A stretch of 64,000 bases of DNA from NCBI GenBank assembly GCA_028707875.1, contig JAQWAC010000001.1, forward strand, positions 13,829-77,828, given 5' to 3'. This DNA is from Candidatus Peribacteraceae bacterium. Its GTDB lineage: Bacteria; Patescibacteriota; Gracilibacteria; Peribacterales; Peribacteraceae. The notes below the pieces were generated by a model. The model was not told where the DNA came from. It saw only the letters and a list, made by a program, of their open reading frames with translations, and searched no databases. The position numbers and the translations under genes are program-made. This document shows, piece by piece, positions 1 to 64,000 of the stretch; positions within the stretch are counted from its first letter, which is position 1, and each line of letters starts with the position of its first letter.

Positions 1-1152
1 GAACGGAGCATCATCGCGGCCCTCGACGTTGAAGATGGGAAAGTGAAGATCAACGGCTGGCGGCGGAGCAGCGGTGCAAGTCTCCTGAGGGCGGTACGGC
101 TGGCCCGTGAATGCGGAATACTGCGGATATTGGTGACGGATATTTGTCGGGATGGTATGGAGAACGGGCCCAATGACGCGTTGTATGCCGCCCTGATGAA
201 ACAATTTCCCGATATGGAAATCATTGCGAGCGGCGGAATCCGGAATCTTCAGGACATTCGCACGTTGCGCGAATCAGGAGTGCAATCCGTTGTGGTGGGG
301 AAAGCGTTGCTGGAAAATCCTTCATTGCTCATGTCGTTCATTGATGCGAGAAGGGGATTATTGTCATCGAATGTTTCGCGGATCGAACGATATGACGGTC
401 TGGCGATTCGTGTCATTCCCTGTCTGGACGTGATGCGGGGGCGGGTCGTAAAGGGCACGTGCTTCGCCGATCTCCGCGATGCGGGTGATCCTGTTGAGCT
501 TGCGAAACGTTATGCGGAAGAGGGAGCTGATGAGTTGGTGTTCCTTGATATCACTGCGACATCCGACGGCAGGAAGACCGTTTTGGATCTCGTTTCGAAA
601 GTGGCGGATGCCGTGAATATTCCTTTCACCATCGGCGGAGGTGTCCGGAGTGCTGATGACGCGCACGCTCTCCTCGGTGCGGGGGCGGACAAAGTGGCGG
701 TGAACTCTGCCGCGGTCGGGAATCCTTCGTTGCTGAATGACATTGCGAAGGAGCTTGGGAGAGCCAATACCGTCTGTGCGATCGATGCACGGAGGAAGGG
801 GGGGGGCTGGACGGTGCTCACACGTGGCGGAAGAGACGATGCTTGCATGGATGCTGTTGTCTGGGCGGAGGAGGCGGTGGCGCGCGGGGCGGGGGAGCTC
901 CTCGTGACATCCTTCGACCGGGACGGGACCGGCAGGGGATTCGATACGGACTTGCTTGCCTGCATCAAAGAAAAAGTCTTCGTGCCAGTCATCGCATCGG
1001 GCGGCGGCGGGGAGCTCCGTTCCTTCGTGGATGCCGTGCGCTTTGGGCGGGCGGACGCCGTGCTTGCGGCAAGCGTTTTCCACTTCGACAGATTCTCTGT
1101 GCGCGATGTAAAAAACAGTCTTCGTACTTCTTCCTTCCCCGTTCGACTATGA
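1..1152 (+). CDS. hisF: HisA (C-terminal half, 5' end cut by window edge) fused in frame to HisF (imidazole glycerol phosphate synthase cyclase subunit)
   Basis: Frame 1 is open from nt 1. The first ~100 aa (ALDVEDGKVKINGW, ILVTDICRDGMENGPN, IIASGGIRNLQDI, VVVGKALLEN) look like the C-terminal half of HisA. With no stop, a ~25-aa linker leads into a complete HisF (RVIPCLDV, GDPVELAKRY, GADELVFLDITAT, IPFTIGGGV, VTSFDRDGT, IASGGGG). Stop TGA 1150-1152. Confidence 0.8.
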   Translation, partial: ERSIIAALDVEDGKVKINGWRRSSGASLLRAVRLARECGILRILVTDICRDGMENGPNDALYAALMKQFPDMEIIASGGIRNLQDIRTLRESGVQSVVVGKALLENPSLLMSFIDARRGLLSSNVSRIERYDGLAIRVIPCLDVMRGRVVKGTCFADLRDAGDPVELAKRYAEEGADELVFLDITATSDGRKTVLDLVSKVADAVNIPFTIGGGVRSADDAHALLGAGADKVAVNSAAVGNPSLLNDIAKELGRANTVCAIDARRKGGGWTVLTRGGRDDACMDAVVWAEEAVARGAGELLVTSFDRDGTGRGFDTDLLACIKEKVFVPVIASGGGGELRSFVDAVRFGRADAVLAASVFHFDRFSVRDVKNSLRTSSFPVRL

Positions 1153-1757
1153 CTTCTCCTCTCTCCATGCCGCTCTGGCAAAACAATCCCGACACGCTGC
1201 TTCCTGCAATCGTGCAGGATCAGAACACCGGGCAGGTGCTCATGCTCGGTAACATGAATGAAGAAGCATTCATGCGAATGCAGAAAACCGGAAAGGTGAC
1301 ATTCTTCAGCCGCTCGAGGCAGCGGCTCTGGGAGAAGGGGGAGACCTCGGGAAACACTCTTCGCTTCATCTCCGCTTCCGTCGATTGTGACGGAGATGCC
1401 CTCCTCATTCGTGCGATTCCTGTCGGTCCGACATGTCACACGGGAGATCGTTCGTGCTTTTCTGCGGAAGAAACAGCCCCCGAGACCATCGGGAATCTGG
1501 CGGCAACCATTCGCAGGAGGGCGGAGACCGGTTCGTCGGTCTCATACACCAAGCAGCTGCTTACGGGCGGAGTCGCTTTCTATGGAGCGAAAGTACTGGA
1601 GGAGGCGGAGGAAGTTGTCCGAGCGGCAAAACAGGAGGGAAAGCGGCGCACAATCGAGGAAGCCGCTGATCTGCTTTATCACTTGCTGGTTCTGTTGGAG
1701 GGGGAGGGGATCTCCTTGGACGAAATTGCGGGAGAATTGCGCAAGCGGAGGCGCTGA
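1149..1757 (+). CDS. hisIE: bifunctional phosphoribosyl-AMP cyclohydrolase / phosphoribosyl-ATP pyrophosphatase HisIE
   Basis: ATG at 1149 overlaps the hisF stop (ATGA). N-terminal PRA-CH motifs (LLPAIVQD, FFSRSRQRLWEKGETSGN, DCDGDALL, GPTCHTG) and C-terminal PRA-PH helix pair (KVLEEAEEV, EAADLLYHLLVLL). The longer ORF from 843 only overlaps hisF. Confidence 0.9.
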   Translation: MTSPLSMPLWQNNPDTLLPAIVQDQNTGQVLMLGNMNEEAFMRMQKTGKVTFFSRSRQRLWEKGETSGNTLRFISASVDCDGDALLIRAIPVGPTCHTGDRSCFSAEETAPETIGNLAATIRRRAETGSSVSYTKQLLTGGVAFYGAKVLEEAEEVVRAAKQEGKRRTIEEAADLLYHLLVLLEGEGISLDEIAGELRKRRR

Positions 1758-1799
1758 TATGCGATTGTCTCCTGCGGGGCCCTTCGTTACAGTGACCTC

Positions 1800-3065
1800 G
1801 TGCACCAGTCCCGCTTCAGGAAATTTCTGAAAGCCGTCGGTCCCGGGTTCATCACCGGATCCGCCGATGATGATCCGTCCGGCATCGCCACGTATTCGCA
1901 GACGGGAGCGCAATTCGGCTACACCCAGTTGTGGTTTGTGCTTTTTGTGATGCCGTTTATGATCGCCATTCAGGAGATGTGCGGGCGGATCGGTCTCGTC
2001 ACGGGAAGCGGTCTTTCCGGCGTCATCCGGAAGCATTACTCAAAGCCGCTGCTCTATTGCGCCGTTGCGACCCTCCTCATTGCAAACACGATCAACATCG
2101 GTGCGGATCTGGGGGCGATGGCGTCCTCCGCGGAACTGGTGCTCGGTCTTCCGTACATCTTCTGGCTCATCGGCATGACGGCTTTGATTATTTTCCTCGA
2201 AGTATTCGTTGCATACCGTACGTACGTCAAGGTGCTCAAGTATCTCTGCTTCTCCCTCTTCGCCTATATCATCGCGGCCTTCAGCGTCACGCAGCCGTGG
2301 GGGGAGATTCTCCGTTCGCTCTTCGTGCCCTTCTTCTCCTTCTCCAAGGAGTATCTCTTCAACCTCGTCGCGCTCTTCGGCACCACGATCTCGCCCTACC
2401 TTTTCTTCTGGCAATCGGACGAGGAGGTGGAAGAGGAGATCCTGCATCACCAGATCAGGGATTTCGGCACGGGGATGCCCCATGTCAGCAGCAGGACGAT
2501 GCATGAGATGCGTCTGGACACCTCCATGGGGATGTTCTTCAGCAATCTCATCACATTCTTCATCATCACGACCACGGCATCGACGCTCGGTGCCAACGGG
2601 ATCCGGACCGTCGCGACGGCCACGGAGGCGGCGGAAGCCCTTCAGCCTCTTGCCGGTCCGTTCGCATCGCTCCTGTTCGCCGCAGGCGTCATCGGAACGG
2701 GGCTCCTTGGCGTGCCCATTCTTGCCGCTTCCGCGTCATATGCGATCTCCGAGGCGGTGGGGTGGAAGCCGGGGCTTTTCCGTACGTTCAAGCAGGCGCC
2801 GGGGTTCTATCTGGTGATCGTTCTTTCCACGGTCGTGGGACTTACGGTGAACCTCCTGGGGGTCCCCTCCTTCACCATGCTCTACTACGCGGCCGTTCTT
2901 AACGGAATCATGGCCCCTCCGCTCATGATGTTCATTTTGCTTGTGGCGAACAACCGCGCCATCATGGGGCGCAATACGAACGGATGGTTCTCCAATGTGG
3001 CCGGATTCATTCTGACGATGGCGATGTCGATCGCTGCAGCCGCTCTCATTGTCATGCTCTTCTAG
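1800..3065 (+). CDS. Nramp-family divalent metal cation transporter
   Basis: GTG start. N-terminal GPGFITGSADDDPSGIATYSQTGAQFGY signature of Nramp-like transporters; about 11 hydrophobic segments across 421 aa. Confidence 0.8.
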   Translation: MHQSRFRKFLKAVGPGFITGSADDDPSGIATYSQTGAQFGYTQLWFVLFVMPFMIAIQEMCGRIGLVTGSGLSGVIRKHYSKPLLYCAVATLLIANTINIGADLGAMASSAELVLGLPYIFWLIGMTALIIFLEVFVAYRTYVKVLKYLCFSLFAYIIAAFSVTQPWGEILRSLFVPFFSFSKEYLFNLVALFGTTISPYLFFWQSDEEVEEEILHHQIRDFGTGMPHVSSRTMHEMRLDTSMGMFFSNLITFFIITTTASTLGANGIRTVATATEAAEALQPLAGPFASLLFAAGVIGTGLLGVPILAASASYAISEAVGWKPGLFRTFKQAPGFYLVIVLSTVVGLTVNLLGVPSFTMLYYAAVLNGIMAPPLMMFILLVANNRAIMGRNTNGWFSNVAGFILTMAMSIAAAALIVMLF

Positions 3066-3086
3066 AAAGGCTCCGGATATGCAGGA

Positions 3087-3100
3087 CAGGAATATTCCTG
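3087..3100. terminator. perfect palindrome CAGGAATATTCCTG between convergent genes (possible bidirectional terminator)
   Basis: Lies between the Nramp stop (3065) and the FMN-reductase stop (3119). Short stem and weak U-run. Confidence 0.3.
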
Positions 3101-3118
3101 CCCTACGTCTATAGCTTT

Positions 3119-3793
3119 TCAAAAAAATCGTTCGGCAAAGGAGCGGATGATGCGGTTTGCGAGGTTTGCGAGCGAGCGTTTCAGCGGGAGCTTGCCGGTT
3201 CTCGCATACTCAGAGACGAGCCTTGAGAATTTCTCGCCTTCTGACCGGACTTTCTTCAGGCTCCCGGGTCGTTCATGGACCACGAGTCCGAAGACGCCGC
3301 GCCCTTTGGTGCATCTGGGTTCAAAGTGCGTTCCGCAGTGTGCCGCGCCGAAATATTTGAAAGCCTCCGCGACGGAACTCGTGGTTTTCTTCAGAAGTGC
3401 GGTCCATGCGGGTGCCGGTGCCCCGCCGGTGAAAATCAGGAAGAAAGGCAGTCCCGTGAGTGCCGCGCGGGTGTGGTTTTCCCCCAGACCGAAGGCTCCG
3501 ATACGATCGATCAGATTCTTCAAATGTGCCGGGACGGAGAAATTCCAGACGGGGGAGGCGATGACGAGTCCGTTGAGATTCCGGAATGCCTCTTTGAGGC
3601 GGCGAAAGTCTTCCTCTTCCGGGGCATCGGGTGCGTAGTGCTTGAGGGAGAAGTGTTCCAGACCGAGATCCCTCACGAACAATTTTGTCACTTCCGAAGC
3701 GGGATTCAGCCGTATGCCTTCGATGAATGCATCCGCCAGCACGTTCGCATTGCTCGGATCATTCGTGCCGGCGAGGAGGACAAGAATCTTCAT
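3119..3793 (-). CDS. NAD(P)H-dependent FMN reductase / flavodoxin-like fold oxidoreductase
   Basis: Start chosen at MKILVLLAGTNDPSNANVLA (ATG at 3793). LVIASPVWNFSVPAHLKNLIDRI is typical of the FMN_red family. Confidence 0.8.
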   Translation of the reverse strand: MKILVLLAGTNDPSNANVLADAFIEGIRLNPASEVTKLFVRDLGLEHFSLKHYAPDAPEEEDFRRLKEAFRNLNGLVIASPVWNFSVPAHLKNLIDRIGAFGLGENHTRAALTGLPFFLIFTGGAPAPAWTALLKKTTSSVAEAFKYFGAAHCGTHFEPRCTKGRGVFGLVVHERPGSLKKVRSEGEKFSRLVSEYARTGKLPLKRSLANLANRIIRSFAERFF

Positions 3794-4052
3794 GGAAGGA
3801 ATGTAAAGCAATTGAAGAAAGCCATGATTGCGGGAGCTCTCGATGCACATCATAGCGTGTGCTGATCATTGTTGCTTGTTTCGCTTTCATTGCTTTCTTC
3901 GATCACTTCTTCGCATTAATTTCCACTTTACTCTTCCTTGGAAATGGTACGGCGCTCTCATTTGAAAAGGGTTTGATTTTGTGACTTCCTGTGAGAGGAT
4001 AGCCCCCATTTTCCATTCGGGGCCCGGTCATGTTTGCTTACGGACGAATTCA

Positions 4053-4081
4053 TTGACCGGATACCAGACACTCAATATCTT
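4053..4081 (+). promoter_or_regulatory. candidate sigma70-type promoter of nrdJ (TTGACC-N17-TATCTT)
   Basis: TTGACC at 4053-4058, 17-nt spacer, TATCTT at 4076-4081. The -10 overlaps the first palindromic operator. Confidence 0.4.
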
Positions 4082-4117
4082 GTGTCCTTGGTTCAGGACA
4101 CACACAAGATGCTGTGT
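4068..4117 (+). promoter_or_regulatory. tandem NrdR-box-like palindromic operators
   Basis: ACAC-TCAATATCTT-GTGT (4068-4085) and ACAC-ACAAGATGCT-GTGT (4100-4117), starts 32 bp apart (three helical turns), directly upstream of a ribonucleotide reductase gene. The core is N10, not the N8 of the published NrdR consensus. Confidence 0.45.
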
Positions 4118-4153
4118 TCTTCACTTTTCTGCCTCTCTTCCGTTCCCGTTCCC

Positions 4154-7100
4154 ATGCAGCCCCGATCCGCCTCCGTTCCGCAGGCAGCAGCCGCTCCGCG
4201 CAAAGAGTCCGCCTCTCACTTTCATCGTGGGAAGGGTCTTGCCGTCCCGCGTGTCTTCACGACTCCCGGGAGTGATCCTCTGGAGGAAGTGAAGTACGAG
4301 AAGCGCACCAGTCGCATCAAGAACCCCGACGGGTCCGTCGTCTTTGAGATGGAGGGTGCCGAGGTGCCCGTGGAATGGAGCCAGATGGCGACGGATATCA
4401 TGGTGAGCAAGTATTTCCGCAGGGCCGAAGTGCCCCAGACCGATGCGCACGGGAATGTCCTGCGCGACGAGCAGGGCGTCGTCGTCACGGGGCCCGAGCG
4501 CAGCGTGAAGCAGGTGATCCGCAGGCTTGCGGGGTGCTGGCGGCACTGGGGGCAGCAGGAGGGATACTTTGAGACGGCACAGGATGCTCAGGCCTTCGAA
4601 GACGAACTTTCCTACATGCTCGTGCATCAGATGGCGGCACCCAACAGTCCCCAGTGGTTCAACACAGGTCTTAAGTATGCCTACGGCATCACGGGGCCGG
4701 CACAGGGTCATTACTATTGCGATCCCAAGACGGGTGAGATGAAGCAGAGCGAGGATGCCTACACACATCCGCAACCGCATGCGTGCTTCATTCTCTCGGT
4801 GGCGGATGACATGGTGAATCCGGGCGGCATCATGGATCTCTGGGTCCGCGAGGCGCGCCTCTTCAAGTACGGATCGGGGACGGGCACGAACTTCAGCAAG
4901 CTTCGTGGCGGCAAGGAACCCCTCTCAGGCGGCGGGATGAGTTCGGGGCTCATGAGTTTCCTCAAGATCGGTGATCGTGCCGCAGGAGCCATCAAATCAG
5001 GCGGAACGACACGTCGGGCAGCCAAGATGGTCTGTCTGGATCTGGATCATCCGGATATCGTCGAATTTATCGACTGGAAGGCAAAGGAGGAGAAGAAGGT
5101 CGAGGCGCTCGCGGATGCGGGCTACTCCACCGACTTCAACGACGAGGCGTATCAGACGGTTTCCGGTCAGAACTCCAATAACTCCGTCCGCGTGCCGCAT
5201 GCGTTCTTCGAAGCGGTGGAGAAGGACGGCGACTGGAACCTCTACTGGCGCACGGAGCTCCGGAAGGCCGCCAAGGAGGGGAGAGAGCCTGCGCCCTGCA
5301 ACGTTCTGCGTGCACGGGATCTCTGGGACAAGATCGGGTTCGCCGCGTGGGCGTGCGCCGATCCGGGCGTGCAATACGACACCACCATTAACGACTGGCA
5401 CACGTGTCCCGCGGACGGTCGTATCAATGCGAGCAATCCCTGCAGTGAGTACATGTTCCTCGACAACACCGCCTGCAACCTCGCGTCCATCAATGCGCTG
5501 AAGTTCTACGATGAGGAACACGCGAGCTTCCGGGCGGAGGAATTCAAACACGCGGTGCGTCTCTGGACGATCGTGCTCGAGATCTCCGTTCTGATGGCGC
5601 AGTTCCCGAGCAAGGAGATCGCCGATTTGAGTTACCGCTACCGCACACTGGGGCTCGGACATGCGAATCTGGGTGCCATGCTCATGCGCATGGGGATCCC
5701 GTACGACTCCGATGCCGCGCGGGCGCTCGCCGGCGTCATCACGGCGATCATGACGGGGGAGTCCTATGCCGCCTCGGCGGAGATGGCCGGCAAGCTCGGG
5801 ACATTCTCCGCCTTCGCAAGCAACCGCGAAGACATGCTCCGTGTCATCCGCAATCACCGACGTGCCGTCTACGACGCGCCCGGACGGGAATATGAGGGAC
5901 TGCACGTCGTGCCGGTCGGCATCGACCAGCGCACGGCACCCGCAGACCTCCTGTCCGTCGCCAAGGAGTGCTGGGATCGCGCACTCGCGCTCGGGGAGCA
6001 GAATGGCTTCCGCAACGCGCAAGTGAGTGTCATCGCGCCCACGGGGACGATCGGGCTCCTCATGGACTGCGACACGACGGGCATTGAGCCGGATTTCGCC
6101 CTTGTGAAGTTCAAGAAGCTTGCGGGCGGCGGCTACATGAAGATTGTCAACCAGTCCGTGGAGTCCGCTCTGCGTGCGCTCGGGTACACCGATGACCGGA
6201 TGCGCGACATCATGCGCTATGTCATGGGCACATTGAGTCTGGAGGGGGCCCCCCACGTGAACCGCGATACGTTGAAGAGAAAAGGCTTCACGGATGAGGA
6301 CATCGCCAAAGTGGAGAAGAATCTGCCCTCTGTCTTCGACTTCCGTTCGGCCTTCAGCAAGTGGGCTCTCGGACCGGAACTGATGGAGCGATTGGGATTC
6401 TCCAAAGAGCGCACGGATGATCCTTCCTTCGATCTTCTCGCAACGCTCGGCTTCACTCCGCAGCAGGTGGAGGAGGCCAATGTCGTCGTCTGCGGTTACA
6501 TGACCGTGGAGGGCGCGCCGCTCCTCAAGCCTGAGCACCTGCCGGTCTTCGACTGTGCCAGCCGGTGCGGCAAGGAGGGCAAGCGCTATATCTCCGCGGA
6601 GGGGCATATCCGCATGATGGCCGCCATACAGCCGTTCATCACCGGTGCCATTTCCAAGACCATCAATCTTCCGAATGAGGCCACGGTGGAGGATATCAAG
6701 AATGCCTACTTGCTTTCATGGAAGCTCGGTCTCAAAGCGAATGCGCTCTACCGGGACGGCTGCAAACTGAGCCAGCCGCTCTCCGGTCAGTCAAAAAAGG
6801 CCAGGAAGAAAGACGAAGAGAAGGTGCCCGAAGTGCGCCGTGAAGTGGTGGAGAGGGTCATTGTGAAGGAGGTGCCGCGTCGCCGGAAGCTCCCCGATGA
6901 GCGGCCGTCCCTGACGCACAAATTCTCCGTGGGCGGGCATGAGGGGTACCTGCACGTCGGTCTGTATGAAGACGGAAAGCCCGGAGAGATCTTTATCAAG
7001 ATAGCCAAAGAAGGTTCCACGCTCTCCGGCGTGATGGATACGTTGGCGCTCTCGCTCTCCATGAATCTGCAGTACGGCGTCCCGCTGGAAGTTCTCTGCG

Positions 7101-7540
7101 AGAAGCTGGTGCGCACGCGCTTCGAGCCCATGGGCATGACGAGCAACAAGGAGATTCCGATGGTACAAAGTCTCATGGATTACCTCGGACGGTGGCTTGC
7201 GCTCAAGTTCCTCACAAAGGACATGGCCATGCGCTTCCATAACGCCGATCTGGTTGAGCGTGCCTATCATGAAGGCTCCAAGAGCAAAGATGCCTTTGCG
7301 ATGTCACTTCCCATTGTCGACGAAGGCGCGCAGGCAAACGGTTTTGCGCACATTGTCTCCGTCGGCATGCCCAAGGAGGATCTCTCCGTTCTCAGTAAGC
7401 CTCTCACGTCGCATGTGGACAGCGCCCGTCAGCAGGGATTCACGGGGTCGATCTGCTCCGGATGCGGCAGCATCCGCATGAAGCGCAACGGATCGTGCGA
7501 AGTGTGTCTGGATTGCGGCGCAACGAGCGGCTGCAGCTAA
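4154..7540 (+). CDS. nrdJ: class II (adenosylcobalamin-dependent) ribonucleotide reductase NrdJ
   Basis: Typical N-terminus (VEWSQMATDIMVSKYFRR), NPCSEY active-site region, TGIEPDFALVKFKKLAGGG, ISKTINLP, C-terminal Cys cluster. Start set at ATG 4154, downstream of the operator pair; 4034 and 4109 are alternatives. Confidence 0.9.
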   Translation: MQPRSASVPQAAAAPRKESASHFHRGKGLAVPRVFTTPGSDPLEEVKYEKRTSRIKNPDGSVVFEMEGAEVPVEWSQMATDIMVSKYFRRAEVPQTDAHGNVLRDEQGVVVTGPERSVKQVIRRLAGCWRHWGQQEGYFETAQDAQAFEDELSYMLVHQMAAPNSPQWFNTGLKYAYGITGPAQGHYYCDPKTGEMKQSEDAYTHPQPHACFILSVADDMVNPGGIMDLWVREARLFKYGSGTGTNFSKLRGGKEPLSGGGMSSGLMSFLKIGDRAAGAIKSGGTTRRAAKMVCLDLDHPDIVEFIDWKAKEEKKVEALADAGYSTDFNDEAYQTVSGQNSNNSVRVPHAFFEAVEKDGDWNLYWRTELRKAAKEGREPAPCNVLRARDLWDKIGFAAWACADPGVQYDTTINDWHTCPADGRINASNPCSEYMFLDNTACNLASINALKFYDEEHASFRAEEFKHAVRLWTIVLEISVLMAQFPSKEIADLSYRYRTLGLGHANLGAMLMRMGIPYDSDAARALAGVITAIMTGESYAASAEMAGKLGTFSAFASNREDMLRVIRNHRRAVYDAPGREYEGLHVVPVGIDQRTAPADLLSVAKECWDRALALGEQNGFRNAQVSVIAPTGTIGLLMDCDTTGIEPDFALVKFKKLAGGGYMKIVNQSVESALRALGYTDDRMRDIMRYVMGTLSLEGAPHVNRDTLKRKGFTDEDIAKVEKNLPSVFDFRSAFSKWALGPELMERLGFSKERTDDPSFDLLATLGFTPQQVEEANVVVCGYMTVEGAPLLKPEHLPVFDCASRCGKEGKRYISAEGHIRMMAAIQPFITGAISKTINLPNEATVEDIKNAYLLSWKLGLKANALYRDGCKLSQPLSGQSKKARKKDEEKVPEVRREVVERVIVKEVPRRRKLPDERPSLTHKFSVGGHEGYLHVGLYEDGKPGEIFIKIAKEGSTLSGVMDTLALSLSMNLQYGVPLEVLCEKLVRTRFEPMGMTSNKEIPMVQSLMDYLGRWLALKFLTKDMAMRFHNADLVERAYHEGSKSKDAFAMSLPIVDEGAQANGFAHIVSVGMPKEDLSVLSKPLTSHVDSARQQGFTGSICSGCGSIRMKRNGSCEVCLDCGATSGCS

Positions 7541-7622
7541 GCTGTATGAGGTATTTTGTATCCTGTATTATGTATTGATTGGGGGATACTTCATACGTCA
7601 TACGAAATACGTCATACTGCAG
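7541..7622. repeat. word-periodic imperfect hairpin (GTATG/GTATT words), element A
   Basis: Left arm CTGTATGAGGTATTTTGTATCCTGTATTATGTAT. The reverse complement of the right arm reads CTGCAGTATGACGTATTTCGTATGACGTATGAAGTAT. Loop TGATTGGGGG. The right arm ends in CATACT, 6 nt before the ATG at 7625. Confidence 0.6.
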
Positions 7623-7624
7623 TC

Positions 7625-8068
7625 ATGTCCGACTCCTGGCTCGATCACATCCCCTCGCACGAACGCCAGCGCATCCTGAAGAGGCTACGCAGTCCGGAGG
7701 AATACGAGAAATTGCGTGAGAAGGTGAAAGGGCCGGAGGATCTGGAGCGGGAGATGGAGAGAAATGAGCGCATGGCCGAGCTGAAGTTTGCGATGGAGAC
7801 CGAACCGAAGTTGAAGAGCGCTCTGAAGGAGCAGGTGGTGGAGGATATCCAGGAACATGGGCTGGAGGAGGTTGTGGAAACAAGTGCATTACCCAAGGAA
7901 GCCAGATCGGCGTTGGAGGCAAGGAAATTCACTCTGACCATTGATGCCAACAAGGTAACGCACGAAGACCAGATCATGGTGGTTCCGGAGGGGAATGTGC
8001 AGGAAGCGGTTCCCGTGAAGCCGACTTTCAGTGACCGGTACGTCGGGCAATTCTCGCGTGACGTCTAA
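7625..8068 (+). CDS. hypothetical protein, highly charged (Glu/Lys-rich)
   Basis: ORF from MSDSWLDHIPSHERQRILKRL; no recognisable family. Confidence 0.55.
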   Translation: MSDSWLDHIPSHERQRILKRLRSPEEYEKLREKVKGPEDLEREMERNERMAELKFAMETEPKLKSALKEQVVEDIQEHGLEEVVETSALPKEARSALEARKFTLTIDANKVTHEDQIMVVPEGNVQEAVPVKPTFSDRYVGQFSRDV

Positions 8069-8251
8069 AGATGATGCGTGCACAGAGAGGCCGCCCGTCC
8101 CGGATTTTCAGAGAGACAGGAACAAGACCCCGAATGCACAGATAAAAAGGAATAGGCGCATGAGGCCGCGCAGCCTACGGCAATTCCGTCCAAATTTTCA
8201 AGTCCGTGAGGAAAAGAGCCCTTGCGTAAGCGCTTCCAACTGAACAAAATA

Positions 8252-8566
8252 TTATTTCAAAAAATCCTTTTGCAATCCCGAGAGTTTGGCCATGTCATCA
8301 TCAGGAGCGGTCTTGTTGGCGATCGTTTTTCCGCAGGTGATGCACCGGTGGACGATCATCCAGCCCTTGCTGCTGCGATGGTCCACTCCCACGGGTTCCA
8401 TGAGGCCGCCGCACGTGGATTCCCGGTCGCCCGGACCACGGTCATCCACATGCTTGGAGAACAGACATTGCGGACAGTGGTTGCGGTAGCTTCCTTTTAG
8501 GAGCGGTTTCACTTCGGCGCCGCAGTGTTCGCAGATGAAGGGCTCTTGGCGAGCAATGAAGGTCAT
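8252..8566 (-). CDS. RNHCP domain-containing protein
   Basis: Contains the literal SYRNHCPQC motif plus CEHC and CITC cysteine pairs. Start at MTFIARQ (ATG 8566). Confidence 0.75.
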   Translation of the reverse strand: MTFIARQEPFICEHCGAEVKPLLKGSYRNHCPQCLFSKHVDDRGPGDRESTCGGLMEPVGVDHRSSKGWMIVHRCITCGKTIANKTAPDDDMAKLSGLQKDFLK

Positions 8567-8567
8567 A

Positions 8568-8607
8568 GGAAACCGAAGAAACCAAAGATGCCGAAGAATC
8601 CGAGGAG
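8568..8607. repeat. left arm of the inverted repeat flanking the four-helix-bundle gene (CCGAAGA words)
   Basis: GGAAACCGAAGAAACCAAAGATGCCGAAGAATCCGAGGAG matches the reverse complement of 9081-9130. Confidence 0.65.
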
Positions 8608-8722
8608 TTCCATAAACTTGCAGAACCGATTGTACCGCTTCCAGATTCACAAAGAAGCAAAAATGAAATATTTGGCAATTTGATGATGAAGATATTTCTT
8701 CGGTTCTCAGTACAGTTATTGC

Positions 8723-9079
8723 ATGCATATTCGCCCATACGAGAAGATAATTGCATGGCAGGAAGCTCATCAGCTGACTCTGTATATTTATAAACTGACA
8801 TCTGGATTTCCTTCACACGAACGATTCGGCCTAATTTCTCAAATGCGTCGTTCAAGCGCCAGTGTTCCTATCAATATTGCCGAGGGGAATGCAAAACGTT
8901 CGCATCGTGAGCGGGCATGTTATCTAGAAAGGGCATCTGCCTCACTTGAAGAACTGCACTATGAATGCGTTCTTGCGCGGGACCTTAGTTACCTGTCCTT
9001 TGCCGAGTACGGAATGTGTGATGATCATATTCAGCGTACGAGTTATCTTCTTACAAAACTTCGATCCAGTATTTGTTAA
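8723..9079 (+). CDS. four-helix-bundle protein (23S rRNA intervening-sequence protein / Avd-like family)
   Basis: AWQEAHQLTLYIYKLTSGFPSHERFGLISQMRRSSASVPINIAEGNAKRS and LEELHY are the family hallmarks. Confidence 0.85.
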   Translation: MHIRPYEKIIAWQEAHQLTLYIYKLTSGFPSHERFGLISQMRRSSASVPINIAEGNAKRSHRERACYLERASASLEELHYECVLARDLSYLSFAEYGMCDDHIQRTSYLLTKLRSSIC

Positions 9080-9080
9080 A

Positions 9081-9130
9081 GCCCTTCGGCTTCATTGGCT
9101 TCTTCGGCATCTTCGGCATCTTCGGCTTCC
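9081..9130. repeat. right arm of the inverted repeat flanking the four-helix-bundle gene
   Basis: Its reverse complement, GGAAGCCGAAGATGCCGAAGATGCCGAAGAAGCCAATGAAGCCGAAGGGC, aligns with 8568-8607. It ends at the ychF stop codon. Confidence 0.65.
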
Positions 9131-10225
9131 TCACACGTTGAACCGGAAATGCATCACGTCCCCGTCACGCACCACATATTCCTTTCCCTCCGCGCGCATC
9201 TTGCCGGCCTCCTTGGCCTTGAGCTCGCCTCCGAGCGTCACGTAATCCTGATAGGCGATCGTTTCCGCACGGATGAAGCCTTTCTCGAAGTCCGTGTGGA
9301 TGACGCCTGCGGCCTGCGGGGCCGTCCAGCCTTTGCGGATGGTCCACGCACGCACCTCCTGCGGTCCGGCGGTGAAGTAGGTCTGGTAGCCGAGGGCGGC
9401 ATAGGCGGCTTGGATGAGTTGTGAGAGGCCCGAGGAGTTCACGGAGAACTGCTTCAGGAAGGCCGCCGCCTCCTCTTCCGGAAGCTCCTGCACATCTTCT
9501 TCGATCTTGGCGGAAACAGTGATCACCTGCGCCGTGTCCGGGAGCTTCAGTTGCCTGCGGGCTTCGTGGATGCTCACGGTGTGCAGCTGGTCCTCGGCCA
9601 CATTGGCCGCGTAGACGACGGGCTTGAGCGTGAGGAGGTTGAACTGTTTCGCAATCAATTCCTCATCGGCGGGGAGCGGTGCGGTGATCGCCATCTGTCC
9701 GGCCTTCAGTGCGGTGAGAATCTTTTCGAGAACGACGAGCTCCTTCACCTTCTCTTTATCTCCTGTGCGTGCTTCGCTCTGCAACTTCTTCTGCCTTTTC
9801 TCGAGCGAATCCATGTCGGAGAGGATCAGTTCCACTTCCACGGTCTCGCGGTCACGGGCGGGGTCCACGGATCCTTCCACATGGATGACATCGTTGCCGG
9901 GGAAGAGACGTACCACTTCGCAGAGCGCATCGACTTCCCGGATGGCGGCGAGGAATTTATTTCCGAGACCTTCCCCTTTGCTGGCGCCGCGGACGAGGCC
10001 GGCGATATCCACGAATTCGATGGCGGCGGGGATGATCTTCTCGGGCTGCACGAGATCGGCAAGTTTCTTCAGGCGTTCATCCGGCACCTCCACAATGCCC
10101 ACATTCGGTTCGATGGTGCAGAACGGATAGTTTGCCGCCTGGGCGCCGCGGGTGCGCGTGAGTGCGTTGAAGAGCGTCGATTTGCCGACGTTTGGCAGGC
10201 CTATGATTCCGATTCGAAGTGCCAT
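9131..10225 (-). CDS. ychF: redox-regulated ribosome-binding ATPase YchF
   Basis: MALRIGIIGLPNVGKSTLFNALT, FCTIEPN, FVDIAGLV, C-terminal TGS-like domain. Confidence 0.95.
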   Translation of the reverse strand: MALRIGIIGLPNVGKSTLFNALTRTRGAQAANYPFCTIEPNVGIVEVPDERLKKLADLVQPEKIIPAAIEFVDIAGLVRGASKGEGLGNKFLAAIREVDALCEVVRLFPGNDVIHVEGSVDPARDRETVEVELILSDMDSLEKRQKKLQSEARTGDKEKVKELVVLEKILTALKAGQMAITAPLPADEELIAKQFNLLTLKPVVYAANVAEDQLHTVSIHEARRQLKLPDTAQVITVSAKIEEDVQELPEEEAAAFLKQFSVNSSGLSQLIQAAYAALGYQTYFTAGPQEVRAWTIRKGWTAPQAAGVIHTDFEKGFIRAETIAYQDYVTLGGELKAKEAGKMRAEGKEYVVRDGDVMHFRFNV

Positions 10226-10290
10226 GGAGGAGCACGGGATTATTGATGCCTGAGGGCGATTTGTCCAAGGATTTCAGGGGGAGGGGACAG

Positions 10291-10318
10291 TTGACAAATC
10301 TAAGAAAAAAGTTAATAT
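10291..10318 (+). promoter_or_regulatory. candidate promoter TTGACA-N16-TAATAT
   Basis: TTGACA at 10291-10296 and TAATAT at 10313-10318, 16 nt before the ATG at 10335. Confidence 0.4.
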
Positions 10319-10334
10319 ATCTACCTTTGTTTCT

Positions 10335-11522
10335 ATGCATTTCAAGCGCCTCTTCACCACGATCCCGGCGATTCTTCTCCTGCTGACGGGCTTCGCGCCC
10401 ACGGCGTCAGCCGTGACGTTCTCCGATGCCGTCGGTACGGTCTACGATTCCTCTTTCTCCTATCTTTCCGATCGCAACATCATTCAAGGGTATTCGGACG
10501 GCTCCGGACGCCCTGATTCTCCGTTGAACCGTGCCGAAGCGCTGAAGGTTGTCTTGAATCTCGACAGCGAAACACAGTCGCGCGTCACGTGGTTTCAGTC
10601 ACACATGCCTCCGCTCTCCCTCTTCACGGATGTGAGCCAGTCGGAATGGTATGCGCCCTATGTGGAGACAGCGTTCGAGAAGAATCTGATCACCGGTTAT
10701 CCGGACGGTTCTCTTCGGCCGGGCCAACTCCTTCGCGTGGAAGAGGCCGTGGCTCTTCTCATGCGTTCCACGGGTGAGGACAGCAAGGCCGCCGAGCCCG
10801 CGGATCTTTCACTCTACATCGAGAATCGCGGCAATGAGTGGTTTACCTCTTCCATCAATGCGGCCGTCCGTAAGAATCTTATCATGCACTACGGTCGTCT
10901 CCGCCTGAATGCCGCCATCACGCGCGGCCAATTCTTCGACATGGCGTACCGTCTCCATTCCATCCGTGCCGGCAACGAGACCGCCTATACGGGACATGAA
11001 CCTGCGGATCTTCCTCCGTCACTCCCGATGCATGCACGGGATTCCGAAGTTGCGGCCGGCGGTTTTGCATACGGGTCGGAGAAGTACTTTGCGATCTCCA
11101 TGCCTTCTCTCGGCATCAGCGATCTCACCATTACGCATCCGCAGGATCCCTTCTCCAAAGAAGGCATTATGGAACCGCTTCAGTACGGCGTCGGGCATCT
11201 TTTCGGCTATCCCGGTGCGGGAGGCAAGGCGATGATCTACGGCCATTCGAGCGGTTATCCGTGGGACCTTTCCCAATTCACAAAGATCTTCCGTCAGATC
11301 AATAAGCTCAAGCAGGGAGATCGTGTCTATGTGACCTATGAGGGGACGGTCTACACGTACGAGGTGACCTACAACGAGACGGTGGAAGCGTCGGATACCT
11401 CGCCTTTCAATGACAACGGTTCGGGGGAGGAGTTGATTCTCTACACCTGCTGGCCGCCGGACAGCATTTCGCAGCGGTATCTGGTGCATGCGTTGCCGGT
11501 GGGGGCGGTGGCGGCACGCTGA
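10335..11522 (+). CDS. secreted SLH-domain (x3) / sortase fusion protein
   Basis: Signal peptide. Three SLH-like repeats (FSDAVG..IIQGYSDGSGRPDSPLNRAEAL; FTDVSQSEWYAPYVE..LITGYPDGSLRP; a third degenerate). C-terminal sortase fold with catalytic His (IYGHSSG), Cys (LILYTCWPP) and Arg (QRYLVHA). Confidence 0.8.
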   Translation: MHFKRLFTTIPAILLLLTGFAPTASAVTFSDAVGTVYDSSFSYLSDRNIIQGYSDGSGRPDSPLNRAEALKVVLNLDSETQSRVTWFQSHMPPLSLFTDVSQSEWYAPYVETAFEKNLITGYPDGSLRPGQLLRVEEAVALLMRSTGEDSKAAEPADLSLYIENRGNEWFTSSINAAVRKNLIMHYGRLRLNAAITRGQFFDMAYRLHSIRAGNETAYTGHEPADLPPSLPMHARDSEVAAGGFAYGSEKYFAISMPSLGISDLTITHPQDPFSKEGIMEPLQYGVGHLFGYPGAGGKAMIYGHSSGYPWDLSQFTKIFRQINKLKQGDRVYVTYEGTVYTYEVTYNETVEASDTSPFNDNGSGEELILYTCWPPDSISQRYLVHALPVGAVAAR

Positions 11523-11526
11523 TTCA

Positions 11527-11928
11527 ATGGATGCCGAGAATAATCCGTCGGCAGCCAGTCGCCTTCATGACGTATTTCACAATGCTTCATGTGATATTTC
11601 GGTGAAGTGCGCCGTTTACAAAACTCTGGCGGATCTGGTCTGGCTTCTTGTGATGCTTTACGACCGTGACTATCCCGATTGTCCCTGTACGACGTATAAC
11701 GTCGTCGGATTATCCCCCAAATTCCATCGACTGGTGGGGAGTACCTACCCCTCCTTTGAAATGTCCTATCTGGATTCCTATCTTCACTCAAAAGGAACGC
11801 AGCGCGATGACGTCATGCGAAGAGTGGACCATGATGTGGATGTCATTGAGCAACGTTGCATCGATGTTCTGGAAGGTCGTACAACGCTGGATCGGCTGGA
11901 GTGCATGCTCGATCAAGACGGAGCGTAA
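11527..11928 (+). CDS. hypothetical Cys-rich protein
   Basis: ORF starts 5 nt after the sortase stop and is followed by a strong terminator. No family recognised. Confidence 0.55.
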   Translation: MDAENNPSAASRLHDVFHNASCDISVKCAVYKTLADLVWLLVMLYDRDYPDCPCTTYNVVGLSPKFHRLVGSTYPSFEMSYLDSYLHSKGTQRDDVMRRVDHDVDVIEQRCIDVLEGRTTLDRLECMLDQDGA

Positions 11929-11955
11929 AAAAAGAGCGGGTTGCCCGCTCTTTTT
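11929..11955. terminator. bidirectional rho-independent terminator
   Basis: AAAAAAA-GAGCGGG-TTG-CCCGCTC-TTTTT between convergent genes. Confidence 0.8.
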
Positions 11956-11978
11956 GCATGAACATTTGTGTGAATGTA

Positions 11979-12347
11979 TTACTGGTTTTCGGCTTCCTCA
12001 AGGTCCTGCACAACGTTATTGAGCTCATTGAGCAGACAACGCGAGCGGCGCAGGGCACTCTGGCCCGGGCAGTACATCTGGATGATCTCGGGGGCCGCGG
12101 TGTGGGTGTCGATCGGGTTGCCGATACGCTGCGTGCGCCACTCGTAGTTCGGACGTGGCTGACCTTCGTCTTCGATGCCGAGCATCTTCGCCGCATTCAC
12201 GCTGCGGGGATTGCGGTAGACGGTATCGGCGCGGGCGACGAGCATCGCGCTCCATTCATTGTATTGTGAGGCTGCGGCACCGAGCAGCAGTCCCACGAGA
12301 ATCCCGCCGAGGAAGGCGAGGAGGGTGACTTGATGGCGTTTTGCCAT
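11979..12347 (-). CDS. small membrane-anchored protein, paralog 2 (YRNxRS and YCxGxSxxRRxRCL motifs)
   Basis: N-terminal TM (VTLLAFLGGILVGLLLGAAA). Shares YRNPRS and MYCPGQSALRRSRCLLNELNNV with the upstream paralog. Confidence 0.7.
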   Translation of the reverse strand: MAKRHQVTLLAFLGGILVGLLLGAAASQYNEWSAMLVARADTVYRNPRSVNAAKMLGIEDEGQPRPNYEWRTQRIGNPIDTHTAAPEIIQMYCPGQSALRRSRCLLNELNNVVQDLEEAENQ

Positions 12348-12386
12348 GGGAGAGAGAGGAAAAGAAATAAGAAATGGAGATAATGA

Positions 12387-12758
12387 TCAATTGCCGTTCA
12401 GGCGATAGAGGACGCCATTCAGATACTGGATGAGGCACCGCGTGCGGCGCTGATGCGATGTTCCCGCGCAATAATCGGGAACGGGCGTGATGGACGCCGG
12501 CTCGTGACGGCTGTCCGCAGGTTGATCATCCGCGGAACGGACTCCCGGAATCTCCGCGCTGGTCCCGTGAATCGTTTCATTCTGAATGCTGCGCGAATTT
12601 CTGTATTCGGTTGTATTCGTGCGTGAAACCCCCTGTGCGGCGCCGGGGTTCATACCGGAATAGGCGACTTGTGCGAGCTGTGTGACGCTCGCGGAGACGA
12701 GCGCTCCCGCGACGACACTCGCCATAATCGCCACGAGGAGGTGTGTACGTTTGACCAT
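12387..12758 (-). CDS. small membrane-anchored protein, paralog 1 (YRNxRS and YCxGxSxxRRxRCL motifs)
   Basis: N-terminal TM (LLVAIMASVVAGALVSA), YRNSRS, DYCAGTSHQRRTRCLIQYLNGV. Confidence 0.7.
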   Translation of the reverse strand: MVKRTHLLVAIMASVVAGALVSASVTQLAQVAYSGMNPGAAQGVSRTNTTEYRNSRSIQNETIHGTSAEIPGVRSADDQPADSRHEPASITPVPDYCAGTSHQRRTRCLIQYLNGVLYRLNGN

Positions 12759-12793
12759 AAGAGAGATTGGTATGAATGTAAGAAGACATGGAT

Positions 12794-12831
12794 ATTATAA
12801 CATAAAGTATTAATTTAGTAAAATATGTCAA
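12794..12831 (-). promoter_or_regulatory. candidate minus-strand promoter with extended -10 (TGTTATAAT)
   Basis: The minus strand reads TTGACA (12831-12826), then TTACTA-N16-TGT-TATAAT (-10 at 12799-12794), about 35 nt before the ATG at 12758. Confidence 0.4.
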
Positions 12832-12844
12832 ATATGCAATTTGG

Positions 12845-12899
12845 ACGAAGAAATGAAGCTTGTTAGGTTGTAGCTGGTTAGCTTCTTAGAGTACTTCGT
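12845..12899. repeat. word-periodic imperfect hairpin (GAAG/AGCT words), element C; likely terminator of the ATPase gene
   Basis: ACGAAG..GAAGCT-loop-AGCTTC..CTTCGT. AT-rich spacer downstream of the ATPase-1 stop. Confidence 0.45.
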
Positions 12900-12942
12900 A
12901 AAAGATAAGAAGCAAGGAAGCTTAAGAAGCTCTCAGCCGAAA

Positions 12943-15423
12943 TTATCCGATTCTCCGCAGGATCTCTCTGTTGACGAACTCCTTTTGCCTTCCGTATGTC
13001 AGGCGTGACAGTTGCTTAAAGGCTTCGGACGCCTGCGGATCTTTGGCGTAGGTGGTTTCCAGCCACGGACGCGGGACTTCGATGGTGAAGGGGCGGGAGG
13101 GTTTGCCGTCGATGCAGAGCTTCATGGATCCCTTGAAGGCATCCATATTCACGAGATCCTGTTCCGAGAAGACCGGTGCCATTTCCTTGGCACAGACTTC
13201 CGCATCCTGCGGACCGATTTTGTAGAACATCATCGTTCCGATGTTGCCGAAGATCGCACCCTTCAGGCTCGTCTTGCCGGAGAGTTTGTCGTCCTTCTCC
13301 AACTGGTCGATATACTGGTGAGCGAGGATGAGGCCCAGACGGTATTTGCGTGCCTCGGAGAGGATGGATTCGATCGATTCCGTGATGAAGTTCTGGAACT
13401 CGTCGATGTAGAGGAAGAAGTCCCTGCGCTTGCTGTTGTCCTGCTGCTGGCGGCGCATGGCGGCCACCTGAATCTTGTTCACGAACATCATGCCCAGCAG
13501 TTGCGAGTTGATGTCGCCGATGAGACCTTTGCTGAGGTTTGCAAGCAGAATCTTGCCCGAGTTCATCACCTCCGAAATATCGAAGGCGCTCTTGGTCTGC
13601 CCCACGATGTTGCGGATGAGCGTGTTGGTCGTGAATTGTCCGAACTTGGCGGCGAAGTAGGGGATCATCTCCTGCTTCTCCCTCTGGCCTGTCATGGTCA
13701 TCTGCTTCTCCCAGAAGGAGCGGACGATGGGATTCTTCACGCGGGAGACCTTGTATTTCTGCCACTCCTCGTCGGTGAAGAGCTTCACGAGGTCGGTGAT
13801 CGCGCCGCCCTCCTCTTCGTCGTCCATGAGCGTCAGACAGCCGTTGCGGAAGTAGTCCTGAATGCGCGGGCCGAAGACTTCGTTGCCGAACATCTTCACC
13901 ATCATGTTCATCGCATCGAGGGCGATGAGGTCTTTTTCCTCCGGCGTCTTTCCTTCCAGAAGGTTCAGGCCCATGGGGCGCTCGGTATCCGCCGGATTGA
14001 AGTAGATCACGTCATCGGCACGCTCACGCGGAATGTAGGGCAGAAGGTCTTCGATGAGCGAACCGTGCGGATCCACGACGCACATGCCTTTGCCCTGATG
14101 GAAGTCCTGCCGCGCCATGATCTGGAGAATCGAGGATTTGCCCGTACCCGTTTGTCCGATGATGTAGAAGTGGCGGAAACGGTCCTCGTTCTTCATGAAG
14201 ATCTTGCGCTTTTCGCCGCGATAACTGTTGATGCCGAGGAAGAGTCCCTCTTCGGGGATATCCTTCGGGGAAGTCGCAATCTTAAAGTTCTGCCACTTGA
14301 TTGTTTCCACTTTGTTGTATTTGGTGTTCGGCAGATGGAAGAAGCTCGTGAGTTCGCTCGCACCCAACAGCATCTTTGGCGAGGCGATCGCCTGGAGGAG
14401 GGAACGTCTGGGACTGCGCCGGATGAAACGTTCGACGATGGTCCGCTGGTTCACGAAGTGAGGTTTCCGGAAGCTGTTTCCACGCACGTCATCGAACTGC
14501 GCGAATGCGGCGAGGACGGTCTCCAGCAGAATCTTCGAGCGCGCCTGCGTCTCCGCGGACGTCACGATGCGCACGACGCAGTGGAAGCCGGGACTGCCTG
14601 CCTTCTCATCCACGGCTTTGCTGTACTCCTCAGCCATCTGCGAGACCCGTTCGCCGGTGGATTGATTCTCCTGCTGCGGGGTGAGATCGCTGCCCGGAAG
14701 AAACATGCTTGCGACGGCGCCGAGCCAGGTGAGGGGATTCAGGAAACTTCCGTGCTTCTTCTTCGGATTGATCAGACGGATGGCCTCGTCCTGCAGTTTC
14801 TTCTGCCAGCCTCCATCGGCGGGGGTGAGGACGAACTGGATCGCAGCACCTTCGGAGATTTTCAGTTTCGAGAATGCATTGGTGATGGTGTTGAGCGGAT
14901 CGCTCTTGAGTTGCTGATAGGTCCGGAAGACGGACGTGAAGGGTTTCTTCGGGAGAACAACCTGTGCGGAGACCACGGAGGTGTCCGTGAAAATGTTGTA
15001 GTCCTCGACTTCATCGATGATGGTATCCGGATAGAAGGAGGTGAATTGCTTCTCGATCAGATGTGCGACCTTCCGCGGGCAGACGACGAAGAAAAGAATT
15101 TCGCCTGCGAGTGCGGCGTACTCCATCGAGAAGAACGGATGCCCTTTCCAGAAGCGGTCGAAATCGGACGAATGAAGGCTGTGGAGGGACTGATAGAGGT
15201 GATCCATGACTCCGAGCACTTCCTTGAAATCCTGCCCGGTGGAGAACTTTTCCGACTCTCTCTCCTTATCCTCCTTGCTCTCCTTCTTCGGCACCAGCAG
15301 TTGCAGGAAGACGAGGTCCTGCTCGCGTTTGAGATCCGCGCGAAATCTCAGAAACCAGAGGATTCCCCAGCCGAGTGCGGCGGCTGCAAGAATGCCGATG
15401 AGCAGGAGGACGAAGTCCATCAC
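12943..15423 (-). CDS. membrane-anchored VirD4/TraD/TrwB-like P-loop ATPase (T4SS coupling-protein-like), paralog 1
   Basis: N-terminal TM, an uncharacterised ~400-aa middle region, Walker A (HFYIIGQTGTGKSS), VVDPHGSLIEDLL, Walker B (FFLYIDEFQNF), AHQYIDQL. Full-length paralog of 38661-41330. Confidence 0.8.
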   Translation of the reverse strand: MMDFVLLLIGILAAAALGWGILWFLRFRADLKREQDLVFLQLLVPKKESKEDKERESEKFSTGQDFKEVLGVMDHLYQSLHSLHSSDFDRFWKGHPFFSMEYAALAGEILFFVVCPRKVAHLIEKQFTSFYPDTIIDEVEDYNIFTDTSVVSAQVVLPKKPFTSVFRTYQQLKSDPLNTITNAFSKLKISEGAAIQFVLTPADGGWQKKLQDEAIRLINPKKKHGSFLNPLTWLGAVASMFLPGSDLTPQQENQSTGERVSQMAEEYSKAVDEKAGSPGFHCVVRIVTSAETQARSKILLETVLAAFAQFDDVRGNSFRKPHFVNQRTIVERFIRRSPRRSLLQAIASPKMLLGASELTSFFHLPNTKYNKVETIKWQNFKIATSPKDIPEEGLFLGINSYRGEKRKIFMKNEDRFRHFYIIGQTGTGKSSILQIMARQDFHQGKGMCVVDPHGSLIEDLLPYIPRERADDVIYFNPADTERPMGLNLLEGKTPEEKDLIALDAMNMMVKMFGNEVFGPRIQDYFRNGCLTLMDDEEEGGAITDLVKLFTDEEWQKYKVSRVKNPIVRSFWEKQMTMTGQREKQEMIPYFAAKFGQFTTNTLIRNIVGQTKSAFDISEVMNSGKILLANLSKGLIGDINSQLLGMMFVNKIQVAAMRRQQQDNSKRRDFFLYIDEFQNFITESIESILSEARKYRLGLILAHQYIDQLEKDDKLSGKTSLKGAIFGNIGTMMFYKIGPQDAEVCAKEMAPVFSEQDLVNMDAFKGSMKLCIDGKPSRPFTIEVPRPWLETTYAKDPQASEAFKQLSRLTYGRQKEFVNREILRRIG

Positions 15424-15621
15424 AAACGTATCCTACCATTGTACCACAAAATCCACTCATTCAGTAGGGAGTGATATGCCGTTCTTTGGCATCCCTCAGT
15501 CATTCTTCAATGTTTCTAATGTGAGTATTCGTTGGAGTAACTGCAAGTTTCTACTTTTCAATAATGCGCGAAGACAAGCTTTGCTTGTCTGGAGCGCCTC
15601 CTCTAAAGGGAAAGGATAGCT

Positions 15622-15655
15622 CGTGAAAGGGAAACCGCCAGGTTTCTCTTTCACG
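15622..15655 (-). terminator. hairpin downstream of the response-regulator gene
   Basis: CGTGAAAGGGAAACC-GCCA-GGTTTCTCTTTCACG. The loop region resembles the hairpin after dnaG (55068-55103). Confidence 0.35.
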
Positions 15656-15659
15656 CTTC

Positions 15660-16052
15660 TTATTTGTTCCACATCTCCCTCGCCTTCATCAGCGTCATCA
15701 CCTTGTCGAGCAGCGTCTTGATCGTCATTTCGCTCTTGATGAAAAAGTCATCGGCTCCAAGCTCAATGCTGCGTTCCTTATTCTTGGTATCTCCGAAGTT
15801 CGTGAGGACGATCACCGGGAACTTCCGCTGCTCGCGCGGGAAGCGTTCCAGAACACCGAAACCGTCGAGAATCGGCATGTTCAGGTCCAGAATGAGGAGG
15901 TCCGGAACCTGCTTTGTGATCTCGTCGATCGCCTCCTGTCCGTTCTTCACCGTACGCAGCTGAAAGCCCGCAAGCGAGAACTTCTTCACATAGACGTCCC
16001 GGAGGACGGCATCGTCTTCGGCGATAATGATGTTGGCTTGGGCGGGCATCAA
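15660..16052 (-). CDS. stand-alone response regulator receiver domain (CheY-like)
   Basis: IIIAEDD, LLILDLNMP (phospho-acceptor Asp), VLTNFGD, FFIKS. No output domain. Confidence 0.85.
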   Translation of the reverse strand: MMPAQANIIIAEDDAVLRDVYVKKFSLAGFQLRTVKNGQEAIDEITKQVPDLLILDLNMPILDGFGVLERFPREQRKFPVIVLTNFGDTKNKERSIELGADDFFIKSEMTIKTLLDKVMTLMKAREMWNK

Positions 16053-16115
16053 CTATCATTATAGACCTTTTCTTGCCGATAGTGAAGAGCATCTTTCCGC
16101 TACAAGCCGCGTAAA

Positions 16116-16892
16116 TTACGCGATTGCCAGCCGAACATAGGCCAGAACCTTGGCGTTTCCGAGGAATTGTTCGACGGACTTGGTCGGGTCCTTCACGAAC
16201 GGTTGCTTCAGGAGGGCATTCTCTTCACGAAACTTTTTTTCCTTTCCCAGCATGATCTTGTCGAACATCGCCTCGGGCTTCCCCTCTTTCCTGAGCTGTT
16301 CGCGCCAGATCTCCTTCTCCTTCTCCACTTTGTCCGCGGTGACTTCTTCGGGGCGCGTATACAGCGGGCCCATCGCTGCGGCGTGCATGGCGACGTCGCG
16401 GGCGGCCTCCACGGAACCTCCTTCCAGACTGATGATGACACCGATCTTGTTGTTCGTGTGCAGGTACGTTCCGATCGTCGCACCGGAGATCAGGCGCATC
16501 TCGCCGACGGTGATGTTCTCTCCGAGCTTCTGCACGAGTGCCGGAGCGGTCTCCTCTGCGAGCGTCTTGGCGGCCGCTTCCCCCTTCTTCAGAAGGGTTT
16601 CCGCGAGAGCGGTCCCGGCGGCACGGAATGCATCCGCGCGGGAAACGAAGTCCGTCTCGCATTTCAACTGCACGATGGCGGCTTTTCCCGCTTCCTGCGC
16701 AAGGAAGATCACACCCTCGAACTGATCGCGTGCGGCCTTCTTGGCGGCCTGAGCGATACCGCGCTTGCGGAGGATTTCGATGGCCTGTTCTTCATTACCG
16801 TTCGCTTCGTCAAGCGCTTTCTTGCATTCCAGCATGGGGACACCGGTGCGTTGGCGGAGGGAGGCGACGGCGGCGGCGGAGACGGGGGTCAT
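16116..16892 (-). CDS. tsf: translation elongation factor Ts
   Basis: LRQRTGVPMLECKKALDEANGNEEQAIEILRKRG (UBA-like N-terminus). Start at ATG 16892. The longer ORF to 17354 runs through rpsB and is not credible. Confidence 0.9.
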   Translation of the reverse strand: MTPVSAAAVASLRQRTGVPMLECKKALDEANGNEEQAIEILRKRGIAQAAKKAARDQFEGVIFLAQEAGKAAIVQLKCETDFVSRADAFRAAGTALAETLLKKGEAAAKTLAEETAPALVQKLGENITVGEMRLISGATIGTYLHTNNKIGVIISLEGGSVEAARDVAMHAAAMGPLYTRPEEVTADKVEKEKEIWREQLRKEGKPEAMFDKIMLGKEKKFREENALLKQPFVKDPTKSVEQFLGNAKVLAYVRLAIA

Positions 16893-16930
16893 AAAGCGAG
16901 GGGGAAGGGGATAGGGCGTAGGGCGTAGGG

Positions 16931-17641
16931 TCAGGCTTTGAGTTCTTCGGGGGAGCGCTCTTTGGAGGAACCTCCGAGGGAATCGCGGACCGTGAGGAGA
17001 ATCTTGCCGATCGATTTCACGGCGTCGTCGTTGGCGGGGATGAAGATTTTGAAGAGGGAAGGGTCCACGTTGCTGTCGCAAATGCCGTAGACGGGGATCT
17101 TCAGGATATTCGCTTCCAGGACCGCCACGCGATCGCGCAGGGCATCGATGACGAAGACGGCATCGGGGATCTTGTTCATGCCGGAAACGCCTCCGAGGGC
17201 GGTCTCGAGTTTTGCCAGCTTCTTGCGGAGGGAGGTCTGCTCCTTCTTCGTATACTTCTCCACCTCGCCGGAACGGAAAGATTCCTTCAGATCGAGGAAG
17301 TACTTGATGCGCTTCTTCAGAGTGGACCAGTTCGTGAGGAGGCCCGGGATCCACTTCTTGGTGACGGTGGGCTGACGGAGCGATTCGCCGATCTCTTCAA
17401 TCAGCGGGATGCTCTGTTGCTTTGTGGAAATAAAGAGGATCGACTTGCCCTCATTCTGGAGCTTCTTCAGCTCGTTCACGGTCCTTTCCAGATGCGCACA
17501 CGTTTGCGTGAGGTCGAAGATATGGATGCCTTTGCGGACGCCGAAGAGGTACGGCGCCATCTTGGGGTGCCATTTGTTCTTCGGGTGACCGATGTGGCAG
17601 GCGGCGGCGAACAGGTCTTTTTCCGTGGGGAGGGACGACAT
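16931..17641 (-). CDS. rpsB: 30S ribosomal protein S2
   Basis: LFAAACHIGHPKNKWHPKMAPYLFGVRKGIHIFDL. Start at ATG 17641. Confidence 0.9.
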   Translation of the reverse strand: MSSLPTEKDLFAAACHIGHPKNKWHPKMAPYLFGVRKGIHIFDLTQTCAHLERTVNELKKLQNEGKSILFISTKQQSIPLIEEIGESLRQPTVTKKWIPGLLTNWSTLKKRIKYFLDLKESFRSGEVEKYTKKEQTSLRKKLAKLETALGGVSGMNKIPDAVFVIDALRDRVAVLEANILKIPVYGICDSNVDPSLFKIFIPANDDAVKSIGKILLTVRDSLGGSSKERSPEELKA

Positions 17642-17949
17642 AAGGACGAAGGGGAATGGAAAGAGGTTAGGAAGGTAAGGAAGGGGAGTAAGGGCAGGAA
17701 GGTGCTTCATCATTCCTGATTCCTGCACGGCGCAAGGATAACAAGGGAGAACCGGAGCGGTGATGCAACGTCCTTATCTTCCTTCCGGCGTCATCTTGCG
17801 TGGAGCGGAGGTTTCCCCGAAGGGCCAGGACCGCAGCAATCAGTCGGAAGTGCAGGGGGTTTATACAGAAAGTCCGGGGGTCCCGCAACGCAAATTGGAG
17901 GAAAATTTCGGCTGATCCGATAGAATGACGCCTCATTTCCCCATTCATC

Positions 17950-18498
17950 ATGCCCTCCACTTCCTCCATCATTCAGGCGCTCTCGCTTGCCACTTTGGTC
18001 GGAAATATCTTTATTGTGTTAGCCCTCATGGCTGTTACGGTACGGTATTTGCAGAAGAAGCCTTGTTTTCTCACGGCGTTCATCCGGCGCCACGGGTTAC
18101 TTCTCCTCTTCGTTGTGGCGCTCTTTGCATCTGCGGGGAGTTTGTACTTCTCCGAAATCGCGAAGTATACGCCGTGCAAAGAGTGCTGGTTTCAGAGAAT
18201 TTTCATGTATTCGCAGGTGCCCGTTCTCCTTGTGGCGCTGATCCGGAAGGATCGCGGAATCGCTCCGTACATTCTGACGCTCTGTGTGATCGGTGCGGTC
18301 ATTTCTTTGAAGCAGTATGGCAGTCAGGTGCAGGCGATTCTCATCCCCGCACTCACCGGAAGTTGCGGCGACCCCGCGGCCAATTGCGCCTCCACGCAGA
18401 TTTTCAAGTACGGCTATATCACCATTCCCTTCATGGCCTTCACGGGATTCCTCATGAATGCACTCATGAGCCTGGTGGTGATGCGCAAGCAGGCTTGA
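17950..18498 (+). CDS. disulfide bond formation protein B family (DsbB/BdbC-like)
   Basis: Four TM segments. PCKECWFQRIFMY (CxxC plus WxQR) and a second Cys pair (GSCGDPAANC). Confidence 0.75.
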   Translation: MPSTSSIIQALSLATLVGNIFIVLALMAVTVRYLQKKPCFLTAFIRRHGLLLLFVVALFASAGSLYFSEIAKYTPCKECWFQRIFMYSQVPVLLVALIRKDRGIAPYILTLCVIGAVISLKQYGSQVQAILIPALTGSCGDPAANCASTQIFKYGYITIPFMAFTGFLMNALMSLVVMRKQA

Positions 18499-18507
18499 TG
18501 TCCGTGA

Positions 18508-19080
18508 TCATTCCGGCCTGAATCGCACCGTGGAGAGGATGTTCCGATGGAGCCGCCTCCCCTCGGCCGTGATCTGCGGTGCATCCTCAAAGAGGGTGGA
18601 GAAGCGATAGATCTTTCCTCCGTCGAACGCCATGGTTTCCATAGCGGAGAATCCTGCGGCGTTGACGCGGAACTCGCGTTCCTGAGCGGAGAGTCCGTCG
18701 ACGGAAGCTCTTCGTGCTTCAACGATGGTGACGGAGGGCTGCCCCTCAAATCCGGTGGCACGTTCCGTATCCAGATCCCTCAGATAGGCTTTCAAGGAGG
18801 CGGCCTGTGTGACATAGGCTTCAAATATCGTGCCGCTTGCCCGATAGCGCATGAGTTCGTCGGCGTCGGATTTGCTGACGAGGGAGAAGGATGCGGGGAG
18901 CTTGAAGTTGTAGGACCAGTGGGAATTGATGACGGGTTGCCAGTCCGGGAACGTGTCCGCGGGCGCGGACGTCTTGTGAAGAACGGCGTAGCCACCCGCA
19001 GCCACAGTCATCACGAGGACGAGAGTGACCGCCGCCGCTTTCGGCGGACAGCGGCATATGTGGGGGAGAGGGAACTGCAT
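18508..19080 (-). CDS. hypothetical membrane-anchored or secreted protein
   Basis: N-terminal hydrophobic segment AAAVTLVLVMTVAAGGYAV; no family recognised. Confidence 0.55.
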   Translation of the reverse strand: MQFPLPHICRCPPKAAAVTLVLVMTVAAGGYAVLHKTSAPADTFPDWQPVINSHWSYNFKLPASFSLVSKSDADELMRYRASGTIFEAYVTQAASLKAYLRDLDTERATGFEGQPSVTIVEARRASVDGLSAQEREFRVNAAGFSAMETMAFDGGKIYRFSTLFEDAPQITAEGRRLHRNILSTVRFRPE

Positions 19081-19099
19081 GGGACGAAGGCGGACTTGA

Positions 19100-20506
<1,407 letters not shown>

Positions 20507-20555
20507 GGTGCCGCTACGTTAGCGGAGACAAAGAAAAATGGCTATCACCCTCATG

Positions 20556-20664
20556 AGCACGAAGAGCGAAGTGGAAAGTGCCATAAGTGGAAAGTATTCT
20601 TCGTGCTGATTCTCAGCTGATTTGCTTTCCACTTCGTCACTTTTCCGCTTCCCACTTCTTCCGG
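20556..20664. repeat. word-periodic imperfect hairpin (GAAGTGGAAAG words), element D
   Basis: Arms 20560-20594 and 20625-20664. The reverse complement of the right arm, CCGGAAGAAGTGGGAAGCGGAAAAGTGACGAAGTGGAAAGC, is homologous to the left arm of element E. Confidence 0.65.
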
Positions 20665-20715
20665 AAAAGCTTTGGAATAGGCAAAAACATGGCTATTCCT
20701 AGAAACAGATAAATA

Positions 20716-20724
20716 TGTTATAAT
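20716..20724 (+). promoter_or_regulatory. extended -10 element TGTTATAAT, 13 nt upstream of the ATG
   Basis: TG at 20716-20717, TATAAT at 20719-20724, ATG at 20738. Implies a very short leader. Confidence 0.4.
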
Positions 20725-20737
20725 TATATCAAAGTAC

Positions 20738-22405
20738 ATGAACACCCTTCTTCGCCGCATAGGCCCCGCCTGTGTCACCCTCGGTGCGATCCTGGCGCCG
20801 GCTTCCGTGCTGGCACAGGCGGCCGCGGAGTCGAGCGCCGCGAGCAAGGGGGCTTTCATGGTGATGGGAATGCTCATTGCATTCCTGTTGCTCTGCGTGC
20901 TGCTCACGCGGATATGGGTGGGCATCGTCAATGTCTCTCTCCTTGATGTGGAGCCGATTTCCTCCATAGAGCGTCGCCATCCGTATCTTCCGTCTTTCCG
21001 CATCATCATCGGAACGGTGCTGGCGACGGTGATTCTTTTCGTCTTGTCGATCAGAGCATTCGGAACCATCGCGCCGTTTTCCGGTGCGGGCGGCATGGAG
21101 CGTGCCATCGGAATTTTCGGTGTTCTTACGCCGCTCGCCATTCTCGCACTCCTCCGATGGAAGCATGCGAAGGAGTATGTCTTTGCGTGTGGCATCGGCA
21201 CGATCGTGGGACTCATTCTCATCGGTTTTCAGGCGAAGCTTCTGGATCAGACCGGACAGCCCGATCCGTTCCTGATGGCGCTCGGAGTCACCGGCATCGC
21301 GCTCGCGTGGCGCTTCCTCTTCGGGCCGTGGTTGCCACACATCAAGGCGACGGTGCTCGGAACGTTCATCTTCTGGATTGCGTTCCATCTTCTCTGGAAG
21401 GAGGCGCCGATGGCACGGATGGCTCATATGCTCGCGATCGCGGTTGCGCTCATCCCGGCCGTGATCTGGTGTGCGCTCTTCCTCAAGTATCATCGGGAGC
21501 GCATGACGCTCGTGCTCCTCATGTTCTTCTCGGGGATGCTCTCCACCGCTCCGATTCTCTTCTACGATGCGCTCGTGCGCAGGGGGGTGGAACTGCAATT
21601 CTTCCTCTTCAAGATCGTGCCCGAGAACTTCTCGCGTTCCTCAAGTGCGTTCGTGAGCGGGAACATCTCGACATCCACGAGCATTCAAAGTTCACTCCTC
21701 TCCACCCTTCTCGCTTTTCTCATCGTGGGCCTCATTGAGGAGGGCAGCAAGCTGTGGGTGCTGCGCAAGAGCGGAACGGAATTCTTCCGCAGCATCAATG
21801 ACGTGGTGGAGCTTGCGATCATCGTTGCGATCGGGTTCGCATTCGCAGAGAACGTCATCAATCCCACTTACTTCGTCGGATTCGTGCAGCAGTATCTTCT
21901 GGCGCCCTCTTCCGCCGACTGGGAGGCGTTCATCGGGAATGTCGTCGGCCGTTCCATCCTGACAACCATGGTGCACATCGTCTCCACGGGCGTGATGGGA
22001 TACTTCCTGGGTCTTGCGATCTTTGCGGGTCCGTATCTGGAGGAAGCGCATATGCGGGGGAAGACGTCGCTCGTCGCCGTGATCGTCCGCACGATCCTGC
22101 GATTGCCGGAGAAAGCGGTCTTCCGGAAGCAGGTGCTGTTCACGGGGTTCGTGATCAGCGTCGTGCTGCACGGTCTCTTCAACTTCATGGTCTCTCTGCC
22201 GGATCTGTTGCCGGGCAATCCGCGGACGCTCGGTGATCTCTTCGGCGCATCATCCGGATCGTGGTTACACCTCTTCTCGATCATTCTGATTCCTTCCCTC
22301 TTCTACGTGCTCGGCGGATTCTGGATCCTGAGTGCTCTCTTCTATGAAGGGGAAAATCGCAAAGATCACGGACATCTCATTTTAACCGATACGTTTGTTC
22401 ACTGA
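20738..22405 (+). CDS. PrsW-family intramembrane glutamic/metallo-protease with long N-terminal polytopic extension
   Basis: EEGSKLWVL, FAFAENV and HGLFNF motifs in TM helices. Confidence 0.75.
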   Translation: MNTLLRRIGPACVTLGAILAPASVLAQAAAESSAASKGAFMVMGMLIAFLLLCVLLTRIWVGIVNVSLLDVEPISSIERRHPYLPSFRIIIGTVLATVILFVLSIRAFGTIAPFSGAGGMERAIGIFGVLTPLAILALLRWKHAKEYVFACGIGTIVGLILIGFQAKLLDQTGQPDPFLMALGVTGIALAWRFLFGPWLPHIKATVLGTFIFWIAFHLLWKEAPMARMAHMLAIAVALIPAVIWCALFLKYHRERMTLVLLMFFSGMLSTAPILFYDALVRRGVELQFFLFKIVPENFSRSSSAFVSGNISTSTSIQSSLLSTLLAFLIVGLIEEGSKLWVLRKSGTEFFRSINDVVELAIIVAIGFAFAENVINPTYFVGFVQQYLLAPSSADWEAFIGNVVGRSILTTMVHIVSTGVMGYFLGLAIFAGPYLEEAHMRGKTSLVAVIVRTILRLPEKAVFRKQVLFTGFVISVVLHGLFNFMVSLPDLLPGNPRTLGDLFGASSGSWLHLFSIILIPSLFYVLGGFWILSALFYEGENRKDHGHLILTDTFVH

Positions 22406-22581
22406 ATGGGATCGTTAATTCGGCATGCATTGCCTGAAGGAACTTAAGGTGGACAGAGCGCCTCTCATTCCCTGCCGTAGCGTTGTTACACGGGGCAAGG
22501 GTGAGTACAATGCGCGGGCACTCATTTCGGAGTTTACGGAGCGTGGATGCATTCCGTGCTCCCTGTTTTCCCGCCCTCACT

Positions 22582-24243
22582 ATGCACACCCGCTTCCCGC
22601 TTCTCCGTTCCCGTATCGGTTTCCTCTCCGTGACGGCGACGATGCTCTTTCTCATTCCGTGTTCGCTCTTCGCAGCCGATGTGGCTGATGTTCTGAAAAC
22701 ACCCGATCAAACGTTCGTGACACGGGGGGAGTTCATCCGCGCAGCGGTGAAGTTGCTCGGCATTCCGGAGGAGGCGGGAGCGACGCTTCCGTACAGACGC
22801 GTCCCGAAGAATCTGGAAAAGGTCGTCTCTGCGGCGTACGCGCGCGGGGCACTCGCAACATTCGGCAAAGAACTCTTTCCCGGCCAACCGGTCAACCTCG
22901 GTCAGGCATTGGAAGTGCTCACGGTCCTGAAGGGGCTTACGGCGGATAGCGCAGAGGATTATCGTGATCTGAACGGCGCGACAGCGGGACTCAAACGGGC
23001 GGTGCAGGCGGCACTCGACCAGCAGTGGGTCGAGCCGAAGAGTTCCTCGATCTTCGGCGTGAAAGATCTTCTTACGGGCAAAGAAGCGCGCATTCTTCTG
23101 AGGAAAGTGATGGGCGAAGGCGGTGCCGAGGACGGCGGCACGCAGGAGGATGCCATTCCGACCATTCGCATCGAATTCAAGTCGCCGGGTTCTCAGCCGG
23201 CGGGAGAGCTGCCCAAATCGCAAATTCTTGAGGCGCTCTGGAAAATCGTCAACGATGATTATCTCTACTCCGACAAGATCAGCCAGGAAGATGCCGCGTA
23301 TCGGGCGGCCGAAGGTCTGGTGGAGAGTCTCAATGATCCGTACTCCACATTCTTCCGTCCTGCGACGGCGCGGAATTTCCAGACGCGCATCAACGGAGAG
23401 ATCAGCGGCATCGGAGCTCAAGTGGAGGATCGTGCGGGAGTTCTGACGATCGTGACGCCGCTCACGGGTTCTCCGGCCGAGAAAGCCGGTCTCAAGCCCA
23501 ATGATGAGATCCTGTCCGTGGACGGCGTGAGCATCGTGGGACTTCCTTATGAGGAGGCTGTGGACAAGGTCCGCGGCCCCAAAGGGAGCCCGGTCAAGCT
23601 CCATATCCGCAGGAACGGCAGCGAGTTCGATGTTTCCGTCATCCGCGATATGATCAAGGTGCCGGAGATTGATGTGAAGTGGCGGGAGCAGATTGCGGTC
23701 GTGCAGCTGATGCAGTTCGGCAAGCTCACGGACACCGATCTCCGATCGATTATGCAGGATGTGGCCAAGAAGAAGCCTCTGGGTGTCATCCTCGATCTTC
23801 GCAATAATCCGGGCGGTCTGCTGCATGCGGCGGATGTGGTGGTGAGCAATTTCCTCCCCGTCGGAAGTCCCGTCTCGATCATCAAATCCCGGACGGGTGA
23901 GAAGACCGAAGTGACGGATCTCCCCGCGACGATCGACGCCTCCGTGCCGATGGTCGTGCTGGTGAACAAGGGGTCCGCTTCCGCCTCCGAGATCGTCGCA
24001 GGCGCTCTGCAGGATGCCGGTCGCGCAACCGTCGTGGGCGAGCAGTCATTCGGCAAAGGGACCGTGCAGGAGATTCTTGAATTCTCCGACCATTCCAGTC
24101 TGAAGCTCACGATTGCGGAGTGGCTCACGCCCAAGAGGCGCAAGATCGACGGCATCGGGGTGAAGCCGGATATCATCGTCCCCGCCTCCGAACGCGATGA
24201 TCAGCTTCTCAAGGCGGTGGATATCATAAAAAGGACACGCTGA
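22582..24243 (+). CDS. S41 carboxy-terminal processing peptidase with N-terminal SLH-like region and PDZ domain
   Basis: Signal peptide. PDZ (GSPAEKAGLKPNDEILSVDG), catalytic region LDLRNNPGGLL and GSASASEIVAGALQD. Start at MHTRF (22582). Confidence 0.85.
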   Translation: MHTRFPLLRSRIGFLSVTATMLFLIPCSLFAADVADVLKTPDQTFVTRGEFIRAAVKLLGIPEEAGATLPYRRVPKNLEKVVSAAYARGALATFGKELFPGQPVNLGQALEVLTVLKGLTADSAEDYRDLNGATAGLKRAVQAALDQQWVEPKSSSIFGVKDLLTGKEARILLRKVMGEGGAEDGGTQEDAIPTIRIEFKSPGSQPAGELPKSQILEALWKIVNDDYLYSDKISQEDAAYRAAEGLVESLNDPYSTFFRPATARNFQTRINGEISGIGAQVEDRAGVLTIVTPLTGSPAEKAGLKPNDEILSVDGVSIVGLPYEEAVDKVRGPKGSPVKLHIRRNGSEFDVSVIRDMIKVPEIDVKWREQIAVVQLMQFGKLTDTDLRSIMQDVAKKKPLGVILDLRNNPGGLLHAADVVVSNFLPVGSPVSIIKSRTGEKTEVTDLPATIDASVPMVVLVNKGSASASEIVAGALQDAGRATVVGEQSFGKGTVQEILEFSDHSSLKLTIAEWLTPKRRKIDGIGVKPDIIVPASERDDQLLKAVDIIKRTR

Positions 24244-24260
24244 AACAAGCGTTCATTATC

Positions 24261-24302
24261 GAGCGACCGGTAATGAGCACAAAGGCTCCGCTGGTCGCTT
24301 TT
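24261..24302. terminator. interrupted hairpin plus T-run between convergent ctp and rpsU
   Basis: AGCGACC / GGTCGCT outer stem, GAGC/GCTC inner stem, followed by TTTT. Confidence 0.4.
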
Positions 24303-24516
24303 ACATGTTGCTGTAAAACTTCTTCTGTCTGTTCACCGTACGGAACTCCTCGCGCTTGAGGGCCTTGATGCGGATGAGACGCTTGTTGGGCTTGCGGGCA
24401 TGATGGGCGCGCTGGCGGAGCAGCTTCATGAGTCCCGTTTTCTGCACCTGGGATTTGAAGCGCTGCTGCAAGCGGTCATTGCTTTCATCGCCGTGCTTGT
24501 GTGCGTGAATCGTCAT
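24301..24516 (-). CDS. rpsU: 30S ribosomal protein S21
   Basis: 71-aa basic protein with RFKSQVQKTGLMKLLRQRAHHARKPNKRL. Start at ATG 24516. Confidence 0.85.
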   Translation of the reverse strand: MTIHAHKHGDESNDRLQQRFKSQVQKTGLMKLLRQRAHHARKPNKRLIRIKALKREEFRTVNRQKKFYSNM

Positions 24517-24518
24517 AG

Positions 24519-26792
<2,274 letters not shown>

Positions 26793-26856
26793 TCCCTATT
26801 CCTTTGAAATTGTCACCCCGAGCTGTCGCGAGCATCGCGAGCGACAAGACGAGGGG

Positions 26857-26895
26857 CAGACGCACGCCAAGACGGTGAAGAATCTGGATATATGA
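26857..26895 (+). repeat. relic second copy of the gyrB 3' terminus ([12 protein letters not shown]-stop)
   Basis: 39 nt, with 32 of 39 identical to 26754-26792. All 7 differences are synonymous. Out of frame with gyrB. Confidence 0.8.
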
Positions 26896-27104
26896 TTTCA
26901 GATTTTCTTGTTGTTGGCTTCTTTGTACTGGTAGTTGCTCTATCTGTATTGGTCCCTTACTTCGTTCTTCGTAGCTCCTTTCGCCAGTACAGCGGTCCAC
27001 GTAATTTCATACAAGCTTTGATTTTGTTCATTGTGGCTGTTGCCAGTGTATCGATTCTTTCTTTTCTCATCATTTGTGGATTCCATCGGAGTGGCTGTAT
27101 GTGA
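26892..27104 (+). CDS. small hydrophobic protein with two predicted TM helices (low GC)
   Basis: The ATG overlaps the stop of the relic gyrB end (ATATGA). Two clear hydrophobic helices. No homology recognised. Confidence 0.35.
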   Translation: MISDFLVVGFFVLVVALSVLVPYFVLRSSFRQYSGPRNFIQALILFIVAVASVSILSFLIICGFHRSGCM

Positions 27105-27136
27105 TGAAGAGAGAAGGCTTCGCAGCTCCCTTTGCT

Positions 27137-27167
27137 GGACCTTCCCTTTACCCTCCCGTGGCGGCGG
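27137..27167 (+). repeat. partial (3' part only) copy of the GC-rich multi-hairpin element
   Basis: GGACCTTCCCTTTACCCTCCCGTGGCGGCGG resembles GGGCCTTCCCCTCGCACCCCCCGTGGCGGCGG at 43434-43464. Confidence 0.45.
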
Positions 27168-27218
27168 GCTCCTCCACGATTATGAAAAAATCCGTGCCGA
27201 AGCATTGGGTCTCATGAA

Positions 27219-28565
27219 TCAGTCGTCCGTCGGTCCCACAAACTGATCCCGCAGCGTATACGTATCCAGATTCTTCTCGCCCAGCAGCTCAATCACCTTC
27301 TCGATGATGCCTGCGAAGGGCACTTCCTGCTGCTTGCCGGCCTTCATATCTCTGAGGATGATCGTCTCGCGCTTCACTTCCATCTTGCCGAGCAGGAGCG
27401 CGAATTTGGCCTCGAACTTGTCGGCAAGTCTCATCTGGCTTTTGAGTGAAGCCTCGCCGAGTGCGCCGACGCTGTGCACGCCTTTCTCGCGGAGATCGGC
27501 AATGAGCCTGAGGCAGGTCTTTTTGGCTTCCGGACCCAGCTGCGCGACGAAGACATCCATCTGGTCCTTGTGAGGTGCCTGCACGCCCGCTTCCTTCATG
27601 TGCCACATGATGCGCTCCATGCCGCCCGCGAATCCGACTCCCGGAGTCGGTTTGCCGCCGAGCAGTTCAATCAGTCCGTCGTAGCGGCCGCCGCCGCCCA
27701 CCGCGTTCTGGGCACCGGTGTTGGAATCCCAGAATTCAAAGACGGTCTGCGTGTAGTAATCCAGTCCGCGCACCAGCCCCGGATTTGGAACGTACGAGAC
27801 ACCCAGTGCATCCAGATACTCAAGCAGGGTCGCATGGAACTGCCTGCTCTCCTCATCCAGAAACTGTTCCAGCTTTGGGGCGTTCTTCACGAGGATTTGC
27901 GTGTCTTCCTCCTTGGAATCGAGCAGGCGCAGGGGATTGGTTTCCAGCCTGCTGCGATCCAGCTCGGGGAGCTGGCGTTCCTTCCCGACGAAGAAGTCCT
28001 TGATGGCCTGCACGTAGGCTTTGCGGTTCTCGGCCGTGCCGATGTTGTTGATCTGCAGCGTCAGGCGATCGAGAATCCGGATATCTGCGAAGATGTTTGT
28101 GATCACGTGAATGAGTTGGGCATCCAGACTGGGATCCTTGAGTCCGATCACTTCCAGATCGAACTGGTGAAACTGGCGGTAGCGCCCCTTCTGTGGACGG
28201 TCGTGACGGAAGCACGGCCCGATGGCGAAGAACTCCACGGGCTGCGGCAACTGCTGCATGCCGTGCTCGATGTAGGCGCGACAGATGCCGGCGGTGAATT
28301 CCGGCCGGAGAGCAAAGGTGCCGGCCTTGTCCGCTTCCGCACTCTTGCCGCTCACGGCGAACAGCTCCTTCTCCACGATGTCCGTGTGCTCGCCGATGCC
28401 GCGCTCGAAGATGGAGCGATACTCGAAGATGGGCGGATCAATGCGCTTGTAGCCCGCCTGACGGGCGCGGTGTCGCACGGCCTTCTTGATGTAGGTCATG
28501 TAACGCTGTTCCTCGGGGAGGACATCGTGCGTGCCTTTCGGTGTGCGGAATTGGGGCTCAGCCAT
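27219..28565 (-). CDS. hisS: histidine--tRNA ligase
   Basis: PKGTHDVLP, class II motifs, RGLDYYT, GGGRYD. Start at MAEPQF (28565); 28592 is an alternative. Confidence 0.92.
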   Translation of the reverse strand: MAEPQFRTPKGTHDVLPEEQRYMTYIKKAVRHRARQAGYKRIDPPIFEYRSIFERGIGEHTDIVEKELFAVSGKSAEADKAGTFALRPEFTAGICRAYIEHGMQQLPQPVEFFAIGPCFRHDRPQKGRYRQFHQFDLEVIGLKDPSLDAQLIHVITNIFADIRILDRLTLQINNIGTAENRKAYVQAIKDFFVGKERQLPELDRSRLETNPLRLLDSKEEDTQILVKNAPKLEQFLDEESRQFHATLLEYLDALGVSYVPNPGLVRGLDYYTQTVFEFWDSNTGAQNAVGGGGRYDGLIELLGGKPTPGVGFAGGMERIMWHMKEAGVQAPHKDQMDVFVAQLGPEAKKTCLRLIADLREKGVHSVGALGEASLKSQMRLADKFEAKFALLLGKMEVKRETIILRDMKAGKQQEVPFAGIIEKVIELLGEKNLDTYTLRDQFVGPTDD

Positions 28566-28648
28566 ACGAGAGATGAGTGTACCAGTCGTCATGTGAGTTG
28601 AGAAGGGTCGATTGGGATTTACATAAGAAGAAATGCGCGTGCAGCACG

Positions 28649-28674
28649 CAGCTGGGGTTCACGAACCCCAGCTG
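28649..28674. other. perfect 9-bp hairpin CAGCTGGGG-TTCACGAA-CCCCAGCTG upstream of hisS
   Basis: Read directly. An adjacent second hairpin is GCGTGC-A-GCACGC (28636-28648). Confidence 0.5.
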
Positions 28675-28920
28675 TAGACTTCGTCTTGGAACTCTCTTAT
28701 GCGACGGCGTGCACCGCATCGGCCACCTGCGCGGAACATGATGTGATGAATCGTCGCGTAGCTTCCTGATTTGACGAGGTCTCATCCACTGCAAAGGTGC
28801 CGTCGGCATGGCGTCTGAGCGCGACGCCGCGTGGCACTTCGCGCTGATTCACATAGGCGACCTCATCGCCGGTGCGGATAGGGAGAATATTGACCATGAG
28901 ATAAAGGGGGAAAAATGGGT

Positions 28921-28951
28921 AAAAAAGAAAAAACCCTCGGGTGAGCGAGGG
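28921..28951 (-). terminator. rho-independent terminator (minus strand)
   Basis: The minus strand reads CCCTCG-CTCACC-CGAGGG followed by TTTTTTCTTTTTT. Confidence 0.7.
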
Positions 28952-29312
28952 CTGATTCGCAAGTTGGAAATTGTCTACACCAACTCACGCCCTCGCAACG
29001 AGTGCATCATCATGTGCATCATGCCGAAGGAGTGGGACTGCTGAATCACGGGCGCAGTGTAAGCCGAGTTCGGCTTCTGTCAATGGAATAGTGGGGAGTG
29101 GGCGCAGCAAGATTACTATTTGTTTGGGGTGAGGATGAGGGTGGGTTTTCGAGGGAACAATCAATGGAAGGCGGGGATGAATATCTGTGCAAAGAACAAG
29201 GTATCAACGGGAGAGGTGTAATGGTTTCCCGGTACTCGCCCCAAGCCCTTGCACATTACAGGATCATACGTGAAGGGCTGGAGCGAAATTCCGGGCGTAG
29301 TGACGCCTTCGA

Positions 29313-30197
29313 TCATGCCGCGTGCTCATGGGAATGAGCCTGTGACAATGCCGTTCTTACAATTTCATTGCGTCGTTCGCGAACGTATTCCCAGATCATT
29401 GCCTCCACCAATTCCGTCGCCGATACAGAATCGATATTTACTTGCGAAGGCGGAGTCACTTCCCTCCCTCCCGATCCCCATGCACTCGAGCGTCTTGCCA
29501 CCGCAAGTCTACTGAGGGAATCGCGGTCGGCATTTGCAGCCCAGAGAACAAAGCGTGCACGTTCCGCGTCTATGAGCTGTCGCACATCATAGCGAATGCC
29601 AATGTCGTCGCCCCAAGGATTTTCATCGATTTCTGTCATTTCCGTGAACGGGTGAAGGTCATGGGTAGCGACAGAAATATCTGTCCCCCGACGAGTCACA
29701 ACGCCGACACGCGCTCTTTGCCACTCATTCAATCGCGTGATCACTGCATTCATACAGGTCTCAATTCTGGTTTGAATTTCCCCCTTCTCTCTTCTGTTGT
29801 AATAACGAGATTCTGCTCCGCCATCGATCAGTATCACACCCCCGGGATCGATACCGAGGAAGCCGGGGAGTTGCTGCGTCCCCTCTGGCACGATGTAACT
29901 CGGGGGAAGATCGTGCATGGCGGCAGATGTGCCAGACGTATCACCATGAGCCAAGACGCCGACGCGTGCTCTTTGTCCTTCAAGTAATCTCTCGGTCACT
30001 GTTCTAAGAAAGATATGGATTCTCGCCTGAATCAATGCTTGGTTACAGAATTCAGATTCTTCTCCGGGGTCGATCAGTATCACCCCTCTGGGATCGATGC
30101 CGACAAATTCAGAGAGCTGTTCCACCCCTTGTGGTACGACGTAGTTCGGTACGGGTGGTTGTCCGGGGATGCCGTTGATTGTTTCGGGACTATTCAT
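29313..30197 (-). CDS. hypothetical protein with an internal ~85-aa tandem duplication
   Basis: Repeat 1 is PNYVVPQGVEQLSEFVGIDPRGVILIDPGEES...QRARVGVL. Repeat 2 is PSYIVPEGTQQLPGFLGIDPGGVILIDGGAES...QRARVGVV. No family recognised. Confidence 0.6.
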   Translation of the reverse strand: MNSPETINGIPGQPPVPNYVVPQGVEQLSEFVGIDPRGVILIDPGEESEFCNQALIQARIHIFLRTVTERLLEGQRARVGVLAHGDTSGTSAAMHDLPPSYIVPEGTQQLPGFLGIDPGGVILIDGGAESRYYNRREKGEIQTRIETCMNAVITRLNEWQRARVGVVTRRGTDISVATHDLHPFTEMTEIDENPWGDDIGIRYDVRQLIDAERARFVLWAANADRDSLSRLAVARRSSAWGSGGREVTPPSQVNIDSVSATELVEAMIWEYVRERRNEIVRTALSQAHSHEHAA

Positions 30198-30290
30198 AAT
30201 TAAATTGGGAAAGAAATATGCTCATATCATTTGCGCAGAGAGCCTCTGAGATGAAATATCTATAAATAATTGCTATAAATTAATATTATA

Positions 30291-30299
30291 TGTTATATT
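30291..30299 (+). promoter_or_regulatory. extended -10 (TGTTATATT) 6 nt upstream of the ATG: candidate leaderless promoter
   Basis: TG at 30291-30292, TATATT at 30294-30299, ATG at 30306. AT-rich divergent spacer. Confidence 0.35.
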
Positions 30300-30305
30300 C
30301 ATAAC

Positions 30306-30965
30306 ATGATTACTCTCACGGATGTCCTTCGGGACATTATTGCCGATAACCCGTTCCTGCAGTTCGGGATACAGAAACGGATCTTCAATCTCTCGAGTCT
30401 CAGTCGAGAACTGCAACCGCAGGTCGAAATTCGAGCCAAGAAGGATGTGCGCAGCAGTGCAATCCTGATGGCATTATCACGCCTGCAGCGTGCGGAGCAG
30501 AAAAAAGTTCCCCAACGTGAGCAAATTCATGCCAAGAGTGTCACTATTCAAACAGGTCTTTCGATTTACACGTTTACAAAAACAAAAGATGTCCATAAAG
30601 GCATGAATATGCTTTTCATCGAGCTGCAAAAGAACAATGGTTACATCACGATTTGTGAAGGAACTCAGGAAATTACCATCCTGCTGGATAGCGCGCATGC
30701 ACATCGTGTGAAGCATTTCATGCCCCAGCAGCCAAAATATCATCAAGATCGTCTTGCGGCGCTTGGCCTTTCGTTCGATGAGAAACTGTACCTGCCGACG
30801 CCAGGGATGATTTACCTTGTTCTTCAGCAGCTCATGCTGCAGAGCATCAACCTCATTGAAGTATCATCGACTTACACGGAACTGACGCTCTATGTCGCTG
30901 AACAAGACGCGAAGCTTGCATTTGAAACGCTCTATCGGCTCATTAATGCCGGAAAAGATTTTTAA
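30306..30965 (+). CDS. hypothetical protein (weak ACT-like C-terminal region)
   Basis: 219-aa ORF in a lower-GC stretch. The ACT-like assignment is only an impression from GMIYLVLQQL...IEVSSTYTELTLYV. Confidence 0.6.
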   Translation: MITLTDVLRDIIADNPFLQFGIQKRIFNLSSLSRELQPQVEIRAKKDVRSSAILMALSRLQRAEQKKVPQREQIHAKSVTIQTGLSIYTFTKTKDVHKGMNMLFIELQKNNGYITICEGTQEITILLDSAHAHRVKHFMPQQPKYHQDRLAALGLSFDEKLYLPTPGMIYLVLQQLMLQSINLIEVSSTYTELTLYVAEQDAKLAFETLYRLINAGKDF

Positions 30966-30990
30966 TGAAAAAGAATAACCAATGATGGAG

Positions 30991-31105
30991 TGGGGCGAGC
31001 GAAGGGTTTCGAACCCTCGATCCCGCGTCTGCGGGAGCCACAACTTGGCGTTTATTATTCATTCGCCACAGCATACTGCGGCGTGGCCAACTGAGCTACG
31101 CCCAC
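30991..31105 (-). pseudogene. degenerate 115-nt tRNA-His-like copy
   Basis: Its 3' terminal 30 nt (T-arm, acceptor, CCA) are identical to the tRNA-His, as are 17 nt of the 5' acceptor/D region. It keeps the TTGTGGC loop string, but the D-stem and anticodon-stem partners are missing and about 37 extra nt are inserted. No G-1. Confidence 0.5.
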
Positions 31106-31129
31106 AGGTATATGTAATTGAATTGATAG

Positions 31130-31207
31130 TGGGGCGAGCGAAGGGTTTCGAACCCTCGACCTCCAGGGCCACAACCTGGCGCTCTAACCAACTGAGCTAC
31201 GCCCGCC
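31130..31207 (-). tRNA. tRNA-His (GUG) with encoded G-1 and CCA
   Basis: GGCGGGCG-TA-GCTC-AGTTGGTTA-GAGC-G-CCAGG-TTGTGGC-CCTGG-AGGTC-GAGGG-TTCGAAA-CCCTT-CGCTCGC-C-CCA folds as a cloverleaf. G-1 pairs with C73. Confidence 0.9.
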
Positions 31208-31253
31208 ACGTGAAAGGCATGGTACTGAGAGTGGGCACCGAATTCCAGTGAGC

Positions 31254-33563
31254 TTATGCCGATTTCTTCCGATCATCGGAGATATTGTCCGCGCGAATGA
31301 TCGCGATGGTGCTGTCCGTCGCCTCGCCTGTCGGTGCCGGAGGTGTGACAGGAGATTTTCCGGGGTGTGTTTCCGACTTCGCGGGTGCGGCGGGTGCCGG
31401 CGGTTTCGGTACAGCAGGCTCGGCGATCGCCTGTTCCTCACGGATCATTTCCTGTTCCAGATCATCGGCTTCCGATTCCGCGGATTTTTGTGCGGTATCG
31501 GTTGCAGAGGGTGCGGCGGATCCCGCCGCTTTTTCCTCCTGTTCGCGCTTTCGCTTGTTCGTCTTGTAGCGTTGTCGCTTCTTCTTTCTGCGCTCCCTCT
31601 CCTCGGGCGAAATTTCCTGTACCGGAGATTGAGTCTGGGACGGAGTAGGAACAGCCGGTGATGCGGTGATTGCAGAAACCGGTGACGGTTCCGAAGGAGG
31701 CAACGAAGATTGCGCCGGAGGCGCACCGGCCGGTTCGGGCGGGTTCGCGGGTTTCACAACTTGTGGCGGGGCGACCGGCTCGGGAGCCGGAGTCATGGCG
31801 GCGATCACCGGCGGCGGGGGAGGGGCAGTCGGTTCCTGAACGGGCTCCGGAGACGGGTGAGGAGCGGATGCCTGTGCAAGCCAGGGGGGAATGGAAGCAT
31901 CATTGTCGGACGAAGAAGCAGCAGGGGGAGGAATCGATTCTGTGGCCGTCATCGATGTATTTCCCGACGGAGGAGTGGAAGGCGGAGGAGGGGGCGGTGA
32001 CGAAGGCGTCTCTTCCTGCAGCGTCGGGGGAGGAGGTGTGGTGAATGTGTGTCCGGAACGCGTCGCTTCCTCATGCGCCTGTTTGAGCCAACTGGGAGCC
32101 TGGTTTTCATCAAATTGCAGGGTCGATGGCGGTTCAACGGACGAAATCTCTTCCACCTTCGGCACCTCCTCCGCAGGCGCTCTCTCCGCCTTGGGCGTCC
32201 TTCGCACGGGGGCCTCTTCTTCACGCATTGCGGAGACATCGATCACCGGCATCGGAGGCGCATGATCGAGTGACGAAGACTTTCGCTCTCCGGACGCGGT
32301 GCGGCTCTTCTGCGGTGTGGTGGGGGTTTTGTCCGTATCGAGATTGCGCTTCACGATTCGTGCGATGATGAACATCGCCATGAATCCGAGAATCAGGGAG
32401 GCGATCACCACGAGCAGAATCACGCCGATGGTTCCCCACATTCCGCTTGGAACACCCGTTGCGGCTACGCTTGATTGAGCCGAGGATGCGGCGGAGGAAG
32501 ATGAGACGGACGAAGCGGATTGTCCCGAGGAGGAGGCACTGCCCGTTTCCCCCGAGAGAACAGATGTGACTTGAAGGGCGCCGCCGGTATCAAGAACGTT
32601 TTGTGCCGTCTTCAGATCCCGCACCGTGAGTCGCACGGTGTAGGAGTTGTTTTTCGAGAAGGTGTGCATCGGACGGTCGAGCATGCTCTGCCGTCCGTCC
32701 CCGAAGTCCCAGAGGAAGAGGAGTGCGCGCCCGGATGCGGTGAGTGCGTTTTCTTTCAGGGAGAAACCGAAGACGCCATTCCCGCGGTCATCGACGGCAA
32801 TGAGAGGGGTGCCACCCGAATTCGGAAGCGAGGGGGTGGAATCGGGACGGGGAACCGTGACGGCGGCGGTCGTGACACGCAGCGTCTGTGCGGTCGTTCC
32901 CTGCGCCCCCATGCTCATGATGGTGATCGTTCTGTCCGTGGAGAATTCCGGGAACCAGATCCGGAGAGGTGTTCCGTCGGTGAGGAAGAACGTTCCTTCG
33001 TCATCCGTATCGTTGGAGGGATTTCCGTCCCGATTGTTGTCGATGGTATGGTCCAGATCGAGCGAGAGGCGTGCGGTGCCCGGAGAGAGTGGTGAGAGGA
33101 GAATCGTCTGCTGGTTTCCCAGAACAACATTGTTTCCTTCCTCGACGGGCGGGTCGGTCCGGACTATCGGCGTCCCCGTCATGATGCCTGGTGTCGAGGG
33201 AAGCGGAAGAGCCGCGGAACTCACGTGAATGAAAAATGTGCGCACCAGCATCGCCGGAGACGCGGCGTTTCCCACTTCGGCTTTCAGCGAGAAATTGCCC
33301 GTTTCGACGAACCGTTCATGGAAGATCCGTCCCCGGTCCGCCTGCACGAATGAGCCGTCCTCCTTCAGGAGCGTCCAGGAAACGGATGAATCCGTGCCGG
33401 GCAGAGCTGCGAGGATCTCGAAAATGGAACCGACGCTGAGGGTGATGTCCTCTGTCGTGCTTGTCGAAGCGGCGGAAGCGCCACCTGCAAAGAATGTCGT
33501 GAAGAGCAGCCCGGCGAGAATGACGGGAAGGGGGAGCCGATGGCGAAGGCGCGAGAAAATCAT
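31254..33563 (-). CDS. single-pass membrane protein: extracellular PKD/Ig-like domains, Ser-rich linker, TM, long Pro-rich plus Lys/Arg/Glu-rich tail
   Basis: Signal peptide MIFSRLRHRLPLPVILAGLL. PKD signature LWDFGDG...YTVRLTV. TM WGTIGVILLVVIASLILGFMAMFII. Tail has PPPPPP runs and EERERRKKKRQRYKTNKRKRE. An alternative GTG start at 33587 overlaps the upstream pilin stop (GTGA). Confidence 0.8.
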   Translation of the reverse strand: MIFSRLRHRLPLPVILAGLLFTTFFAGGASAASTSTTEDITLSVGSIFEILAALPGTDSSVSWTLLKEDGSFVQADRGRIFHERFVETGNFSLKAEVGNAASPAMLVRTFFIHVSSAALPLPSTPGIMTGTPIVRTDPPVEEGNNVVLGNQQTILLSPLSPGTARLSLDLDHTIDNNRDGNPSNDTDDEGTFFLTDGTPLRIWFPEFSTDRTITIMSMGAQGTTAQTLRVTTAAVTVPRPDSTPSLPNSGGTPLIAVDDRGNGVFGFSLKENALTASGRALLFLWDFGDGRQSMLDRPMHTFSKNNSYTVRLTVRDLKTAQNVLDTGGALQVTSVLSGETGSASSSGQSASSVSSSSAASSAQSSVAATGVPSGMWGTIGVILLVVIASLILGFMAMFIIARIVKRNLDTDKTPTTPQKSRTASGERKSSSLDHAPPMPVIDVSAMREEEAPVRRTPKAERAPAEEVPKVEEISSVEPPSTLQFDENQAPSWLKQAHEEATRSGHTFTTPPPPTLQEETPSSPPPPPPSTPPSGNTSMTATESIPPPAASSSDNDASIPPWLAQASAPHPSPEPVQEPTAPPPPPVIAAMTPAPEPVAPPQVVKPANPPEPAGAPPAQSSLPPSEPSPVSAITASPAVPTPSQTQSPVQEISPEERERRKKKRQRYKTNKRKREQEEKAAGSAAPSATDTAQKSAESEADDLEQEMIREEQAIAEPAVPKPPAPAAPAKSETHPGKSPVTPPAPTGEATDSTIAIIRADNISDDRKKSA

Positions 33564-33583
33564 GGGAAAGGACCGGTTCCCGG

Positions 33584-33928
33584 TCACTTGATGCTGAGCA
33601 CGAAGTTCACAATGGCCGATGCGAGCATGATCACGAGGAGGCCGACAATGGTATAGATAATCATCTTCTTTCCCGTTTGCTTCACCTGCTCGTTTCCGAC
33701 GATGATGGCGATACCTGCGAAGATGATCATGGCGACGGCAAGAATCGCCACGAATGTCAGGACTTTCTGGACGATATTGATGATGGTTGTCTTGAGGTTG
33801 TCGCCGCTTCCACCGACTTGTATTCCGCCCGCATCACCGATGCTGATCGCAGCGAGGGCGATGCGCGGGATAAATACGAGGGTGAATGCGCAGAGGCGCA
33901 ACCAGGCGTGATGGAAAAAGTGTCTCAT
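33584..33928 (-). CDS. TrbC/VirB2-like T4SS pilin family protein, paralog C
   Basis: Signal peptide, short exposed segment, two TM helices. IINIVQKVLTFVAILAVAMIIFAG...KKMIIYTIVGLLVIMLASAIV. Confidence 0.75.
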   Translation of the reverse strand: MRHFFHHAWLRLCAFTLVFIPRIALAAISIGDAGGIQVGGSGDNLKTTIINIVQKVLTFVAILAVAMIIFAGIAIIVGNEQVKQTGKKMIIYTIVGLLVIMLASAIVNFVLSIK

Positions 33929-33932
33929 ATAG

Positions 33933-34283
33933 TTATGAAACGAAGGAGAGAACAAGGGCGACGATTGCTTTGGAAAGCAGGATGATGAGGAGGCCGATCA
34001 CAGTATAGATGATCATCTTCTTCGCCTTTTCCTTGGAGCTTTCATCGTACGATCCCACGATCATCCAGACACCGGCGAAGATGATCATGGCAACGGCAAG
34101 CAGAGCCACATACGTGAGGACCGTATTGACGATCTTGGTGATGGATGCTTTCAAATCCCCGCCGCCCCCCACATTGATCTCCCCCGCACCTCCGAGCGTC
34201 GACGCTGCAGCGACGCGTGGAACGGTTATGAGCGTCAGTGCGCAAAGACGTGCCCACATTCGGGAGGAAAACACCTTCTTCAT
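33933..34283 (-). CDS. TrbC/VirB2-like T4SS pilin family protein, paralog B
   Basis: ITKIVNTVLTYVALLAVAMIIFAG...KKMIIYTVIGLLIILLSKAIV. Start at MKKVFSS (34283). Confidence 0.75.
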   Translation of the reverse strand: MKKVFSSRMWARLCALTLITVPRVAAASTLGGAGEINVGGGGDLKASITKIVNTVLTYVALLAVAMIIFAGVWMIVGSYDESSKEKAKKMIIYTVIGLLIILLSKAIVALVLSFVS

Positions 34284-34284
34284 G

Positions 34285-34689
34285 TTATTCGGCAAAGGAA
34301 ATAAAGAGGGAGACGATTCCTTTTGAGAGGAGAATGATGAGAAGTCCGATACCGGTATACAAGATGACCTTCTTGGCCGTTTCTTTCGCCTGGTCATTGC
34401 CGAAGCTGACGATCATATAGAAGCCGGCAAAGATAATGACACTCACGGCGATGATGGCGACGTAACTCAGGACCGTGTTCACAATTTTCCCGATCACCGC
34501 ACGGGGGCTCCCGCTTTTCACTCCCTGGATGTTTTCTCCCGCATTGATTCCAGCTTCCAATCCTCCGCTGTACACGGCGGCGGAGAGATGTTCGAATTCC
34601 GGCGCGACCTGAACGGCCGAGAACGCGAGCGCCGCGATGAAAAACATGACGGAGAGCAATGATCGCATGGGAGATGAGGTGGTTGTCAT
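34285..34689 (-). CDS. TrbC/VirB2-like T4SS pilin family protein, paralog A
   Basis: IGKIVNTVLSYVAIIAVSVIIFAG...KKVILYTGIGLLIILLSKGIV. Confidence 0.75.
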   Translation of the reverse strand: MTTTSSPMRSLLSVMFFIAALAFSAVQVAPEFEHLSAAVYSGGLEAGINAGENIQGVKSGSPRAVIGKIVNTVLSYVAIIAVSVIIFAGFYMIVSFGNDQAKETAKKVILYTGIGLLIILLSKGIVSLFISFAE

Positions 34690-34751
34690 GGAGTGTTGGT
34701 ATTTCGCTAGTATGATAGCATAAAACGCGTTTCCTCGCTACTCTTTGCTGC

Positions 34752-35759
34752 ATGCGTCCGATTCAGCCAAAAACGGCCTTGAGACGGGCAGACAACCTGT
34801 CTGCATTATTGATAACAAACCTCATCAATATTCGTTACCTCACGGGGGTCGATGTGAGTGCGGGGGCCATGCTCGTGACGCCGCGCAGCTGGCGCCTCTT
34901 TGTGGATGCCCGGTATGGGGAAATGGCGCAATCCCACATTCGAACGGGAATAAAAGTGGAAGAGCGGGAATTATTGGCACGATTTCTTGAGTCCGTTCCT
35001 CTGTGCGGTTGCGAGGAGGAGACGGTGACGCTTGCGCAATATAGGCGATGGAAGAAGAATTTTAAGAACACAAAATTTGTTCAATTATCCGGAATGATTG
35101 AGGACTTCCGGCGATCCAAAGACACGGAGGAGCTCAGAAAGTTCAGAAGGGCCCAAAAGATCACGCAACAAATGCTCACGAGAGTTCCCGCAGTGCTTCG
35201 ACCGGGAATCACGGAGCGTGCTCTTGCCTGGAAACTGACGGAGTGGGCGCACGAACTCAAGGCCGACGGACTCGCATTTGAGCCCATTGTCGCCTTCGGG
35301 CCCCACACGAGTCGTCCGCATCATCATGCGACTGATCGGGAATACAGGGAGGGCGATCTTGTGCAGGTGGATACCGGTGCGCGTTTCGGCGGCTACTGCG
35401 CGGATCAGAGCAGGGTGTTTTTTACGGGACCGAAAACTTCCGAGCAGGCGCATGTGTTTCAAGCGGTCGAGGAAGCGAAGGATGCAGCGACAAAAATGGT
35501 GCGTGCGGGGGTCGGGACGCACGAGCTCGATCGAGTCGCGCGCGCGGTGTTGAAGAAACACGGGCTTGAAAAGTATTTTGTGCACTCGCTCGGGCACGGC
35601 GTCGGTCTGGAAATCCATGAGGGGGTGACTTTGAGTCAGAAGCGCCCGAACGAAAAACTTCTGAAAAACGAAATCATCACCATCGAGCCGGGCGTGTATC
35701 TCCCGGGGAAATTCGGGATGCGTCTCGAAGATGAGATTGTGGTGGAGAAAGAAGGTTAA
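34752..35759 (+). CDS. Xaa-Pro aminopeptidase (M24 family)
   Basis: DLVQVDTGARFGGYCADQSR, HSLGHGVGLEIHE, IEPGVY, RLEDEIVV. Confidence 0.9.
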   Translation: MRPIQPKTALRRADNLSALLITNLINIRYLTGVDVSAGAMLVTPRSWRLFVDARYGEMAQSHIRTGIKVEERELLARFLESVPLCGCEEETVTLAQYRRWKKNFKNTKFVQLSGMIEDFRRSKDTEELRKFRRAQKITQQMLTRVPAVLRPGITERALAWKLTEWAHELKADGLAFEPIVAFGPHTSRPHHHATDREYREGDLVQVDTGARFGGYCADQSRVFFTGPKTSEQAHVFQAVEEAKDAATKMVRAGVGTHELDRVARAVLKKHGLEKYFVHSLGHGVGLEIHEGVTLSQKRPNEKLLKNEIITIEPGVYLPGKFGMRLEDEIVVEKEG

Positions 35760-35865
35760 TCCTCATGATAAAGCCAAGAACAGTAGTGTTAAAAATTCTT
35801 TTCCATGTACTGTAAGAGAATAAAGAGGTTCTTGCCTGAAGGAGACCGGCATCGGTATTCATGCT

Positions 35866-37287
35866 ATGATGACCGGAAAAATGCACATCCACAGAACACC
35901 TCTCCATCGGCCGTGCCGCGCTCCGGTCCCTCTGCACATTCGCGTCCTTCTCGTTCTGATTTCCGTGTTCGCTCCCGTGATGGCGGTGGGCGTGAGTAAG
36001 AATGCGGCCCATGAGCAGGAATTTATCATCACGGCGTACTATTCGCCGGTTCCCGGTCAGTGTTGTTATGTCATGGGCGGTCTGCAGGCGGACAAAGTAT
36101 TGAACGGAAACGGAGTCCGCGGCGCCGACGGGACCGAAGTGCATCCGGGCATGATCGCGGCACCCGCGAGCTACGCATTCGGCACGGTTGTCGTGTTACC
36201 GGGAGTCGGACGCTTCACGGTTCACGACCGCGGCGGGGCGATTCAGGAACTCGATTCGGGCGCGCATCGTCTGGATATCTGGGTGGGCTACGGCGAAGAA
36301 GGATTGGCGCGCGCCCTCGCGTTCGGCGTGCAGCATATCCGCGGGACGGTCTATCCCGTCGGGGGCAATCAGCCGAAGGAGAAGTTTGTGATGGAGAATC
36401 TTCCGGCAGTCATCGCGCGTCTGCGACCGTTCCAAGTTGCCGGGAATTCCCTGCTTTCGGTGACGCCGCGGAGCGGAGAACAAGGTCTCTCCGTTGAGCT
36501 TCTGCAACGTTCCTTGAAGGATGCGGGGTACTTCTCCCAGCGCGTCACCGGAAAATTCGGATCGACGACAGCGGAAGCTCTGCGTGCATTCAACGATGCA
36601 TTCGGTCTCTCGAATGAACCGTCGGATCGTCTTTCGGAGAAGAGTGCCGCCACACTCACGGCCGCGGTGCAACGCATCGCCGCCCGCCCTCCGGTGCAGA
36701 AAGCCGTTGATAAAACCGCATCGGCCCAGGCGATACGCTCCGCCCAGAGGACACTCCGGTTCCTCGGCTTCTACAGCGGACGAACCAACGGTACCTATGA
36801 TGACAATCTGTTTGACGCCATTCTTCGATTCCAGCAGAAGAAAGGTCTTGTCGGGTCGGCGGAGAATGCCGGAGCGGGACGTATCGGTCCGCTCACGCGC
36901 GGCAAGCTCACCGAATCATGGGACAGAAGGATTGTCGCTGCGATGGCCCGGCGTCTTCTGGCACTGCATCGCGTGGAAACGGTGCTCGATGAACGCGGAA
37001 AAAACGTCGCACGTTTTCTCGAAACGGGTGACAATGGCGATCAGGTGGCGCTTCTCCAGCGTCTCCTCTCCGATCGCGGATTCTTCCCGTCGGAAAAAAT
37101 CAACGGGAATTACGGTGCACTCACACAGTCGGCCGTCCTGAAATATCAGATGGCCCGCAAACTCATCACATCCGAGAGCGATGCGGGTGCGGGGCAGGTG
37201 GGGCCGCTGACGCTCAGAGCACTTCGTTCCGAGGAGCGCAAAGAGTTGTATTTGCTCGTGCGCAGTGAAGGATGGAGGGCGCTATAG
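35866..37287 (+). CDS. secreted 3D-domain (MltA-like barrel) protein with three peptidoglycan-binding (PG_binding_1-like) repeats
   Basis: ITAYYSPVPGQ...GADGTEVHPGMIAAP...HDRGGAI...LDIWVG, then three repeats of the type GDxGxxVxxLQxxLxxxGxxxxxxxGxxGxxTxxAV. Confidence 0.8.
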   Translation: MMTGKMHIHRTPLHRPCRAPVPLHIRVLLVLISVFAPVMAVGVSKNAAHEQEFIITAYYSPVPGQCCYVMGGLQADKVLNGNGVRGADGTEVHPGMIAAPASYAFGTVVVLPGVGRFTVHDRGGAIQELDSGAHRLDIWVGYGEEGLARALAFGVQHIRGTVYPVGGNQPKEKFVMENLPAVIARLRPFQVAGNSLLSVTPRSGEQGLSVELLQRSLKDAGYFSQRVTGKFGSTTAEALRAFNDAFGLSNEPSDRLSEKSAATLTAAVQRIAARPPVQKAVDKTASAQAIRSAQRTLRFLGFYSGRTNGTYDDNLFDAILRFQQKKGLVGSAENAGAGRIGPLTRGKLTESWDRRIVAAMARRLLALHRVETVLDERGKNVARFLETGDNGDQVALLQRLLSDRGFFPSEKINGNYGALTQSAVLKYQMARKLITSESDAGAGQVGPLTLRALRSEERKELYLLVRSEGWRAL

Positions 37288-37357
37288 GGGGCAGGATGAG
37301 GGGGGAGGACGTAGGTCAATTGCTCTTTGGTCATGATATCGGCAAGATGCCCTGGCC

Positions 37358-38398
37358 ATGCAGAAGTTCATTCTGACACTCCTCGTATTTACCGTGTGCG
37401 TTCCTGCGGTTTCCGCCGCGGAAAATGTCTCACGTCGTGACGGATTTCTTCTCCTTTGGGAGGGGATTGCCCGCAGTGCGGATGAGACGAGGGAGAAGCC
37501 GTTCACCGACGTTCCGGGAGGGTCGGGGGGCTTTACGGAAATCACGTACGCCAAAGCACGCGGACTCATCGATGACGGAGAGAGTTTTCGTCCGGAGGAT
37601 TCTCTGACACTCGGCGACGCTCTGCTCTGGCTTTTCAGAACACGAAATGTCGATGATATCGACGCCATGACGCCGGAATCGCTTCCGACACTGCTCGGCA
37701 ACTATCCGATTGCGGGTCAGGATGCGGAAACGGACGAACCGGTTGGAACTTCGGAAAAACTGCTTGCCTTAGCGAATAAACTGGACACGATGCTCGCGGA
37801 GGAGGTGCATGAAGTGAGTCTGTATTCGGAGAAGTTCCACGGGAAGGGGACGGCCTTCGGCGAGTCGTTCGACATGTACGCACTCACTGCGGCACATCGC
37901 ACCTTCCCCGCGAACACTCTCGTGAAGGTGACGAATGTGGAGAACGGCAAGAGCGTCATTGTGCGCATCAATGACCGCGGCCCGTACGTGGAAGGTCGCG
38001 ATATGGATCTGAGTCTGGCGGCCTTCACGATGATCGCACCGCGCGGACAGGGAGTCGCACGGGCCCGCTTCCAGCGACTCGGGGATGCATCTCTCGTGGA
38101 TGCCTGCACGGGGGAGACGCGTCGCTATCAGAAACGCATCACGCGTGACGTGCGTTTTCATCGCGGAGTGCCGTGGAAATCCGCCATCGGCGAACCGCTC
38201 GTGCTCGGGGCCAATCGTCCGTTCGTCGTTCGCGATGTCACCTATCCGGACGGGACCGTTGAGTGGTTTGAGGATTGGATCCTTCCCGAGGAGGCCTTCA
38301 CGTTGACCGCTTCCATCCCGGGAATCTACACATTCCGTTTCTCAAACGGAACGGGGCATACACGCAAAATGCAGATGGAGATGTGGCAGTGTCGATAA
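37358..38398 (+). CDS. RlpA-like double-psi beta-barrel lytic transglycosylase with N-terminal SLH-like segment
   Basis: YSEKFHGKGTAFGESFD, TAAHRTFPANTLVKVTNVENGKSVIVRINDRGPY. Signal peptide present. Confidence 0.8.
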   Translation: MQKFILTLLVFTVCVPAVSAAENVSRRDGFLLLWEGIARSADETREKPFTDVPGGSGGFTEITYAKARGLIDDGESFRPEDSLTLGDALLWLFRTRNVDDIDAMTPESLPTLLGNYPIAGQDAETDEPVGTSEKLLALANKLDTMLAEEVHEVSLYSEKFHGKGTAFGESFDMYALTAAHRTFPANTLVKVTNVENGKSVIVRINDRGPYVEGRDMDLSLAAFTMIAPRGQGVARARFQRLGDASLVDACTGETRRYQKRITRDVRFHRGVPWKSAIGEPLVLGANRPFVVRDVTYPDGTVEWFEDWILPEEAFTLTASIPGIYTFRFSNGTGHTRKMQMEMWQCR

Positions 38399-38505
38399 CG
38401 CGGAAGGGCAACTTGCGGTTTCTCTCCCGCGAACCCTGGTTCGTCTGTGCTCACCACGGTCTTTTTCCTTATAGGAGTCGCTTCAGGCAGTCCCGAGCCT
38501 GACGA

Positions 38506-38533
38506 GGGCTGCCTTCGCGAGGCAGTCTTTTTG
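38506..38533 (+). terminator. rho-independent terminator after the RlpA-like gene
   Basis: GGGCTGCC-TTCGCGA-GGCAGTC-TTTTT. An upstream duplicate GGCAGTC (38486-38492) can pair with the same 5' strand. Confidence 0.55.
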
Positions 38534-38660
38534 AAGAATTATACAAATGATTCACAGATCGATTGTTTATTTGCAGAGCAATGCCGATTTGTACACGGGG
38601 GGAAATAATAGATCAAAACCACAATAAATAAATGTATCAAGTTGCCACTACGGGCGTCCG

Positions 38661-41330
38661 ATGCCCAAATCTGCTATAATTATTCGAATTCTTCTCTATC
38701 CTTTTGATCGAACCCATTTGATTCCATTCCTCGACATCGCATTCTGGCCTCTCCTCTGGATCGCTGCCGCAGCGATCGGCACTGCGACAGTGCCGGATTT
38801 CTGGGGATCCGTCGGGGGATGGTATATGTCCGCGCCACTGCGGAACACCGGCATCATTATTCTTACGTATCTCGTGTGGAAGTGGTGTAAGTGGAACTTT
38901 CGCTATGTCTACGCTGTCTACCGGTCGCGAACACTCGTGACGATGAAGATTCTTCTTCCGCGTTCGGATTCCAAGATTGATCAGGAAAAAAGGACGGAGA
39001 AGGACTTCAAGGAGAAAGTGGCCGCCATGGAGCAGTTATACCGTGCACTCTGGGAAGTACAGAGCCTCACCTTCTGGCAGGAACTGCATTACTGGTTCTT
39101 TCAGTACCTCACGATCAGTCTGGAGCTCTATGTGGAGAAGAACCAGCTCATGCTCTACGTCGTCACACAACCGAGTCTCGTCTCCGTCGTGGAGAAGCAG
39201 ATTACCGCCTTCTATCCTGCGGCGGAGGTGACCAATCATCCGACGCCCAATCTCTGGCCGAAGGGACTCAAGTTCATCGGATACAACATGATTCCCGGAA
39301 AATCCTTCATGTACCCGATCCGGAGTTATGAGCACATGCAGGACGATCCGCTGAACGGCATTGCAAACGTTCTCAGTAAAATGGAGGAGGGGGAGACGGC
39401 GGGGGTCCAGATTGTGCTTTCGCCGTCTTCTGAAAAAAAGTGGGGCAGGCGCACGAAGCACTTCGCATCCGAAAAATTCAAGGGGAAGAGCGAGAATATG
39501 TTCAGTCATATTCCGATTCTCGGATCGCTTCTGACAGTGCTCGGAGGGGTGGCGACGGGGACCGAAGGCTCATCGTTCGCTCCCGGCGCGACCAAAGGCG
39601 ATTCATTTGTCCGCATGATTCAGCCTGAGGAGGAGCTCTACAAGCGCATGGGCGAGAAGGCCGGCATGAGTTACTTCTTCGCTTCCGTGCGCATCGCCGC
39701 CGCCGCCAAGACGTGGAAGCGCACGTTTGAGATCACGAACAACCTTCAGGTCGCATTCAACGCCTTCAAAGATGTCTACGGCAACTACTTCCAGAATCGA
39801 CGCATGTTCGTGGATTTCTTCCCGCTCTCACTCAATGCGCCGATCATTTACTCGCTCTGGAAGCAGCGCATCAATGGATTCTGGCATCGGCGTTCTCTTC
39901 TGGTTGAGAAGGAACTGGCGGCCCTCTACCACTTCCCGGACAGCCGCTACAACAAGATGCCGATCATCGAGTGGATCACCTATCGCGTCCTTCCGCCGCC
40001 GCCCAATGTGCCCGCCGAAGGCATTGTCATCGGTGTCAGCAAATTCCGCGCGCAGGAAACGAAGATCCGTTTCATGGATACGGATCGCACGCGTCACCAT
40101 TACATCATCGGAAAATCCGGAACGGGAAAATCCGCGCTGCTCTCATGGATGAGCCGTCAGGACATCGCCCACGGCGACGGCGTGTGCATGGTCGATCCGC
40201 ACGGAGACCTCATCGAGGATGCGCTCGCCCATACGCCCAAAGAGCGTGCGAAGGAGATCGTGCTCTTCGATCCGGCGGACGGCGAGCGGCCGATGGGTCT
40301 GAATCTTCTGGAGGCCAAGACGCCCGAGGAGAAGGATCGCGCCGCCATCGATGCGATGGAAATCTTCATCAAGCTCTTCGGAAACGAAATCTTCGGTCCG
40401 CGCATTCAGCACTACTTCCGCAACGGTTGTCTGACGCTCATGGACGACGAGGAGGAAGGTGCGACGCTTATCGATGTGCCGAGGCTGTTCGTGGACGACG
40501 AGTTCCAGCACTTCAAGGTCGCCAAGTGCAAGAATCCCGTGGTGCGGAGCTTCTGGGAGCACGAGATCGCCAAGACCGGTGCACGCGAAAAAGAGGAGAT
40601 GATCCCGTACTTCTCCGCGAAGTTCGGGCCCTTCATCACGAATACGACGATGCGCAACATCATCGGACAGCCGAAGAGCGCCTTCAACATCCGCGAGATT
40701 ATGGACACGGGCAAGGTGCTCCTCGTGAACCTCTCCAAGGGGAAGATCGGCGATGTCAACGCGCAGCTTCTCGGCCTCATCTTCGTGAACAAGGTGAACA
40801 TGGCCGCGCTCTCCCGCGCCGATGTCCCGCGCGAGAAGCGTCGCCGCTTCTACCTGTATGTCGACGAATTCCAGAACTTCGTGACGGATGCCTTCGCCAC
40901 GATCCTGTCGGAGGCACGCAAGTACGAACTCGGTCTGATCATGGCGCACCAGTACATCGGGCAGCTCGTGGGGAAAACGGAGTCGTACGGTCAGGCGAGT
41001 ACCAAAATGCGCGATGCGGTCTTCGGTAACGTCGGCACGATCTCCAGCTTCAAGATCGGCGCGGAGGACGCCGAGTACATGGCCAAGGAATACGCGCCGG
41101 ATCTCTCCGAACAGGACGTCATCGGCATCCCGAACTTCAATTGCTACGTGAAGCTTTCCATCAACAACGTCCCCTCGCGTCCCTTCAGTATGGCGACGAT
41201 CTGGGACGAGTCGGACCGCAACGAGGAGCTCGGGGCACTGATCAAGGAATACAGCCGCATGAAGTACGGCAGGAAGAAGGTCTTCGTCGATCAGGAAATT
41301 GAGGATCGCATCGGGATCGTGAGAGGTTGA
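38661..41330 (+). CDS. membrane-anchored VirD4/TraD/TrwB-like P-loop ATPase (T4SS coupling-protein-like), paralog 2
   Basis: Several N-terminal TM segments, Walker A (HHYIIGKSGTGKSA), MVDPHGDLIEDAL, Walker B (FYLYVDEFQNF), AHQYIGQL. In the 81-aa Walker-A stretch I aligned by hand, 53 positions are identical to paralog 1. Confidence 0.8.
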   Translation: MPKSAIIIRILLYPFDRTHLIPFLDIAFWPLLWIAAAAIGTATVPDFWGSVGGWYMSAPLRNTGIIILTYLVWKWCKWNFRYVYAVYRSRTLVTMKILLPRSDSKIDQEKRTEKDFKEKVAAMEQLYRALWEVQSLTFWQELHYWFFQYLTISLELYVEKNQLMLYVVTQPSLVSVVEKQITAFYPAAEVTNHPTPNLWPKGLKFIGYNMIPGKSFMYPIRSYEHMQDDPLNGIANVLSKMEEGETAGVQIVLSPSSEKKWGRRTKHFASEKFKGKSENMFSHIPILGSLLTVLGGVATGTEGSSFAPGATKGDSFVRMIQPEEELYKRMGEKAGMSYFFASVRIAAAAKTWKRTFEITNNLQVAFNAFKDVYGNYFQNRRMFVDFFPLSLNAPIIYSLWKQRINGFWHRRSLLVEKELAALYHFPDSRYNKMPIIEWITYRVLPPPPNVPAEGIVIGVSKFRAQETKIRFMDTDRTRHHYIIGKSGTGKSALLSWMSRQDIAHGDGVCMVDPHGDLIEDALAHTPKERAKEIVLFDPADGERPMGLNLLEAKTPEEKDRAAIDAMEIFIKLFGNEIFGPRIQHYFRNGCLTLMDDEEEGATLIDVPRLFVDDEFQHFKVAKCKNPVVRSFWEHEIAKTGAREKEEMIPYFSAKFGPFITNTTMRNIIGQPKSAFNIREIMDTGKVLLVNLSKGKIGDVNAQLLGLIFVNKVNMAALSRADVPREKRRRFYLYVDEFQNFVTDAFATILSEARKYELGLIMAHQYIGQLVGKTESYGQASTKMRDAVFGNVGTISSFKIGAEDAEYMAKEYAPDLSEQDVIGIPNFNCYVKLSINNVPSRPFSMATIWDESDRNEELGALIKEYSRMKYGRKKVFVDQEIEDRIGIVRG

Positions 41331-41373
41331 TACTCCTGTTGCGTCCATTCTCTTCTGCAGGGACAATTTCCCC

Positions 41374-42207
41374 ATGTCATGGGGTCTCGTCCTCTCCGGC
41401 GGAGCCGCGTTCGGGATTGCGAACGGAGGAGTGATCGAAGTGCTGGAGCGCGAGAAGCTCAAGCCGGATTGCGTTGCAGGCAGCAGCATGGGGGCGATCA
41501 TCGCGGCGACGTATGCGATGGGGATTCCGGTTTCGGAACTTCATGCATGTGTACGCAAGCTGACGTTGGGCAATGTTGCGTGCTTGAGCAAACATCCGCT
41601 GAAAGGAGGCTTATGTGGCGGGATTCTCCGTCAAAATCTGGAGCATCACCTCGAACCGCTCCTCGGAGATGCACGAATTGCGGATTGCAAAATTCCGTTT
41701 GTCTGCACGGCCGGTCGGGTCAAAAAACCCATTCAATGGCTTCATATCCTGAAGAAAGGATTTACGGAGGAGATCCTTTCCGGAGTGGAGTTCCACGTGT
41801 TCTCTCCGGAAACACGCCTCCTCGATGCGGTGATGGCATCGAGTGCCATTCCGGTGGTGTTTTCGCCCGTGGAGATCGACGGAAAACAGTATGTGGATCT
41901 CTGCCACTTCGGCCCCATTCCCGCGAGAGCGCTTCAGTCGAAGTGCCATCCTGAGAAAATTATTGCGACGGACACCTATCCCACATACGAGGCTTTGCGG
42001 AATTTCCTGCCCGGAGGCTGGAATGAATTTCTGGAGGCGGGTTATGCGGAGATCAGGAAGAGCAAAGCGGTGTGTGATCTCCTCATCAAACCTGTCATGC
42101 CTTTCGCCCTGTTCCGTTTCGACAAAGGCGAGGAATTCTGGCAGGCGGGCAAAAAAGCGGCCGCAAAATGCATTGCGGATGTGCGTGCGATCATTCAAAG
42201 ACAGTGA
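41374..42207 (+). CDS. patatin-like phospholipase
   Basis: LSGGAAFGIANGGV glycine-rich loop and the GSSMG (GxSxG) nucleophile motif. Confidence 0.8.
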   Translation: MSWGLVLSGGAAFGIANGGVIEVLEREKLKPDCVAGSSMGAIIAATYAMGIPVSELHACVRKLTLGNVACLSKHPLKGGLCGGILRQNLEHHLEPLLGDARIADCKIPFVCTAGRVKKPIQWLHILKKGFTEEILSGVEFHVFSPETRLLDAVMASSAIPVVFSPVEIDGKQYVDLCHFGPIPARALQSKCHPEKIIATDTYPTYEALRNFLPGGWNEFLEAGYAEIRKSKAVCDLLIKPVMPFALFRFDKGEEFWQAGKKAAAKCIADVRAIIQRQ

Positions 42208-42275
42208 AAATGATCGGGAAGCAGGTTCGTTCATTGTCAATCGAAGAGCGGACATGCCCGCGCTAGAGTGAGAGC

Positions 42276-42680
42276 ATGAGTATCCTCCAGGATTTCAAGC
42301 AGTTTGCTTCCCGCGGCAACGTCGTCGACCTTGCCGTCGGAGTCATCATCGGCGCCGCATTCGGCAAAATCATCTCGTCGCTGGTCAACGACATGCTCAT
42401 GCCGCTCATCGGCATCCTCCTCAGAGGGGTCGACTTCTCCACGCTTGTCCTCTCGGTCGGCGGGGCGCAGGTGAAGTATGGCATGTTCATCCAGTCCGTC
42501 GTGGACTTTCTCATCGTCGCCTTTTCGGTCTTTTTGCTCGTGAAATACCTGAATAAGTTGCAGAACTTTGGTAAGAAACCGTCAGTCCCCGTCGAGCCGA
42601 CGACCAAGGAGTGTCCTCACTGCTGCTCCGTCATCCCGCTCAGGGCGACGCGGTGCTCGGGCTGCACGGCACAGTTATAG
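42276..42680 (+). CDS. mscL: large-conductance mechanosensitive channel MscL with C-terminal Cys4 tail
   Basis: FKQFASRGNVVDLAVGVIIGAAFGKI signature. Tail is ECPHCCSVIPLRATRCSGC. Confidence 0.9.
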   Translation: MSILQDFKQFASRGNVVDLAVGVIIGAAFGKIISSLVNDMLMPLIGILLRGVDFSTLVLSVGGAQVKYGMFIQSVVDFLIVAFSVFLLVKYLNKLQNFGKKPSVPVEPTTKECPHCCSVIPLRATRCSGCTAQL

Positions 42681-42752
42681 CTTTCCGCCGCACCTGTTAA
42701 ACTCCGGTGAAATTGTTCGCCGGAGATCACTCTTCCTGTACCATGGATCCAT

Positions 42753-43064
42753 ATGGTTTCCTTCTCACAACTCAAAGACATGTTCCGCCTTCAGCGTGAG
42801 GCGAAAAAAGTGAAGAAAGAACTTCGCAAGATTCAGGTCGAGGCGGAGGCACAGGGCGTCAAAGTGGTTGTCTCTGCCGAGATGGAAGTGGTGAGTATCG
42901 AGATTGCGCCGGATGTTCCGCACGAAAAGATCGCATCGCTCCTCACGGATGCCCTGAACCGCGCACTGAAGAAGGCGCAGATCGTCTCTTCGGAGAAGAT
43001 GCAGGGCGTGATGGGCGAGATGGGATTCCCGACGGACAAGGGAATGAGGGGGATGGCGCAATAA
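42753..43064 (+). CDS. YbaB/EbfC-family nucleoid-associated protein
   Basis: ~100 aa with a KKELRKIQVEAEAQGVKVVVSAEMEVVSIEI pattern. Confidence 0.8.
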   Translation: MVSFSQLKDMFRLQREAKKVKKELRKIQVEAEAQGVKVVVSAEMEVVSIEIAPDVPHEKIASLLTDALNRALKKAQIVSSEKMQGVMGEMGFPTDKGMRGMAQ

Positions 43065-43288
43065 GGATGAATTGCGTCATAGTTCGAAGATACAAAACAT
43101 CAAACAACCCATGGGAGGACCGCCGCTTTGTGGAATGAAAACACAAACAACCAACAAAATCTCCGTGCTTGGCCGTCAGGAGGGTGAGGGGGTGTCGGGG
43201 GCCAGAGGGAACCGGACAAGGTGCCCTAGGCCCCCGACCAAAGAAAGAGGTGACGAATACGTTGGGGAAATCAACGGACAAATGATCT

Positions 43289-43470
43289 CCTCTTTCTTTG
43301 TCAGGGCGACAAAGAAAGAGGGAAAGAAAGCGCTCCGCCGCCAACTCACCTCCACCCGGCCCTGTGCCTCCTCATCGATGCCTACAGGGATTCGGCATCG
43401 ATTCGTCGGCTCGATCCCGCTGCGGCGGGACAGGGCCTTCCCCTCGCACCCCCCGTGGCGGCGGACCACC
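43289..43470 (+). repeat. GC-rich multi-hairpin element, copy 1 (candidate structured RNA or MITE-like repeat)
   Basis: Hairpin CCTCTTTCTTTGTC-AGGGC-GACAAAGAAAGAGG. Closing stem CCGCCGCC (43335-42) / GGCGGCGG (43457-64). Stem GGCCCTG/CAGGGCC. Hairpin ATCGATGCC-TACAGGGATTC-GGCATCGAT. Hairpin CCCGC-TGCG-GCGGG. Strand inferred only from context. Confidence 0.6.
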
Positions 43471-43581
43471 CGGATGATATTCATTCGTATTAACAAATCT
43501 TTCCTTTCTGGTTCTACCTGAATCATTTTGTCTAAAACTCTCACTGTATCCAATCGGATCCTTCAGCTAGAGTGGCTCGGC

Positions 43582-44586
43582 ATGAAGAAAATTCTGCTCG
43601 TCATTGTCGTGCTCGTGTTCGGAACTTTCCTCTGGTACAAATTCGAGCTGCGTCCGCTCGAGAGAGGAAGCGAGAAGCGTCAGAAAGTGGAGATCACGGC
43701 GGGCTCATCGGTTTCGGACATTGCGGATGAGTTGTCGGAGAAGGAGATCATCCGTTCTCCTCTCGCCTTCAAAGTCTTCGTGCGGATGAACGGAAGGGAG
43801 AAGGGACTGCAGGCCGGAACATTCCTTCTCCGTCCTTCCATGTCCGTCGCAGAGATCGTGGAGGTGCTGCGGGCGGGGAAGTCCGAGGAGGTGAGCATCA
43901 CGATCCCCGAGGGGTGGACGCTCAAAGACATCGACACGCTCTTTGCGCGCAAGGGAATCACCGAATCCGGGAGTCTGATCATCTGTGCCAATTCGTGCGA
44001 TTTCTCCTCGTTTGAATTCCTGACGAACGTCACGGGTCTCGCTCCCCGCGGCGGGAAGGTGGAGGGTTATCTCTTCCCCGACACGTACTTCGTTTCCACG
44101 CAGGACTTCGTTCCCAAGTTCTTCCTCGAGCGCATGCTTACGACGTTCCGGAAGAGCGTTCTTTCCAAGTACGGCGAGGAGATGGCGAAGTCCGGTCACT
44201 CACTTCAGGAAATCATGACCATGGCGTCTCTCATCGAGGCGGAGACGCGCACGGATACCGAGCGGCCGATCGTTGCGGGGATCCTGTGGAAGCGCTACAA
44301 GGAGGGCATGGGACTCGGAGTGGATGCGACAGTTCGTTACATTCTGGATAAGCCGTCGGATACGATCACCGTGGAGGATCTGGAAGTGCAGAGTCCGTAT
44401 AACACGCGGAAATTCAAGGGGCTTCCGCCCGGGCCCATCGCAAGTCCGGGCCTTTCCAGCGTTCTTGCCGCCCTGCGTCCCGAGGAGAGTCCCTACTGGT
44501 TTTACCTCCATGATACGAAGGGGCTCATTCATTACGCCGTGACGAACGAGGAGCATAATACGAACAGGGCGCGGTATTTGAAATAG
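43582..44586 (+). CDS. mltG: endolytic murein transglycosylase MltG (YceG-like)
   Basis: N-terminal TM, PEGWTLKDI, ASLIEAE, YNTRKFKGLPPGPIASPG. Start at MKKILLV (43582). Confidence 0.88.
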   Translation: MKKILLVIVVLVFGTFLWYKFELRPLERGSEKRQKVEITAGSSVSDIADELSEKEIIRSPLAFKVFVRMNGREKGLQAGTFLLRPSMSVAEIVEVLRAGKSEEVSITIPEGWTLKDIDTLFARKGITESGSLIICANSCDFSSFEFLTNVTGLAPRGGKVEGYLFPDTYFVSTQDFVPKFFLERMLTTFRKSVLSKYGEEMAKSGHSLQEIMTMASLIEAETRTDTERPIVAGILWKRYKEGMGLGVDATVRYILDKPSDTITVEDLEVQSPYNTRKFKGLPPGPIASPGLSSVLAALRPEESPYWFYLHDTKGLIHYAVTNEEHNTNRARYLK

Positions 44587-44606
44587 TGCATGAAATGTTG
44601 TATAAT
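44578..44606 (+). promoter_or_regulatory. candidate promoter TTGAAA-N17-TATAAT
   Basis: TTGAAA at 44578-44583 (overlaps the mltG stop), TATAAT at 44601-44606. Confidence 0.5.
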
Positions 44607-44688
44607 ATGAATAACATTCAATCCCCATCCCTGTTTCTCCACAAGTGACTCTTCCGTGGAGAATCCCATACACTTCCCTCATATATCT

Positions 44689-45327
44689 ATGTCTGCCCAT
44701 CACAAACTGAAGATCGGCGTCATGGGATCCGCAAGCGGTCCGCAGATCGTGGATCCGCATGCGAGGGCCATGGCGAAACTTTTGGGGCAGGAGATCGGGA
44801 AGCGCGGACACATTTTCATCAACGGCGCCTGTCCGGGGCTTCCGCATGACGCGCTTCTCGGTGCCAAAGAAAACGGGGCGCTCACCATCGGAATCTCTCC
44901 GGCGTTCTCCGAATATGAGCATGCGAACGAATATAATTCACCGCTCGATAATGACATGATGATCTATACGGGGCAGGGGTTCATGGAGCGGGACATCATC
45001 AACATCCGTTCTTCCGACGGCGTGGTTTTCATCGCGGGGGGCATCGGCACCCTGAATGAGCTCACTATCGCGTACGATGAAGGCAGACCGATGGCGGTGC
45101 TCACGGGAACGGGCGGCATCAGCAATGTCATCCCCGACATCATCACCAAGTATTGTCTGCGCACCATTCCGCCCAATATGGTCTTTGATGATGATCCGGC
45201 GAAGCTGCTCGAGAAGCTCGAAGTCGCCATCCGCGCATTTCCGCTCCCGATTCATGAGGACGGGCGCGTGATTGACAGGCCGGAGGGCAACCGCGAGGAC
45301 CTGATGAACGAGAAACACCCGGGATAA
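44689..45327 (+). CDS. TIGR00725/LOG-like (SLOG superfamily) Rossmann-fold protein
   Basis: KIGVMGSASG...INGACPGLPHDALLGAKENGALTIGISP...VVFIAGGIGTLNELTIAY. Confidence 0.7.
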   Translation: MSAHHKLKIGVMGSASGPQIVDPHARAMAKLLGQEIGKRGHIFINGACPGLPHDALLGAKENGALTIGISPAFSEYEHANEYNSPLDNDMMIYTGQGFMERDIINIRSSDGVVFIAGGIGTLNELTIAYDEGRPMAVLTGTGGISNVIPDIITKYCLRTIPPNMVFDDDPAKLLEKLEVAIRAFPLPIHEDGRVIDRPEGNREDLMNEKHPG

Positions 45328-45421
45328 GTAAGGACGTAAGTGAATAGGAACGAAGGGGAAAGCAACTTCGAGATTTCGAAGTGCTTATAGCACTTTCCAC
45401 TTTCCACTTATTCACTTCTCA
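45328..45421. repeat. word-periodic imperfect hairpin (GTGGAAAG/GTGAATA words), element F
   Basis: Left arm GTAAGTGAATAGGAACGAAGGGGAAAGC. The right-arm reverse complement reads GTGAGAAGTGAATAAGTGGAAAGTGGAAAGTGC. Central CTTCGAGATTTCGAAG. Lies between convergent genes and overlaps the last der codons. Confidence 0.6.
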
Positions 45422-46764
45422 CGGTTTGAGTCCTTCGCAATCCACTTGATCGGCGTTCCCGTAAAGTCGAAGGTGCTCCGCATCCGGTTTTCCAGATAAC
45501 GCAGGTGGCTGGCCGCCACGTTCCGCGGATTCTTCACGAAGACGACGAAGGTGGGGGGAATGGCATCCGCCTGCGTGATATGTTTGCTCTTGCCGAGCTC
45601 TCCGAGCGGAGGACCGACCAGTGCATCGCGGTACCACTGATTCAAATCATGGGCCCCGATGCGTCGCGTGCGGTTCAATTGCACTTTCTCGATCAGGGGG
45701 AAGATCTTCAGGAGTCCCTCGCGCGTCACGGTGGAGCAGGGGAGCAGCGGAGCGAAGCGGGCGAAGTCGAGTGTGCGCTCAATTTCCCCGATGCGATTCT
45801 TCTTCTCCTCGCCCTTCAGGAGGTCGATCTTGTTGAGGAGGATGATGAGTCCTTTTCCTTCCTCCATCGCCATGCCCGCAATCCGCTGGTCCTGATGGCT
45901 GATCGGTTCCGTGGCGTCCAGAAGCAGGACGGCAACATCGCACTCCTGCAAAGCCTGGATGCTGCGGAAGTAGGCGAACGTTTCGATGCCTTCGTCCATT
46001 TTGGTGCGGCGACGGATGCCCGCCGTATCGATGAACAGGTAGTCGCGATCGTTGAAGCGGATCGTGCGGTCGGAGGCGTCGCGCGTCGTTCCGGCGATTT
46101 CGGAGACGAGGAGAGGGGAGTGAGCGCGGTCCGGCTCGGCCATGAGCGTGTTGATGAGCGAGCTCTTGCCCACGTTCGGCTTGCCGATCACGGCGATCTT
46201 CGGGAGATCGGTCTCCGTTGAGCGCGGCACCTTCCCGAAGTGCAGTTTCTTCAGTTCCTGTTCGATGTGTTCCATGAGTTCCCCTATTCCGGTGTTCTGC
46301 GGAGCACTCACGGGAATAATGACATCCGCGATGCCGAGCGCGAGGTACTGCGGCAACGTCGGCTCGACTTTCTTGGGATTGTCGCACTTGGTTACGACGA
46401 GCAGCACGGGGACGTGTCTGCGCCGCTTCCTGCGGAGGAGGTTCACCACTTCATGATCGCTCGCGGTGAGTTCCTCTTTGCCGTTGATCGTGAAGAGGAT
46501 CAGATCGGCCTGCTCCAGTGCGAGGAGCGATTGCCTGTGCACATCCCCCTCGAAGTCCTTGTCCTTCGTTCCGCCGCCCATGCCGCCGGTATCGACGAGC
46601 AGAAAATCCGCGGAATCCGTCTCGATCCGTTCGGCGATATGATCGCGCGTCGTGCCGGCCACCTCGCTCTCGATGGCCTTCCTCTTCCCGATGAGGCGGT
46701 TGAAGAGAGTGGATTTTCCCGTATTCGGCCTGCCGATGATTGCGACTGTGGGGAGTTGTGACAT
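45412..46764 (-). CDS. der: ribosome-associated GTPase Der (EngA)
   Basis: Two tandem G domains (GRPNTGKST and GKPNVGKSS) plus a KH-like C-terminus. Confidence 0.95.
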   Translation of the reverse strand: MSQLPTVAIIGRPNTGKSTLFNRLIGKRKAIESEVAGTTRDHIAERIETDSADFLLVDTGGMGGGTKDKDFEGDVHRQSLLALEQADLILFTINGKEELTASDHEVVNLLRRKRRRHVPVLLVVTKCDNPKKVEPTLPQYLALGIADVIIPVSAPQNTGIGELMEHIEQELKKLHFGKVPRSTETDLPKIAVIGKPNVGKSSLINTLMAEPDRAHSPLLVSEIAGTTRDASDRTIRFNDRDYLFIDTAGIRRRTKMDEGIETFAYFRSIQALQECDVAVLLLDATEPISHQDQRIAGMAMEEGKGLIILLNKIDLLKGEEKKNRIGEIERTLDFARFAPLLPCSTVTREGLLKIFPLIEKVQLNRTRRIGAHDLNQWYRDALVGPPLGELGKSKHITQADAIPPTFVVFVKNPRNVAASHLRYLENRMRSTFDFTGTPIKWIAKDSNREK

Positions 46765-46770
46765 TGGTTT

Positions 46771-46886
46771 GTGCGGTACGCAGAACCAAGTATGCAGTAC
46801 GCAGGGGCTTTGGAGAAACGGTTGTTAGGGAAAACAGAGGTTTCCGCTCTGTATACTGAATACCGTATACCGTATACTTTCCGTGC
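46771..46886. repeat. word-periodic imperfect hairpin (GTACGCAG / CGTATAC words), element G
   Basis: Left arm GTGCGGTACGCAGAACCAAGTATGCAGTACGCAG. Right arm TGTATACTGAATACCGTATACCGTATACTTTCCGTGC. The arms place CATACT (minus strand) and TATACT (plus strand, 46873-46878) upstream of der and leuS. Confidence 0.5.
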
Positions 46887-46887
46887 A

Positions 46888-49278
46888 ATGGAACCATCTT
46901 TCAACCCGACCATCATCGAGGATAAGTGGCAGAAGAAGTGGGAGGAAGCCAGGATCTACGAAGCGGATCTGAAGAAAGCCAAGAATCCCTTCTACGCGCT
47001 CGTGATGTTCCCGTACCCGAGCGGGGACAAGCTCCACGTGGGGCACTGGTACAACTTCGCTCCGGCGGACAGTTACGCGCGCTTCATGCGGATGCACGGG
47101 AAGGATGTCATGGCGCCCATGGGCTTCGATGCATTCGGGCTGCCTGCGGAGAACTATGCCATCAAGAGCGGCATCCATCCGGACACGTCCACGCGCAGTA
47201 ACGTGCAAACCATGGTGAAGCAGCTGCGACGTATGGGCTGCATGTACGACTGGTCCAAGATGGTGAACACGTCCACGCCCGAGTACTACCGTTGGACGCA
47301 GTGGCTCTTCCTCCAGATGTACGAGCGCACGTTGGCTTACAAGAAGGAGGCGCCGGTGAATTTCTGTCCGAGTTGCCAGACGGTGCTGGCCAATGAGCAG
47401 GCGCAGGACGGCAAGTGCGAACGATGCGGGACAGAAGTGATCCAGAAGAACCTGAGTCAGTGGTTCTGGAAGATCACGGATTATGCCGAACGGTTGCTGA
47501 ACGGTCTCGAGGATCTGGACTGGCCGGAAAAAACCAAGATCATGCAGAGGAACTGGATCGGGAAGAGCGAAGGAGCAGAGATCACGTTTGATATCGTCGG
47601 TCACGATGAGCGGATCACCGTCTTCACCACGCGCCCCGACACGCTCTTCGGCGCCACGTATATGGTCTTGGCTCCGGAGCACCCGCTGGTGGAGAAGATC
47701 ACGCCCAAGTCGCACTGGGGCGCTGTGCATGCATATCGTGAGGGAGTGAAGAAGAAGACGGAACTCGAGCGGACAGATTTGGCAAAAGTGAAAACCGGCG
47801 AACCGACGGGCGCGTTTGCGGTCAATCCCGCGACGGGCGAGGAGATTCCCATCTGGATTGCGGACTACGTGCTCTCCACGTACGGAACCGGAGCGATCAT
47901 GGCGGTGCCGGCGCATGACGAACGCGACTTCGCATTTGCCAAAAAGTTCAACCTGCCGATCAAAGAAGTGGTGGCGGGAGGAAATGTGGAGGAGGCGGCC
48001 TTTTGCGACGAGGGCCCTGCGGTGAATTCGGAATTCCTGAATGGACTGAAAACCTCCGATGCCAAGAAGCGCATGATCGCGTGGCTGGAGGATGCGGGGA
48101 AGGGGAGGGAGCGGACCACGTACCGACTCCGTGACTGGCTGGTCAGCCGCCAACGGTACTGGGGCGCGCCGATTCCCATTGTCTACGATCCCGAGGGGAA
48201 ACCGCATCCGGTTCCGGAGAAGCATTTGCCGTGGCTGCTTCCGGATGATGTGGAGTTCAAACCGACGGGCAAGTCTCCGCTCATGGAGAGCAAGGAATTC
48301 ATCCGCCGCACCGAGAAGATCTTCGGCAAAGGGTGGACGCCCGAGTTCGATACGATGGATACCTTCGTTTGCAGCAGCTTCTACTACCTCCGGTATCTGG
48401 CCGGGGGTGACGAGAAGCGCATTGTGGATCCAACGATTGAGCGGAAGTGGATGCCGGTGAGCATGTACATCGGCGGACCGGAGCATGCGTGCATGCACCT
48501 GATCTACGCACGATTTGTGATGATGGCACTCAAAGATTTTGGCTTCGTGTCGCATGAAGAACCGTTCAAAAAATTAGTTCACCAAGGTCTGATCACCCAC
48601 AAGGGGGCCAAGATGAGCAAGAGCAAAGGCAACGTCGTGAGTCCGGACAGCTTCGTGGACCGCTACGGGTCCGATGTCTTCCGCATGTACCTGATGTTCA
48701 TGGGTCCCTTCACCGACGGAGGGGACTGGAATGATCTGGGGATCAAGGGGATTGATCGCTTCGTGAGGCGCTTGTACGCGCTTTGCACGGAGAGTGTGAA
48801 TAAAAAAGTAGATCAACAGAAAGTCATTGCGACCGTGCATCGGACGGTGAAGAAAGTCACGAGAGATATCGGGGAAATGCACTTCAACACCGCCATCTCC
48901 GCGCTCATGGAACTCCTCAATCTTCTGGAAGAGGAAGGGGGAGTGAGCAAGGAATCTGCGAAGACCATGGTCCTTCTGCTCGCTCCGCTCGCCCCGCACC
49001 TGAGCGAGGAGCTCTGGGAAGTTCTCGGCGGGAAGGGCTTTGTGATCGAGCAGCACTGGCCGCTCTTCGAGGAAGCACTCACCAAAGAGTCGATGGTGGT
49101 TCTTGCGATTCAGGTGAACGGGAAAGTCCGCGGCGAGATCGAGGTGGAGGCGAATGCCGCGAAGGACGATGTTCTCGCGAAAGCGAAGGAGCACCCGAAT
49201 GTGCACAAGTTTCTGGAGGGAATGGTTATTAAGAAGGAAATATATGTACCTTGTAAATTAGTTAGTATTGTTGTTTAA
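46888..49278 (+). CDS. leuS: leucine--tRNA ligase
   Basis: PYPSGDKLHVGHWYNF (HIGH region), editing domain, GAKMSKSKGN (KMSKS). Start at MEPSFNP (46888). Confidence 0.95.
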   Translation: MEPSFNPTIIEDKWQKKWEEARIYEADLKKAKNPFYALVMFPYPSGDKLHVGHWYNFAPADSYARFMRMHGKDVMAPMGFDAFGLPAENYAIKSGIHPDTSTRSNVQTMVKQLRRMGCMYDWSKMVNTSTPEYYRWTQWLFLQMYERTLAYKKEAPVNFCPSCQTVLANEQAQDGKCERCGTEVIQKNLSQWFWKITDYAERLLNGLEDLDWPEKTKIMQRNWIGKSEGAEITFDIVGHDERITVFTTRPDTLFGATYMVLAPEHPLVEKITPKSHWGAVHAYREGVKKKTELERTDLAKVKTGEPTGAFAVNPATGEEIPIWIADYVLSTYGTGAIMAVPAHDERDFAFAKKFNLPIKEVVAGGNVEEAAFCDEGPAVNSEFLNGLKTSDAKKRMIAWLEDAGKGRERTTYRLRDWLVSRQRYWGAPIPIVYDPEGKPHPVPEKHLPWLLPDDVEFKPTGKSPLMESKEFIRRTEKIFGKGWTPEFDTMDTFVCSSFYYLRYLAGGDEKRIVDPTIERKWMPVSMYIGGPEHACMHLIYARFVMMALKDFGFVSHEEPFKKLVHQGLITHKGAKMSKSKGNVVSPDSFVDRYGSDVFRMYLMFMGPFTDGGDWNDLGIKGIDRFVRRLYALCTESVNKKVDQQKVIATVHRTVKKVTRDIGEMHFNTAISALMELLNLLEEEGGVSKESAKTMVLLLAPLAPHLSEELWEVLGGKGFVIEQHWPLFEEALTKESMVVLAIQVNGKVRGEIEVEANAAKDDVLAKAKEHPNVHKFLEGMVIKKEIYVPCKLVSIVV

Positions 49279-49306
49279 TACAATTACTTCTACCCCAATC
49301 CTTCTG

Positions 49307-49863
49307 ATGGAACGAGAGGTTCCCATTGTTCAAATTCCTCTTGGACTTCCTGAAAAGAAGCTCGTTATATGTCAGGGGTTTCATGGACCTTTTCATCGTC
49401 GCATGCCTACATCCATTCAGTTGGATTACGCAGTGGATTTGCAACTCCCGTCGGTTCCATTGTCCTGGCAGCCCGTGACGGTATCGTGCGCGAGCTCTCT
49501 ATGTCCTCAAACCACTTTTCACGAGACCTCGACCTCGCCCCGGACAAAGTCGCTGACTATGTGGCCTTTGTCACGAATTGGATTTCACTCGAGCATGATG
49601 ATGGTTTGCAAACGGTCTATGCTCACCTGATGAGTGAGAGTCAACGTGTTGAGAGAGGGCAGCGGGTTCATGCCGGTCAGATACTGGCGCGAACAGGTCT
49701 TAGCGGATGGATGGGGGATATTGATAACCTGCATTTTCATGTTCAGGAGTGGCAACTTCCGGCAGAACACGGCGGAAGAGGAAGAACGGCCACGGTGCGG
49801 TTCTTTCTCAATGGATACAAGGGGCCTTTGGAGCATGGAGAGCTCTTCCCGCAAAATAAGTGA
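49307..49863 (+). pseudogene. M23-family metallopeptidase interrupted by a 1-nt frameshift
   Basis: The N-terminal part (GFHGPFHRR...QLDYAVDLQLP) is in the frame of ORF 49268-49630. The rest (PVGSIVLAARDGIV...YAHL...GDIDNLHFHVQ) is in ORF 49369-49863. One extra C in the CCC run at 49447-49449 would restore DLQLPVGSIV. Confidence 0.6.
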
Positions 49864-49866
49864 TCG

Positions 49867-50310
49867 TCAATTCCTCGAGACATTGATGCCGAGCTCTTTC
49901 AGTCTCCTGCAGACGGCTTTTTGAAGTCGATGAAGGAAGATAACTCTTTTGACGCATCCGAACTGTGCTGCGATGGCAAGCTCTTCGCGTAAGTTCAACG
50001 TAAAATCATTGTTAGTGAGATCGTGGAGAATATCCGATTCGGGATCTTCATGGTCCACGCGGGAAATACATAAGGAGATGATTTCCTTTTCATCTGCACG
50101 GATTTGATCGATGAGTTGGCGGATACTCTCTTCCGTACGTTGTTCCACATAGTGATCGAGTCTCCGCCACAGAATGAAGATTCGTCGCTCAATATCGTCG
50201 AGTGCATCCGTCAGTTCATTTTTCTCCGCATTCGGGTCATCGGATTGTCTGGCCTGCAGAGTTATTTGCACAGCCCGATCGGGAGTCCATGGGGCGAGGG
50301 TGGATTCCAT
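49867..50310 (-). CDS. hypothetical protein
   Basis: 147-aa ORF in a lower-GC stretch; no family recognised. Confidence 0.5.
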   Translation of the reverse strand: MESTLAPWTPDRAVQITLQARQSDDPNAEKNELTDALDDIERRIFILWRRLDHYVEQRTEESIRQLIDQIRADEKEIISLCISRVDHEDPESDILHDLTNNDFTLNLREELAIAAQFGCVKRVIFLHRLQKAVCRRLKELGINVSRN

Positions 50311-50360
50311 TGTGCGGGCATTCTATTCGTGCGGAACCCGTTGTCCACAACGGGGGGAGA

Positions 50361-51830
50361 ATGCCGTATGCTGCTCCGGTGGATCATCCCTTCGACCGTT
50401 ATGCGGCGTTCACGGATCTTGCAGCTTTGAAGGAAGCAAGCATCCGGCCTCTGCGCAAGTGCGTGCGCGTGAACACACTTAAATGTTCCGTGGAAACGTT
50501 CAAAGCATGGGCGAAGGAAAAGGGGTGGAAACTCACGCCCGTTCCATGGAGCAGGGAGGGATTTTTTGTGGAGCGCGAGGATCATGCGACGGCATTGGGG
50601 CGTGACTTGCGGCATTTGCTCGGACACTTTTACATGCAGGAGGCCTCCAGCATGCTGCCGGTTTCATTGCTTGATCCCCAACCCGGTGAGGCGGTGCTCG
50701 ATTTGTGTGCGGCCCCCGGGAGCAAGACGACGCAGATGGCGGATGCCATGCAGGGAAGGGGAGTCATCATTGCGAATGACATGCAGGAGAAACGTCTCCG
50801 CATTCTCTGCGATGCGCTGCAGCGGACGGGAGCGGCGAGCGTGGTTGTCACGCGCAAGGTGGGGCAGTGGTTTGGCAATCACATGACCGAGCGCTTTGAT
50901 CGCGTGCTCTGTGATGCGCCATGTACCGCGCAGGGAACGTCGCGCAAGGATCCGACGGCGCTCACATACTGTTCCACGGCATCCATCATCAGTGCGGCGC
51001 GCCTGCAGCATGAGCTTCTGGAAGCGGCGGTCCATGCGGCCAAAGTCGGAGGGCGCATCGTCTATTCCACCTGCACGCTCACGCCGGAGGAGAACGAAGC
51101 CGTTGCACTCGATATATTGAACAAATATTGTGATCAATTGGAAGTCGTTCAGCCGCCTGAGTTCGCAATGGAAAATGGAAAATGGACAATGGAAAATGCC
51201 GTCGAGGATTCATTGAAAGTGCAGAAATATCTTCAGAAGGAGCATAATGATCAATCATCCATTATCCATTATCCATTTCTTCGCTTGTGGCCCCAGACCT
51301 ACAACACCGAGGGATTCTTCTGTGCTGTCTTCAGGAAAGTGAAACGGACGAAGGAGCCGCAACACACGGATCTGGCGAAGAGAACCTCTGCGCCGCTTCC
51401 CAAAGCGAAGCGTGTAACACTCCAAAAATTGATGAAGGAACAGTTTGGGACGGATTTTCTTCAGGAAGGCGATGCTCTGGTCGAGCGCATGCAGCAGGTG
51501 CTTCTGACGACGGAAATGGCGGACGGCTTCCCGTTGCCTGTCACGGATTACGCCTGCGGGATTCCCTTTTCGAAGATGCTTCCCGACGGACGCTTCCGCG
51601 TGACGAATGAACTTGTTTCCTTGCGCGGCGAAATGGCGAAGAAGCAGACGATGGATCTGAGTGATGATCAGCTTTCCCTGCTCCTTTCCGGCAGAGACCT
51701 CACCTGCAGCGGTTCATTGAAGGGCGATACGATTCTCACCTTCCGCGGCATCTCCTTGGGGTTGGGACTTGCGAAGGAAGGAGTGCTTTTGAATCGATTG
51801 CCCAGATGGGTGGTGAAGCTGGGCAGCTGA
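50361..51830 (+). CDS. NOL1/NOP2/Sun (RsmB/RsmF-like) rRNA cytosine-C5 methyltransferase
   Basis: DLCAAPGSKTTQ (SAM motif), DAPCTAQGT, YSTCTLTPEENE. Start at MPYAAPV (50361). Confidence 0.85.
   Translation: MPYAAPVDHPFDRYAAFTDLAALKEASIRPLRKCVRVNTLKCSVETFKAWAKEKGWKLTPVPWSREGFFVEREDHATALGRDLRHLLGHFYMQEASSMLPVSLLDPQPGEAVLDLCAAPGSKTTQMADAMQGRGVIIANDMQEKRLRILCDALQRTGAASVVVTRKVGQWFGNHMTERFDRVLCDAPCTAQGTSRKDPTALTYCSTASIISAARLQHELLEAAVHAAKVGGRIVYSTCTLTPEENEAVALDILNKYCDQLEVVQPPEFAMENGKWTMENAVEDSLKVQKYLQKEHNDQSSIIHYPFLRLWPQTYNTEGFFCAVFRKVKRTKEPQHTDLAKRTSAPLPKAKRVTLQKLMKEQFGTDFLQEGDALVERMQQVLLTTEMADGFPLPVTDYACGIPFSKMLPDGRFRVTNELVSLRGEMAKKQTMDLSDDQLSLLLSGRDLTCSGSLKGDTILTFRGISLGLGLAKEGVLLNRLPRWVVKLGS
51165..51284. 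repeat. in-frame word-periodic palindromic insertion (AATGGAAA words) inside the methyltransferase CDS
   Basis: Left arm GCAATGGAAAATGGAAAATGGACAATGGAAAATGCC. The right-arm reverse complement reads GAAATGGATAATGGATAATGGATGATTGATC. Encodes AMENGKWTMENA...SSIIHYPFL. Lower GC than the flanks. Confidence 0.65.
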
Positions 51831-53222
51831 TCAGGCAGTTTTCCGTCTCAGCAGAGCTGAGAGCACCGGTGGCGTGAGCAGGGTTGTCATGATGATCACG
51901 ATCACGATGACGGAGAACATCTCGTCGGATACCACGCCCAGTCCCTTTCCGATGGTCGCGAAGATCAGTCCCACTTCGCCGCGCGGCACCATGCCCCAGC
52001 CCACAAGCCACTTCCGCTTGCCTTTACCCGCTGCAGCCCCCGCAACGATCTTCCCTGCGAATGCGATGACGGTGATCCCGAGAGCGGTGAGGAGGATGGG
52101 GCCGTTAAACATCGTCTCCAGCTTGACTCCCATTCCCGTCATTATGAAGAAAAGCGGTACAAGCAGGTGGCCCACGGGTTCAATGAGATCCTCGATGTGC
52201 CGGTGCGCATGCGGCTCGATGACAGCATGGACTCGTTCCTGCAAAAGTTGATCGGAACTGCCCACCAATTCCTTCACATCGGAGATCACTTTGGGATCCT
52301 TGAAGTAGCGGAAGTGTACGGGGTCAAGAACAAGGCCGGCCGCGAAGGCACCGACGATCGGGGCCAGTCCGACCCATTGTGCCGCAGCGGCAAAAATCAG
52401 ACAGAAGCTGATGGCCAGCGTGAATTTCATCCCCACGCCGGTGTGGATCTTGGAGAAAGCCTTGCCGAGCGGGTGCGCGGAGAAGTGTCCGATGACGATG
52501 GCGCCTACAAGAAAGGCGAGGGCTTTTCCCGTGATGATGCCGATCTGCGCCATGCTCACGTTGCCGGTGGTGGCAATGGCGGAGACAATGGCAAGGATGA
52601 TGAGTCCGAGCACGTCATCGATGACGGCCGCACCCAGCACGATCTGCGCTTCCGGTGTCTGGAGTTTTCCCAGATCCTTGAAGACGCGCGCTGTGATGCC
52701 CACGGAGGTGGCGGTAAGAGCCGCGCCGAGGAAGAGATACGCCGGCATGGGAAGCCCCGGCAGGAGCCATGGTCCGACCAGCCACGTTCCCGTGACGAAC
52801 GGGACGATTACACCCACCATGGCCACGAGAAAAGCGGGAATGCCCACCTTACCCATTTTTTGGATGTTTGACTCCAGCCCTATCTGGAAGAGCAGGATCA
52901 CCACGCCCAATTCCGCAAGAAAAGCGATCGTGTCGTTTTCTTTCACCGGTTCGAAGATATGTATGTTGAGAAGAACAAGGTTCCCCAATATCACACCCAT
53001 CACCAGTTCACCCAGCACAGATGCCTGCCCAACGCGTTCCACCAAACTGGCGATCTTGGCGGCGATCAACAGCACGGCGATCCAGAGGAAGGTGGAGGCG
53101 TACGAGTGCGCACCGGCTTCCGCTCCTTCGGATGCGAATGCGGTGGATGCACAGAGGAAGGTCAGGGCCGCGATCCACGGGAAGCATTTGTTGCGGATGA
53201 AGCGTTGGAGCAGGTGTGTCAT
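51831..53222 (-). CDS. cation:proton antiporter (CPA2, Kef/NapA-like)
   Basis: About 12 TM helices with the typical ELGVVILLFQIGLE segment. Start at MTHLLQRF (53222). Confidence 0.8.
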   Translation of the reverse strand: MTHLLQRFIRNKCFPWIAALTFLCASTAFASEGAEAGAHSYASTFLWIAVLLIAAKIASLVERVGQASVLGELVMGVILGNLVLLNIHIFEPVKENDTIAFLAELGVVILLFQIGLESNIQKMGKVGIPAFLVAMVGVIVPFVTGTWLVGPWLLPGLPMPAYLFLGAALTATSVGITARVFKDLGKLQTPEAQIVLGAAVIDDVLGLIILAIVSAIATTGNVSMAQIGIITGKALAFLVGAIVIGHFSAHPLGKAFSKIHTGVGMKFTLAISFCLIFAAAAQWVGLAPIVGAFAAGLVLDPVHFRYFKDPKVISDVKELVGSSDQLLQERVHAVIEPHAHRHIEDLIEPVGHLLVPLFFIMTGMGVKLETMFNGPILLTALGITVIAFAGKIVAGAAAGKGKRKWLVGWGMVPRGEVGLIFATIGKGLGVVSDEMFSVIVIVIIMTTLLTPPVLSALLRRKTA

Positions 53223-53305
53223 GAGAGAGGGGAAAAAAGGTTTGGCGAATTGTAAAGATTCCTTTTGAATCATTCAAGGCTCTCACGTTTATCTTTGCAA
53301 TCGGG

Positions 53306-53311
53306 TATACT
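53306..53311 (+). promoter_or_regulatory. -10-like TATACT, 9 nt upstream of the dnaG ATG
   Basis: Same hexamer and spacing as at leuS (46873) and rpoD (55281). No good -35. Confidence 0.3.
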
Positions 53312-53320
53312 CTGCCCCCC

Positions 53321-55066
53321 ATGGACGAGGTTTCCGAAATCAAAGCGCGGCTCCCGATCGAACAACTGGTCGGGCAGTACTGCCAGCTCAAGAAGAAGGG
53401 CAGGAACTTCGTGTGCCTCTGCCCCTTCCACAACGACACGCACCCGAGTCTTCTCGTCTCACCGGATAAAGGCATCGCGTACTGCTTCGCGTGCAGCAAG
53501 GGCGGGGACATTTTCAAGTTCTACGAGGAGATCGAGCATGTGGACTTCAAGCAGGCGCTCCATGACCTTGCGGAGAAAACGGGCGTGAAGCTCGAGGAGC
53601 GTGCCGGGAAGCCCGCCATGCCGAAGGATGAGAAGGAGCGGCTCCGTGAGTGCCTCAACGCGGCGCAGAAATTCTTCCGGCAGCAGCTCACCGTCATGCC
53701 GGTCGCGCAGGAATACATCAGGAAGCGACAGGTGACGCCGCAGGAAATCGAGTTCTTCGGGCTCGGGTTCGCACCCGATTCTTTCTCGCTGACATACGAT
53801 CATCTGCTCAAAGAAGGCTTCAGCAGGAGCGAAATCGTCGCGGCGGGTCTGGGGGTCCAGCGTGATCTGGCGGACGGTCGCATCTTTGACCGCTTCCGCA
53901 ACAGACTCATGTTCCCGATTTGGGATCATCAGGGCAATCTGGTCGCCTTCGGCGGACGCGCCATCGGCGAGGAGGATGCGAAGTACGTGAACTCCTCGGA
54001 CGGTCCGCTCTACAGCAAGTCGCAGGTGCTCTACGGACTCAATCTCGGTCGCGAAGCAATCAGGGAAAAGAACGCCGTGATCATGGTGGAGGGATACTTC
54101 GATCTTCTGGCCTGTCACAAGGTCGGCTGCCCGCATGCGGTCGCCGTCAGCGGAACCGCTCTGACGGAGCAGCATGTGAAGCTCCTCAAGCGCTATGCGG
54201 AGACGGCGATTCTCTGTCTGGATCAGGACAGAGCGGGGCGCGATGCGGCGGAGCGGTCGTTTCAGCTCCTCGCGCACGAGGGATTCCAGGTGCACGTCGT
54301 CTCGATGGCGGAGAAGGATCCCGATGAGGCGGCGAAGGCGAATCCGGTCCTGTTGAAGCAGTTGCTCAGTGACGGAGGCATGCCCTACCTTGATTTCGTA
54401 CTGGAGGAGATCGGCAAAGGCGATGTCCATTCCGCGCAGGGAAAAAGAGCGGCGCTCCAGCGCGTTCTCCCCCTCATTCAGTCCATCGTCTCTTCGGTGG
54501 AGCAGACGCACTACATGGGACGCGTGGCGTCGACACTCGGCACCACGGAAACGGCTCTTCGCGATGATCTGAAGCGTCTTCCCACCGTCACTTTTACACA
54601 GAAACAGGAAACGACCGATGTGACCGCCGTGAAGAGTGACCAGTTCTCTCCTCTGGAAATCGCACTCGGTCTCTTTCTGCTCTATCCGCAGCATCGCTCT
54701 CTTCTTGCGGAACTCATCGAGCCGCATGATGGATTCCCCGCCGCCCTGTATCGCGCACTGAAGAATGTTCCAGAGGGTGAGGCGTGGTCGCTTGCCTCTC
54801 TGGACCTTCCTCAGCAGGAGAAAGAACGTGCCTCCATCCTTCATCTGTTCTGCGAAGTGCACGGCTTCACCGACTGGTCCGACAATCTGGCCTCCCGTGA
54901 AATTCGCAAGAATTGCATGCGTGCCAATCACCTCACTCTGCGGATCAAGCAGATCCAGATCGCCGCGCAGCTCAAGGAGGCGCACGCACAGGGGCGATTC
55001 GTCGAGGAGTCGCAGCTCTCCACCCAGTATCAGCAGGTTCTGAAACTGGCGAAGATGGCGGGATAA
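53321..55066 (+). CDS. dnaG: DNA primase
   Basis: CHC2 zinc finger CPFHNDTHPS...CFACSKGGD, RNA polymerase core, TOPRIM (VEGYFDLL, LDQDRAGR). Confidence 0.95.
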   Translation: MDEVSEIKARLPIEQLVGQYCQLKKKGRNFVCLCPFHNDTHPSLLVSPDKGIAYCFACSKGGDIFKFYEEIEHVDFKQALHDLAEKTGVKLEERAGKPAMPKDEKERLRECLNAAQKFFRQQLTVMPVAQEYIRKRQVTPQEIEFFGLGFAPDSFSLTYDHLLKEGFSRSEIVAAGLGVQRDLADGRIFDRFRNRLMFPIWDHQGNLVAFGGRAIGEEDAKYVNSSDGPLYSKSQVLYGLNLGREAIREKNAVIMVEGYFDLLACHKVGCPHAVAVSGTALTEQHVKLLKRYAETAILCLDQDRAGRDAAERSFQLLAHEGFQVHVVSMAEKDPDEAAKANPVLLKQLLSDGGMPYLDFVLEEIGKGDVHSAQGKRAALQRVLPLIQSIVSSVEQTHYMGRVASTLGTTETALRDDLKRLPTVTFTQKQETTDVTAVKSDQFSPLEIALGLFLLYPQHRSLLAELIEPHDGFPAALYRALKNVPEGEAWSLASLDLPQQEKERASILHLFCEVHGFTDWSDNLASREIRKNCMRANHLTLRIKQIQIAAQLKEAHAQGRFVEESQLSTQYQQVLKLAKMAG

Positions 55067-55067
55067 A

Positions 55068-55103
55068 TCATGAGAGACAAACCTGCGGTTTTTCTCTCAT
55101 GAG
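55068..55103 (+). terminator. hairpin after dnaG
   Basis: TCATGAGAGACAAACC-TGC-GGTTTTTCTCTCATGA, followed by a T-rich tract. Confidence 0.5.
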
Positions 55104-55258
55104 CTCTCTTTTCCCTTAGCGGTGTGCCTCCAGGCAGGCGAAGCCTGCCTTCGGCACAATTATCACGAATTGAAGAAATGGCAGGTAGCTGCGTACCCGT
55201 ATCCTCTTGGAATGAGGGGGTATATTGCTTTCCAGAGAACTCTAAAAGCATTTTTTCC

Positions 55259-55286
55259 TTGGCGAACCGCCAAATTCTCCTATACT
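55259..55286 (+). promoter_or_regulatory. candidate rpoD promoter TTGGCG-N16-TATACT
   Basis: The -10 ends 10 nt before the ATG at 55297. Confidence 0.35.
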
Positions 55287-55296
55287 GCCTGCGCCC

Positions 55297-56754
55297 ATGG
55301 CCTCGCATCCGCGGAAGTTCATCGCGCAACCGACAGATGAGGATTTGAAAAAGTTTCCCGAATCGGTGAAACATCTCATCAAGAAAGGACGCGAACAGCG
55401 CTATGTGACGCATCAGGAAATCATGTCGGTGGTTCCCAATGCCGAAGAGAACGTTGATCTCCTCGATGAGATTTACACGTTGCTCACGGATCTGGGTATT
55501 CAGGTGATCGATGTGAAGGATGTGCTCATCTGGGAGAAGAAGGGAACGGCCAAGGCCGCTCTTCCCATCCCCGAGCCGGCGGAGGACCTTACGGAAATCG
55601 CGGCATCGGATCTGGATGAGGATGACGATGCCGACGGTGATGACAAAGTCGAGAAGCTCGAAGAAGAGGATACGATGCAGGTGGTGGCGACGGCGGGTAT
55701 CGAGATCGATGATCGTGATATTTCGGACGAGGAGAAGAAGAAGCGCCGCCGCGAGCGCGAAGTGGACCTTCTGGAAATTTCCAACGACTCCGTGCGCATG
55801 TATCTCTCGGAGATCGGTCGCGTGCCGCTCATTGACGGTCGCAAAGAGATCGAGCTGGCGCGCCGCATTCGCAAGGGCGATGCCTCCGCCAAACAGCAGC
55901 TTGCCGAGGCGAACCTCCGTCTCGTCGTGTCCATCGCGAAGAAGTATATCGGACGCGGGCTCTCGTTCCTCGATCTGATTCAGGAGGGGAACATCGGTCT
56001 CTTCCGCGCCGTGGAGAAGTTCGATCCGGATCGCGGGTTCAAATTCAGCACCTACGCAACATGGTGGATCCGTCAGGCGATCACGCGTGCCATCGCCGAT
56101 CAGGCCCGTACCATCCGTATTCCGGTGCACATGGTGGAGACGATCAACAAGCTTACGCACACCCAGCGCCGTCTGGTGCAGGAGCTCGGCCGCGAGCCGA
56201 CGGTGGAGGAACTGGCCGTGGAAATGGAGATGGACATCAAGAAGGTGCGCCACATCCAGAAGATCAGTCAGGACATCATTTCTCTCGAGTCACCCGTGGG
56301 TTCCGAGGAGGACAGCAAGCTGGGGGACTTCATCGAGGACGAGGATGCCGTGAATCCGTTCGACGCAACCAACAGGCAGCTGCGCAAGGAGAACGTCCAC
56401 GCGATGCTCGAGTTCCTCACTCCCCGCGAGCGCAAGATCATCGAGATGCGCTTCGGGCTTAAGGACGGCATCGGACACACGCTGGAGGAAGTCGGGAAGG
56501 AATTCGGCGTCACCCGCGAGCGCATCCGTCAGATCGAGGCCAAGGTGCTCCAGAAGATGCGTGATCACCCGCGTTCCATGACGATCCGCGAACATGGAGG
56601 TTCTCCCAAGCGGGTGGGCTTCTCGCCCGTGCAGACGTTCGTTCAGGGGCGTCTGTGTCCGGAGTGCCGCAAGGGCACGCTCGTCGATGTGATCCGTGAG
56701 GGCAAGGCACTGAAGAAGTGCGATCACTGCGCCTACGAGCTGAAGAGCTTCTAA
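55297..56754 (+). CDS. rpoD: primary sigma factor RpoD with a ~59-aa C-terminal zinc-ribbon extension
   Basis: Region 2 ([15 protein letters not shown]), region 3, region 4.2 ([23 protein letters not shown]), then an extra tail with CPEC...CDHC. Confidence 0.92.
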
Positions 56755-56817
56755 GATGATTCCGGTGTTCGCATGTTCGATCATTATTTACTTCAGCATG
56801 CGTGCTATGCTTTCAAT

Positions 56818-59800
56818 ATGTCAAAGAAGATCCAAAAGGCAGGCTCCGAATCCCCAAAAACGTTCGAAGAGCGTTATGCGATTCTGAATGACGGTCAGAA
56901 GCGTGCCGTGGATACGATTGAGGGGCCTGTGATGGTGGTGGCGGGGCCGGGGACGGGCAAGACGGAGGTGGTTGCCTTGCGTGTTGCCAACATCCTCCGG
57001 AAGACCCATGCACGCCCCTCCAATATCCTCTGCCTCACCTTCTCCGTGAGCGGGGCCACCGCCATGCGGGAACGTCTCCGGAATCTCATCGGTCCGGATG
57101 CCTATGGAGTGACCGTACGCAACTTTCATGGGTTCTGCAGTGATCTCATTGCGGAAAATCCGCTCGTATTCGATACGTGGTCCGCACTGGAGCCGATCAG
57201 CGATATTGAGCGTTACAGATGTGTGAACAAAATAATTGATCAGATGATGCCGGATTGCATACTCGTTAATCGCAAACAGCCCTATATGAAGACAAAAGAA
57301 CTGATTGGCAGGATATCGGAACTGAAGCGGGAGGGAGTGACTGATCGGGGGCAGTTACTGAAGATTTCTGATCAATATGAGCAGATGATGGCTGGAAAAA
57401 GTAAGGAGGGAACCAAGATTCATGAGAAGAATCTGCTTGCTGCACGCAAATTTAAACAGCTTCTGGAGCTCTTCTTCCGTTATCAGCAGATGCTCACGGA
57501 ATCCAAGCGCTATGATTATGAGGATATGATCTTGTATGCGGTGCGGGCGCTGGAGGAAGAAGATTGGCTTCTGTCAGGGCTCCAAGAGAAATACCAATAC
57601 ATTCTTGTCGATGAATTTCAGGATACGAACGGCGCCCAGTACCGGCTGGTGGAGCTTCTATCACAACCGCGTACGCCCGAGGACAACCCCAATCTCTTCG
57701 TGGTCGGCGATGACGATCAGGCAATCTATCGTTTTCAGGGTGCCAACCTCGCGAATATCCTACAGTTCCATGCACGTTTCCCCAAAGCACCGGTCATTCC
57801 TCTCACGGTGAGTTACCGATGCACACAGCCGATTCTTGATGCGGCGGAATCACTTATAAAAAACAATTCGGAGCGGCTTGTCGGACGCATAGAAGGGCTT
57901 GATAAGCATATGGTATCGGGCGCAAAAATGAAGAATGGACCCGAACCGTTCCTTCTCTTCTCCCCCGGCGACTCCACGGAACATTGGATGGTTGCTGATC
58001 TGGTGGAGGAGCGGATGAAGGAGGTTCCTCCGGAGGAAATTGCCATTCTGTGCCAGACCAATGCGGAGGTGCTCGGACTTCACGAAGTGCTGACGGCACG
58101 CGGCATTCCGGTGGAAGTGAGGGGAAAGGCCGATCTTCTTGCGCATCCATTCGTGAAGCAGGCCATTGCCATCCTGAGAGGAGTTGAGCATCCGCAATCG
58201 GACGGAGCCCTTGCGGGAGCCATTGCCTGTTCCTGTTTCGGATGTCATCCCGCCGATCTCGGACGTCTCTATGCACGCATACGGGAGGAGAAAAGTGGAC
58301 TCATGGATATTCTTCTTTCCCTCGATGATCCCGCTGTTCAGGACAAGCTCCCTTATCTTGTTGGCAGAGACGCACTGTCCAAGGCCCGTGACGTAGTTCT
58401 TGATCTTCATCAGAAGCTCCCGAGTCGGACCGTCGTGGAAACGTTGGAGCACCTCATCAAGGATTCCGGTTTGCTTACGTTGGCCAGAGGAGGCAAGGAC
58501 GGGAAGAGTTTTGACGCCCGGAGCTTTGCCTCTCTGCAGGAATTCTTTGACCGTCTGAAGAACCGCGCCTACGAGCAGCAGAACTTCTCGTTCGAAGGAT
58601 TTCTGGATGATCTGAGTCTGTATGAGGACGCAAATTATTCCGATATCCGGCTGAGCTACAGTCTTCCGCATCTGACGGAGAAAGGAGTTGCGCTCATGAC
58701 GGCGCATCAGAGCAAAGGAATGGAATTCGACGTGGTGATCCTCCCGAATTTCCGCGAGGGGCATTGGGACAAAAGAAGGAATCCTTCGTCGCTCTCCATG
58801 CCGGAAGATCTGCTCTTCGGGTGGGAGAAGGAGCAGAAATCCTACGAGAGGAATCAGGATGAGCGTCGACTGGCTTACGTCGCTATGACAAGGGCTCGCC
58901 GCGAATTGATCTTCACCTGTCCGAAGGAGCTGACAACCGGAGATAAGGCCCGTTCCGTTTCGCCGTCGGGCTTCTTTGCAGAAGCCGGAAAGTTACCGGA
59001 GCAAGTTCGTGACCTGAAGGATCCCGAACAGGCTATGCTTCTCCTTCATACGCCCTCCCCTGATTTTGATGAAGAAATGAAGGCCTTTCTGAAGGAGCGG
59101 CTAGAGAATTATTCGTTGTCCGTGACCGCATTGAATCACTTTCTTGAAGATCCGAAGCTGTTCCTTGAGCTTGATCTCCTGCAGACACCCCAGACGAAGG
59201 AATCCAGTCTGGTGTACGGAAATGCCGTTCACGATGCATTGCGGAAGTGGGGCCTCTCGGTCATGGAGGGGGAGCCCATGGATGAGGCGGCATTCCTGCA
59301 TGCTTTCCGGAAGTATCTTGACGAACGCGAAATTCTCACGGAGCCCCAACGTAAGCGCTTAGCGAAGGTTGGAGAGGAGGCGTTGCCCCGATACTTCGAT
59401 CAGAGATTCTCCGGCAAGATTCCCTTTGTTCATAAAGTGGAATACTCCGTTTCCACCCATCTGGATGACGTGCCCCTCAAAGGCAAGATCGATCGTATCG
59501 ACCTGATCCAGCCGGATGCATCGGATGTCGTGATCATCGATTACAAGACCGGACGGCCGAAGTCGGAGAATGAAATCCGTACGGACGGCGATTATTTCCG
59601 CCAGCTCGTCTTCTACGCGTTGCTCCTTGAGGAGAGAGGCGCGCTTCTGACTCCGCGGGAATTTGTTCTGGATTTCATAGGGGAGGGGAGTGAGCACCCC
59701 GTTCAGAGATCGTTTGTCATTTCGGAGGCGGAGATCGGTGCATTGAAGAAGATTGTGAAGGCGGTGTGGGCGAAGGTTCTGGCTCTTGATTTTTCACCAC

Positions 59801-59832
59801 TGGAACAATCTATCCCCCCCAATAATCGTTGA
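56818..59832 (+). CDS. UvrD/PcrA-family helicase fused to a C-terminal PD-(D/E)XK nuclease domain
   Basis: AGPGTGKTEV, DEFQDTN, VGDDDQAIYRFQGA, TAHQSKGMEFD. C-terminal GKIDRIDL...VVIIDYKTG...QLVFYALLL. Confidence 0.9.
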   Translation: MSKKIQKAGSESPKTFEERYAILNDGQKRAVDTIEGPVMVVAGPGTGKTEVVALRVANILRKTHARPSNILCLTFSVSGATAMRERLRNLIGPDAYGVTVRNFHGFCSDLIAENPLVFDTWSALEPISDIERYRCVNKIIDQMMPDCILVNRKQPYMKTKELIGRISELKREGVTDRGQLLKISDQYEQMMAGKSKEGTKIHEKNLLAARKFKQLLELFFRYQQMLTESKRYDYEDMILYAVRALEEEDWLLSGLQEKYQYILVDEFQDTNGAQYRLVELLSQPRTPEDNPNLFVVGDDDQAIYRFQGANLANILQFHARFPKAPVIPLTVSYRCTQPILDAAESLIKNNSERLVGRIEGLDKHMVSGAKMKNGPEPFLLFSPGDSTEHWMVADLVEERMKEVPPEEIAILCQTNAEVLGLHEVLTARGIPVEVRGKADLLAHPFVKQAIAILRGVEHPQSDGALAGAIACSCFGCHPADLGRLYARIREEKSGLMDILLSLDDPAVQDKLPYLVGRDALSKARDVVLDLHQKLPSRTVVETLEHLIKDSGLLTLARGGKDGKSFDARSFASLQEFFDRLKNRAYEQQNFSFEGFLDDLSLYEDANYSDIRLSYSLPHLTEKGVALMTAHQSKGMEFDVVILPNFREGHWDKRRNPSSLSMPEDLLFGWEKEQKSYERNQDERRLAYVAMTRARRELIFTCPKELTTGDKARSVSPSGFFAEAGKLPEQVRDLKDPEQAMLLLHTPSPDFDEEMKAFLKERLENYSLSVTALNHFLEDPKLFLELDLLQTPQTKESSLVYGNAVHDALRKWGLSVMEGEPMDEAAFLHAFRKYLDEREILTEPQRKRLAKVGEEALPRYFDQRFSGKIPFVHKVEYSVSTHLDDVPLKGKIDRIDLIQPDASDVVIIDYKTGRPKSENEIRTDGDYFRQLVFYALLLEERGALLTPREFVLDFIGEGSEHPVQRSFVISEAEIGALKKIVKAVWAKVLALDFSPLEQSIPPNNR

Positions 59833-60235
59833 GCATCTCAGGATCAGATTTTACTTTTGTTCCTGCGATGTTCGTGCCGTTCCCGTTCAGTTGTGCGGCA
59901 ATGAGTGAGACGAATCTCTCCAGTAGAACTTCGGGGACGGAACCGAAGCTTCCCGAAAAATCGCCGAGCGTTAGACGATTGTCCGGATCCAGATAGAGAA
60001 AACCTCCGCCCCGAATATCCTCTCTCTTCAATTCTAATGCACATACAACACTGTTGTGACTGCGCTGATCTCCGACGAATATGGACGCGATGTGACCGCG
60101 CACTTCGATGACAAAGAGGTGGTACGGTCCGTTGGCCGTTTCCCTGTTCATTTTGTCGGTGTCGTCATAGGGGAGAAATTGGGGGTTGATCCCGAGCTTG
60201 CCGATGCGGCATTCCATGGATTCGGCTTTGGACAC
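59810..60235 (-). CDS. hypothetical protein
   Basis: 141-aa ORF. Its 3' end overlaps the helicase 3' end by 23 nt. No family recognised. Confidence 0.45.
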   Translation of the reverse strand: MSKAESMECRIGKLGINPQFLPYDDTDKMNRETANGPYHLFVIEVRGHIASIFVGDQRSHNSVVCALELKREDIRGGGFLYLDPDNRLTLGDFSGSFGSVPEVLLERFVSLIAAQLNGNGTNIAGTKVKSDPEMLNDYWGG

Positions 60236-60304
60236 GGGAACATCGTAGGAGATCCTTTTTCCGGTACAAGGGAATGAGACGCGGATTCTCCGCTACGACG
60301 CTAA

Positions 60305-60901
60305 TCAGTCGATCTTGTCCGAAAGGAATTTTGCGAACTTCTGCGAAGCTTTTCCCCTGTGACTTGTACTATTTTTTTGATCAATAGTTAAGGCTGAGAA
60401 TACGGCTGAATGGCCATCGGGCCTGAAGCAGGCGGAGATCGGAAGGCCCGGCAGATAGTCCGCCTCCAGCGTCGGTGTGATGATTCCTTCGCAGCGGCCT
60501 TCAAACGTGTAGGTGACACCGAGGGAATCGACGTAGGCGAGGACGCAGACGAACCGTGCGCGCTTGTTCTTTTCCTTCCGCATGCGTTCGAGGAAGTGCT
60601 CAATCCATTCTTCGTCGCTCGCAGCCGGTCCCGCTCCCCAGCGGCGCGTGTGGAGTCCCAGCTCGTCCGCAATCGCCTCCACGATGATGCCGGAATCATC
60701 GGCGACCGTGGGAAGTTTGGACTTCTCGTAGTAGAACAACGCCTTCTCAATGGCATTCTCCTCGAAGGTCGAACCGGTTTCCTTGGGGGCAGCCAGGATC
60801 GACAAATGCTTGGGTGTAATAATATTCACGGGGAGATCACGCAGAACTTCGGAGATCTCGATGATCTTGCCTTCGTTATTGCTTCCGAGGAGGAGTTCCA
60901 T
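60305..60901 (-). CDS. rdgB: non-canonical purine NTP pyrophosphatase (RdgB/HAM1 family)
   Basis: LLGSNNEGKIIEI, TFEENAIEKA, DDSGI, FRPDG...SHRGKA. Confidence 0.88.
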   Translation of the reverse strand: MELLLGSNNEGKIIEISEVLRDLPVNIITPKHLSILAAPKETGSTFEENAIEKALFYYEKSKLPTVADDSGIIVEAIADELGLHTRRWGAGPAASDEEWIEHFLERMRKEKNKRARFVCVLAYVDSLGVTYTFEGRCEGIITPTLEADYLPGLPISACFRPDGHSAVFSALTIDQKNSTSHRGKASQKFAKFLSDKID

Positions 60902-60907
60902 TTGCGG

Positions 60908-63166
60908 TTACGGAGTAGCCATCTTCTCGATATAGACCTTCCGCGCCTTGGCCCCCTCCGTCGGCCCGATGAGACCCTTCTGTTCCATGATGTCGAGGAG
61001 TTTTGCGGCACGCGCGTACCCCACGCTCATGCGGCGCTGGAGCAGGCTCGCGGAGGCCTTGCCCGTCTCCTGCACCACGCGCACGGCTTCGAAGAAGAGA
61101 TCATCGCCGCCGTTGTCATCCGCTTCCAGATCGATCTGCGCGTACGGTTTGGAAAGGCTCTGCTCACCTTCTTCTTCGCCCGCGTTCTCTTCATCGGAGC
61201 TCAGGGCGATCTGTTCCGTCATCTTGCCGCCGCCGGCGATCTTCACGGCGTTGATGACACGTTCCACTTCCTTGGTGGAGACAAAGATGCCCTGAATGCG
61301 CACGGGATTGGGAGTGGATGCCGTCAAGTAGAGCATGTCCCCCTTACCGAGGAGGTCTTCCGCTCCGATGCCGTCGAGAATGGTGCGTGAGTCGACGGAG
61401 CTCACCGTACGGAACGCGATGCGTGTGGGGATGTTCGCTTTGATCAGTCCCGTGATGACATCCACGCTGGGGCGCTGGGTGGCGATGACGAGGTGCATCC
61501 CGACGGCACGGGCCATCTGGGCGATACGGGCGATCATCGTTTCCGTATCACGCCGGTACTGGCGCATCATGAGGTCTGCAAGCTCGTCCACCACCACGAC
61601 GATGCGCGGGAGCATATCCACCTCCTCCGTCTGCTTGGCGTTGAATTCATCGAGGTTGCGGGCGCCTGCATCCGAGAAGCGGTGGAGGCGTCGTCCCATC
61701 TCCGCCACGGCCCACCGGAGGGCCTGCAGCGCCTTCTCCGATTCGCTGATGACAGGAGTGAGAAGATGAGGAATCCCGTCATAGGGAGTCAATTCCACGC
61801 GCTTGGGGTCGATGAGGATCAGTTTGAGTTCGTTCGGGGCGTTCTGGTAGAGGAGAGACGCGAGGAGCGTGTTCATACAGACGGACTTTCCCGAACCCGT
61901 GGCGCCAGCGATGAGGAGATGCGGCATGTCTTCCAGACACGCGACGACGGCCGCTCCGCCCACGTCGCGCCCGAGCGGGAAGGTGAGCTGGGAGGTGCTC
62001 TGCGTGAACTCGGGGCTCTCCAGAATCTCGCGCATGTGCACGATGGTGCGCACCGAATTCGGCATCTCGATGCCGACGAGGGACTTGCCCGGAATGGGGG
62101 CCTGAATGCGCAGGCTGTGGGCCGAGAGGGCCAGAGCCAGGTCGTCCTTGAGGGATTCGATTTTGCTGAGGCGCACGCCCTCCGCGGGCTTCAGCGTGAA
62201 TTGCGTGACGGTTGGTCCGGGGTGCGCGTCGCGCATCGTCACGTCGATCTCGAATTCCTTCAGCTTCTCCTCGATCTGCTTGGCCTGCATCTTCAATTCC
62301 TCATCGTCGATGGCAAGTTCGCTCTGCGTGCCATCCAGAAGATCGAGCGAGGGGAATGTCCACTCTTCAAAGCGCTTATCCGTCATTTCCAGAAGATCTT
62401 TGATCTTGTTCTTCACGATCTTGCCCGTCTTCTCCGAGGCGATCTTCTTGGCCATCGCTTTCTTGTCCTTCTCCCGTGCGAAAGCCGGTCGCACGATATT
62501 GAGTTCCGGCGCCTCGCGATCTTCTTCCACAAGGTCTTCCATCGGTTCTTCCTCCTCCTCAGTTTTCTCCGCAATCGTTTGACGTTCCATTCTCGGAGTG
62601 CGGATTCGTTCGGGTTGCTTTCGCATCCGTTCGCGGATTGCCTGAGCAATGGCACCCAGATTCGGCTCAAAGGCGACCACAAAGCCGATCAGGAAGAGCG
62701 CCGAGAGGACGGTGTAGCCGACCGGACGGGAGAAGAAGAGCAGGAACGGCACGCTTGCGAGGAAACCGATGGCGCCTGCGAGTTCATCCCGTCGCATGCC
62801 TATCTCCTCGATGGGTGCGCCGATGTGCATGAGTCCGAGGAACGTGACGAGGCAGAGGACGAGTCCGACATTGCGCTTCACCTTGAAGCGGTCTTCCGAC
62901 GTGAGCCAGTGGAGCGCTCCCGCGATCACGAGGACGACGGGGAAGATCATGCTCCACTTCCCGAAGAAGAACGTAAGGACGCCATTCGCCGTGCTTCCGG
63001 CTGTTCCGGCACGGTTCATGAGTGACAGGAAGAGCAGGATGCCGACAGTGATCTGAAGTGTTCCGGATATCTGCCGTTGGGCACGGGGATTGAGTTCCAG
63101 TCCGGGGGACGGGCGACGCTTGGTGCGGTGTTTCAGTTTCCTTCGGTGACGCGGCATTGATGTCAT
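60908..63166 (-). CDS. ftsK: DNA translocase FtsK
   Basis: N-terminal TM helices, GATGSGKSVCMN, VVVDELADLMM, gamma-domain wHTH (SASLLQRRMSVGYARAAKLLDIMEQKGLIG). Confidence 0.95.
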   Translation of the reverse strand: MTSMPRHRRKLKHRTKRRPSPGLELNPRAQRQISGTLQITVGILLFLSLMNRAGTAGSTANGVLTFFFGKWSMIFPVVLVIAGALHWLTSEDRFKVKRNVGLVLCLVTFLGLMHIGAPIEEIGMRRDELAGAIGFLASVPFLLFFSRPVGYTVLSALFLIGFVVAFEPNLGAIAQAIRERMRKQPERIRTPRMERQTIAEKTEEEEEPMEDLVEEDREAPELNIVRPAFAREKDKKAMAKKIASEKTGKIVKNKIKDLLEMTDKRFEEWTFPSLDLLDGTQSELAIDDEELKMQAKQIEEKLKEFEIDVTMRDAHPGPTVTQFTLKPAEGVRLSKIESLKDDLALALSAHSLRIQAPIPGKSLVGIEMPNSVRTIVHMREILESPEFTQSTSQLTFPLGRDVGGAAVVACLEDMPHLLIAGATGSGKSVCMNTLLASLLYQNAPNELKLILIDPKRVELTPYDGIPHLLTPVISESEKALQALRWAVAEMGRRLHRFSDAGARNLDEFNAKQTEEVDMLPRIVVVVDELADLMMRQYRRDTETMIARIAQMARAVGMHLVIATQRPSVDVITGLIKANIPTRIAFRTVSSVDSRTILDGIGAEDLLGKGDMLYLTASTPNPVRIQGIFVSTKEVERVINAVKIAGGGKMTEQIALSSDEENAGEEEGEQSLSKPYAQIDLEADDNGGDDLFFEAVRVVQETGKASASLLQRRMSVGYARAAKLLDIMEQKGLIGPTEGAKARKVYIEKMATP

Positions 63167-63275
63167 TGTAGCGCATGATGAGAGTGTGCAAAGGCCTCAT
63201 GTAAGGCTTGTAAAAGCAAAATGCGTGGATTCATTTTCTCTCTTGAAGATCAGAAAGAAGTTCTGAACGGTGTTT

Positions 63276-63445
63276 CCACCTTTGTCCGGCGACAAAGGTG
63301 GAGCCAAAACGCCGGCGCGCCAACCCCAACCCGCCCGGCCCTGTGTCTCCTCGTCAGCTCCTACAAGGATTCGGAGCCGACTCGTCGGCACGCCCCGCAG
63401 CCGCGGGGCAGGGCCTTCCCCTTCACCCCCCGTGGCGCGCCACCT
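63276..63445 (+). repeat. GC-rich multi-hairpin element, copy 2
   Basis: Same architecture as 43289-43470: CCACCTTTGTC-CGGC-GACAAAGGTGG; GGCGCGCC (63314-21) / GGCGCGCC (63434-41); GGCCCTG/CAGGGCC; GTCAGCTCC-TACAAGGATTC-GGAGCCGAC; CCCCGC-AGCC-GCGGGG. Confidence 0.6.
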
Positions 63446-63521
63446 CCCAATTAATCTTCCAACAGCGCCGATTTTGTAAATTCTTTTTATGTCTTTCTCA
63501 TCTTCCTGATACGATGCTGCC

Positions 63522-64000
63522 GTGAAGATTCTTCTCTTCGGCGGCCGCGGGTTCATGGGGCAGCAGTTTCTGTCCGTCTATCCCGATGCCATTGCGCCGT
63601 CGGTGGATATCGCCGATGCCCCCGCCGTGATCCGCACGCTCGATGAGGTGAAGCCGGATATCGTCATCAATGCGGCGGGCAAGACGGGCAAACCGAATGT
63701 GGACTGGTGCGAGGATCACAAAATCGAGACGATCCGCAGCAACGTGACGGGGCCGCTCGTGCTTCTGGAGGAGTGCGGCAAGCGCAATCTCTACTGGGTG
63801 CACCTGAGTTCGGGATGCGTCTACAGCGGGGATAACGGCGGCAGGGGATTCACCGAAGACGATCCCCCGAACTTCTACGGGAGTTTCTATTCGCGCACCA
63901 AGGCATGGAGCGAGGCGCTCCTGAGGGAATTTCCCGTTCTCATCCTGCGACTCCGCATGCCGTTCGACAAAGCGCCGCATGCCCGCAACCTCATCATGAA
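63522..64000 (+). CDS. NAD-dependent sugar-nucleotide reductase, dTDP-4-dehydrorhamnose reductase-like (NRS/ER type), 3' end cut by window edge
   Basis: GTG start. VKILLFGGRGFMGQQF (Rossmann), NAAGKTGKPNVDWCEDHK, SGCVY, FYSRTKAWSEALL (YxxxK). Open to the window end. Confidence 0.75.
   Translation, partial: MKILLFGGRGFMGQQFLSVYPDAIAPSVDIADAPAVIRTLDEVKPDIVINAAGKTGKPNVDWCEDHKIETIRSNVTGPLVLLEECGKRNLYWVHLSSGCVYSGDNGGRGFTEDDPPNFYGSFYSRTKAWSEALLREFPVLILRLRMPFDKAPHARNLIM

Follow-up and report, generated by a model that had tools for sequence, protein, structure and literature searches.

We consider it probable that the segment at positions 8567-9130 of the window (the whole stretch of DNA that was analysed, 64,000 nt) is a hairpin cassette of the intervening-sequence (IVS) type, probably a selfish one, whose protein is tied to its own repeats. 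This "stem-loop gene cassette" consists of a G/A-rich array of short tandem units, a gene of the PF05635 family and a complementary C/T-rich array, set together at an operon junction, here that between two housekeeping genes, ychF and an RNHCP-domain gene. Sequence comparison identifies the segment as an insertion into an otherwise tight junction. Its parts and neighbours are as follows.

8252-8566, minus strand: RNHCP-domain gene, 104 aa (PF12647, E = 3.8e-34); its start codon adjoins the left arm.
8567-8606, unstranded: left arm, about four tandem 9-nt units, GAAGAAACC / AAAGATGCC / GAAGAATCC, purine-rich (TRF period 9).
8607-8722, plus strand: leader of about 115 nt, from the left arm to the start codon of the four-helix-bundle (4HB) gene.
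8723-9079, plus strand: 4HB gene, 118 aa (PF05635 / TIGR02436), antisense to both neighbours.
9080-9091, unstranded: spacer of 12 nt, from the 4HB stop codon to the right arm.
9092-9130, unstranded: right arm, built of tandem 9-nt units, GGCTTCTTC / GGCATCTTC x2, and complementary to the left arm.
9131-10225, minus strand: ychF, 364 aa (TIGR00092, 481.7 bits); its stop codon adjoins the right arm.

The sequence-only reading had placed the start of the RNHCP gene and the stop of ychF directly against the two arms, and the coordinates agree. The first base of the left arm lies directly beside the start codon of the RNHCP gene (minus strand, 8564-8566), the right arm terminates where the stop codon of ychF lies (minus strand, 9131-9133), and the cassette fills the whole gap between the two. 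The RNHCP gene is the downstream partner of ychF, and the ychF-then-RNHCP order is kept across the family. GC content within the cassette ranged from 0.39 to 0.49, compared with 0.565 for the genome. Each of the four orthologous cassettes lying antisense to ychF had the leader of about 115 nt, and a promoter is suspected within it (8607-8722); a scan of 8200-9400 for the sigma-70 promoter consensus and for terminators found none at the arms or leader.

A repeat search paired the arms (8567-8606 and 9092-9131) over 40 nt with 83% complementarity at a distance of 485 nt, and this was the sole long inverted repeat of such quality within 1.5 kb across the whole 64-kb window. In the RNA fold of 8550-9150, the arms were paired whether the minimum-energy or the centroid structure was taken (z = -3.4), and none of 20 shuffles was equally good. 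The reverse complementarity claimed for the arms is thus borne out by both methods, and the arm sequences that had been quoted were correct. With up to three mismatches allowed, the unit GCCGAAGATGCCGAAGA matched five times inside the arms and seven times in the window, versus 0.41 expected. Arms were scored by local alignment of the upstream flank of the 4HB gene with its reverse-complemented downstream flank, with controls; RNAduplex over long flanks was dropped because it pairs almost anything. The locus scored 45, against a background of 17.4 +/- 2.5 (maximum, 37) at 3000 random places of the same geometry in the same genome. The interpretation of the arms as an intrinsic terminator was rejected after a scan for GC-rich short hairpins followed by a T-run found none at the arms. 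The marks of a transposon or MITE were likewise absent: direct repeats (target-site duplication) were not seen at the junctions TGA/GGAAGCC...GGTTTCC/TATG, and the cassette encodes no transposase or other recognisable catalytic enzyme.

The product of the ORF at 8723-9079 matched PF05635 (E = 1.6e-29; 102.7 bits, cut-off 33.8) and TIGR02436 (94.7 bits, cut-off 24), which confirms the proposal that a gene of the 23S-IVS/Avd family sits in the loop of the inverted repeat. To our knowledge, PF05635 is a very large family of unknown function. The AlphaFold model of the 118-aa protein (pLDDT 97) was a four-helix bundle like Xcc0516 or BT_0352, with a TM-score of 0.95 to PDB 2GSC and of 0.80-0.83 to 2RLD; the sequence match to 2GSC had an E-value of 3.7e-18. 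The conserved motif of the family, G..R...S...N..E (PMC3936711), is represented in the protein by SQMRR..S.P.NIAEG, and Q40, S47, N51, E54 and G55 were invariant in alignment A1. The protein is under purifying selection, the orthologs showing dN of 0.17-0.29 with dS saturated. No match to the defence-system models of PADLOC was found.

The ychF/RNHCP junction was compared among related genomes. Of 29 related loci, nine, all in Peribacteraceae genomes, had the stop of ychF and the start of the RNHCP gene 0-7 nt apart or overlapping, one of the nine being the locus of the closest relative, G016 (sister on the ychF tree, 83% ychF identity); the empty site that the sequence-only reading had proposed to look for is therefore present in related genomes. 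In other relatives the junction was occupied in various ways: by 4HB cassettes in sense orientation (L005 and L177), by orthologous cassettes in antisense orientation in three further lineages (protein identity, 71-74%), by gene-less 9-mer hairpins (L154 and L176), and by a remnant in which the first 9 and the last 11 codons are left between 9-mer arms (L164). Judged by these sequences, a cassette at this junction can decay to a gene-less hairpin. IS200/RAYT-like genes were found in the junction of L160 and L169, in one of the two with GC-rich hairpins. Filled, empty, remnant and hairpin junctions lie scattered over the ychF tree, which favours repeated gains at a hot spot. A single gain was rejected on the same scatter, which many precise losses could still have produced; the evidence accordingly favours a junction that has been hit repeatedly in the family.

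Sequence comparison shows that arm unit and period are inherited with the protein lineage. Arm similarity was correlated with protein similarity (Spearman 0.175; permutation maximum, 0.084), and 17 of the 19 period-9 cassettes belonged to one protein clade, with 4 label changes versus 17.8 after shuffling. Across the sampled 4HB loci, the arms consisted of tandem 7-, 8- or 9-nt units that differed from locus to locus, each paralog of the genome having different arms, and related combinations of protein and arm were found in unrelated phyla. Among orthologs, the 5' arm paired best with its own 3' arm (score of 45 versus 19-25 for the arms of other orthologs), and a difference of C to A that recurred throughout the units of one arm was mirrored by G to T in the other. 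The arms have thus stayed complementary beyond synonymous saturation, via coordinated changes in both arrays. A strand-specific G.U excess was absent from the arm mismatches (47 sense-compatible versus 51 antisense-compatible, and 124 others), which gives no sign of one-strand selection at the RNA level. The duplex energies of four orthologs favoured neither strand consistently, and DNA-level pairing or gene conversion between the arms would explain the kept pairing equally well.

The 5' arm was G-rich and C-poor in 100 of 112 loci. The idea that a purine-rich 5' arm travels with the gene as an orientation marker was withdrawn, because an inverted repeat that is G-first and C-last is unchanged by reverse complementation. 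Nor was Rho avoidance supported as the cause of the polarity, which the genome keeps although no Rho scored over the cut-off.

The armed layout is common around the PF05635 family across the bacterial phyla sampled. A survey of 4HB genes in the genome, as had been suggested, found all four flanked by such inverted repeats. In a sample of 212 loci covering more than 15 phyla, about 80% were armed, a share that describes best-scoring homologs and not an unbiased draw of the family; under a strict perfect-repeat criterion, only 2.6-7.9% of the family counted as armed. The median arm score at 58 loci of relatives was 37 for cognate arms versus 18 for non-cognate ones. At 78 loci from CPR and non-CPR phyla, 64 scored at least 28, the non-cognate 95th percentile being 25, and 62 of 76 further loci found with the Xcc0516 sequence exceeded the non-cognate 95th percentile. 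The Xanthomonas ortholog of the crystallised Xcc0516 lies between accB and accC, with inverted GGGAATC arrays on both sides. Laboratory strains also carry armed copies, Bacteroides thetaiotaomicron VPI-5482 and strains of Geobacter or Nostoc being examples. None of 140 sampled 4HB loci matched 23S rRNA. The literature available as open full text, subscription-only papers aside, yielded no link between non-rRNA PF05635 genes and flanking inverted repeat arrays; the gene-in-hairpin layout is in print only for rRNA intervening sequences, and here it was found in ordinary operons and in many phyla.

In one relative, G010, two cassettes 7.6 kb apart were 87.6% identical over 517 nt, a stretch that starts a little outside the 5' arm and stops where the 3' arm ends, with unrelated flanks. 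On this evidence the whole armed unit was copied to a second locus. The 4HB copies within one genome were as divergent as those between genomes (median identity, 43%) and the G010 pair was the sole copy detected, so that no young copies were seen.

Similar hairpins that contain no gene also occur. Three of them lie in the window.

12857-12931, unstranded: gene-less hairpin of about 8-nt tandem units, AGCTTGTT..., with a 16-nt loop, intergenic (C46:26685-26759).
24580-24658, unstranded: gene-less hairpin, GAAGAACGAAGTGGAAAG / CTTTCCACATCGTTCTTC, with a 43-nt loop; its unit resembles the arms of the 4HB cassette of contig C29.
51173-51278, unstranded: AATGGA-type heptamer hairpin, in frame inside a 542-aa methyltransferase-like ORF.

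The genome, which has 4HB genes, held 35 gene-less hairpins in 1.32 Mb, and the 4HB-bearing genomes G010 and G004 held 31 and 30, respectively, each in 400 kb, so that the density in the three was 2.6-7.75 per 100 kb. No true hairpin was found in the 4HB-free genomes G001, G007, G015 and G057. This association between hairpins and the gene compares three with four genomes at 270-400 kb each (exact p ~0.03) and ignores phylogeny. Cassettes and gene-less hairpins had units in common within a genome; CCGAAGANN, for example, forms the ychF/RNHCP cassette as well as the hairpins at C34:18985, C48:14548 and C74:1364, and G010 and G004 were alike in this respect. The link to empty hairpins elsewhere in the window, which had been drawn from the letters of the window, is supported by these common units and by the restriction of the hairpins to 4HB-bearing genomes among those sampled. 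The commonest hairpin family in the genome was AATGGAT (about 25 copies), and no cassette with an AATGGAT unit was found. Three long-range AATGGA pairs examined as cassettes (C59:27209/28079, C2:9408/10191 and C59:22906/23951) proved to be merely neighbouring hairpins. The hairpins mostly adjoin gene ends, and the sole cargo in long-loop repeat hairpins was the 4HB family in the three genomes surveyed. A comparison with the IVSs of the organism's own 23S rRNA had been recommended: the gene contains IVS-like insertions, three of which have tandem-heptamer hairpins resembling in style the arms of one of the other 4HB genes of the genome.

If the segment is such a selfish cassette, its transcription from either strand would allow the arms to fold into a duplex of 30-40 bp. 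The genome encodes RNase III (235.7 bits), which, on the analogy of Coxiella and other IVSs, would cut this duplex and detach the insert from the host RNA, so that the host would suffer less harm. The pentamer of the 4HB protein is homologous to the RNA-binding Avd; it may bind its own repeat stem and may thereby favour the maintenance or spread of cognate hairpins, which would be akin to the relation of RAYT genes to REPIN hairpins. A wider proposal is conceivable, although we would at present sooner bet against it: that PF05635 pentamers and tandem 7-9-nt repeat hairpins make up one two-part genetic system across bacteria, in which each protein lineage recognises its own unit and period and creates, maintains or spreads cognate hairpins (as DNA or RNA) by means of no known nuclease or recombinase fold.

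The 4HB protein might alternatively belong to a host regulatory system, as an RNA- or DNA-binding regulator or chaperone whose sites are the hairpins at gene ends and whose own gene is autoregulated inside one of them. Such a system would suit the purifying selection on the protein, the confinement of hairpins to sampled genomes with a 4HB gene, the units common to cassette arms and gene-less hairpins, the position of most hairpins beside gene ends and the binding of structured RNA by Avd homologs (PDB 8UB7). It is nevertheless an unlikely explanation for genes spread as patchily as these, with no copy in 16 of 61 related genomes and up to 24 in 1.1 Mb elsewhere, and with pseudogenes and deletion remnants among relatives. 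Sister genomes alternate between presence and absence at the ychF/RNHCP junction, arms differ between paralogs, hairpins are inserted in rRNA and within an ORF, and unrelated phyla have related protein-arm combinations, all of which tells against a host regulator.

That the 4HB gene is passive cargo of hairpins that are themselves a mobile or pre-existing entity, moved by another enzyme (the candidate being an IS200/RAYT-type Y1 transposase acting on DNA hairpins), seems to us quite improbable. The arms vary by locus, which is a poor fit to a sequence-specific transposase, and their period follows the protein clade; moreover, the 4HB family is the only cargo in the three genomes surveyed and is armed in more than 15 phyla, and 4HB-free genomes in the sample have no hairpins. 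Against these observations stand the IS200/RAYT-like genes in the same junction of two relatives, a single weak Y1_Tnp match in the genome (C12, 29 bits, away from the cassette), the lack of a G.U signature in the arms and the largest hairpin family, which has no cognate cassette.

It is hardly credible that there is no system at all, and that slippage-prone repeats or palindromes arose spontaneously, their complementarity being a coincidence or the scar of a recent duplication. Slippage does expand tandem repeats and the arms are imperfect (83%), but the controls already contradict this account: cognate arms outscore non-cognate ones by a clear margin in three independent samples, the locus stands well clear of the genome background, complementarity outlasts synonymous-site saturation, and the G-rich, C-poor 5' arm recurs in nearly all loci scored for it. 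Least credible of all, and rejected, is the view that the gene serves a diversity-generating retroelement (DGR) as an Avd-type accessory or is left over from one, for in spite of an Avd-like fold (the Avd structure PDB 8UB7 was among the fold matches of the model) the scores against PF22296 (bAvd; 21.9 bits) and NF033474 (DivGenRetAVD; 34 bits) are far under the cut-offs of 40 and 80 bits, and, as the sequence-only reading had noted for the neighbourhood, there is neither a reverse transcriptase (PF00078 / RVT_1; none in the 98.6% complete genome) nor a TR/VR pair (no long direct repeats in 8000-9700).

The cassette was compared with known systems. The architecture of a 23S IVS outside an rRNA operon, as originally described for this segment, matches that of the ORF-bearing 23S IVSs of Coxiella burnetii helix 45, Leptospira and Brucella, whose S23p ORF is of the same family, PF05635 (PMC4990558). 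The Coxiella IVS has a 28-bp terminal stem and tandem heptamers beside the S23p ORF and is excised by RNase III (PMC4990558), and CPR rRNA insertions also carry an S23p/PF05635 ORF (PMC11270868). The cassette resembles these IVSs in the gene in the loop of a long terminal-inverted-repeat stem, the tandem repeats beside the ORF, the size (about 430-560 nt) and an RNase III encoded by the host; unlike them, it lies outside rRNA, between two protein-coding genes and antisense to both, its unit is 9 nt with whole arms as tandem arrays, and its excision is predicted.

Tandem heptamer repeats are described from Xanthomonas (GGGAATC; PMC4692102), Nostoc (GGGGA(C/T)T; PMC4692102) and Beggiatoaceae (TAACTGA; PMC4679880). 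They are likewise intergenic 7-nt arrays, often in convergent inverted pairs able to form stem-loops, and it is exactly the GGGAATC arrays of PMC4692102 that enclose the Xcc0516 ortholog. The two papers name no gene family and discuss G-quadruplexes or translational regulation. With Avd (PDB 4DWL and 8UB7) the cassette protein shares a homologous four-helix bundle, pentameric in the solved Avd and Xcc0516 structures. Avd grips structured RNA; unlike the Avd of DGRs, the cassette protein comes with neither a reverse transcriptase nor a template or variable repeat and scores under the Avd cut-off.

In REPIN/RAYT systems, REP hairpins accompany a REP-associated tyrosine transposase gene that lies between inverted REPs. 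As there, inverted copies of a repeat enclose a gene, the repeat recurs in the same genome in many gene-less hairpins, different gene lineages have different repeats, and the hairpins lie at gene ends. Unlike a RAYT, the 118-aa helical bundle has no HUH/Y1 catalytic motif and does not classify as an HUH/Y1 transposase, and the cassette repeats are tandem arrays whose copies are alike in unit and not near-identical. We know of no transposition chemistry for 4HB cassettes, in contrast to REPIN/RAYT. Like MITEs and their autonomous parents, the cassettes exist with a gene or without one between the same inverted ends, and L164 is a deletion derivative; unlike MITEs, they have no transposase and no target-site duplication, and their ends are tandem arrays that differ between copies.

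For 30 years, rRNA intervening sequences that contain an S23p ORF have been regarded as a curiosity, and of the intergenic repeats of bacteria that lack an explanation, tandem heptamers are among the most common. The locus and the comparisons made here connect the rRNA IVSs, the PF05635 family and the tandem heptamer repeats. If the two-part system proposed above is real, 23S IVSs, operon-junction cassettes and heptamer repeats (Xanthomonas GGGAATC and the cyanobacterial STRR type) would be products of that same system. Annotation is affected as well: an arm is often an open reading frame and lengthens the gene call next to it, and hairpins can lie within rRNA and coding sequences. For CPR bacteria, the cassette helps to explain the origin of some rRNA insertions.

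The segment between the RNHCP gene and ychF (8567-9130) had been described in the sequence-only reading as a four-helix-bundle (4HB) gene in the loop of an inverted repeat whose arms abut the RNHCP start and the ychF stop, and this description stands as written. The features are as follows.

8252-8566, minus strand: RNHCP-domain gene (PF12647, E = 3.8e-34)
8567-8606: left arm of the inverted repeat, 40 nt (repeat search)
8723-9079, plus strand: 4HB ORF, 118 aa (ORF listing; PF05635, 102.7 bits; TIGR02436, 94.7 bits)
9092-9131: right arm of the inverted repeat, 40 nt (repeat search)
9131-10225, minus strand: ychF (TIGR00092, 481.7 bits)

Among the ORFs of 8200-9500, the 4HB gene is thus a plus-strand gene between two minus-strand genes. 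The arms, 83% complementary over 40 nt and 485 nt apart, were the single strong inverted repeat found there and abut RNHCP at its start codon and ychF at its stop codon; a search of the whole window revealed no second inverted repeat comparable to 8567-8606/9092-9131. They are built of tandem 9-nt units: with at most 3 mismatches, GCCGAAGATGCCGAAGA had 5 matches in the arms and 7 in the whole window, against 0.41 expected. In the folded RNA of 8550-9150, the MFE structure and the centroid structure alike had the arms paired (z = -3.4). The arm score, a local alignment of the upstream with the reverse-complemented downstream sequence, was 45, compared with 17.4 +/- 2.5 at 3000 random genome positions of the same geometry. 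GC content was 0.39-0.49 within the segment and 0.565 for the genome. The structure predicted for the ORF was a four-helix bundle (pLDDT 97; TM-score of 0.95 to the crystallised 4HB protein Xcc0516, 2GSC). BT_0352 and Avd, the accessory protein of diversity-generating retroelements (DGRs), ranked lower among the structure and sequence matches.

The host genome (1.32 Mb, 98.6% complete; Candidatus Peribacteraceae, Peregrinibacteria, CPR) contains four PF05635 genes, and each of them lies between complementary low-complexity arms with a unit of its own.

Arm units and arm scores of the four cassettes (4HB gene plus two complementary arms) of the host genome; background score 17.4
Cassette of this locus: GAAGATGCC-type, 45
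Contig C58: GAAATAAAG-type, 40
Contig C36: GTATTAA-type, 35
Contig C29: AAGTGGA-type, 24

The C36 copy (C36:19629-19943, L001) has a TAG at the family's invariant Trp codon and is probably a pseudogene; single in-frame stops were also seen in 4HB copies of several relatives. On C58 (~8830-9080, L003), the last ~25 codons of a glutamine-amidotransferase-like gene are doubled upstream of the cassette. The copies are split by a structured repeat of ~105 nt, and the second, older copy enters the 5' arm of the cassette; the doubled gene end resembles the duplicated gyrB 3' end within the window.

Of 61 related genomes, 45 had PF05635 genes, the highest count being 24 copies in 1.1 Mb. We scored the arms in three samples of loci, using non-cognate arm pairs as the control in each; the loci were best-scoring homologs with a graded score, so that the armed fraction is not an unbiased estimate. 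In the 58 loci of Peribacteria relatives, the median was 37 for cognate and 18 for non-cognate pairs. A score of at least 28 was reached by 64 of 78 loci from public genomes (21 CPR and 57 non-CPR; non-cognate 95th percentile, 25), which included Acidobacteriota, Planctomycetota, Bacteroidota, Bacillota, Actinomycetota, Pseudomonadota, Verrucomicrobiota, Nitrospirota and others. For loci found by the Xcc0516 sequence, 62 of 76 exceeded the non-cognate 95th percentile. The armed layout is general in the PF05635 family. Of 112 armed loci, 63 had an arm period of 7 nt, 19 one of 9 nt and 14 one of 8 nt. The 5' arm was rich in G (33%) and poor in C (10%), and G exceeded C in 100 of the 112. A hairpin keeps this G-first polarity when it is reverse-complemented; the polarity therefore belongs to the hairpin rather than to the orientation of the gene. 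In Xanthomonas vasicola, the Xcc0516 ortholog lies between accB and accC (L387:1140-1620), with GGGAATCGGGAGTGGAGAATCGGGAATCGG on one flank and the complement of this sequence on the other, forming inverted GGGAATC arrays. Such arrays have been described as unexplained, partly inverted heptamer arrays and studied as a G-quadruplex former, with no mention of the gene they flank (PMC4692102).

Arm similarity was correlated with protein similarity (Spearman 0.175; highest of 300 permutations, 0.084). AGTGGTT arms accompany related proteins in a gammaproteobacterium, Ruminococcus, a planctomycete and a Peribacteria genome, and 17 of the 19 period-9 cassettes fall in one clade of the protein tree (support 95). 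The period-9 label changed 4 times on this tree, compared with 17.8 times after shuffling, and none of 500 shuffles was as low. The arms have been kept and passed on together with the 4HB gene. Their pairing is also kept among four orthologous antisense cassettes with a dN of 0.17-0.29 and saturated dS: the best partner of every 5' arm was its own 3' arm (at this locus 45, versus 19-25 with the orthologs' 3' arms). The unit is GAAGATGCC at this locus versus GAGGAGGCA or ACAGAAGNN in the orthologs, and the C/A difference at its last position occurs in all units of the 5' array, with the G/T counterpart in all units of the 3' array. Pairing at saturated dS and mirrored unit changes rule out a young duplication scar as the origin of the arms, and indicate either gene conversion between the two arms or selection that preserves their pairing. 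Arm mismatches had no G.U excess specific to one strand (47 versus 51), and therefore single out neither one-strand RNA, both-strand RNA nor DNA as the paired form.

The related genome G010 carries two oppositely oriented armed cassettes at a distance of 7.6 kb (C3:130300-130900 and 137930-138520, L303), with 87.6% nucleotide identity over 517 nt and 92% protein identity. Identity begins ~45 nt outside the 5' arm and stops where the 3' arm ends, with unrelated flanking sequence beyond; therefore, the complete armed unit was copied. The shared stretch opens with a small GTTCTG...CAGAAC hairpin and a T-run, and aminoacyl-tRNA synthetase-like genes adjoin both cassettes. Apart from this pair, copies in one genome had diverged as far as those in different genomes (median identity, 43%).

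The gene order ychF -> RNHCP is kept throughout the family. In nine relatives the ychF stop is separated from the RNHCP start by 0-7 nt or shares a TGATG overlap with it; one of these relatives, G016 (83% ychF identity), is the sister of the host genome on the ychF tree (support 97/93). Other states were as follows.

Inserts at the ychF/RNHCP junction in relatives
Sense-orientation 4HB cassette: L005, L177
182-nt remnant between 9-mer arms, 4HB reduced to MRPYEKLIE and YLINKLRSSVA, each followed by a stop: L164
Gene-less 9-mer hairpin, 97-99 nt: L154, L176
IS200/RAYT-like (HUH Y1) transposase gene: L160 (G009), L169 (G004)
Unrelated small ORFs: other genomes

The junction draws several kinds of hairpin-associated inserts, and the cassette decays to a gene-less hairpin. 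The transposase gene of L169 lies between GC-rich REP-like hairpins; the host genome itself had one weak Y1-transposase match. Filled and empty junctions were seen in many genera. Since the states are scattered over the branches of the ychF tree, the junction is a hot spot, barring a large number of precise losses; the segment is a cassette inserted at this repeatedly targeted junction. The closest proteins (71-74% identity) are encoded on metagenomic contigs, among them Candidatus Peregrinibacteria CG1_02_54_53, that have the same RNHCP(-), 4HB(+), ychF(-) arrangement, and thus the antisense cassette was inherited within a sub-lineage.

Gene-less hairpins were counted with one TRF-based search for inverted tandem-repeat hairpins, applied to all genomes.

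4HB genes and hairpins
Host genome (1.32 Mb): 4 genes, 35 hairpins
G010 (400 kb): 8 genes, 31 hairpins
G004 (400 kb): 9 genes, 30 hairpins
G001 (396 kb): 0 genes, 0 hairpins
G007 (400 kb): 0 genes, 0 hairpins
G015 (270 kb): 0 genes, 0 hairpins
G057 (400 kb): 0 genes, 0 true hairpins, 7 AT-rich artefacts

Hairpins co-occur with the 4HB gene, an all-or-none contrast in a small sample (3 versus 4 genomes). Gene-less hairpins and cassettes of the same genome have units in common in G010 and G004, as do several in the host genome: CCGAAGANN hairpins at C34:18985, C48:14548 and C74:1364, and AAGTGGA hairpins at C36:10000 and window position 24580. About 25 of the 35 host hairpins are of the AATGGAT type, which has no cognate cassette in this genome. 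At least 10 of 23 AATGGAT hairpins have CGAAG in the loop immediately before the 3' arm (C12, C15, C34, C38, C44, C5, C52, C57); apart from this motif, the loops have neither sequence nor length (3-45 nt) in common. Host hairpins are mostly intergenic and often begin 0-20 nt from a gene end, with neighbours in any orientation. The AAGTGGA-like hairpin at 24580-24658 overlaps the predicted start (24606) of a 728-aa ORF ending at 26792. An AATGGA-type heptamer hairpin at 51173-51278 lies in frame within a 542-aa NOL1/NOP2/Sun-like methyltransferase ORF (50202-51830), reading ...MENGKWTMEN...SIIHYPF..., and the AATGGA repeat is also translated within ORFs on C59 (22797-24218) and C2 (9940-).

Hairpins are also present in rRNA. 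The host 23S gene (C2:1-3529, minus strand, L085) has ~880 nt that the bacterial model lacks, at E. coli positions ~130-189 and 1404-1600 and as an ORF-less 526-nt insert at 1951/1952, a frequent site of LAGLIDADG-encoding insertions in CPR bacteria. Each of the three regions contains one GTAT-type heptamer hairpin (C2:3256-3348, 1776-1861 and 741-833), the unit type of the C36 cassette arms. The 4HB gene was absent from the host rRNA, no group I intron model matched the 23S gene at the Rfam threshold, and none of 140 4HB loci from the Peribacteria and public-genome samples, when compared with 23S, lay within 23S rRNA. PF05635 ORFs have been reported in CPR rRNA insertions (PMC11270868) and in cas operons (PMC3936711). 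The 23S intervening sequence (IVS) of Coxiella has a 28-bp stem inside which RNase III cuts, and a variable number of tandem GACAGAT heptamers beside its S23p ORF (PMC4990558).

RNase III is encoded by the host genome; for Rho, no match reached the model cut-off (best matches 35 bits, cut-off 509 bits). We propose that the arms form a stem in transcripts, from which RNase III would free the cassette in the manner of a 23S IVS. The 4HB protein, as an Avd-like pentamer, may bind the repeat stem; unlike in a DGR, no reverse transcriptase was found in the host genome. The hairpins may in turn depend on a protein, here 4HB, and in this respect the system would resemble REPIN/RAYT, in which REP hairpins have an associated transposase gene.

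Follow-up and report, generated by a model that had tools for sequence, protein, structure and literature searches.

Two genes for ATPases resembling type IV coupling proteins (T4CPs), lying among housekeeping genes in the chromosome of an ultra-small bacterium, raise the question of which machine such ATPases serve and what they move. The organism, a member of the Peribacteria known from a Peribacteraceae metagenome-assembled genome, belongs to the Patescibacteria (CPR), which represent a sizeable fraction of bacterial diversity and apparently live by drawing building blocks from host cells. [quoted passage not shown] T4CP-like ATPases occur in nearly all genomes of the phylum, and this makes them clear candidates for the motor of this system or for its substrate gate.

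Here, we analyze the two genes, denoted a1 and a2, in a window comprising the whole 64-kb stretch of DNA. The family is already known: it is catalogued, near-universal in Patescibacteria, and its N-terminal region is represented in Pfam (PF26449). The window genes are ordinary members of it, and our result is mostly confirmatory. Added here are a survey of the N-terminal domain (N-domain), its link to plasmid T4CPs, a predicted VirB4-like fold and the paralog lineages of the family; the ancestry of the N-domain, its likeness to VirB4 and the lineages make docking, redundancy and cargo open to experiment.

Two full-length paralogs

The two genes were delineated from their ORFs and translations:

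12943..15423, minus strand: T4CP paralog a1 (P0001), 826 aa
38661..41330, plus strand: T4CP paralog a2 (P0002), 889 aa

The a1 frame starts with GTG at 15423, and an ATG one codon further on fits orthologs of 824-826 aa. In a BLASTP comparison, a1 and a2 share 360/840 identities (43%) and 62% positives (E = 0), and since residues 10-826 of a1 align to residues 64-885 of a2, the proteins are collinear over both the N- and the C-terminal halves. A preliminary description of this DNA had proposed two full-length paralogs with collinear N-terminal halves and 53 identities in an 81-residue stretch around Walker A. All of this holds in the alignment, where LYQSLHSL of a1 stands opposite LYRALWEV of a2 and QFTSFYPDT opposite QITAFYPAA, and of the ungapped 81-residue windows that include GTGKS, the best contains exactly 53 identities. 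The number of copies was underestimated: the genome carries at least four paralogs, with two more, of an older type, on other contigs. Orthologs of a1, 72-86% identical, occur in Peregrinibacteria/Peribacteraceae under the NCBI name [quoted passage not shown] and the a2 ortholog clade is present in Peribacteria. The proteins a1 and a2 are in-paralogs that stem from a class-level duplication, and they have probably either specialized in separate partners or substrates or remained partly redundant.

Placement among coupling proteins

Both proteins are VirD4/TrwB-type T4CPs rather than members of the HerA, FtsK or VirB4 families. The Pfam models TrwB_AAD_bind (a1, 44.1 bits; a2, 39.6 bits; cut-off 20.5), T4SS-DNA_transf (33.7 and 27.5 bits; cut-off 20.1) and TraG-D_C (22.6 and 24.0 bits; cut-off 22) all reach their cut-offs for both copies, and PDB profile matches of the a1 family include TrwB (7e-7) and DotL (5.5e-5). 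In the ATPase tree, the long T4CPs cluster with TrwB and separately from VirB4 and FtsK, with weak support and long branches. The NCBIfam models TraD_Ftype, SXT_TraD and conju_CD1115 gave at best 37.7-39.1 bits, below their curated cut-offs of 250-647.

Around Walker A, DUF87 and HerA_C match over some 50-60 residues only (13-25 bits); no domain specific to HerA (HAS barrel, HerA_C) was found outside the P-loop, and NCBIfam helicase_HerA, with a cut-off of 970, yielded 16 bits. Among the VirB4 models, neither CagE_TrbE_VirB nor AAA_10 matched, and P-loop_TraG reached 12.5 bits (cut-off 25.8). Membership in HerA or VirB4 by sequence was ruled out, the matches being local to the P-loop. FtsK_SpoIIIE of Pfam did not match a1 or a2, and the window contains FtsK as a separate gene:

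60908-63166: canonical FtsK

The firm HerA/FtsK placement against which the preliminary description had weighed its assignment was accordingly not obtained, and its membrane-anchored VirD4/TrwB-like ATPase is upheld by the Pfam T4CP models together with an N-terminal helix (below). That a1 and a2 replace FtsK as the septal chromosome translocase could be argued from the common FtsK/HerA superfamily, the membrane anchor, Xer-type recombinase genes lying close by in Woesebacteria-like loci and the DnaX/DnaE neighbors seen in several classes. We reject this explanation, which is effectively refuted, because canonical FtsK, with its 4TM, alpha, motor and gamma domains, is found in 121/121 sampled Patescibacteria genomes as well as in the window itself.

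A role as the ATPase of an anti-phage defense system, either MADS (mad8-like) or HerA-type, is scarcely more credible. PADLOC "mad8" does match over the ATPase core (41.6 and 39.1 bits, and 70.9 bits for a third paralog), but these matches are limited to the generic P-loop core and PADLOC supplies no score cut-offs; moreover, the genes are near-universal in the phylum with conserved synteny, unlike a defense island, and no methyltransferase, nuclease or Sir2 genes were seen next to a1 or a2. A literature search on PADLOC "mad8" returned nothing relevant.

Domain architecture and predicted structure

The following features were assigned within the two proteins:

15319..15420, minus strand: N-terminal transmembrane helix of a1, aa 2-35 (Kyte-Doolittle peak over residues 1-29; single long helix, H2-35, in the AF2 model)
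14230..15318, minus strand: N-domain of a1, aa 36-398, PF26449-type, with a predicted VirB4-NTD-like fold (HMM, AF2, Foldseek)
12946..14229, minus strand: TrwB-like ATPase domain of a1, aa 399-826 (Pfam, PDB profiles, Foldseek)
14134..14157, minus strand: Walker A of a1, GQTGTGKS, aa 423-430
13387..13419, minus strand: Walker B of a1, FFLYIDEFQNF, aa 669-679
13315..13359, minus strand: SEARKYRLGLILAHQ motif of a1, aa 689-703, candidate arginine finger and sensor Gln (conservation, TrwB alignment)
38712..38900, plus strand: hydrophobic N-terminal region of a2, aa 18-80, with at least two predicted membrane segments (hydropathy)
38931..40037, plus strand: N-domain of a2, aa 91-459 (aligned with the a1 N-domain)
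40110..40133, plus strand: Walker A of a2, GKSGTGKS
40848..40880, plus strand: Walker B of a2, FYLYVDEFQNF

The membrane helix of a1 is followed by the basic residues of RFRADLKR, so that, by the positive-inside rule, the remainder of the protein would be cytoplasmic. In a2, hydropathy peaks at residues 18-45, and a second hydrophobic stretch, TGIIILTYLVWKW, is evident in the sequence.

The AF2 monomer model of full-length a1 has a pLDDT of 88.8 and shows a helical insertion in the ATPase domain (approximately aa 494-607) between core strands; Foldseek aligns this model to TrwB with a TM-score of 0.67-0.68, normalized to TrwB. Among 68 homologs, G423, G426, G428 and K429 of Walker A and D674 and E675 of Walker B are invariant, the latter stretch aligning with LWLFIDEL of TrwB, and so are R692, K693 and Q703 (68/68 sequences) in SEARKYRLGLILAHQ, which aligns with TrwB LTKGRKAGLRVVAGLQ and which, from sequence, we regard as a candidate arginine finger plus sensor Gln. 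The invariance of K429, D674, E675, R692 and Q703 speaks for a working T4SS ATPase.

The N-terminal region of about 400 aa had been described as fitting no domain. This was not sustained: PF26449, probably DUF8128, has a precomputed match in all 120 listed homologs (72-100% identical to the window protein), and the same domain is common to plasmid T4CPs. The accession PF26449 was not mentioned in anything our literature search found. An HMM of the N-domain scores 376 bits on a2. The AlphaFold prediction that had been suggested for this region gave a model with pLDDT 88.9 and pTM 0.84, the assignment of whose fold is not clear-cut. In a Foldseek search of the PDB, 13/13 matches with E<1e-3 are TrwK/VirB4 chains from R388 T4SS complexes (E of 2.6e-6 to 2.9e-4, the next unrelated fold being at 1.3e-2), and the full-length a1 model aligns with full-length VirB4 over ~900 columns; the N-domain resembles VirB4 in structure only, with TM-scores of 0.40-0.46 and rmsd of 7-11 A. 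Sequence comparisons of the N-domain with the N-terminal domains of this genome's VirB4, TrwK, PrgJ and all PDB sequences gave no signal, and homology at the sequence level was dropped as a candidate. The predicted fold resembles the N-terminal (docking) domain of VirB4. In R388 T4SS structures, that domain sits in the inner-membrane complex, beside VirB3 and VirB8. The purely structural character of the likeness counts against a T4SS role for a1 and a2.

Distribution and genomic neighborhood

The N-domain is present in 200/201 sampled Patescibacteria genomes, and VirB4-like ATPases in 191/201 (95%) of the same set, counts that favor a T4SS role; five high-quality genomes that encode an N-domain protein and have no PF19044 match tell against it. 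The family falls into ancient paralog lineages, a and b. In other classes, split forms consisting of the N-domain only (a membrane subunit) exist, and a different synteny, c3-T4CP-c1-DnaX, is conserved. According to PMC12102498, 2918 Patescibacteria genomes contain 5713 "orphan" T4CP homologs, of which only 148 lie near virB4, and relaxases are rare in the phylum.

Four features of the window surround a1 and a2:

15660..16052, minus strand: stand-alone response-regulator receiver upstream of a1 (Pfam Response_reg, 80.8 bits)
33584..34397, minus strand: two VirB2-like T4SS pilin genes, 4.3 kb upstream of a2 (Pfam T4SS_pilin, 36.6 and 32.5 bits; cut-off 26.6)
35866-37287, plus strand: PG_binding_1 protein upstream of a2 (Pfam)
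37358-38398, plus strand: DPBB/RlpA-like protein directly upstream of a2 (Pfam)

The receiver gene family recurs 1-3 genes upstream of a1 orthologs (loci L007, L009, L011 and L013). In four related genomes (L022, L025, L026 and L028), the DPBB gene is found 1-2 genes upstream of the a2 ortholog, with a PG_binding gene also present in L026 and L028. Pilin and cell-wall genes beside a2 are a further observation in favor of a T4SS role. Two other sets of neighbors were discarded: a patatin-like phospholipase 43 bp downstream of a2, considered as a conserved effector, is conserved in 0/80 related loci, and the motif of two small Cys-pair proteins downstream of a1, considered as conserved partners, was not found beside 13 a1 orthologs.

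The genome encodes a VirB4-like ATPase on another contig (C7:9724-12204; P-loop_TraG, 100 bits); the 64-kb window contains none, and the gene does not adjoin a1 or a2. T4SS genes are scattered in this lineage. The lack of virB4 adjacency, here and generally, weighs against a T4SS role of the two proteins. The relaxase families searched, PF03432 and PF13814, were both absent from the whole genome. PF03432 was found in 0/21 relatives, this genome included. Replic_Relax (PF13814) occurs in 11/151 Patescibacteria genomes, with no occurrence among the sampled members of this class, and the idea that a replication-relaxation relaxase lies hidden here was therefore rejected. With neither relaxase model matching in the genome, classical conjugation is unlikely, in agreement with PMC12102498. 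The preliminary description, which had reported neither relaxase nor VirB4 in the window, was correct as to VirB4 and these two relaxase families and overlooked the VirB2-like pilins. Its proposal of a cellular, non-conjugative role fares similarly: the genes are chromosomal, among housekeeping genes, and neither relaxase model found a match in the genome, but "cellular" does not follow from such neighbors, because the genome has a VirB4, and VirB2-like pilins and cell-wall genes lie near a2.

It is very improbable that a1 and a2 are functional T4CPs of an integrated conjugative element that transfers DNA with an unrecognized relaxase. Descent from plasmid T4CPs and the Replic_Relax genes found elsewhere in the phylum would fit, and PMC12102498 allows for very different, undiscovered relaxases. 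Opposed to this are the phylum-wide universality of the genes, their synteny in core housekeeping regions, a GC content equal to that of the genome and the absence of both relaxase families from this genome and sampled class members; nor were genes for an integrase or for other mobile-element functions seen near either copy.

A more serious contender, although we think it the less probable explanation, is exaptation as a T4SS-independent motor: a separate, Patescibacteria-wide membrane machine, built from the a and b lineages and, in other classes, the split-off N-domain membrane subunit, that would translocate some other macromolecule without VirB4, for example host-derived nucleic acid or a secreted protein family. 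The rarity of virB4 adjacency (PMC12102498), the housekeeping neighbors in the window, the c3-T4CP-c1-DnaX synteny, the split forms and the five good genomes that keep the protein without detectable VirB4 are all in line with it, as is the dispensability of the T4CP where the T4SS is essential (PMC12102498). On the other hand, the closest non-CPR relatives act inside conjugation clusters, VirB4 co-occurs in 95% of genomes, a2 lies beside pilin and cell-wall genes, and our analysis identified no alternative channel partner.

A putative role in the T4SS of Patescibacteria

The explanation we favor, with the case for and against it about evenly balanced, is that a1 and a2 are domesticated, non-conjugative ATPases that feed substrates to the CPR T4SS, docking via the N-domain. 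The long T4CPs would derive from a conjugation system of the monoderm (MPF-FATA-like) kind and, in Patescibacteria, now belong to the core chromosomal gene set. The two proteins each combine one or more membrane helices with a cytoplasmic domain of ~360 aa, predicted to be VirB4-NTD-like, and a TrwB-like RecA ATPase with intact Walker, Arg and Gln residues, and they may assemble into ATP-driven rings at the membrane. The N-domain could dock these rings to the scattered parts of the CPR T4SS, namely VirB4, VirB3/VirB6-like proteins and the VirB2-like pilus, whereupon they would feed or pull a macromolecular substrate through the apparatus, the cargo presumably being other than relaxase-piloted plasmid DNA. 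Findings in Southlakia epibionticum speak against this model: no coupling protein was recognized in its T4SS cluster, which is essential (PMC10633639), and a T4CP homolog located elsewhere is not essential (PMC12102498). Redundancy among paralogs could be the reason.

A broader version of this substrate-feeding model, which we put forward only tentatively and consider rather unlikely as a whole, is that the long T4CPs keep an ancestral, VirB4-like two-domain layout, intermediate between VirB4 and the short VirD4/TrwB, and that the a and b paralogs, fused or split, plug into the essential pilus T4SS by way of the VirB4-like N-domain. What they move would then not be plasmid DNA but macromolecules taken from the host, for example nucleic acids from which nucleotides are scavenged. 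If so, these paralogs would be the missing motor of the pilus-bearing T4SS.

Comparison with known systems

The "orphan" T4CPs of Patescibacteria (Quinonero-Coronel et al. 2025, PMC12102498) are the same family, chromosomal, numbering about two in each genome, seldom close to virB4 and unaccompanied by a relaxase. They were counted there with CONJScan profiles only, and we found no mention of the N-domain, the a and b lineages or the link to plasmid long T4CPs in the passages searched.

TrwB of R388, VirD4, TraD and DotL share with a1 and a2 the ATPase fold with a helical insertion, the Walker A/B and RK...Q motifs and an N-terminal membrane anchor. Unlike them, TrwB has 507 aa and lacks an equivalent of the N-domain (360 aa); when structurally aligned with a1, it is only 13-14% identical, and a1 and a2 fall far below the cut-offs of the NCBIfam TraD and VirD4-like models. 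The TrwB gene adjoins its relaxase gene, whereas no relaxase of the two families searched accompanies a1 or a2. VirB4 (TrwK of R388) is alike in having an N-terminal domain of ~400 aa followed by a RecA ATPase but differs in showing no sequence-level similarity to a1 and a2, and this genome has its own, separate VirB4. VirB4 is not known to have an N-terminal transmembrane helix of the a1/a2 kind.

The closest relatives outside the CPR are long T4CPs encoded on plasmids of Bacillus (~24-28 kb) and Embleya/Streptomyces, annotated as "DUF87 domain-containing" or [quoted passage not shown] In the homologs on archaeal (pAH1, Natrinema) and Rhodococcus plasmids, the HMM did not detect the N-domain. 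The plasmid genes differ from the window family in lying within conjugation clusters, together with VirB4, PrgI, conjugal-transfer genes and a replication-relaxation protein, and they show only 26-31% identity to it across the ATPase part. An equation of the replication-relaxation family with the MobL relaxase of pLS20 was dropped as unsupported, pLS20 Rel having a different InterPro entry. The whole architecture, N-domain plus TrwB-like ATPase in 812-904 aa, is common to the plasmid long T4CPs and to a1 and a2: hhalign gives a probability of 100% over 669-703 columns that run through the N-domain, and an HMM of the N-domain alone scores 95.6 and 54.8 bits on the N-terminal regions of the Bacillus and Embleya proteins. 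The N-domain is thus not specific to the CPR and shares its ancestry with Gram-positive plasmid T4CPs.

Two paralogous coupling-protein genes

The window carries two members of the type IV coupling protein (T4CP; VirD4/TrwB) family:

12943-15423, minus strand: copy 1 (P0001), 826 aa, frame open under table 11
38661-41330, plus strand: copy 2 (P0002), 889 aa, frame open under table 11

Residues 10-826 of copy 1 and 64-885 of copy 2 align end to end with 43% identity and 62% positives (BLASTP, E = 0), bearing out the full-length paralogy proposed in the preliminary description; the 53 identities it counted by hand over 81 positions around Walker A were exactly reproduced, and the N-terminal motifs it quoted as collinear pair up in the same alignment. 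Because ortholog lengths are 824-826 aa, copy 1 probably starts at an ATG one codon past a GTG. The proteins most similar to it, at 72-86% identity, belong to Candidatus Peregrinibacteria / Peribacteraceae MAGs.

Using Pfam profiles, both copies scored at or above the gathering cut-offs for TrwB_AAD_bind, T4SS-DNA_transf and TraG-D_C; matches to HerA/DUF87, AAA_10 and P-loop_TraG were confined to the P-loop, and FtsK_SpoIIIE matched neither copy. The proposed VirD4/TrwB-like class is thus upheld, with no firm placement in HerA or FtsK. NCBIfam models of named T4CPs (TraD, CD1115 VirD4-like, CedD) gave only local matches far under their cut-offs. A profile built from 68 family members retrieved TrwB (7e-7) and DotL (5.5e-5) from the PDB sequences, aligning them at the RK...Q motif as well as at Walker A and Walker B; for the AlphaFold model of P0001 (pLDDT 88.8, pTM 0.78), superposition on TrwB gave a TM-score of 0.67-0.68 (TrwB-normalised). 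In a small ATPase-core tree, the family falls with TrwB, separate from three VirB4s and FtsK (SH-aLRT 82-93), a weak grouping given the long branches. None of residues K429, D674, E675, R692 and Q703 varies among 68 homologues, which makes both copies look catalytically competent.

The N-terminal domain

The ~360-aa region between the membrane helix and the ATPase domain (N-domain; copy 1 residues 36-398), previously considered assignable to no domain, can now be characterized by annotation, plasmid relatives and predicted fold. In precomputed annotations, every close homologue has it covered by a Pfam family, PF26449 (probably DUF8128). Among PLSDB plasmid proteins, those most closely related to the ATPase half are long and are encoded on Bacillus plasmids of ~24-28 kb (904 aa), on Embleya/Streptomyces plasmids (812 aa in Embleya) and on archaeal plasmids. 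The Bacillus and Embleya T4CPs lie in conjugation clusters with VirB4-like ATPases, a "replication-relaxation family" protein and conjugal-transfer proteins, one of which in Embleya belongs to the PrgI family, and both align with the Patescibacteria (CPR) family over 669-703 columns that cover the N-domain (hhalign); judged from these alignments, the N-domain is not CPR-specific. An N-domain HMM gave no detection in archaeal or Rhodococcus homologues, PcfC, TrwK, PrgJ or the source genome's own VirB4. A Sulfitobacter plasmid homologue (L091; 395 aa), 34% identical to the copy 1 ATPase half, lacks the N-domain.

Predicted alone with AlphaFold, residues 36-398 yielded a model (pLDDT 88.9, pTM 0.84) matching 13 PDB chains at E < 1e-3, every one of them TrwK/VirB4 of plasmid R388 (best E 2.6e-6; TM-scores 0.40-0.46 over ~420 columns), with the next unrelated fold at E = 1.3e-2. 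The full-length P0001 model aligned with full-length VirB4 over ~900 columns. A search for sequence-level similarity between the N-domain and VirB4 found none; a predicted fold like that of the VirB4 N-terminal domain is moderately supported.

Distribution and paralog history

Of 201 Patescibacteria genomes, sampled evenly, 200 have matches to the first 400 residues of P0001 (169/169 genera), usually two per genome in frames of ~800-900 aa. An exhaustive search produced 1,261 cluster representatives (50% level), every one with the domain at its N-terminus; the few exceeding 1,400 aa include proteins of 1,400-2,000 aa headed by the N-domain (P0213, P0216, P0223, P0249, P0258, P0265; also G169:C12:79625-80797). 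Many TPA metagenome bins in which this Patescibacteria-type gene has its typical CPR synteny bear the titles 'uncultured Gammaproteobacteria', 'Nitrospirota' or 'Methylomirabilota' (loci L055, L058, L059, L062, L065, L066, L068, L070, L073, L074, L078, L080, L082, L085; also L029, L034); the bins are probably mislabelled, or their contigs mis-binned.

In a 78-member family tree, each window copy groups with its own ortholog clade, both within one Gracilibacteria/Peribacteria clade. An N-domain tree that adds the pair of copies found in each of 12 complete genomes from other classes resolves two ancient lineages, "a" (full length, ~830-860 aa) and "b" (long, 880-907 aa, or a split-off N-domain-only gene of 395-468 aa). 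Both window copies (WIN1 and WIN2) belong to a single "a" clade (99% SH-aLRT), so the duplication is specific to their own class. The split genes encode a membrane helix and N-domain without Walker A (loci L122, L123, L124, L127, L128, L129; genomes G192, G051, G008, G024, G015, G013) and share one clade with the long "b" paralogs; the family therefore exists in split and fused forms.

The two copies originally described are not the full complement: the source genome (G000; 1.32 Mb, 98.6% complete) holds at least four paralogs, the further two being most similar to "b"-type proteins:

G000:C9:1-2463: third paralog (P0123), 820-aa open frame truncated at the contig end, N-domain score 84.7 bits
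contig C39: fourth paralog, a fragment

P0123 also has a Lys/Glu-rich C-terminal tail of ~150 aa and scores 70.9 bits against PADLOC 'mad8', above its own TrwB_AAD_bind score (25 bits).

Genomic context

Other features of the window referred to here are:

11979-12758, minus strand: two tandem paralogous ~122-aa proteins, downstream of copy 1
41374-42207, plus strand: patatin-like phospholipase, starting 43 bp past copy 2 on the same strand
60908-63166, minus strand: canonical FtsK with FtsK_4TM, alpha, motor and gamma domains

Both copies are sited on the chromosome among housekeeping genes, in agreement with the preliminary description, and GC content is uniform over the window. Copy 1 lies near genes for YchF, a sortase-SLH protein, EF-Ts and a stand-alone receiver, and copy 2 near those for an M24 peptidase, PG_binding, DPBB and patatin proteins, MscL, YbaB, YceG and Der; GyrB, HisS, LeuS and FtsK are further off. 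No integrase or other mobile-element genes were found among the scanned neighbours. The order in which copy 1 comes after the receiver gene is conserved in four related loci. Each of the ~122-aa proteins combines a single membrane helix at the N-terminus with a YRN(P/S)RS motif and, at the C-terminus, a Cys pair (C-x-G-x-S...RR-x-RC-L), a motif not found beside 13 copy 1 orthologs.

Copy 2 is immediately downstream of the PG_binding_1 and DPBB (RlpA-like) genes; copy 2 orthologs in four related Peribacteria genomes also have the DPBB gene, 1-2 genes upstream, and two of these genomes keep the PG_binding gene as well. Patatin-like phospholipases are an enzyme class typical of secreted effectors; the patatin gene has no counterpart in 80 related loci, and its linkage to copy 2 therefore appears genome-specific.

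In more distant Peribacteria, genes for DnaE, AspS and a PG_binding protein accompany the T4CP. Many non-Gracilibacteria classes share a co-directional c3-T4CP-c1-DnaX order (for example L040, L043, L045, L050, L057, L071 and L080, T4CP at ~8001-10400 in each), in which the small proteins c3 (~176 aa; upstream in 20 loci) and c1 (~211 aa; downstream in 23) have no significant Pfam match, DnaX is next in 18 and CysS or CorA is often upstream. These contexts are core genome, not mobile element, and the two proteins belong to a "long" T4CP subfamily that descends from monoderm conjugation systems and has become fixed in the core genome of Patescibacteria.

Replacement of FtsK is excluded, canonical FtsK being present in the window and in 121/121 sampled Patescibacteria genomes, and a PADLOC "mad8" defence identity was rejected because the matches are limited to the generic ATPase core. 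Replic_Relax (PF13814), the candidate relaxase that neighbours the plasmid homologues, was likewise dismissed as a partner, occurring in only 11/151 Patescibacteria genomes and not in the source genome; a MOBP/Q Relaxase domain was absent from 21/21 relatives. Replic_Relax genes are sometimes multi-copy (L094-L099; genomes G050, G138, G028, G125, G029, G083) and may mark integrated elements with a plasmid-type long T4CP.

Function and relation to known systems

Quinonero-Coronel et al. 2025 (PMC12102498) report that 2,918 Patescibacteria genomes contain 5,713 VirD4-type T4CP homologues, with only 148 of these homologues close to virB4, and that relaxases occur in only 103 genomes; they suggest exaptation of T4CPs as possible, the T4CP of S. 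epibionticum being non-essential and other T4SS genes essential. An essential T4SS cluster without recognisable coupling protein or relaxase was described by Wang et al. 2023 (PMC10633639), and a 2024 perspective called the role of the CPR T4SS completely unknown (PMC11665869). Published work therefore already covers the family, its siting on the chromosome and the idea of a non-conjugative role. The presence of at least four paralogs could by itself explain tolerance of single-gene disruptions.

In the most likely reading, which we hold with about as much doubt as confidence, these T4CPs would still serve the CPR T4SS, which is scattered and bears a pilus: as ATP-driven gates for its substrate, they would dock by way of the VirB4-like N-domain and handle a cargo other than relaxase-bound DNA. 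Two VirB2-like T4SS pilin genes, together with a PKD partner, lie 4.3 kb from copy 2, and the source genome's VirB4 is encoded on contig C7, amid housekeeping genes. The main rival, a machine independent of any T4SS, we consider possible and rather doubtful; in five high-quality genomes the T4CP is present but no VirB4 is detectable. VirB4-like ATPases (PF19044) occur in 191 of the 201 sampled Patescibacteria genomes, a co-occurrence so nearly complete that it does not discriminate between the models. The VirB4 frame (G000:C7:9724-12204) is ~830-840 aa in this class (G000, G082, G165) versus ~600-650 aa in most others, consistent with an N-terminal (TrsD-like) module that is fused in the one case and split off in the other, parallel to the split and fused T4CP forms.

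The preliminary description thus stands as an observation, and its interpretation as a cellular, non-conjugative coupling-protein pair stands in part. The window pair adds members to a family that was already catalogued with its function unexplained; the N-domain assignment, plasmid ancestry and paralog history are useful refinements to it, rather than a new kind of system.

Follow-up and report, generated by a model that had tools for sequence, protein, structure and literature searches.

T4SS-type pilins and a PKD-domain membrane protein encoded side by side across the order Peribacterales

Introduction

What do tandem VirB2-like pilin genes do in a chromosomal housekeeping region with no mobile element, and what is the part of the large PKD-domain membrane protein encoded directly after them? 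The locus lies in a window (the whole stretch of DNA analyzed, 64 kb) from an uncultivated Peribacteraceae bacterium (Peregrinibacteria; CPR/Patescibacteria). Publications from 2023–2025 describe VirB2-like pilins in tandem arrays in Patescibacteria, so the array part is known; examples are the six-pilin array of Southlakia epibionticum ML1 and the “Sec-secreted array” of TM7x, and 441 arrays of 2–11 genes are on record in 383 Patescibacteria assemblies (PMC12102498, PMC12857230). PMC12102498 describes Patescibacterial T4SSs as not conjugative and reports neither an adhesin nor any partner of PKD type with the pilin arrays.

Results

Four ORFs were present on the minus strand: pilA (34285..34689, 134 aa), pilB (33933..34283, 116 aa), pilC (33584..33928, 114 aa), and a gene, here pkd, for a PKD-domain bitopic membrane protein (31254..33563, 769 aa), the last delimited by ORF, gene call, and homologue alignment. 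They can be taken as genuine genes rather than chance ORFs because orthologues in the same order recur in more than 30 independent assemblies. An earlier note on this DNA described the pilin genes as back to back with gaps of 1 and 4 nt, and both gaps (pilA-pilB and pilB-pilC, respectively) were verified. It placed the start of the fourth gene either in an overlap with the last pilin stop (GTGA) or 21 nt later, with a product of 770 aa; both starts exist, a GTG at 33587 overlapping the pilC stop and an ATG at 33563, but the ATG lies 20 nt past the stop and gives 769 aa, nearly the size claimed. The ATG agrees with the recorded gene call and with the N-termini of 16 homologues. Judged by sequence, this would be the form that the VirB2-like pilin array of Patescibacteria (CPR) takes in Peribacterales, with pilA, pilB, pilC, and pkd as one chromosomal operon. 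The operon may reach as far as a tRNA-His(GTG) gene (31130..31206, minus strand; ARAGORN) 47 nt downstream of pkd, which may be co-transcribed with pkd and occurs at that place and on that strand in 11 related loci too.

All three small proteins scored above the curated cutoff (26.6 bits) of Pfam PF18895, T4SS_pilin, a family of 21,875 representatives, with 33.2 bits for pilA, 33.5 for pilB, and 36.9 for pilC. TrbC/VirB2 (PF04956) matched pilB (24.9 bits, E 2e-5) and pilC (27.8 bits, E 3e-6, just below the curated cutoff of 27.9 bits), with the caveat that hydrophobic-helix HMM matches are prone to composition bias. Hydropathy gave each pilin an N-terminal hydrophobic leader and two TM segments, laid out in pilA as leader, exposed loop (AVYSGG...), TM1, basic cytoplasmic loop (GNDQAKETAKK), and TM2, and AlphaFold modeled pilC as a helical hairpin (residues 42–77 and 80–113, pLDDT ~90). 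The loop connecting the hairpin is basic and therefore probably cytoplasmic, and the leader is predicted to be Sec-type. These matches, together with a topology in agreement with the signal peptide and two TM helices proposed earlier, place all three proteins in the T4SS_pilin family, which is related to TrbC/VirB2. Family members in Peribacteraceae and other Patescibacteria are named “TrbC/VirB2 family protein” or “pilin” in databases. The only NCBIfam match to all three window pilins was NF045849 (Mbov_0395 family), at 22–33 bits and below its 40-bit cutoff. There was no significant structural match between the pilin model and solved pilins, no sequence match in the PDB, and no tblastn match on plasmids.

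Across Peribacterales, pilins of two orthologous types, A and C, are kept side by side in the same gene order. The window pilA clusters with the first-gene pilins of relatives and is of type A, while pilB and pilC are of type C; pilB groups with pilC and with two copies from locus L001, and its identity with pilC is 56% over the full length, within a range of 38–56% among the window paralogues. From this comparison pilB is best read as a recent, lineage-specific duplicate of pilC. The types differ chiefly in the exposed loop, with an identity of 0.28 between A and C vs 0.52–0.60 inside a type. Some relatives, represented by seven independent MAGs, have at this same locus one fused gene for a “polypilin” of 2, 3, or 7 units, in which the internal units are free of a leader. 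The suggestion of a composite assembly gains support from the joint conservation of A and C and from the covalent fusion of units in some genomes.

The PKD protein is a type-I membrane protein whose homologues, of 714–876 aa, all belong to Peribacteraceae/Peregrinibacteria; the coordinates that follow are all on the minus strand. Its signal peptide (MIFSRLRHRLPLPVILAGLLFTTFFAGGASA before the cleavage point, A after it; 33471..33563) was assigned by rule from hydropathy and the AXA site. The ectodomain (32559..33470) comprises three beta-sandwich domains, recognized from AlphaFold model m0365f0e3cec2, Pfam, Foldseek, and alignment: D1 (aa 35–115), D2 (aa 134–231), and D3, the PKD domain (aa 255–332; Pfam PKD match at aa 282–324, E 7e-11). 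Model confidence was 85–90 pLDDT for D1 and D3 and 60–80 for D2, which bears a conserved Asp-rich loop, DxDxNGDGDPxNDxD, in an ectodomain with invariant alignment columns. Identity to the nearest relative is 83% for the ectodomain vs 65–72% for the pilins. A Ser-rich low-complexity stalk (32448..32558; pLDDT <50, 24% Ser in residues 351–400) leads from the PKD domain to the membrane and is present in all homologues with its sequence not conserved. A single TM helix follows (32337..32447; hydropathy 3.05, AlphaFold helix 376–409), with RIVKRNLD after it, and because RIVKR follows the helix, the positive-inside rule places the Pro-rich tail in the cytoplasm.

This predicted cytoplasmic tail (31257..32336) is mostly disordered by composition, alignment, and AlphaFold; its Pro content is 20% over the full length and rises to as much as 34% within 50 aa. 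The PKD/Ig-like domains, single TM helix, and very Pro-rich tail of the earlier description are thus present, with a tail of 360 rather than ~370 aa, but the tail does not end in a Lys/Arg cluster, which instead occupies residues 653–680, ~90 aa before the C-terminus. No match to the tail was found in Pfam, NCBIfam, or PDB sequences, yet it carries conserved short motifs. The membrane-proximal motif APPMPVIDV (32235..32261; P437 invariant, M438 nearly so) is found in most family members. PxWL motif 1 (APSWLKQAHEEA, 32085..32096; A489, P490, W492, and L493 invariant) is followed by a short helix (491–502, pLDDT 70–77 in AlphaFold), and PxWL motif 2 (IPPWLAQ, 31878..31889) has P559, W561, and L562 invariant. 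There are 78 PxWL motifs across the family, with 2–6 copies in every full-length tail, and none in the 46 other window ORFs tested (~18,000 aa). The Lys/Arg cluster is a basic helix (ERERRKKKRQRYKTNKRKRE, 31524..31607; pLDDT 77–87) with ten invariant residues from R656 to E674 and a core KRxRYRxN in most members. Near the C-terminus, DSTIAIIRADNI (31281..31316) has D750, A754, I756, R757, and A758 nearly invariant, and the pattern [IV]A[IF][IV]RA[DE] (here IAIIRAD) is present in many family members.

Upstream, across a 62-nt intergenic region from pilA, four plus-strand genes diverge from the operon. An M24B Xaa-Pro peptidase (34752..35759; Pfam Peptidase_M24 and Creatinase_N) is adjacent in all loci having upstream sequence, a neighbor conserved in position. 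A protein that has three PG_binding_1 repeats and is either secreted or anchored in the membrane (35866..37287; Pfam, synteny, and weak NCBIfam matches to SleB and peptidoglycan hydrolases) is a conserved neighbor and may remodel the cell wall, and next to it is another conserved neighbor, an RlpA-family (DPBB) lytic-transglycosylase-like protein (37358..38398; Pfam DPBB_1, synteny, and NCBIfam TIGR00413 rlpA at 116 bits vs a cutoff of 82). A VirD4/TraD-like coupling ATPase (T4CP) of 889 aa (38661..41330) matched TrwB_AAD_bind (39.6 bits, cutoff 20.5) and T4SS-DNA_transf (27.5 bits, cutoff 20.1); at its N-terminus it has a TM segment and an extension of ~450 aa, DUF8128 is recorded on its orthologues, and by synteny it is a conserved neighbor in ~25 loci, ~4 kb from the pilins. 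Collinearity across the order extends over the whole ~20-kb neighborhood, hisS and gyrB among its genes, and therefore the proximity of T4CP and wall enzymes may be inherited synteny and no functional cluster.

Discussion

The reading that we hold with moderate confidence is that A and C pilins co-assemble as a heteromeric T4SS-type structure, with the PKD protein as a dedicated partner, for host contact or exchange and not for conjugation. Both pilins would be inserted N-out/C-out in the cytoplasmic membrane and, in fixed partnership, would form one structure, a pilus or pilus-like conduit through the monoderm wall, beside which the Ig-like stalk of the PKD protein would span the wall as an anchor or contact sensor. 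In the cytoplasm, the multivalent PxWL, basic-helix, and C-terminal motifs could recruit an oligomeric factor, most plausibly a T4SS ATPase, either the T4CP whose gene lies 4 kb off or a VirB4 from another part of the genome. An adhesin-like role for the partner, as suggested earlier, is plausible; that its most distinctive conserved features sit in the cytoplasmic tail suggests that it may be more than a passive adhesin. A role in host contact or exchange would be analogous to Saccharibacteria (Southlakia), which cannot grow epibiotically without the pilin array (PMC12102498, PMC12857230). A T4SS-type pilus has been seen in no CPR or other monoderm bacterium, and reviews treat it as a possibility only (PMC12857230).

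Alternatively, the pilin-like proteins may never form a filament and instead build a heteromeric helical-hairpin ring or channel in the cytoplasmic membrane, with the PKD protein as co-receptor; such an assembly could be, for example, a pilus-less T4SS at its membrane stage, or a transport or signaling complex of unrelated kind. We consider this unlikely but credible: polypilins of 7–16 covalently linked two-TM units could be pulled out into a pilus only with difficulty, neither VirB4 nor VirB6 is encoded nearby in the 64-kb window, no structural match to solved pilins was found, and Gram-negative T4SSs need pilin subunits even when pilus-less (PMC12857230). However, the homology, though weak, is to pilus subunits, and polypilins might undergo cleavage behind every TM2. 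Nor is tandem linkage incompatible with a filament, given that VirB2-type pilins in solved conjugative pili have their N- and C-termini close together and are in some cases cyclised.

A more improbable explanation is that the PKD protein is functionally unlinked to the pilins, a general wall-spanning surface protein or receptor that adjoins them by collinearity. The order-wide synteny of the 20-kb block would allow for this, as would Foldseek matches of the PKD-protein model to only generic tandem Ig/FN3/PKD proteins and the occurrence in other CPR lineages of pilin arrays without any PKD-type partner. It would not account for the closeness of the pair. A synteny survey, as the earlier note had envisaged, found pilin and PKD genes paired invariantly in more than 30 loci across Peribacterales. 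Of 29 genome loci with a PKD homologue, all from MAGs of Peribacteria type or of unclassified Patescibacteria, every one for which upstream sequence exists has one or more pilin genes directly upstream, and no PKD homologue without a pilin there was found; three look-ups started from pilins all ended in the same arrangement. Strand is shared and spacing is −4 to +19 nt in all seven called loci (20 nt from pilC to the ATG in the window), and insertions, present on either side of the pair and at other places in the block, never separate the pilin from the PKD gene.

It is quite doubtful that the paralogous pilins can stand in for one another as subunits and so vary the antigens or host range of the cell, as has been proposed for VirB2 arrays of Bartonella and Anaplasma and suggested for Patescibacteria. 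The idea has been raised for CPR arrays (PMC12102498), and here pilB is a probable recent duplicate and the types diverge most in the exposed loop. Against it, the locus holds just 1–3 genes or 2–7 fused units, the same two types persist in the same order across Peribacterales, inside a type the loops come close to the TM helices in conservation (identity 0.52–0.60 vs 0.60–0.73), and fusion in one polypeptide forces co-expression and excludes alternative use; the array size and loop conservation speak also against the “variable” filament of the earlier note. A reading of the locus as belonging to an integrated conjugative element, with the pilins building a mating pilus, as T4CP-like ATPase genes, the adjoining tRNA-His, and a recombinase downstream of that tRNA in locus L004 might suggest, is largely refuted by Pfam scans of 51 ORFs that found no relaxase, VirB4, VirB3, or VirB6 in the 64-kb window, by flanking housekeeping genes and vertical conservation in more than 30 genomes of one order, by even GC content over the window and the lack of a plasmid match (tblastn), and by variable DNA that lies beyond the tRNA and not around the operon, all of which fits the earlier view that this is not a conjugative pilus.

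Compared with known systems, the heteromeric pilins proposed here share with Gram-negative VirB2/TrbC/TraA pilins a size of ~115–135 aa, a long leader, two hydrophobic helices, a basic connecting loop, and weak but significant HMM similarity to TrbC. They differ in their monoderm host, a TrbC score just below the curated cutoff, the lack of a structural or BLAST-level match, and the lack of VirB5, VirB6, or VirB4 nearby. The Mbov_0395-family protein of Mycoplasma ICEs (NF045849) is likewise a small two-TM pilin-like protein of a wall-less/monoderm T4SS, but is ICE-borne and conjugative, whereas the window pilins are chromosomal and order-wide. PrgB of pCF10 and other Gram-positive T4SS adhesins are, like the PKD protein, surface proteins encoded with T4SS genes in monoderms that could mediate target-cell contact. 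The PKD protein resembles them in neither sequence nor domains, is anchored by a TM helix with no LPXTG sortase signal, has a slow-evolving ectodomain, and carries a 360-aa cytoplasmic tail of conserved motifs that adhesins lack. VirB10/TonB-type proteins are bitopic, with a long Pro-rich segment and a folded beta-barrel domain. The single pass, long Pro-rich segment, T4SS context, and conceptual bridging of cytoplasm and envelope by the PKD protein are a resemblance only, since its topology is opposite, with N-terminal folded domains outside and the Pro-rich part cytoplasmic, its folds are Ig/PKD rather than beta-barrel, and no homology was detected.

The closest likeness is to the Patescibacterial arrays, with the same Pfam family (PF18895/PF04956), tandem chromosomal paralogues, a monoderm CPR host, no relaxase, and paralogue identities (38–56%) near the reported maximum of 54%. 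The window array is small (3 genes) and is not beside virB4, virB6, or virB3; genes for a CHAP hydrolase and for two TrbL/VirB6-like proteins adjoin a 7-pilin array in another CPR lineage (L036). PMC12102498 makes no mention of fused polypilins such as relatives have at this locus; these and the two order-wide pilin types appear to be new points, as do the invariant pilin-PKD pair, the tail motifs (PxWL in 2–6 copies, the KRxRYRxN basic helix, and C-terminal IAIIRAD), and the pilin-accompanying PKD protein itself, which appears undescribed so far. What sets this array apart is thus its two orthologous types, conserved across an order and always followed by a PKD bitopic protein.

Results

Three pilin genes and the gene for a 769-aa bitopic membrane protein with a PKD domain (the PKD protein) lie as four co-directional minus-strand ORFs running from 34689 to 31254: pilA (34285-34689, 134 aa), pilB (33933-34283, 116 aa, 1 nt from pilA) and pilC (33584-33928, 114 aa, 4 nt from pilB), with the PKD gene last. 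The latter has two possible starts, a GTG overlapping the stop codon of pilC and an ATG at 33563, 20 nt on; the ATG form, with its 769 residues, is the recorded gene call and its N-terminus aligns with those of 16 homologues. Three adjacent genes of this kind on a chromosome of Patescibacteria make a VirB2 pilin array as defined by Quinonero-Coronel et al. (2025), i.e. at least two tandem VirB2/T4SS_pilin genes, and a six-frame HMM search of the 64-kb window found no further pilin paralogues. The operon contained no promoter-like sites in a promoter and terminator scan, in which terminator-like matches were uninformative.

The earlier note had proposed three VirB2/TrbC-like pilins, each with a signal peptide and two TM helices, and this reading holds. 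All three exceeded the gathering cutoff (26.6 bits) of PF18895 (T4SS_pilin), with 33.2 bits for pilA, 33.5 for pilB and 36.9 for pilC, the match for pilC being also on record as a precomputed annotation, and no prediction of topology contradicted the proposed layout. For PF04956 (TrbC/VirB2), pilC (27.8 bits, E 2.9e-6) and pilB (24.9 bits, E 2.4e-5) scored just below the 27.9-bit cutoff, and pilA had no match at E<=1. The only NCBIfam matches were to NF045849, the Mbov_0395 pilin-like conjugal transfer protein of Mycoplasma ICEs, and at 32.8, 27.7 and 22.1 bits all were below its threshold of 40 bits. Kyte-Doolittle hydropathy gave a leader and two TM segments per pilin, and an AlphaFold model from a 76-sequence alignment showed a leader helix (3-26), a disordered loop and a hairpin of helices 42-77 and 80-113 with pLDDT of about 90, that is, a predicted cleavable leader and two hydrophobic helices with a short basic loop between them, as in VirB2. 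The hairpin loop is conserved and Lys-rich across the aligned and clustered sequences, and for this reason it should face the cytoplasm, leaving both mature termini outside. VirB2-type pilins have this topology, with both mature ends outside and the loop cytoplasmic. Links to solved pilins failed: the best Foldseek match of the model in the PDB had E 0.4 with no pilin among the top 50, short helical hairpins being poorly resolved by this method; the pilin profile found only a spurious GPCR (E 7) among PDB sequences; and pilC had no tblastn match in 72,556 plasmids, which counts against a recent plasmid origin and is uninformative on remote homology. The word pilin is therefore used here as a family assignment rather than a demonstrated function.

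When all pilin units at the locus were clustered they fell into two orthologous types, type A for the first gene, with the mature end AQVYNGPG, and type C for the second, with LGD-A-EINVGGGGDLK. In the window pilB and pilC are both type C, a duplication common only to the closest relative (L001). Identity in the exposed loop was 0.28 between types versus 0.52-0.60 within type, where the loop was slightly less conserved than the TM helices (0.60-0.73). Seven independent MAGs have, in place of separate genes and at the syntenic position equivalent to that in the window, a single ORF with 2, 3 or 7 tandem units, here called a polypilin, whose internal units have no leader and are connected through Gly/Ser/Thr linkers (L024 7976-10006, encoding P0027; L014 9036-9977; L027 9030-9962; L031 4535-5482; L032 8892-9974; L016 9333-9968; L025 9230-10009). 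Fusion of paralogous units argues for joint action in one assembly. Of the "composite or variable" filament suggested earlier, the composite part thus gains support, and the variable part receives none from the pattern of conservation; antigenic variation was judged an unlikely reading of the locus.

Beyond the locus, HMMER run over all 1.84 billion representatives yielded 21,875 T4SS_pilin family members, and many of the top matches had 2-16 units, the maximum of 16 occurring in P0047 (1775 aa). Hypothetical proteins with approximately 10-11 tandem T4SS_pilin-like units (P0049, OYT27652.1, and the P0073 cluster, MCK4491598.1) are annotated to Candidatus Altiarchaeales archaea, so that the family, in concatenated form, extends outside Bacteria. 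A third, distinct pilin type occurs outside the window, between PG-binding and M24 peptidase genes in three Peribacterales genomes (L018 7701-8084; L019 7679-8029; L023 6939-7394).

The PKD protein begins with a predicted signal peptide with an AXA site, after which AlphaFold places three beta-sandwich domains, D1 (35-115), D2 (134-231) and D3 (255-332). D3 is the PKD domain, modelled with pLDDT of about 90 and matched at aa 282-330 by PF00801 and PF18911 (42.4 bits, cutoff 23.5, and 40.5 bits, cutoff 27); Pfam and NCBIfam found no other domain in the protein. D2 has an Asp-rich loop, DxDxNGDGDPxNDxD, conserved in an alignment of 17 family members. Downstream of D3 are a Ser-rich stalk, a single TM helix (376-409) and then RIVKR, and the position of this basic run directly past the helix indicates that the remaining 360 aa are cytoplasmic. 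Foldseek matched the model only to generic tandem Ig/FN3/PKD proteins, including cell-surface receptors, an S-layer protein, phage fibres and the GhpA grappling-hook base. Two known kinds of surface protein were considered and rejected, a PrgB-like adhesin of Gram-positive T4SSs since Pfam and NCBIfam detected no adhesin domain, and a sortase substrate since there is no LPXTG ahead of the TM helix and the tail has 360 aa instead of being a short basic stub. Compared with L001 the ectodomain was 83% identical versus 65-72% for the pilins, and such greater conservation would be unexpected of a rapidly adapting adhesin. A protein with both SLH (S-layer homology) repeats and a sortase domain, unusual as a wall-anchored sortase, is encoded elsewhere in the window (10335-11522, plus strand).

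The tail is 20% Pro and largely disordered, yet it has short conserved motifs, which were found in the alignment of 17 members and followed in 31 non-redundant loci. In order from the membrane along the tail these are APPMxVIDV; PxWL, in 2-6 copies per protein and 78 occurrences with P, W and L invariant; past PxWL, in a subset of the family, an amphipathic helix G-x-[ED]-[EK]-A-E; a basic helix with the core KRxRYRxN (window protein residues 653-680, pLDDT 77-87); and C-terminal [IV]A[IF][IV]RA[DE]. The Pro-rich character noted earlier is confirmed, and the Lys/Arg cluster said to end the protein is located approximately 90 residues ahead of the C-terminus. PxWL was absent from all 46 further ORFs of the window that were tested (approximately 18,000 residues), and the tail matched no PDB sequence. 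We take PxWL to resemble the FtsZ C-terminal peptide, as a lead and not a finding.

Among 185,579 species genomes there were 29 PKD-protein loci, all from Peribacteria-type MAGs or from MAGs labelled just Patescibacteria or bacterium, and the names carried by PKD-protein homologues and by the closest pilins, Candidatus Peribacteraceae, Peribacter or Peregrinibacteria, place the window in a CPR/Patescibacteria bacterium. Every locus with upstream sequence had at least one pilin gene directly upstream of the PKD gene, spaced by -4 to +19 nt in called loci, and all three look-ups begun from pilins instead reached the same arrangement. The near-universal block consists of a VirD4/TraD-like coupling ATPase (T4CP), an RlpA-like DPBB protein, a PG-binding protein and an M24B peptidase on one strand, and of the pilin(s) followed by the PKD gene on the opposite one. 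Elsewhere in the block there were insertions of an M20 peptidase, a transposase or an unknown gene, and past tRNA-His of serine recombinase, GIY-YIG and toxin-antitoxin genes; in the loci compared nothing was inserted between pilins and PKD gene. Because the collinear region also takes in hisS and gyrB, finding the T4CP and wall enzymes so close by suggests a functional cluster but does not prove one. Seven-gene pilin arrays examined in other CPR lineages were beside TrbL/VirB6-like and CHAP genes or stood alone, and none had a PKD partner beside it.

Several features of the flanks may be recorded. The M24B Xaa-Pro peptidase gene (34752-35759, plus strand) is divergent from the pilin operon with 62 nt between start codons, a pairing retained in nearly all related loci. 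A tRNA-His gene (31130-31206) is on the same strand as the PKD gene, 47 nt downstream of it, and is directly 3' of the operon in 11 relatives as well. The stretch between it and hisS differs among genomes and looks like a tRNA-associated integration hotspot (window 28600-31100; also L002, L004, L005 and L006), containing a serine recombinase gene overlapping the tRNA end (L004), GIY-YIG genes and HicB/ParE modules. The window has two ORFs without family match here, 30306-30965 and 29313-30197 (minus strand, 294 aa), the second with no match in Pfam or NCBIfam and with an internal duplication (…VPQGVEQLSEFVGIDPRGVILIDPGEESEF… / …VPEGTQQLPGFLGIDPGGVILIDGGAESRY…). EF-Ts (16116-17354, minus strand), with its start taken from the longest ORF, has 412 aa and an N-terminal extension of approximately 150-220 aa that is rich in Pro over part of its length, reaching 22% around residue 98. 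Very long ORFs antisense to a T4CP, a class II aaRS, RNR and leuS (13012-15474, plus; 19190-20620, plus; 4997-6607, minus; 46825-48555, minus) are probably not genes but shadow ORFs of the kind that DNA of 56% GC typically has; the first two were scanned and had no family matches.

The window is otherwise ordinary chromosome, with class II RNR, YchF, EF-Ts, S2, gyrB, hisS, leuS, dnaG, rpoD and ftsK, and GC content is even throughout. Besides the pilins, the only T4SS genes found in it with Pfam are two T4CPs, neither beside a virB4. One (38661-41330, plus strand) matches TrwB_AAD_bind (39.6 bits, cutoff 20.5) and T4SS-DNA_transf (27.5 bits, cutoff 20.1) and has a hydrophobic segment at aa 20-45, the HMM matches and N-terminal membrane anchor together marking it as VirD4-type; the other (12943-15423, minus strand) is its paralogue, also with an N-terminal hydrophobic anchor. 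Both have N-terminal extensions of approximately 400-450 aa, and DUF8128 is found on orthologues. A Pfam search of 51 window ORFs found no virB3, virB6 or virB4, the hallmark ATPase, and likewise no relaxase domain. A conjugative element, whether ICE or plasmid, was rejected on the lack of a relaxase in the window, the housekeeping flanks, the order-wide synteny and the absence of a plasmid match, in agreement with the earlier preference for something other than a conjugative pilus.

Discussion

The patterns at this locus are, somewhat more probably than otherwise, those of a single system in which a T4SS-type pilus or conduit would be built jointly from type A and type C pilins, the PKD protein would accompany this structure through the wall, its tail would recruit an oligomer in the cytoplasm that is probably a T4SS ATPase, and the whole would serve host interaction and not conjugation. 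The main rival, which we consider unlikely, keeps the pilins in a membrane-embedded complex, with no filament ever being made. No CPR bacterium is known to polymerise VirB2-type pilins into an extracellular pilus (PMC12857230), and reviews describe the function of the Patescibacterial T4SS as "completely unknown", with a pilus as a possibility (PMC11665869; PMC12857230). A more novel reading, offered only tentatively and in our judgment rather improbable as a whole, would make the PKD protein a new, Peribacterales-specific class of T4SS accessory subunit, a wall-spanning Ig-like transmembrane coupler physically linking an external VirB2 pilus or conduit of A and C pilins to the secretion ATPases in the cytoplasm by multivalent docking of PxWL. 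Were that coupler reading true, polypilins, with 2-16 linked units and present also in Altiarchaeales, would show that VirB2 structures of the CPR type are ordered hetero-oligomers instead of polymers of a single major pilin.

The lineage is uncultivated, the PKD partner is limited to one order, and the role proposed for the locus is drawn from sequence and models. What the analysis establishes is the family membership and topology of the proteins, the synteny, the two pilin types, the fusions and the motifs of the tail; how the pilins assemble, what the tail binds and what the system does biologically are inferred. The subject nevertheless merits attention, as a function called completely unknown is associated with an array on which epibiotic growth strictly depends in the only species tested so far, Southlakia epibionticum, where it comprises six pilins (PMC12102498). 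The locus also offers further handles in its tail motifs (PxWL repeats, basic helix and C-terminal strand motif), its two-type pilin pair and its natural fusions, each leading to a testable prediction on hetero-assembly and on the link from pilins to the cell interior.

We take Peribacterales to belong to the class Gracilibacteria, following GTDB. In that class the T4SS genes are dispersed and VirB6 went undetected, according to a survey in which the same Pfam models detected VirB2-like arrays of 2-11 genes in 383 Patescibacteria assemblies, with paralogue identity averaging 25% and reaching at most 54% (PMC12102498). It also reported that relaxases are missing from most Patescibacterial T4SSs and that T4CP genes number approximately two per genome, mostly far from virB4 (PMC12102498), and the two T4CPs of the window agree with that number. 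Its supplements contained no Peribacterales entries that we could find, and it mentions neither a PKD partner nor polypilins or other fused pilins, stating that "No adhesins, such as PrgB, were detected" (PMC12102498). Where that large survey had no adhesin or partner for CPR pilins, the present locus supplies a transmembrane partner that is inherited strictly together with the pilins and has an Ig-like stalk outside the cell. Compared with known systems, the pilin triplet itself is an already described type of CPR array; the apparently new features are the obligate PKD/Ig bitopic partner, whose cytoplasmic tail bears motifs, the conserved pair of A and C pilins, and the polypilin fusions.
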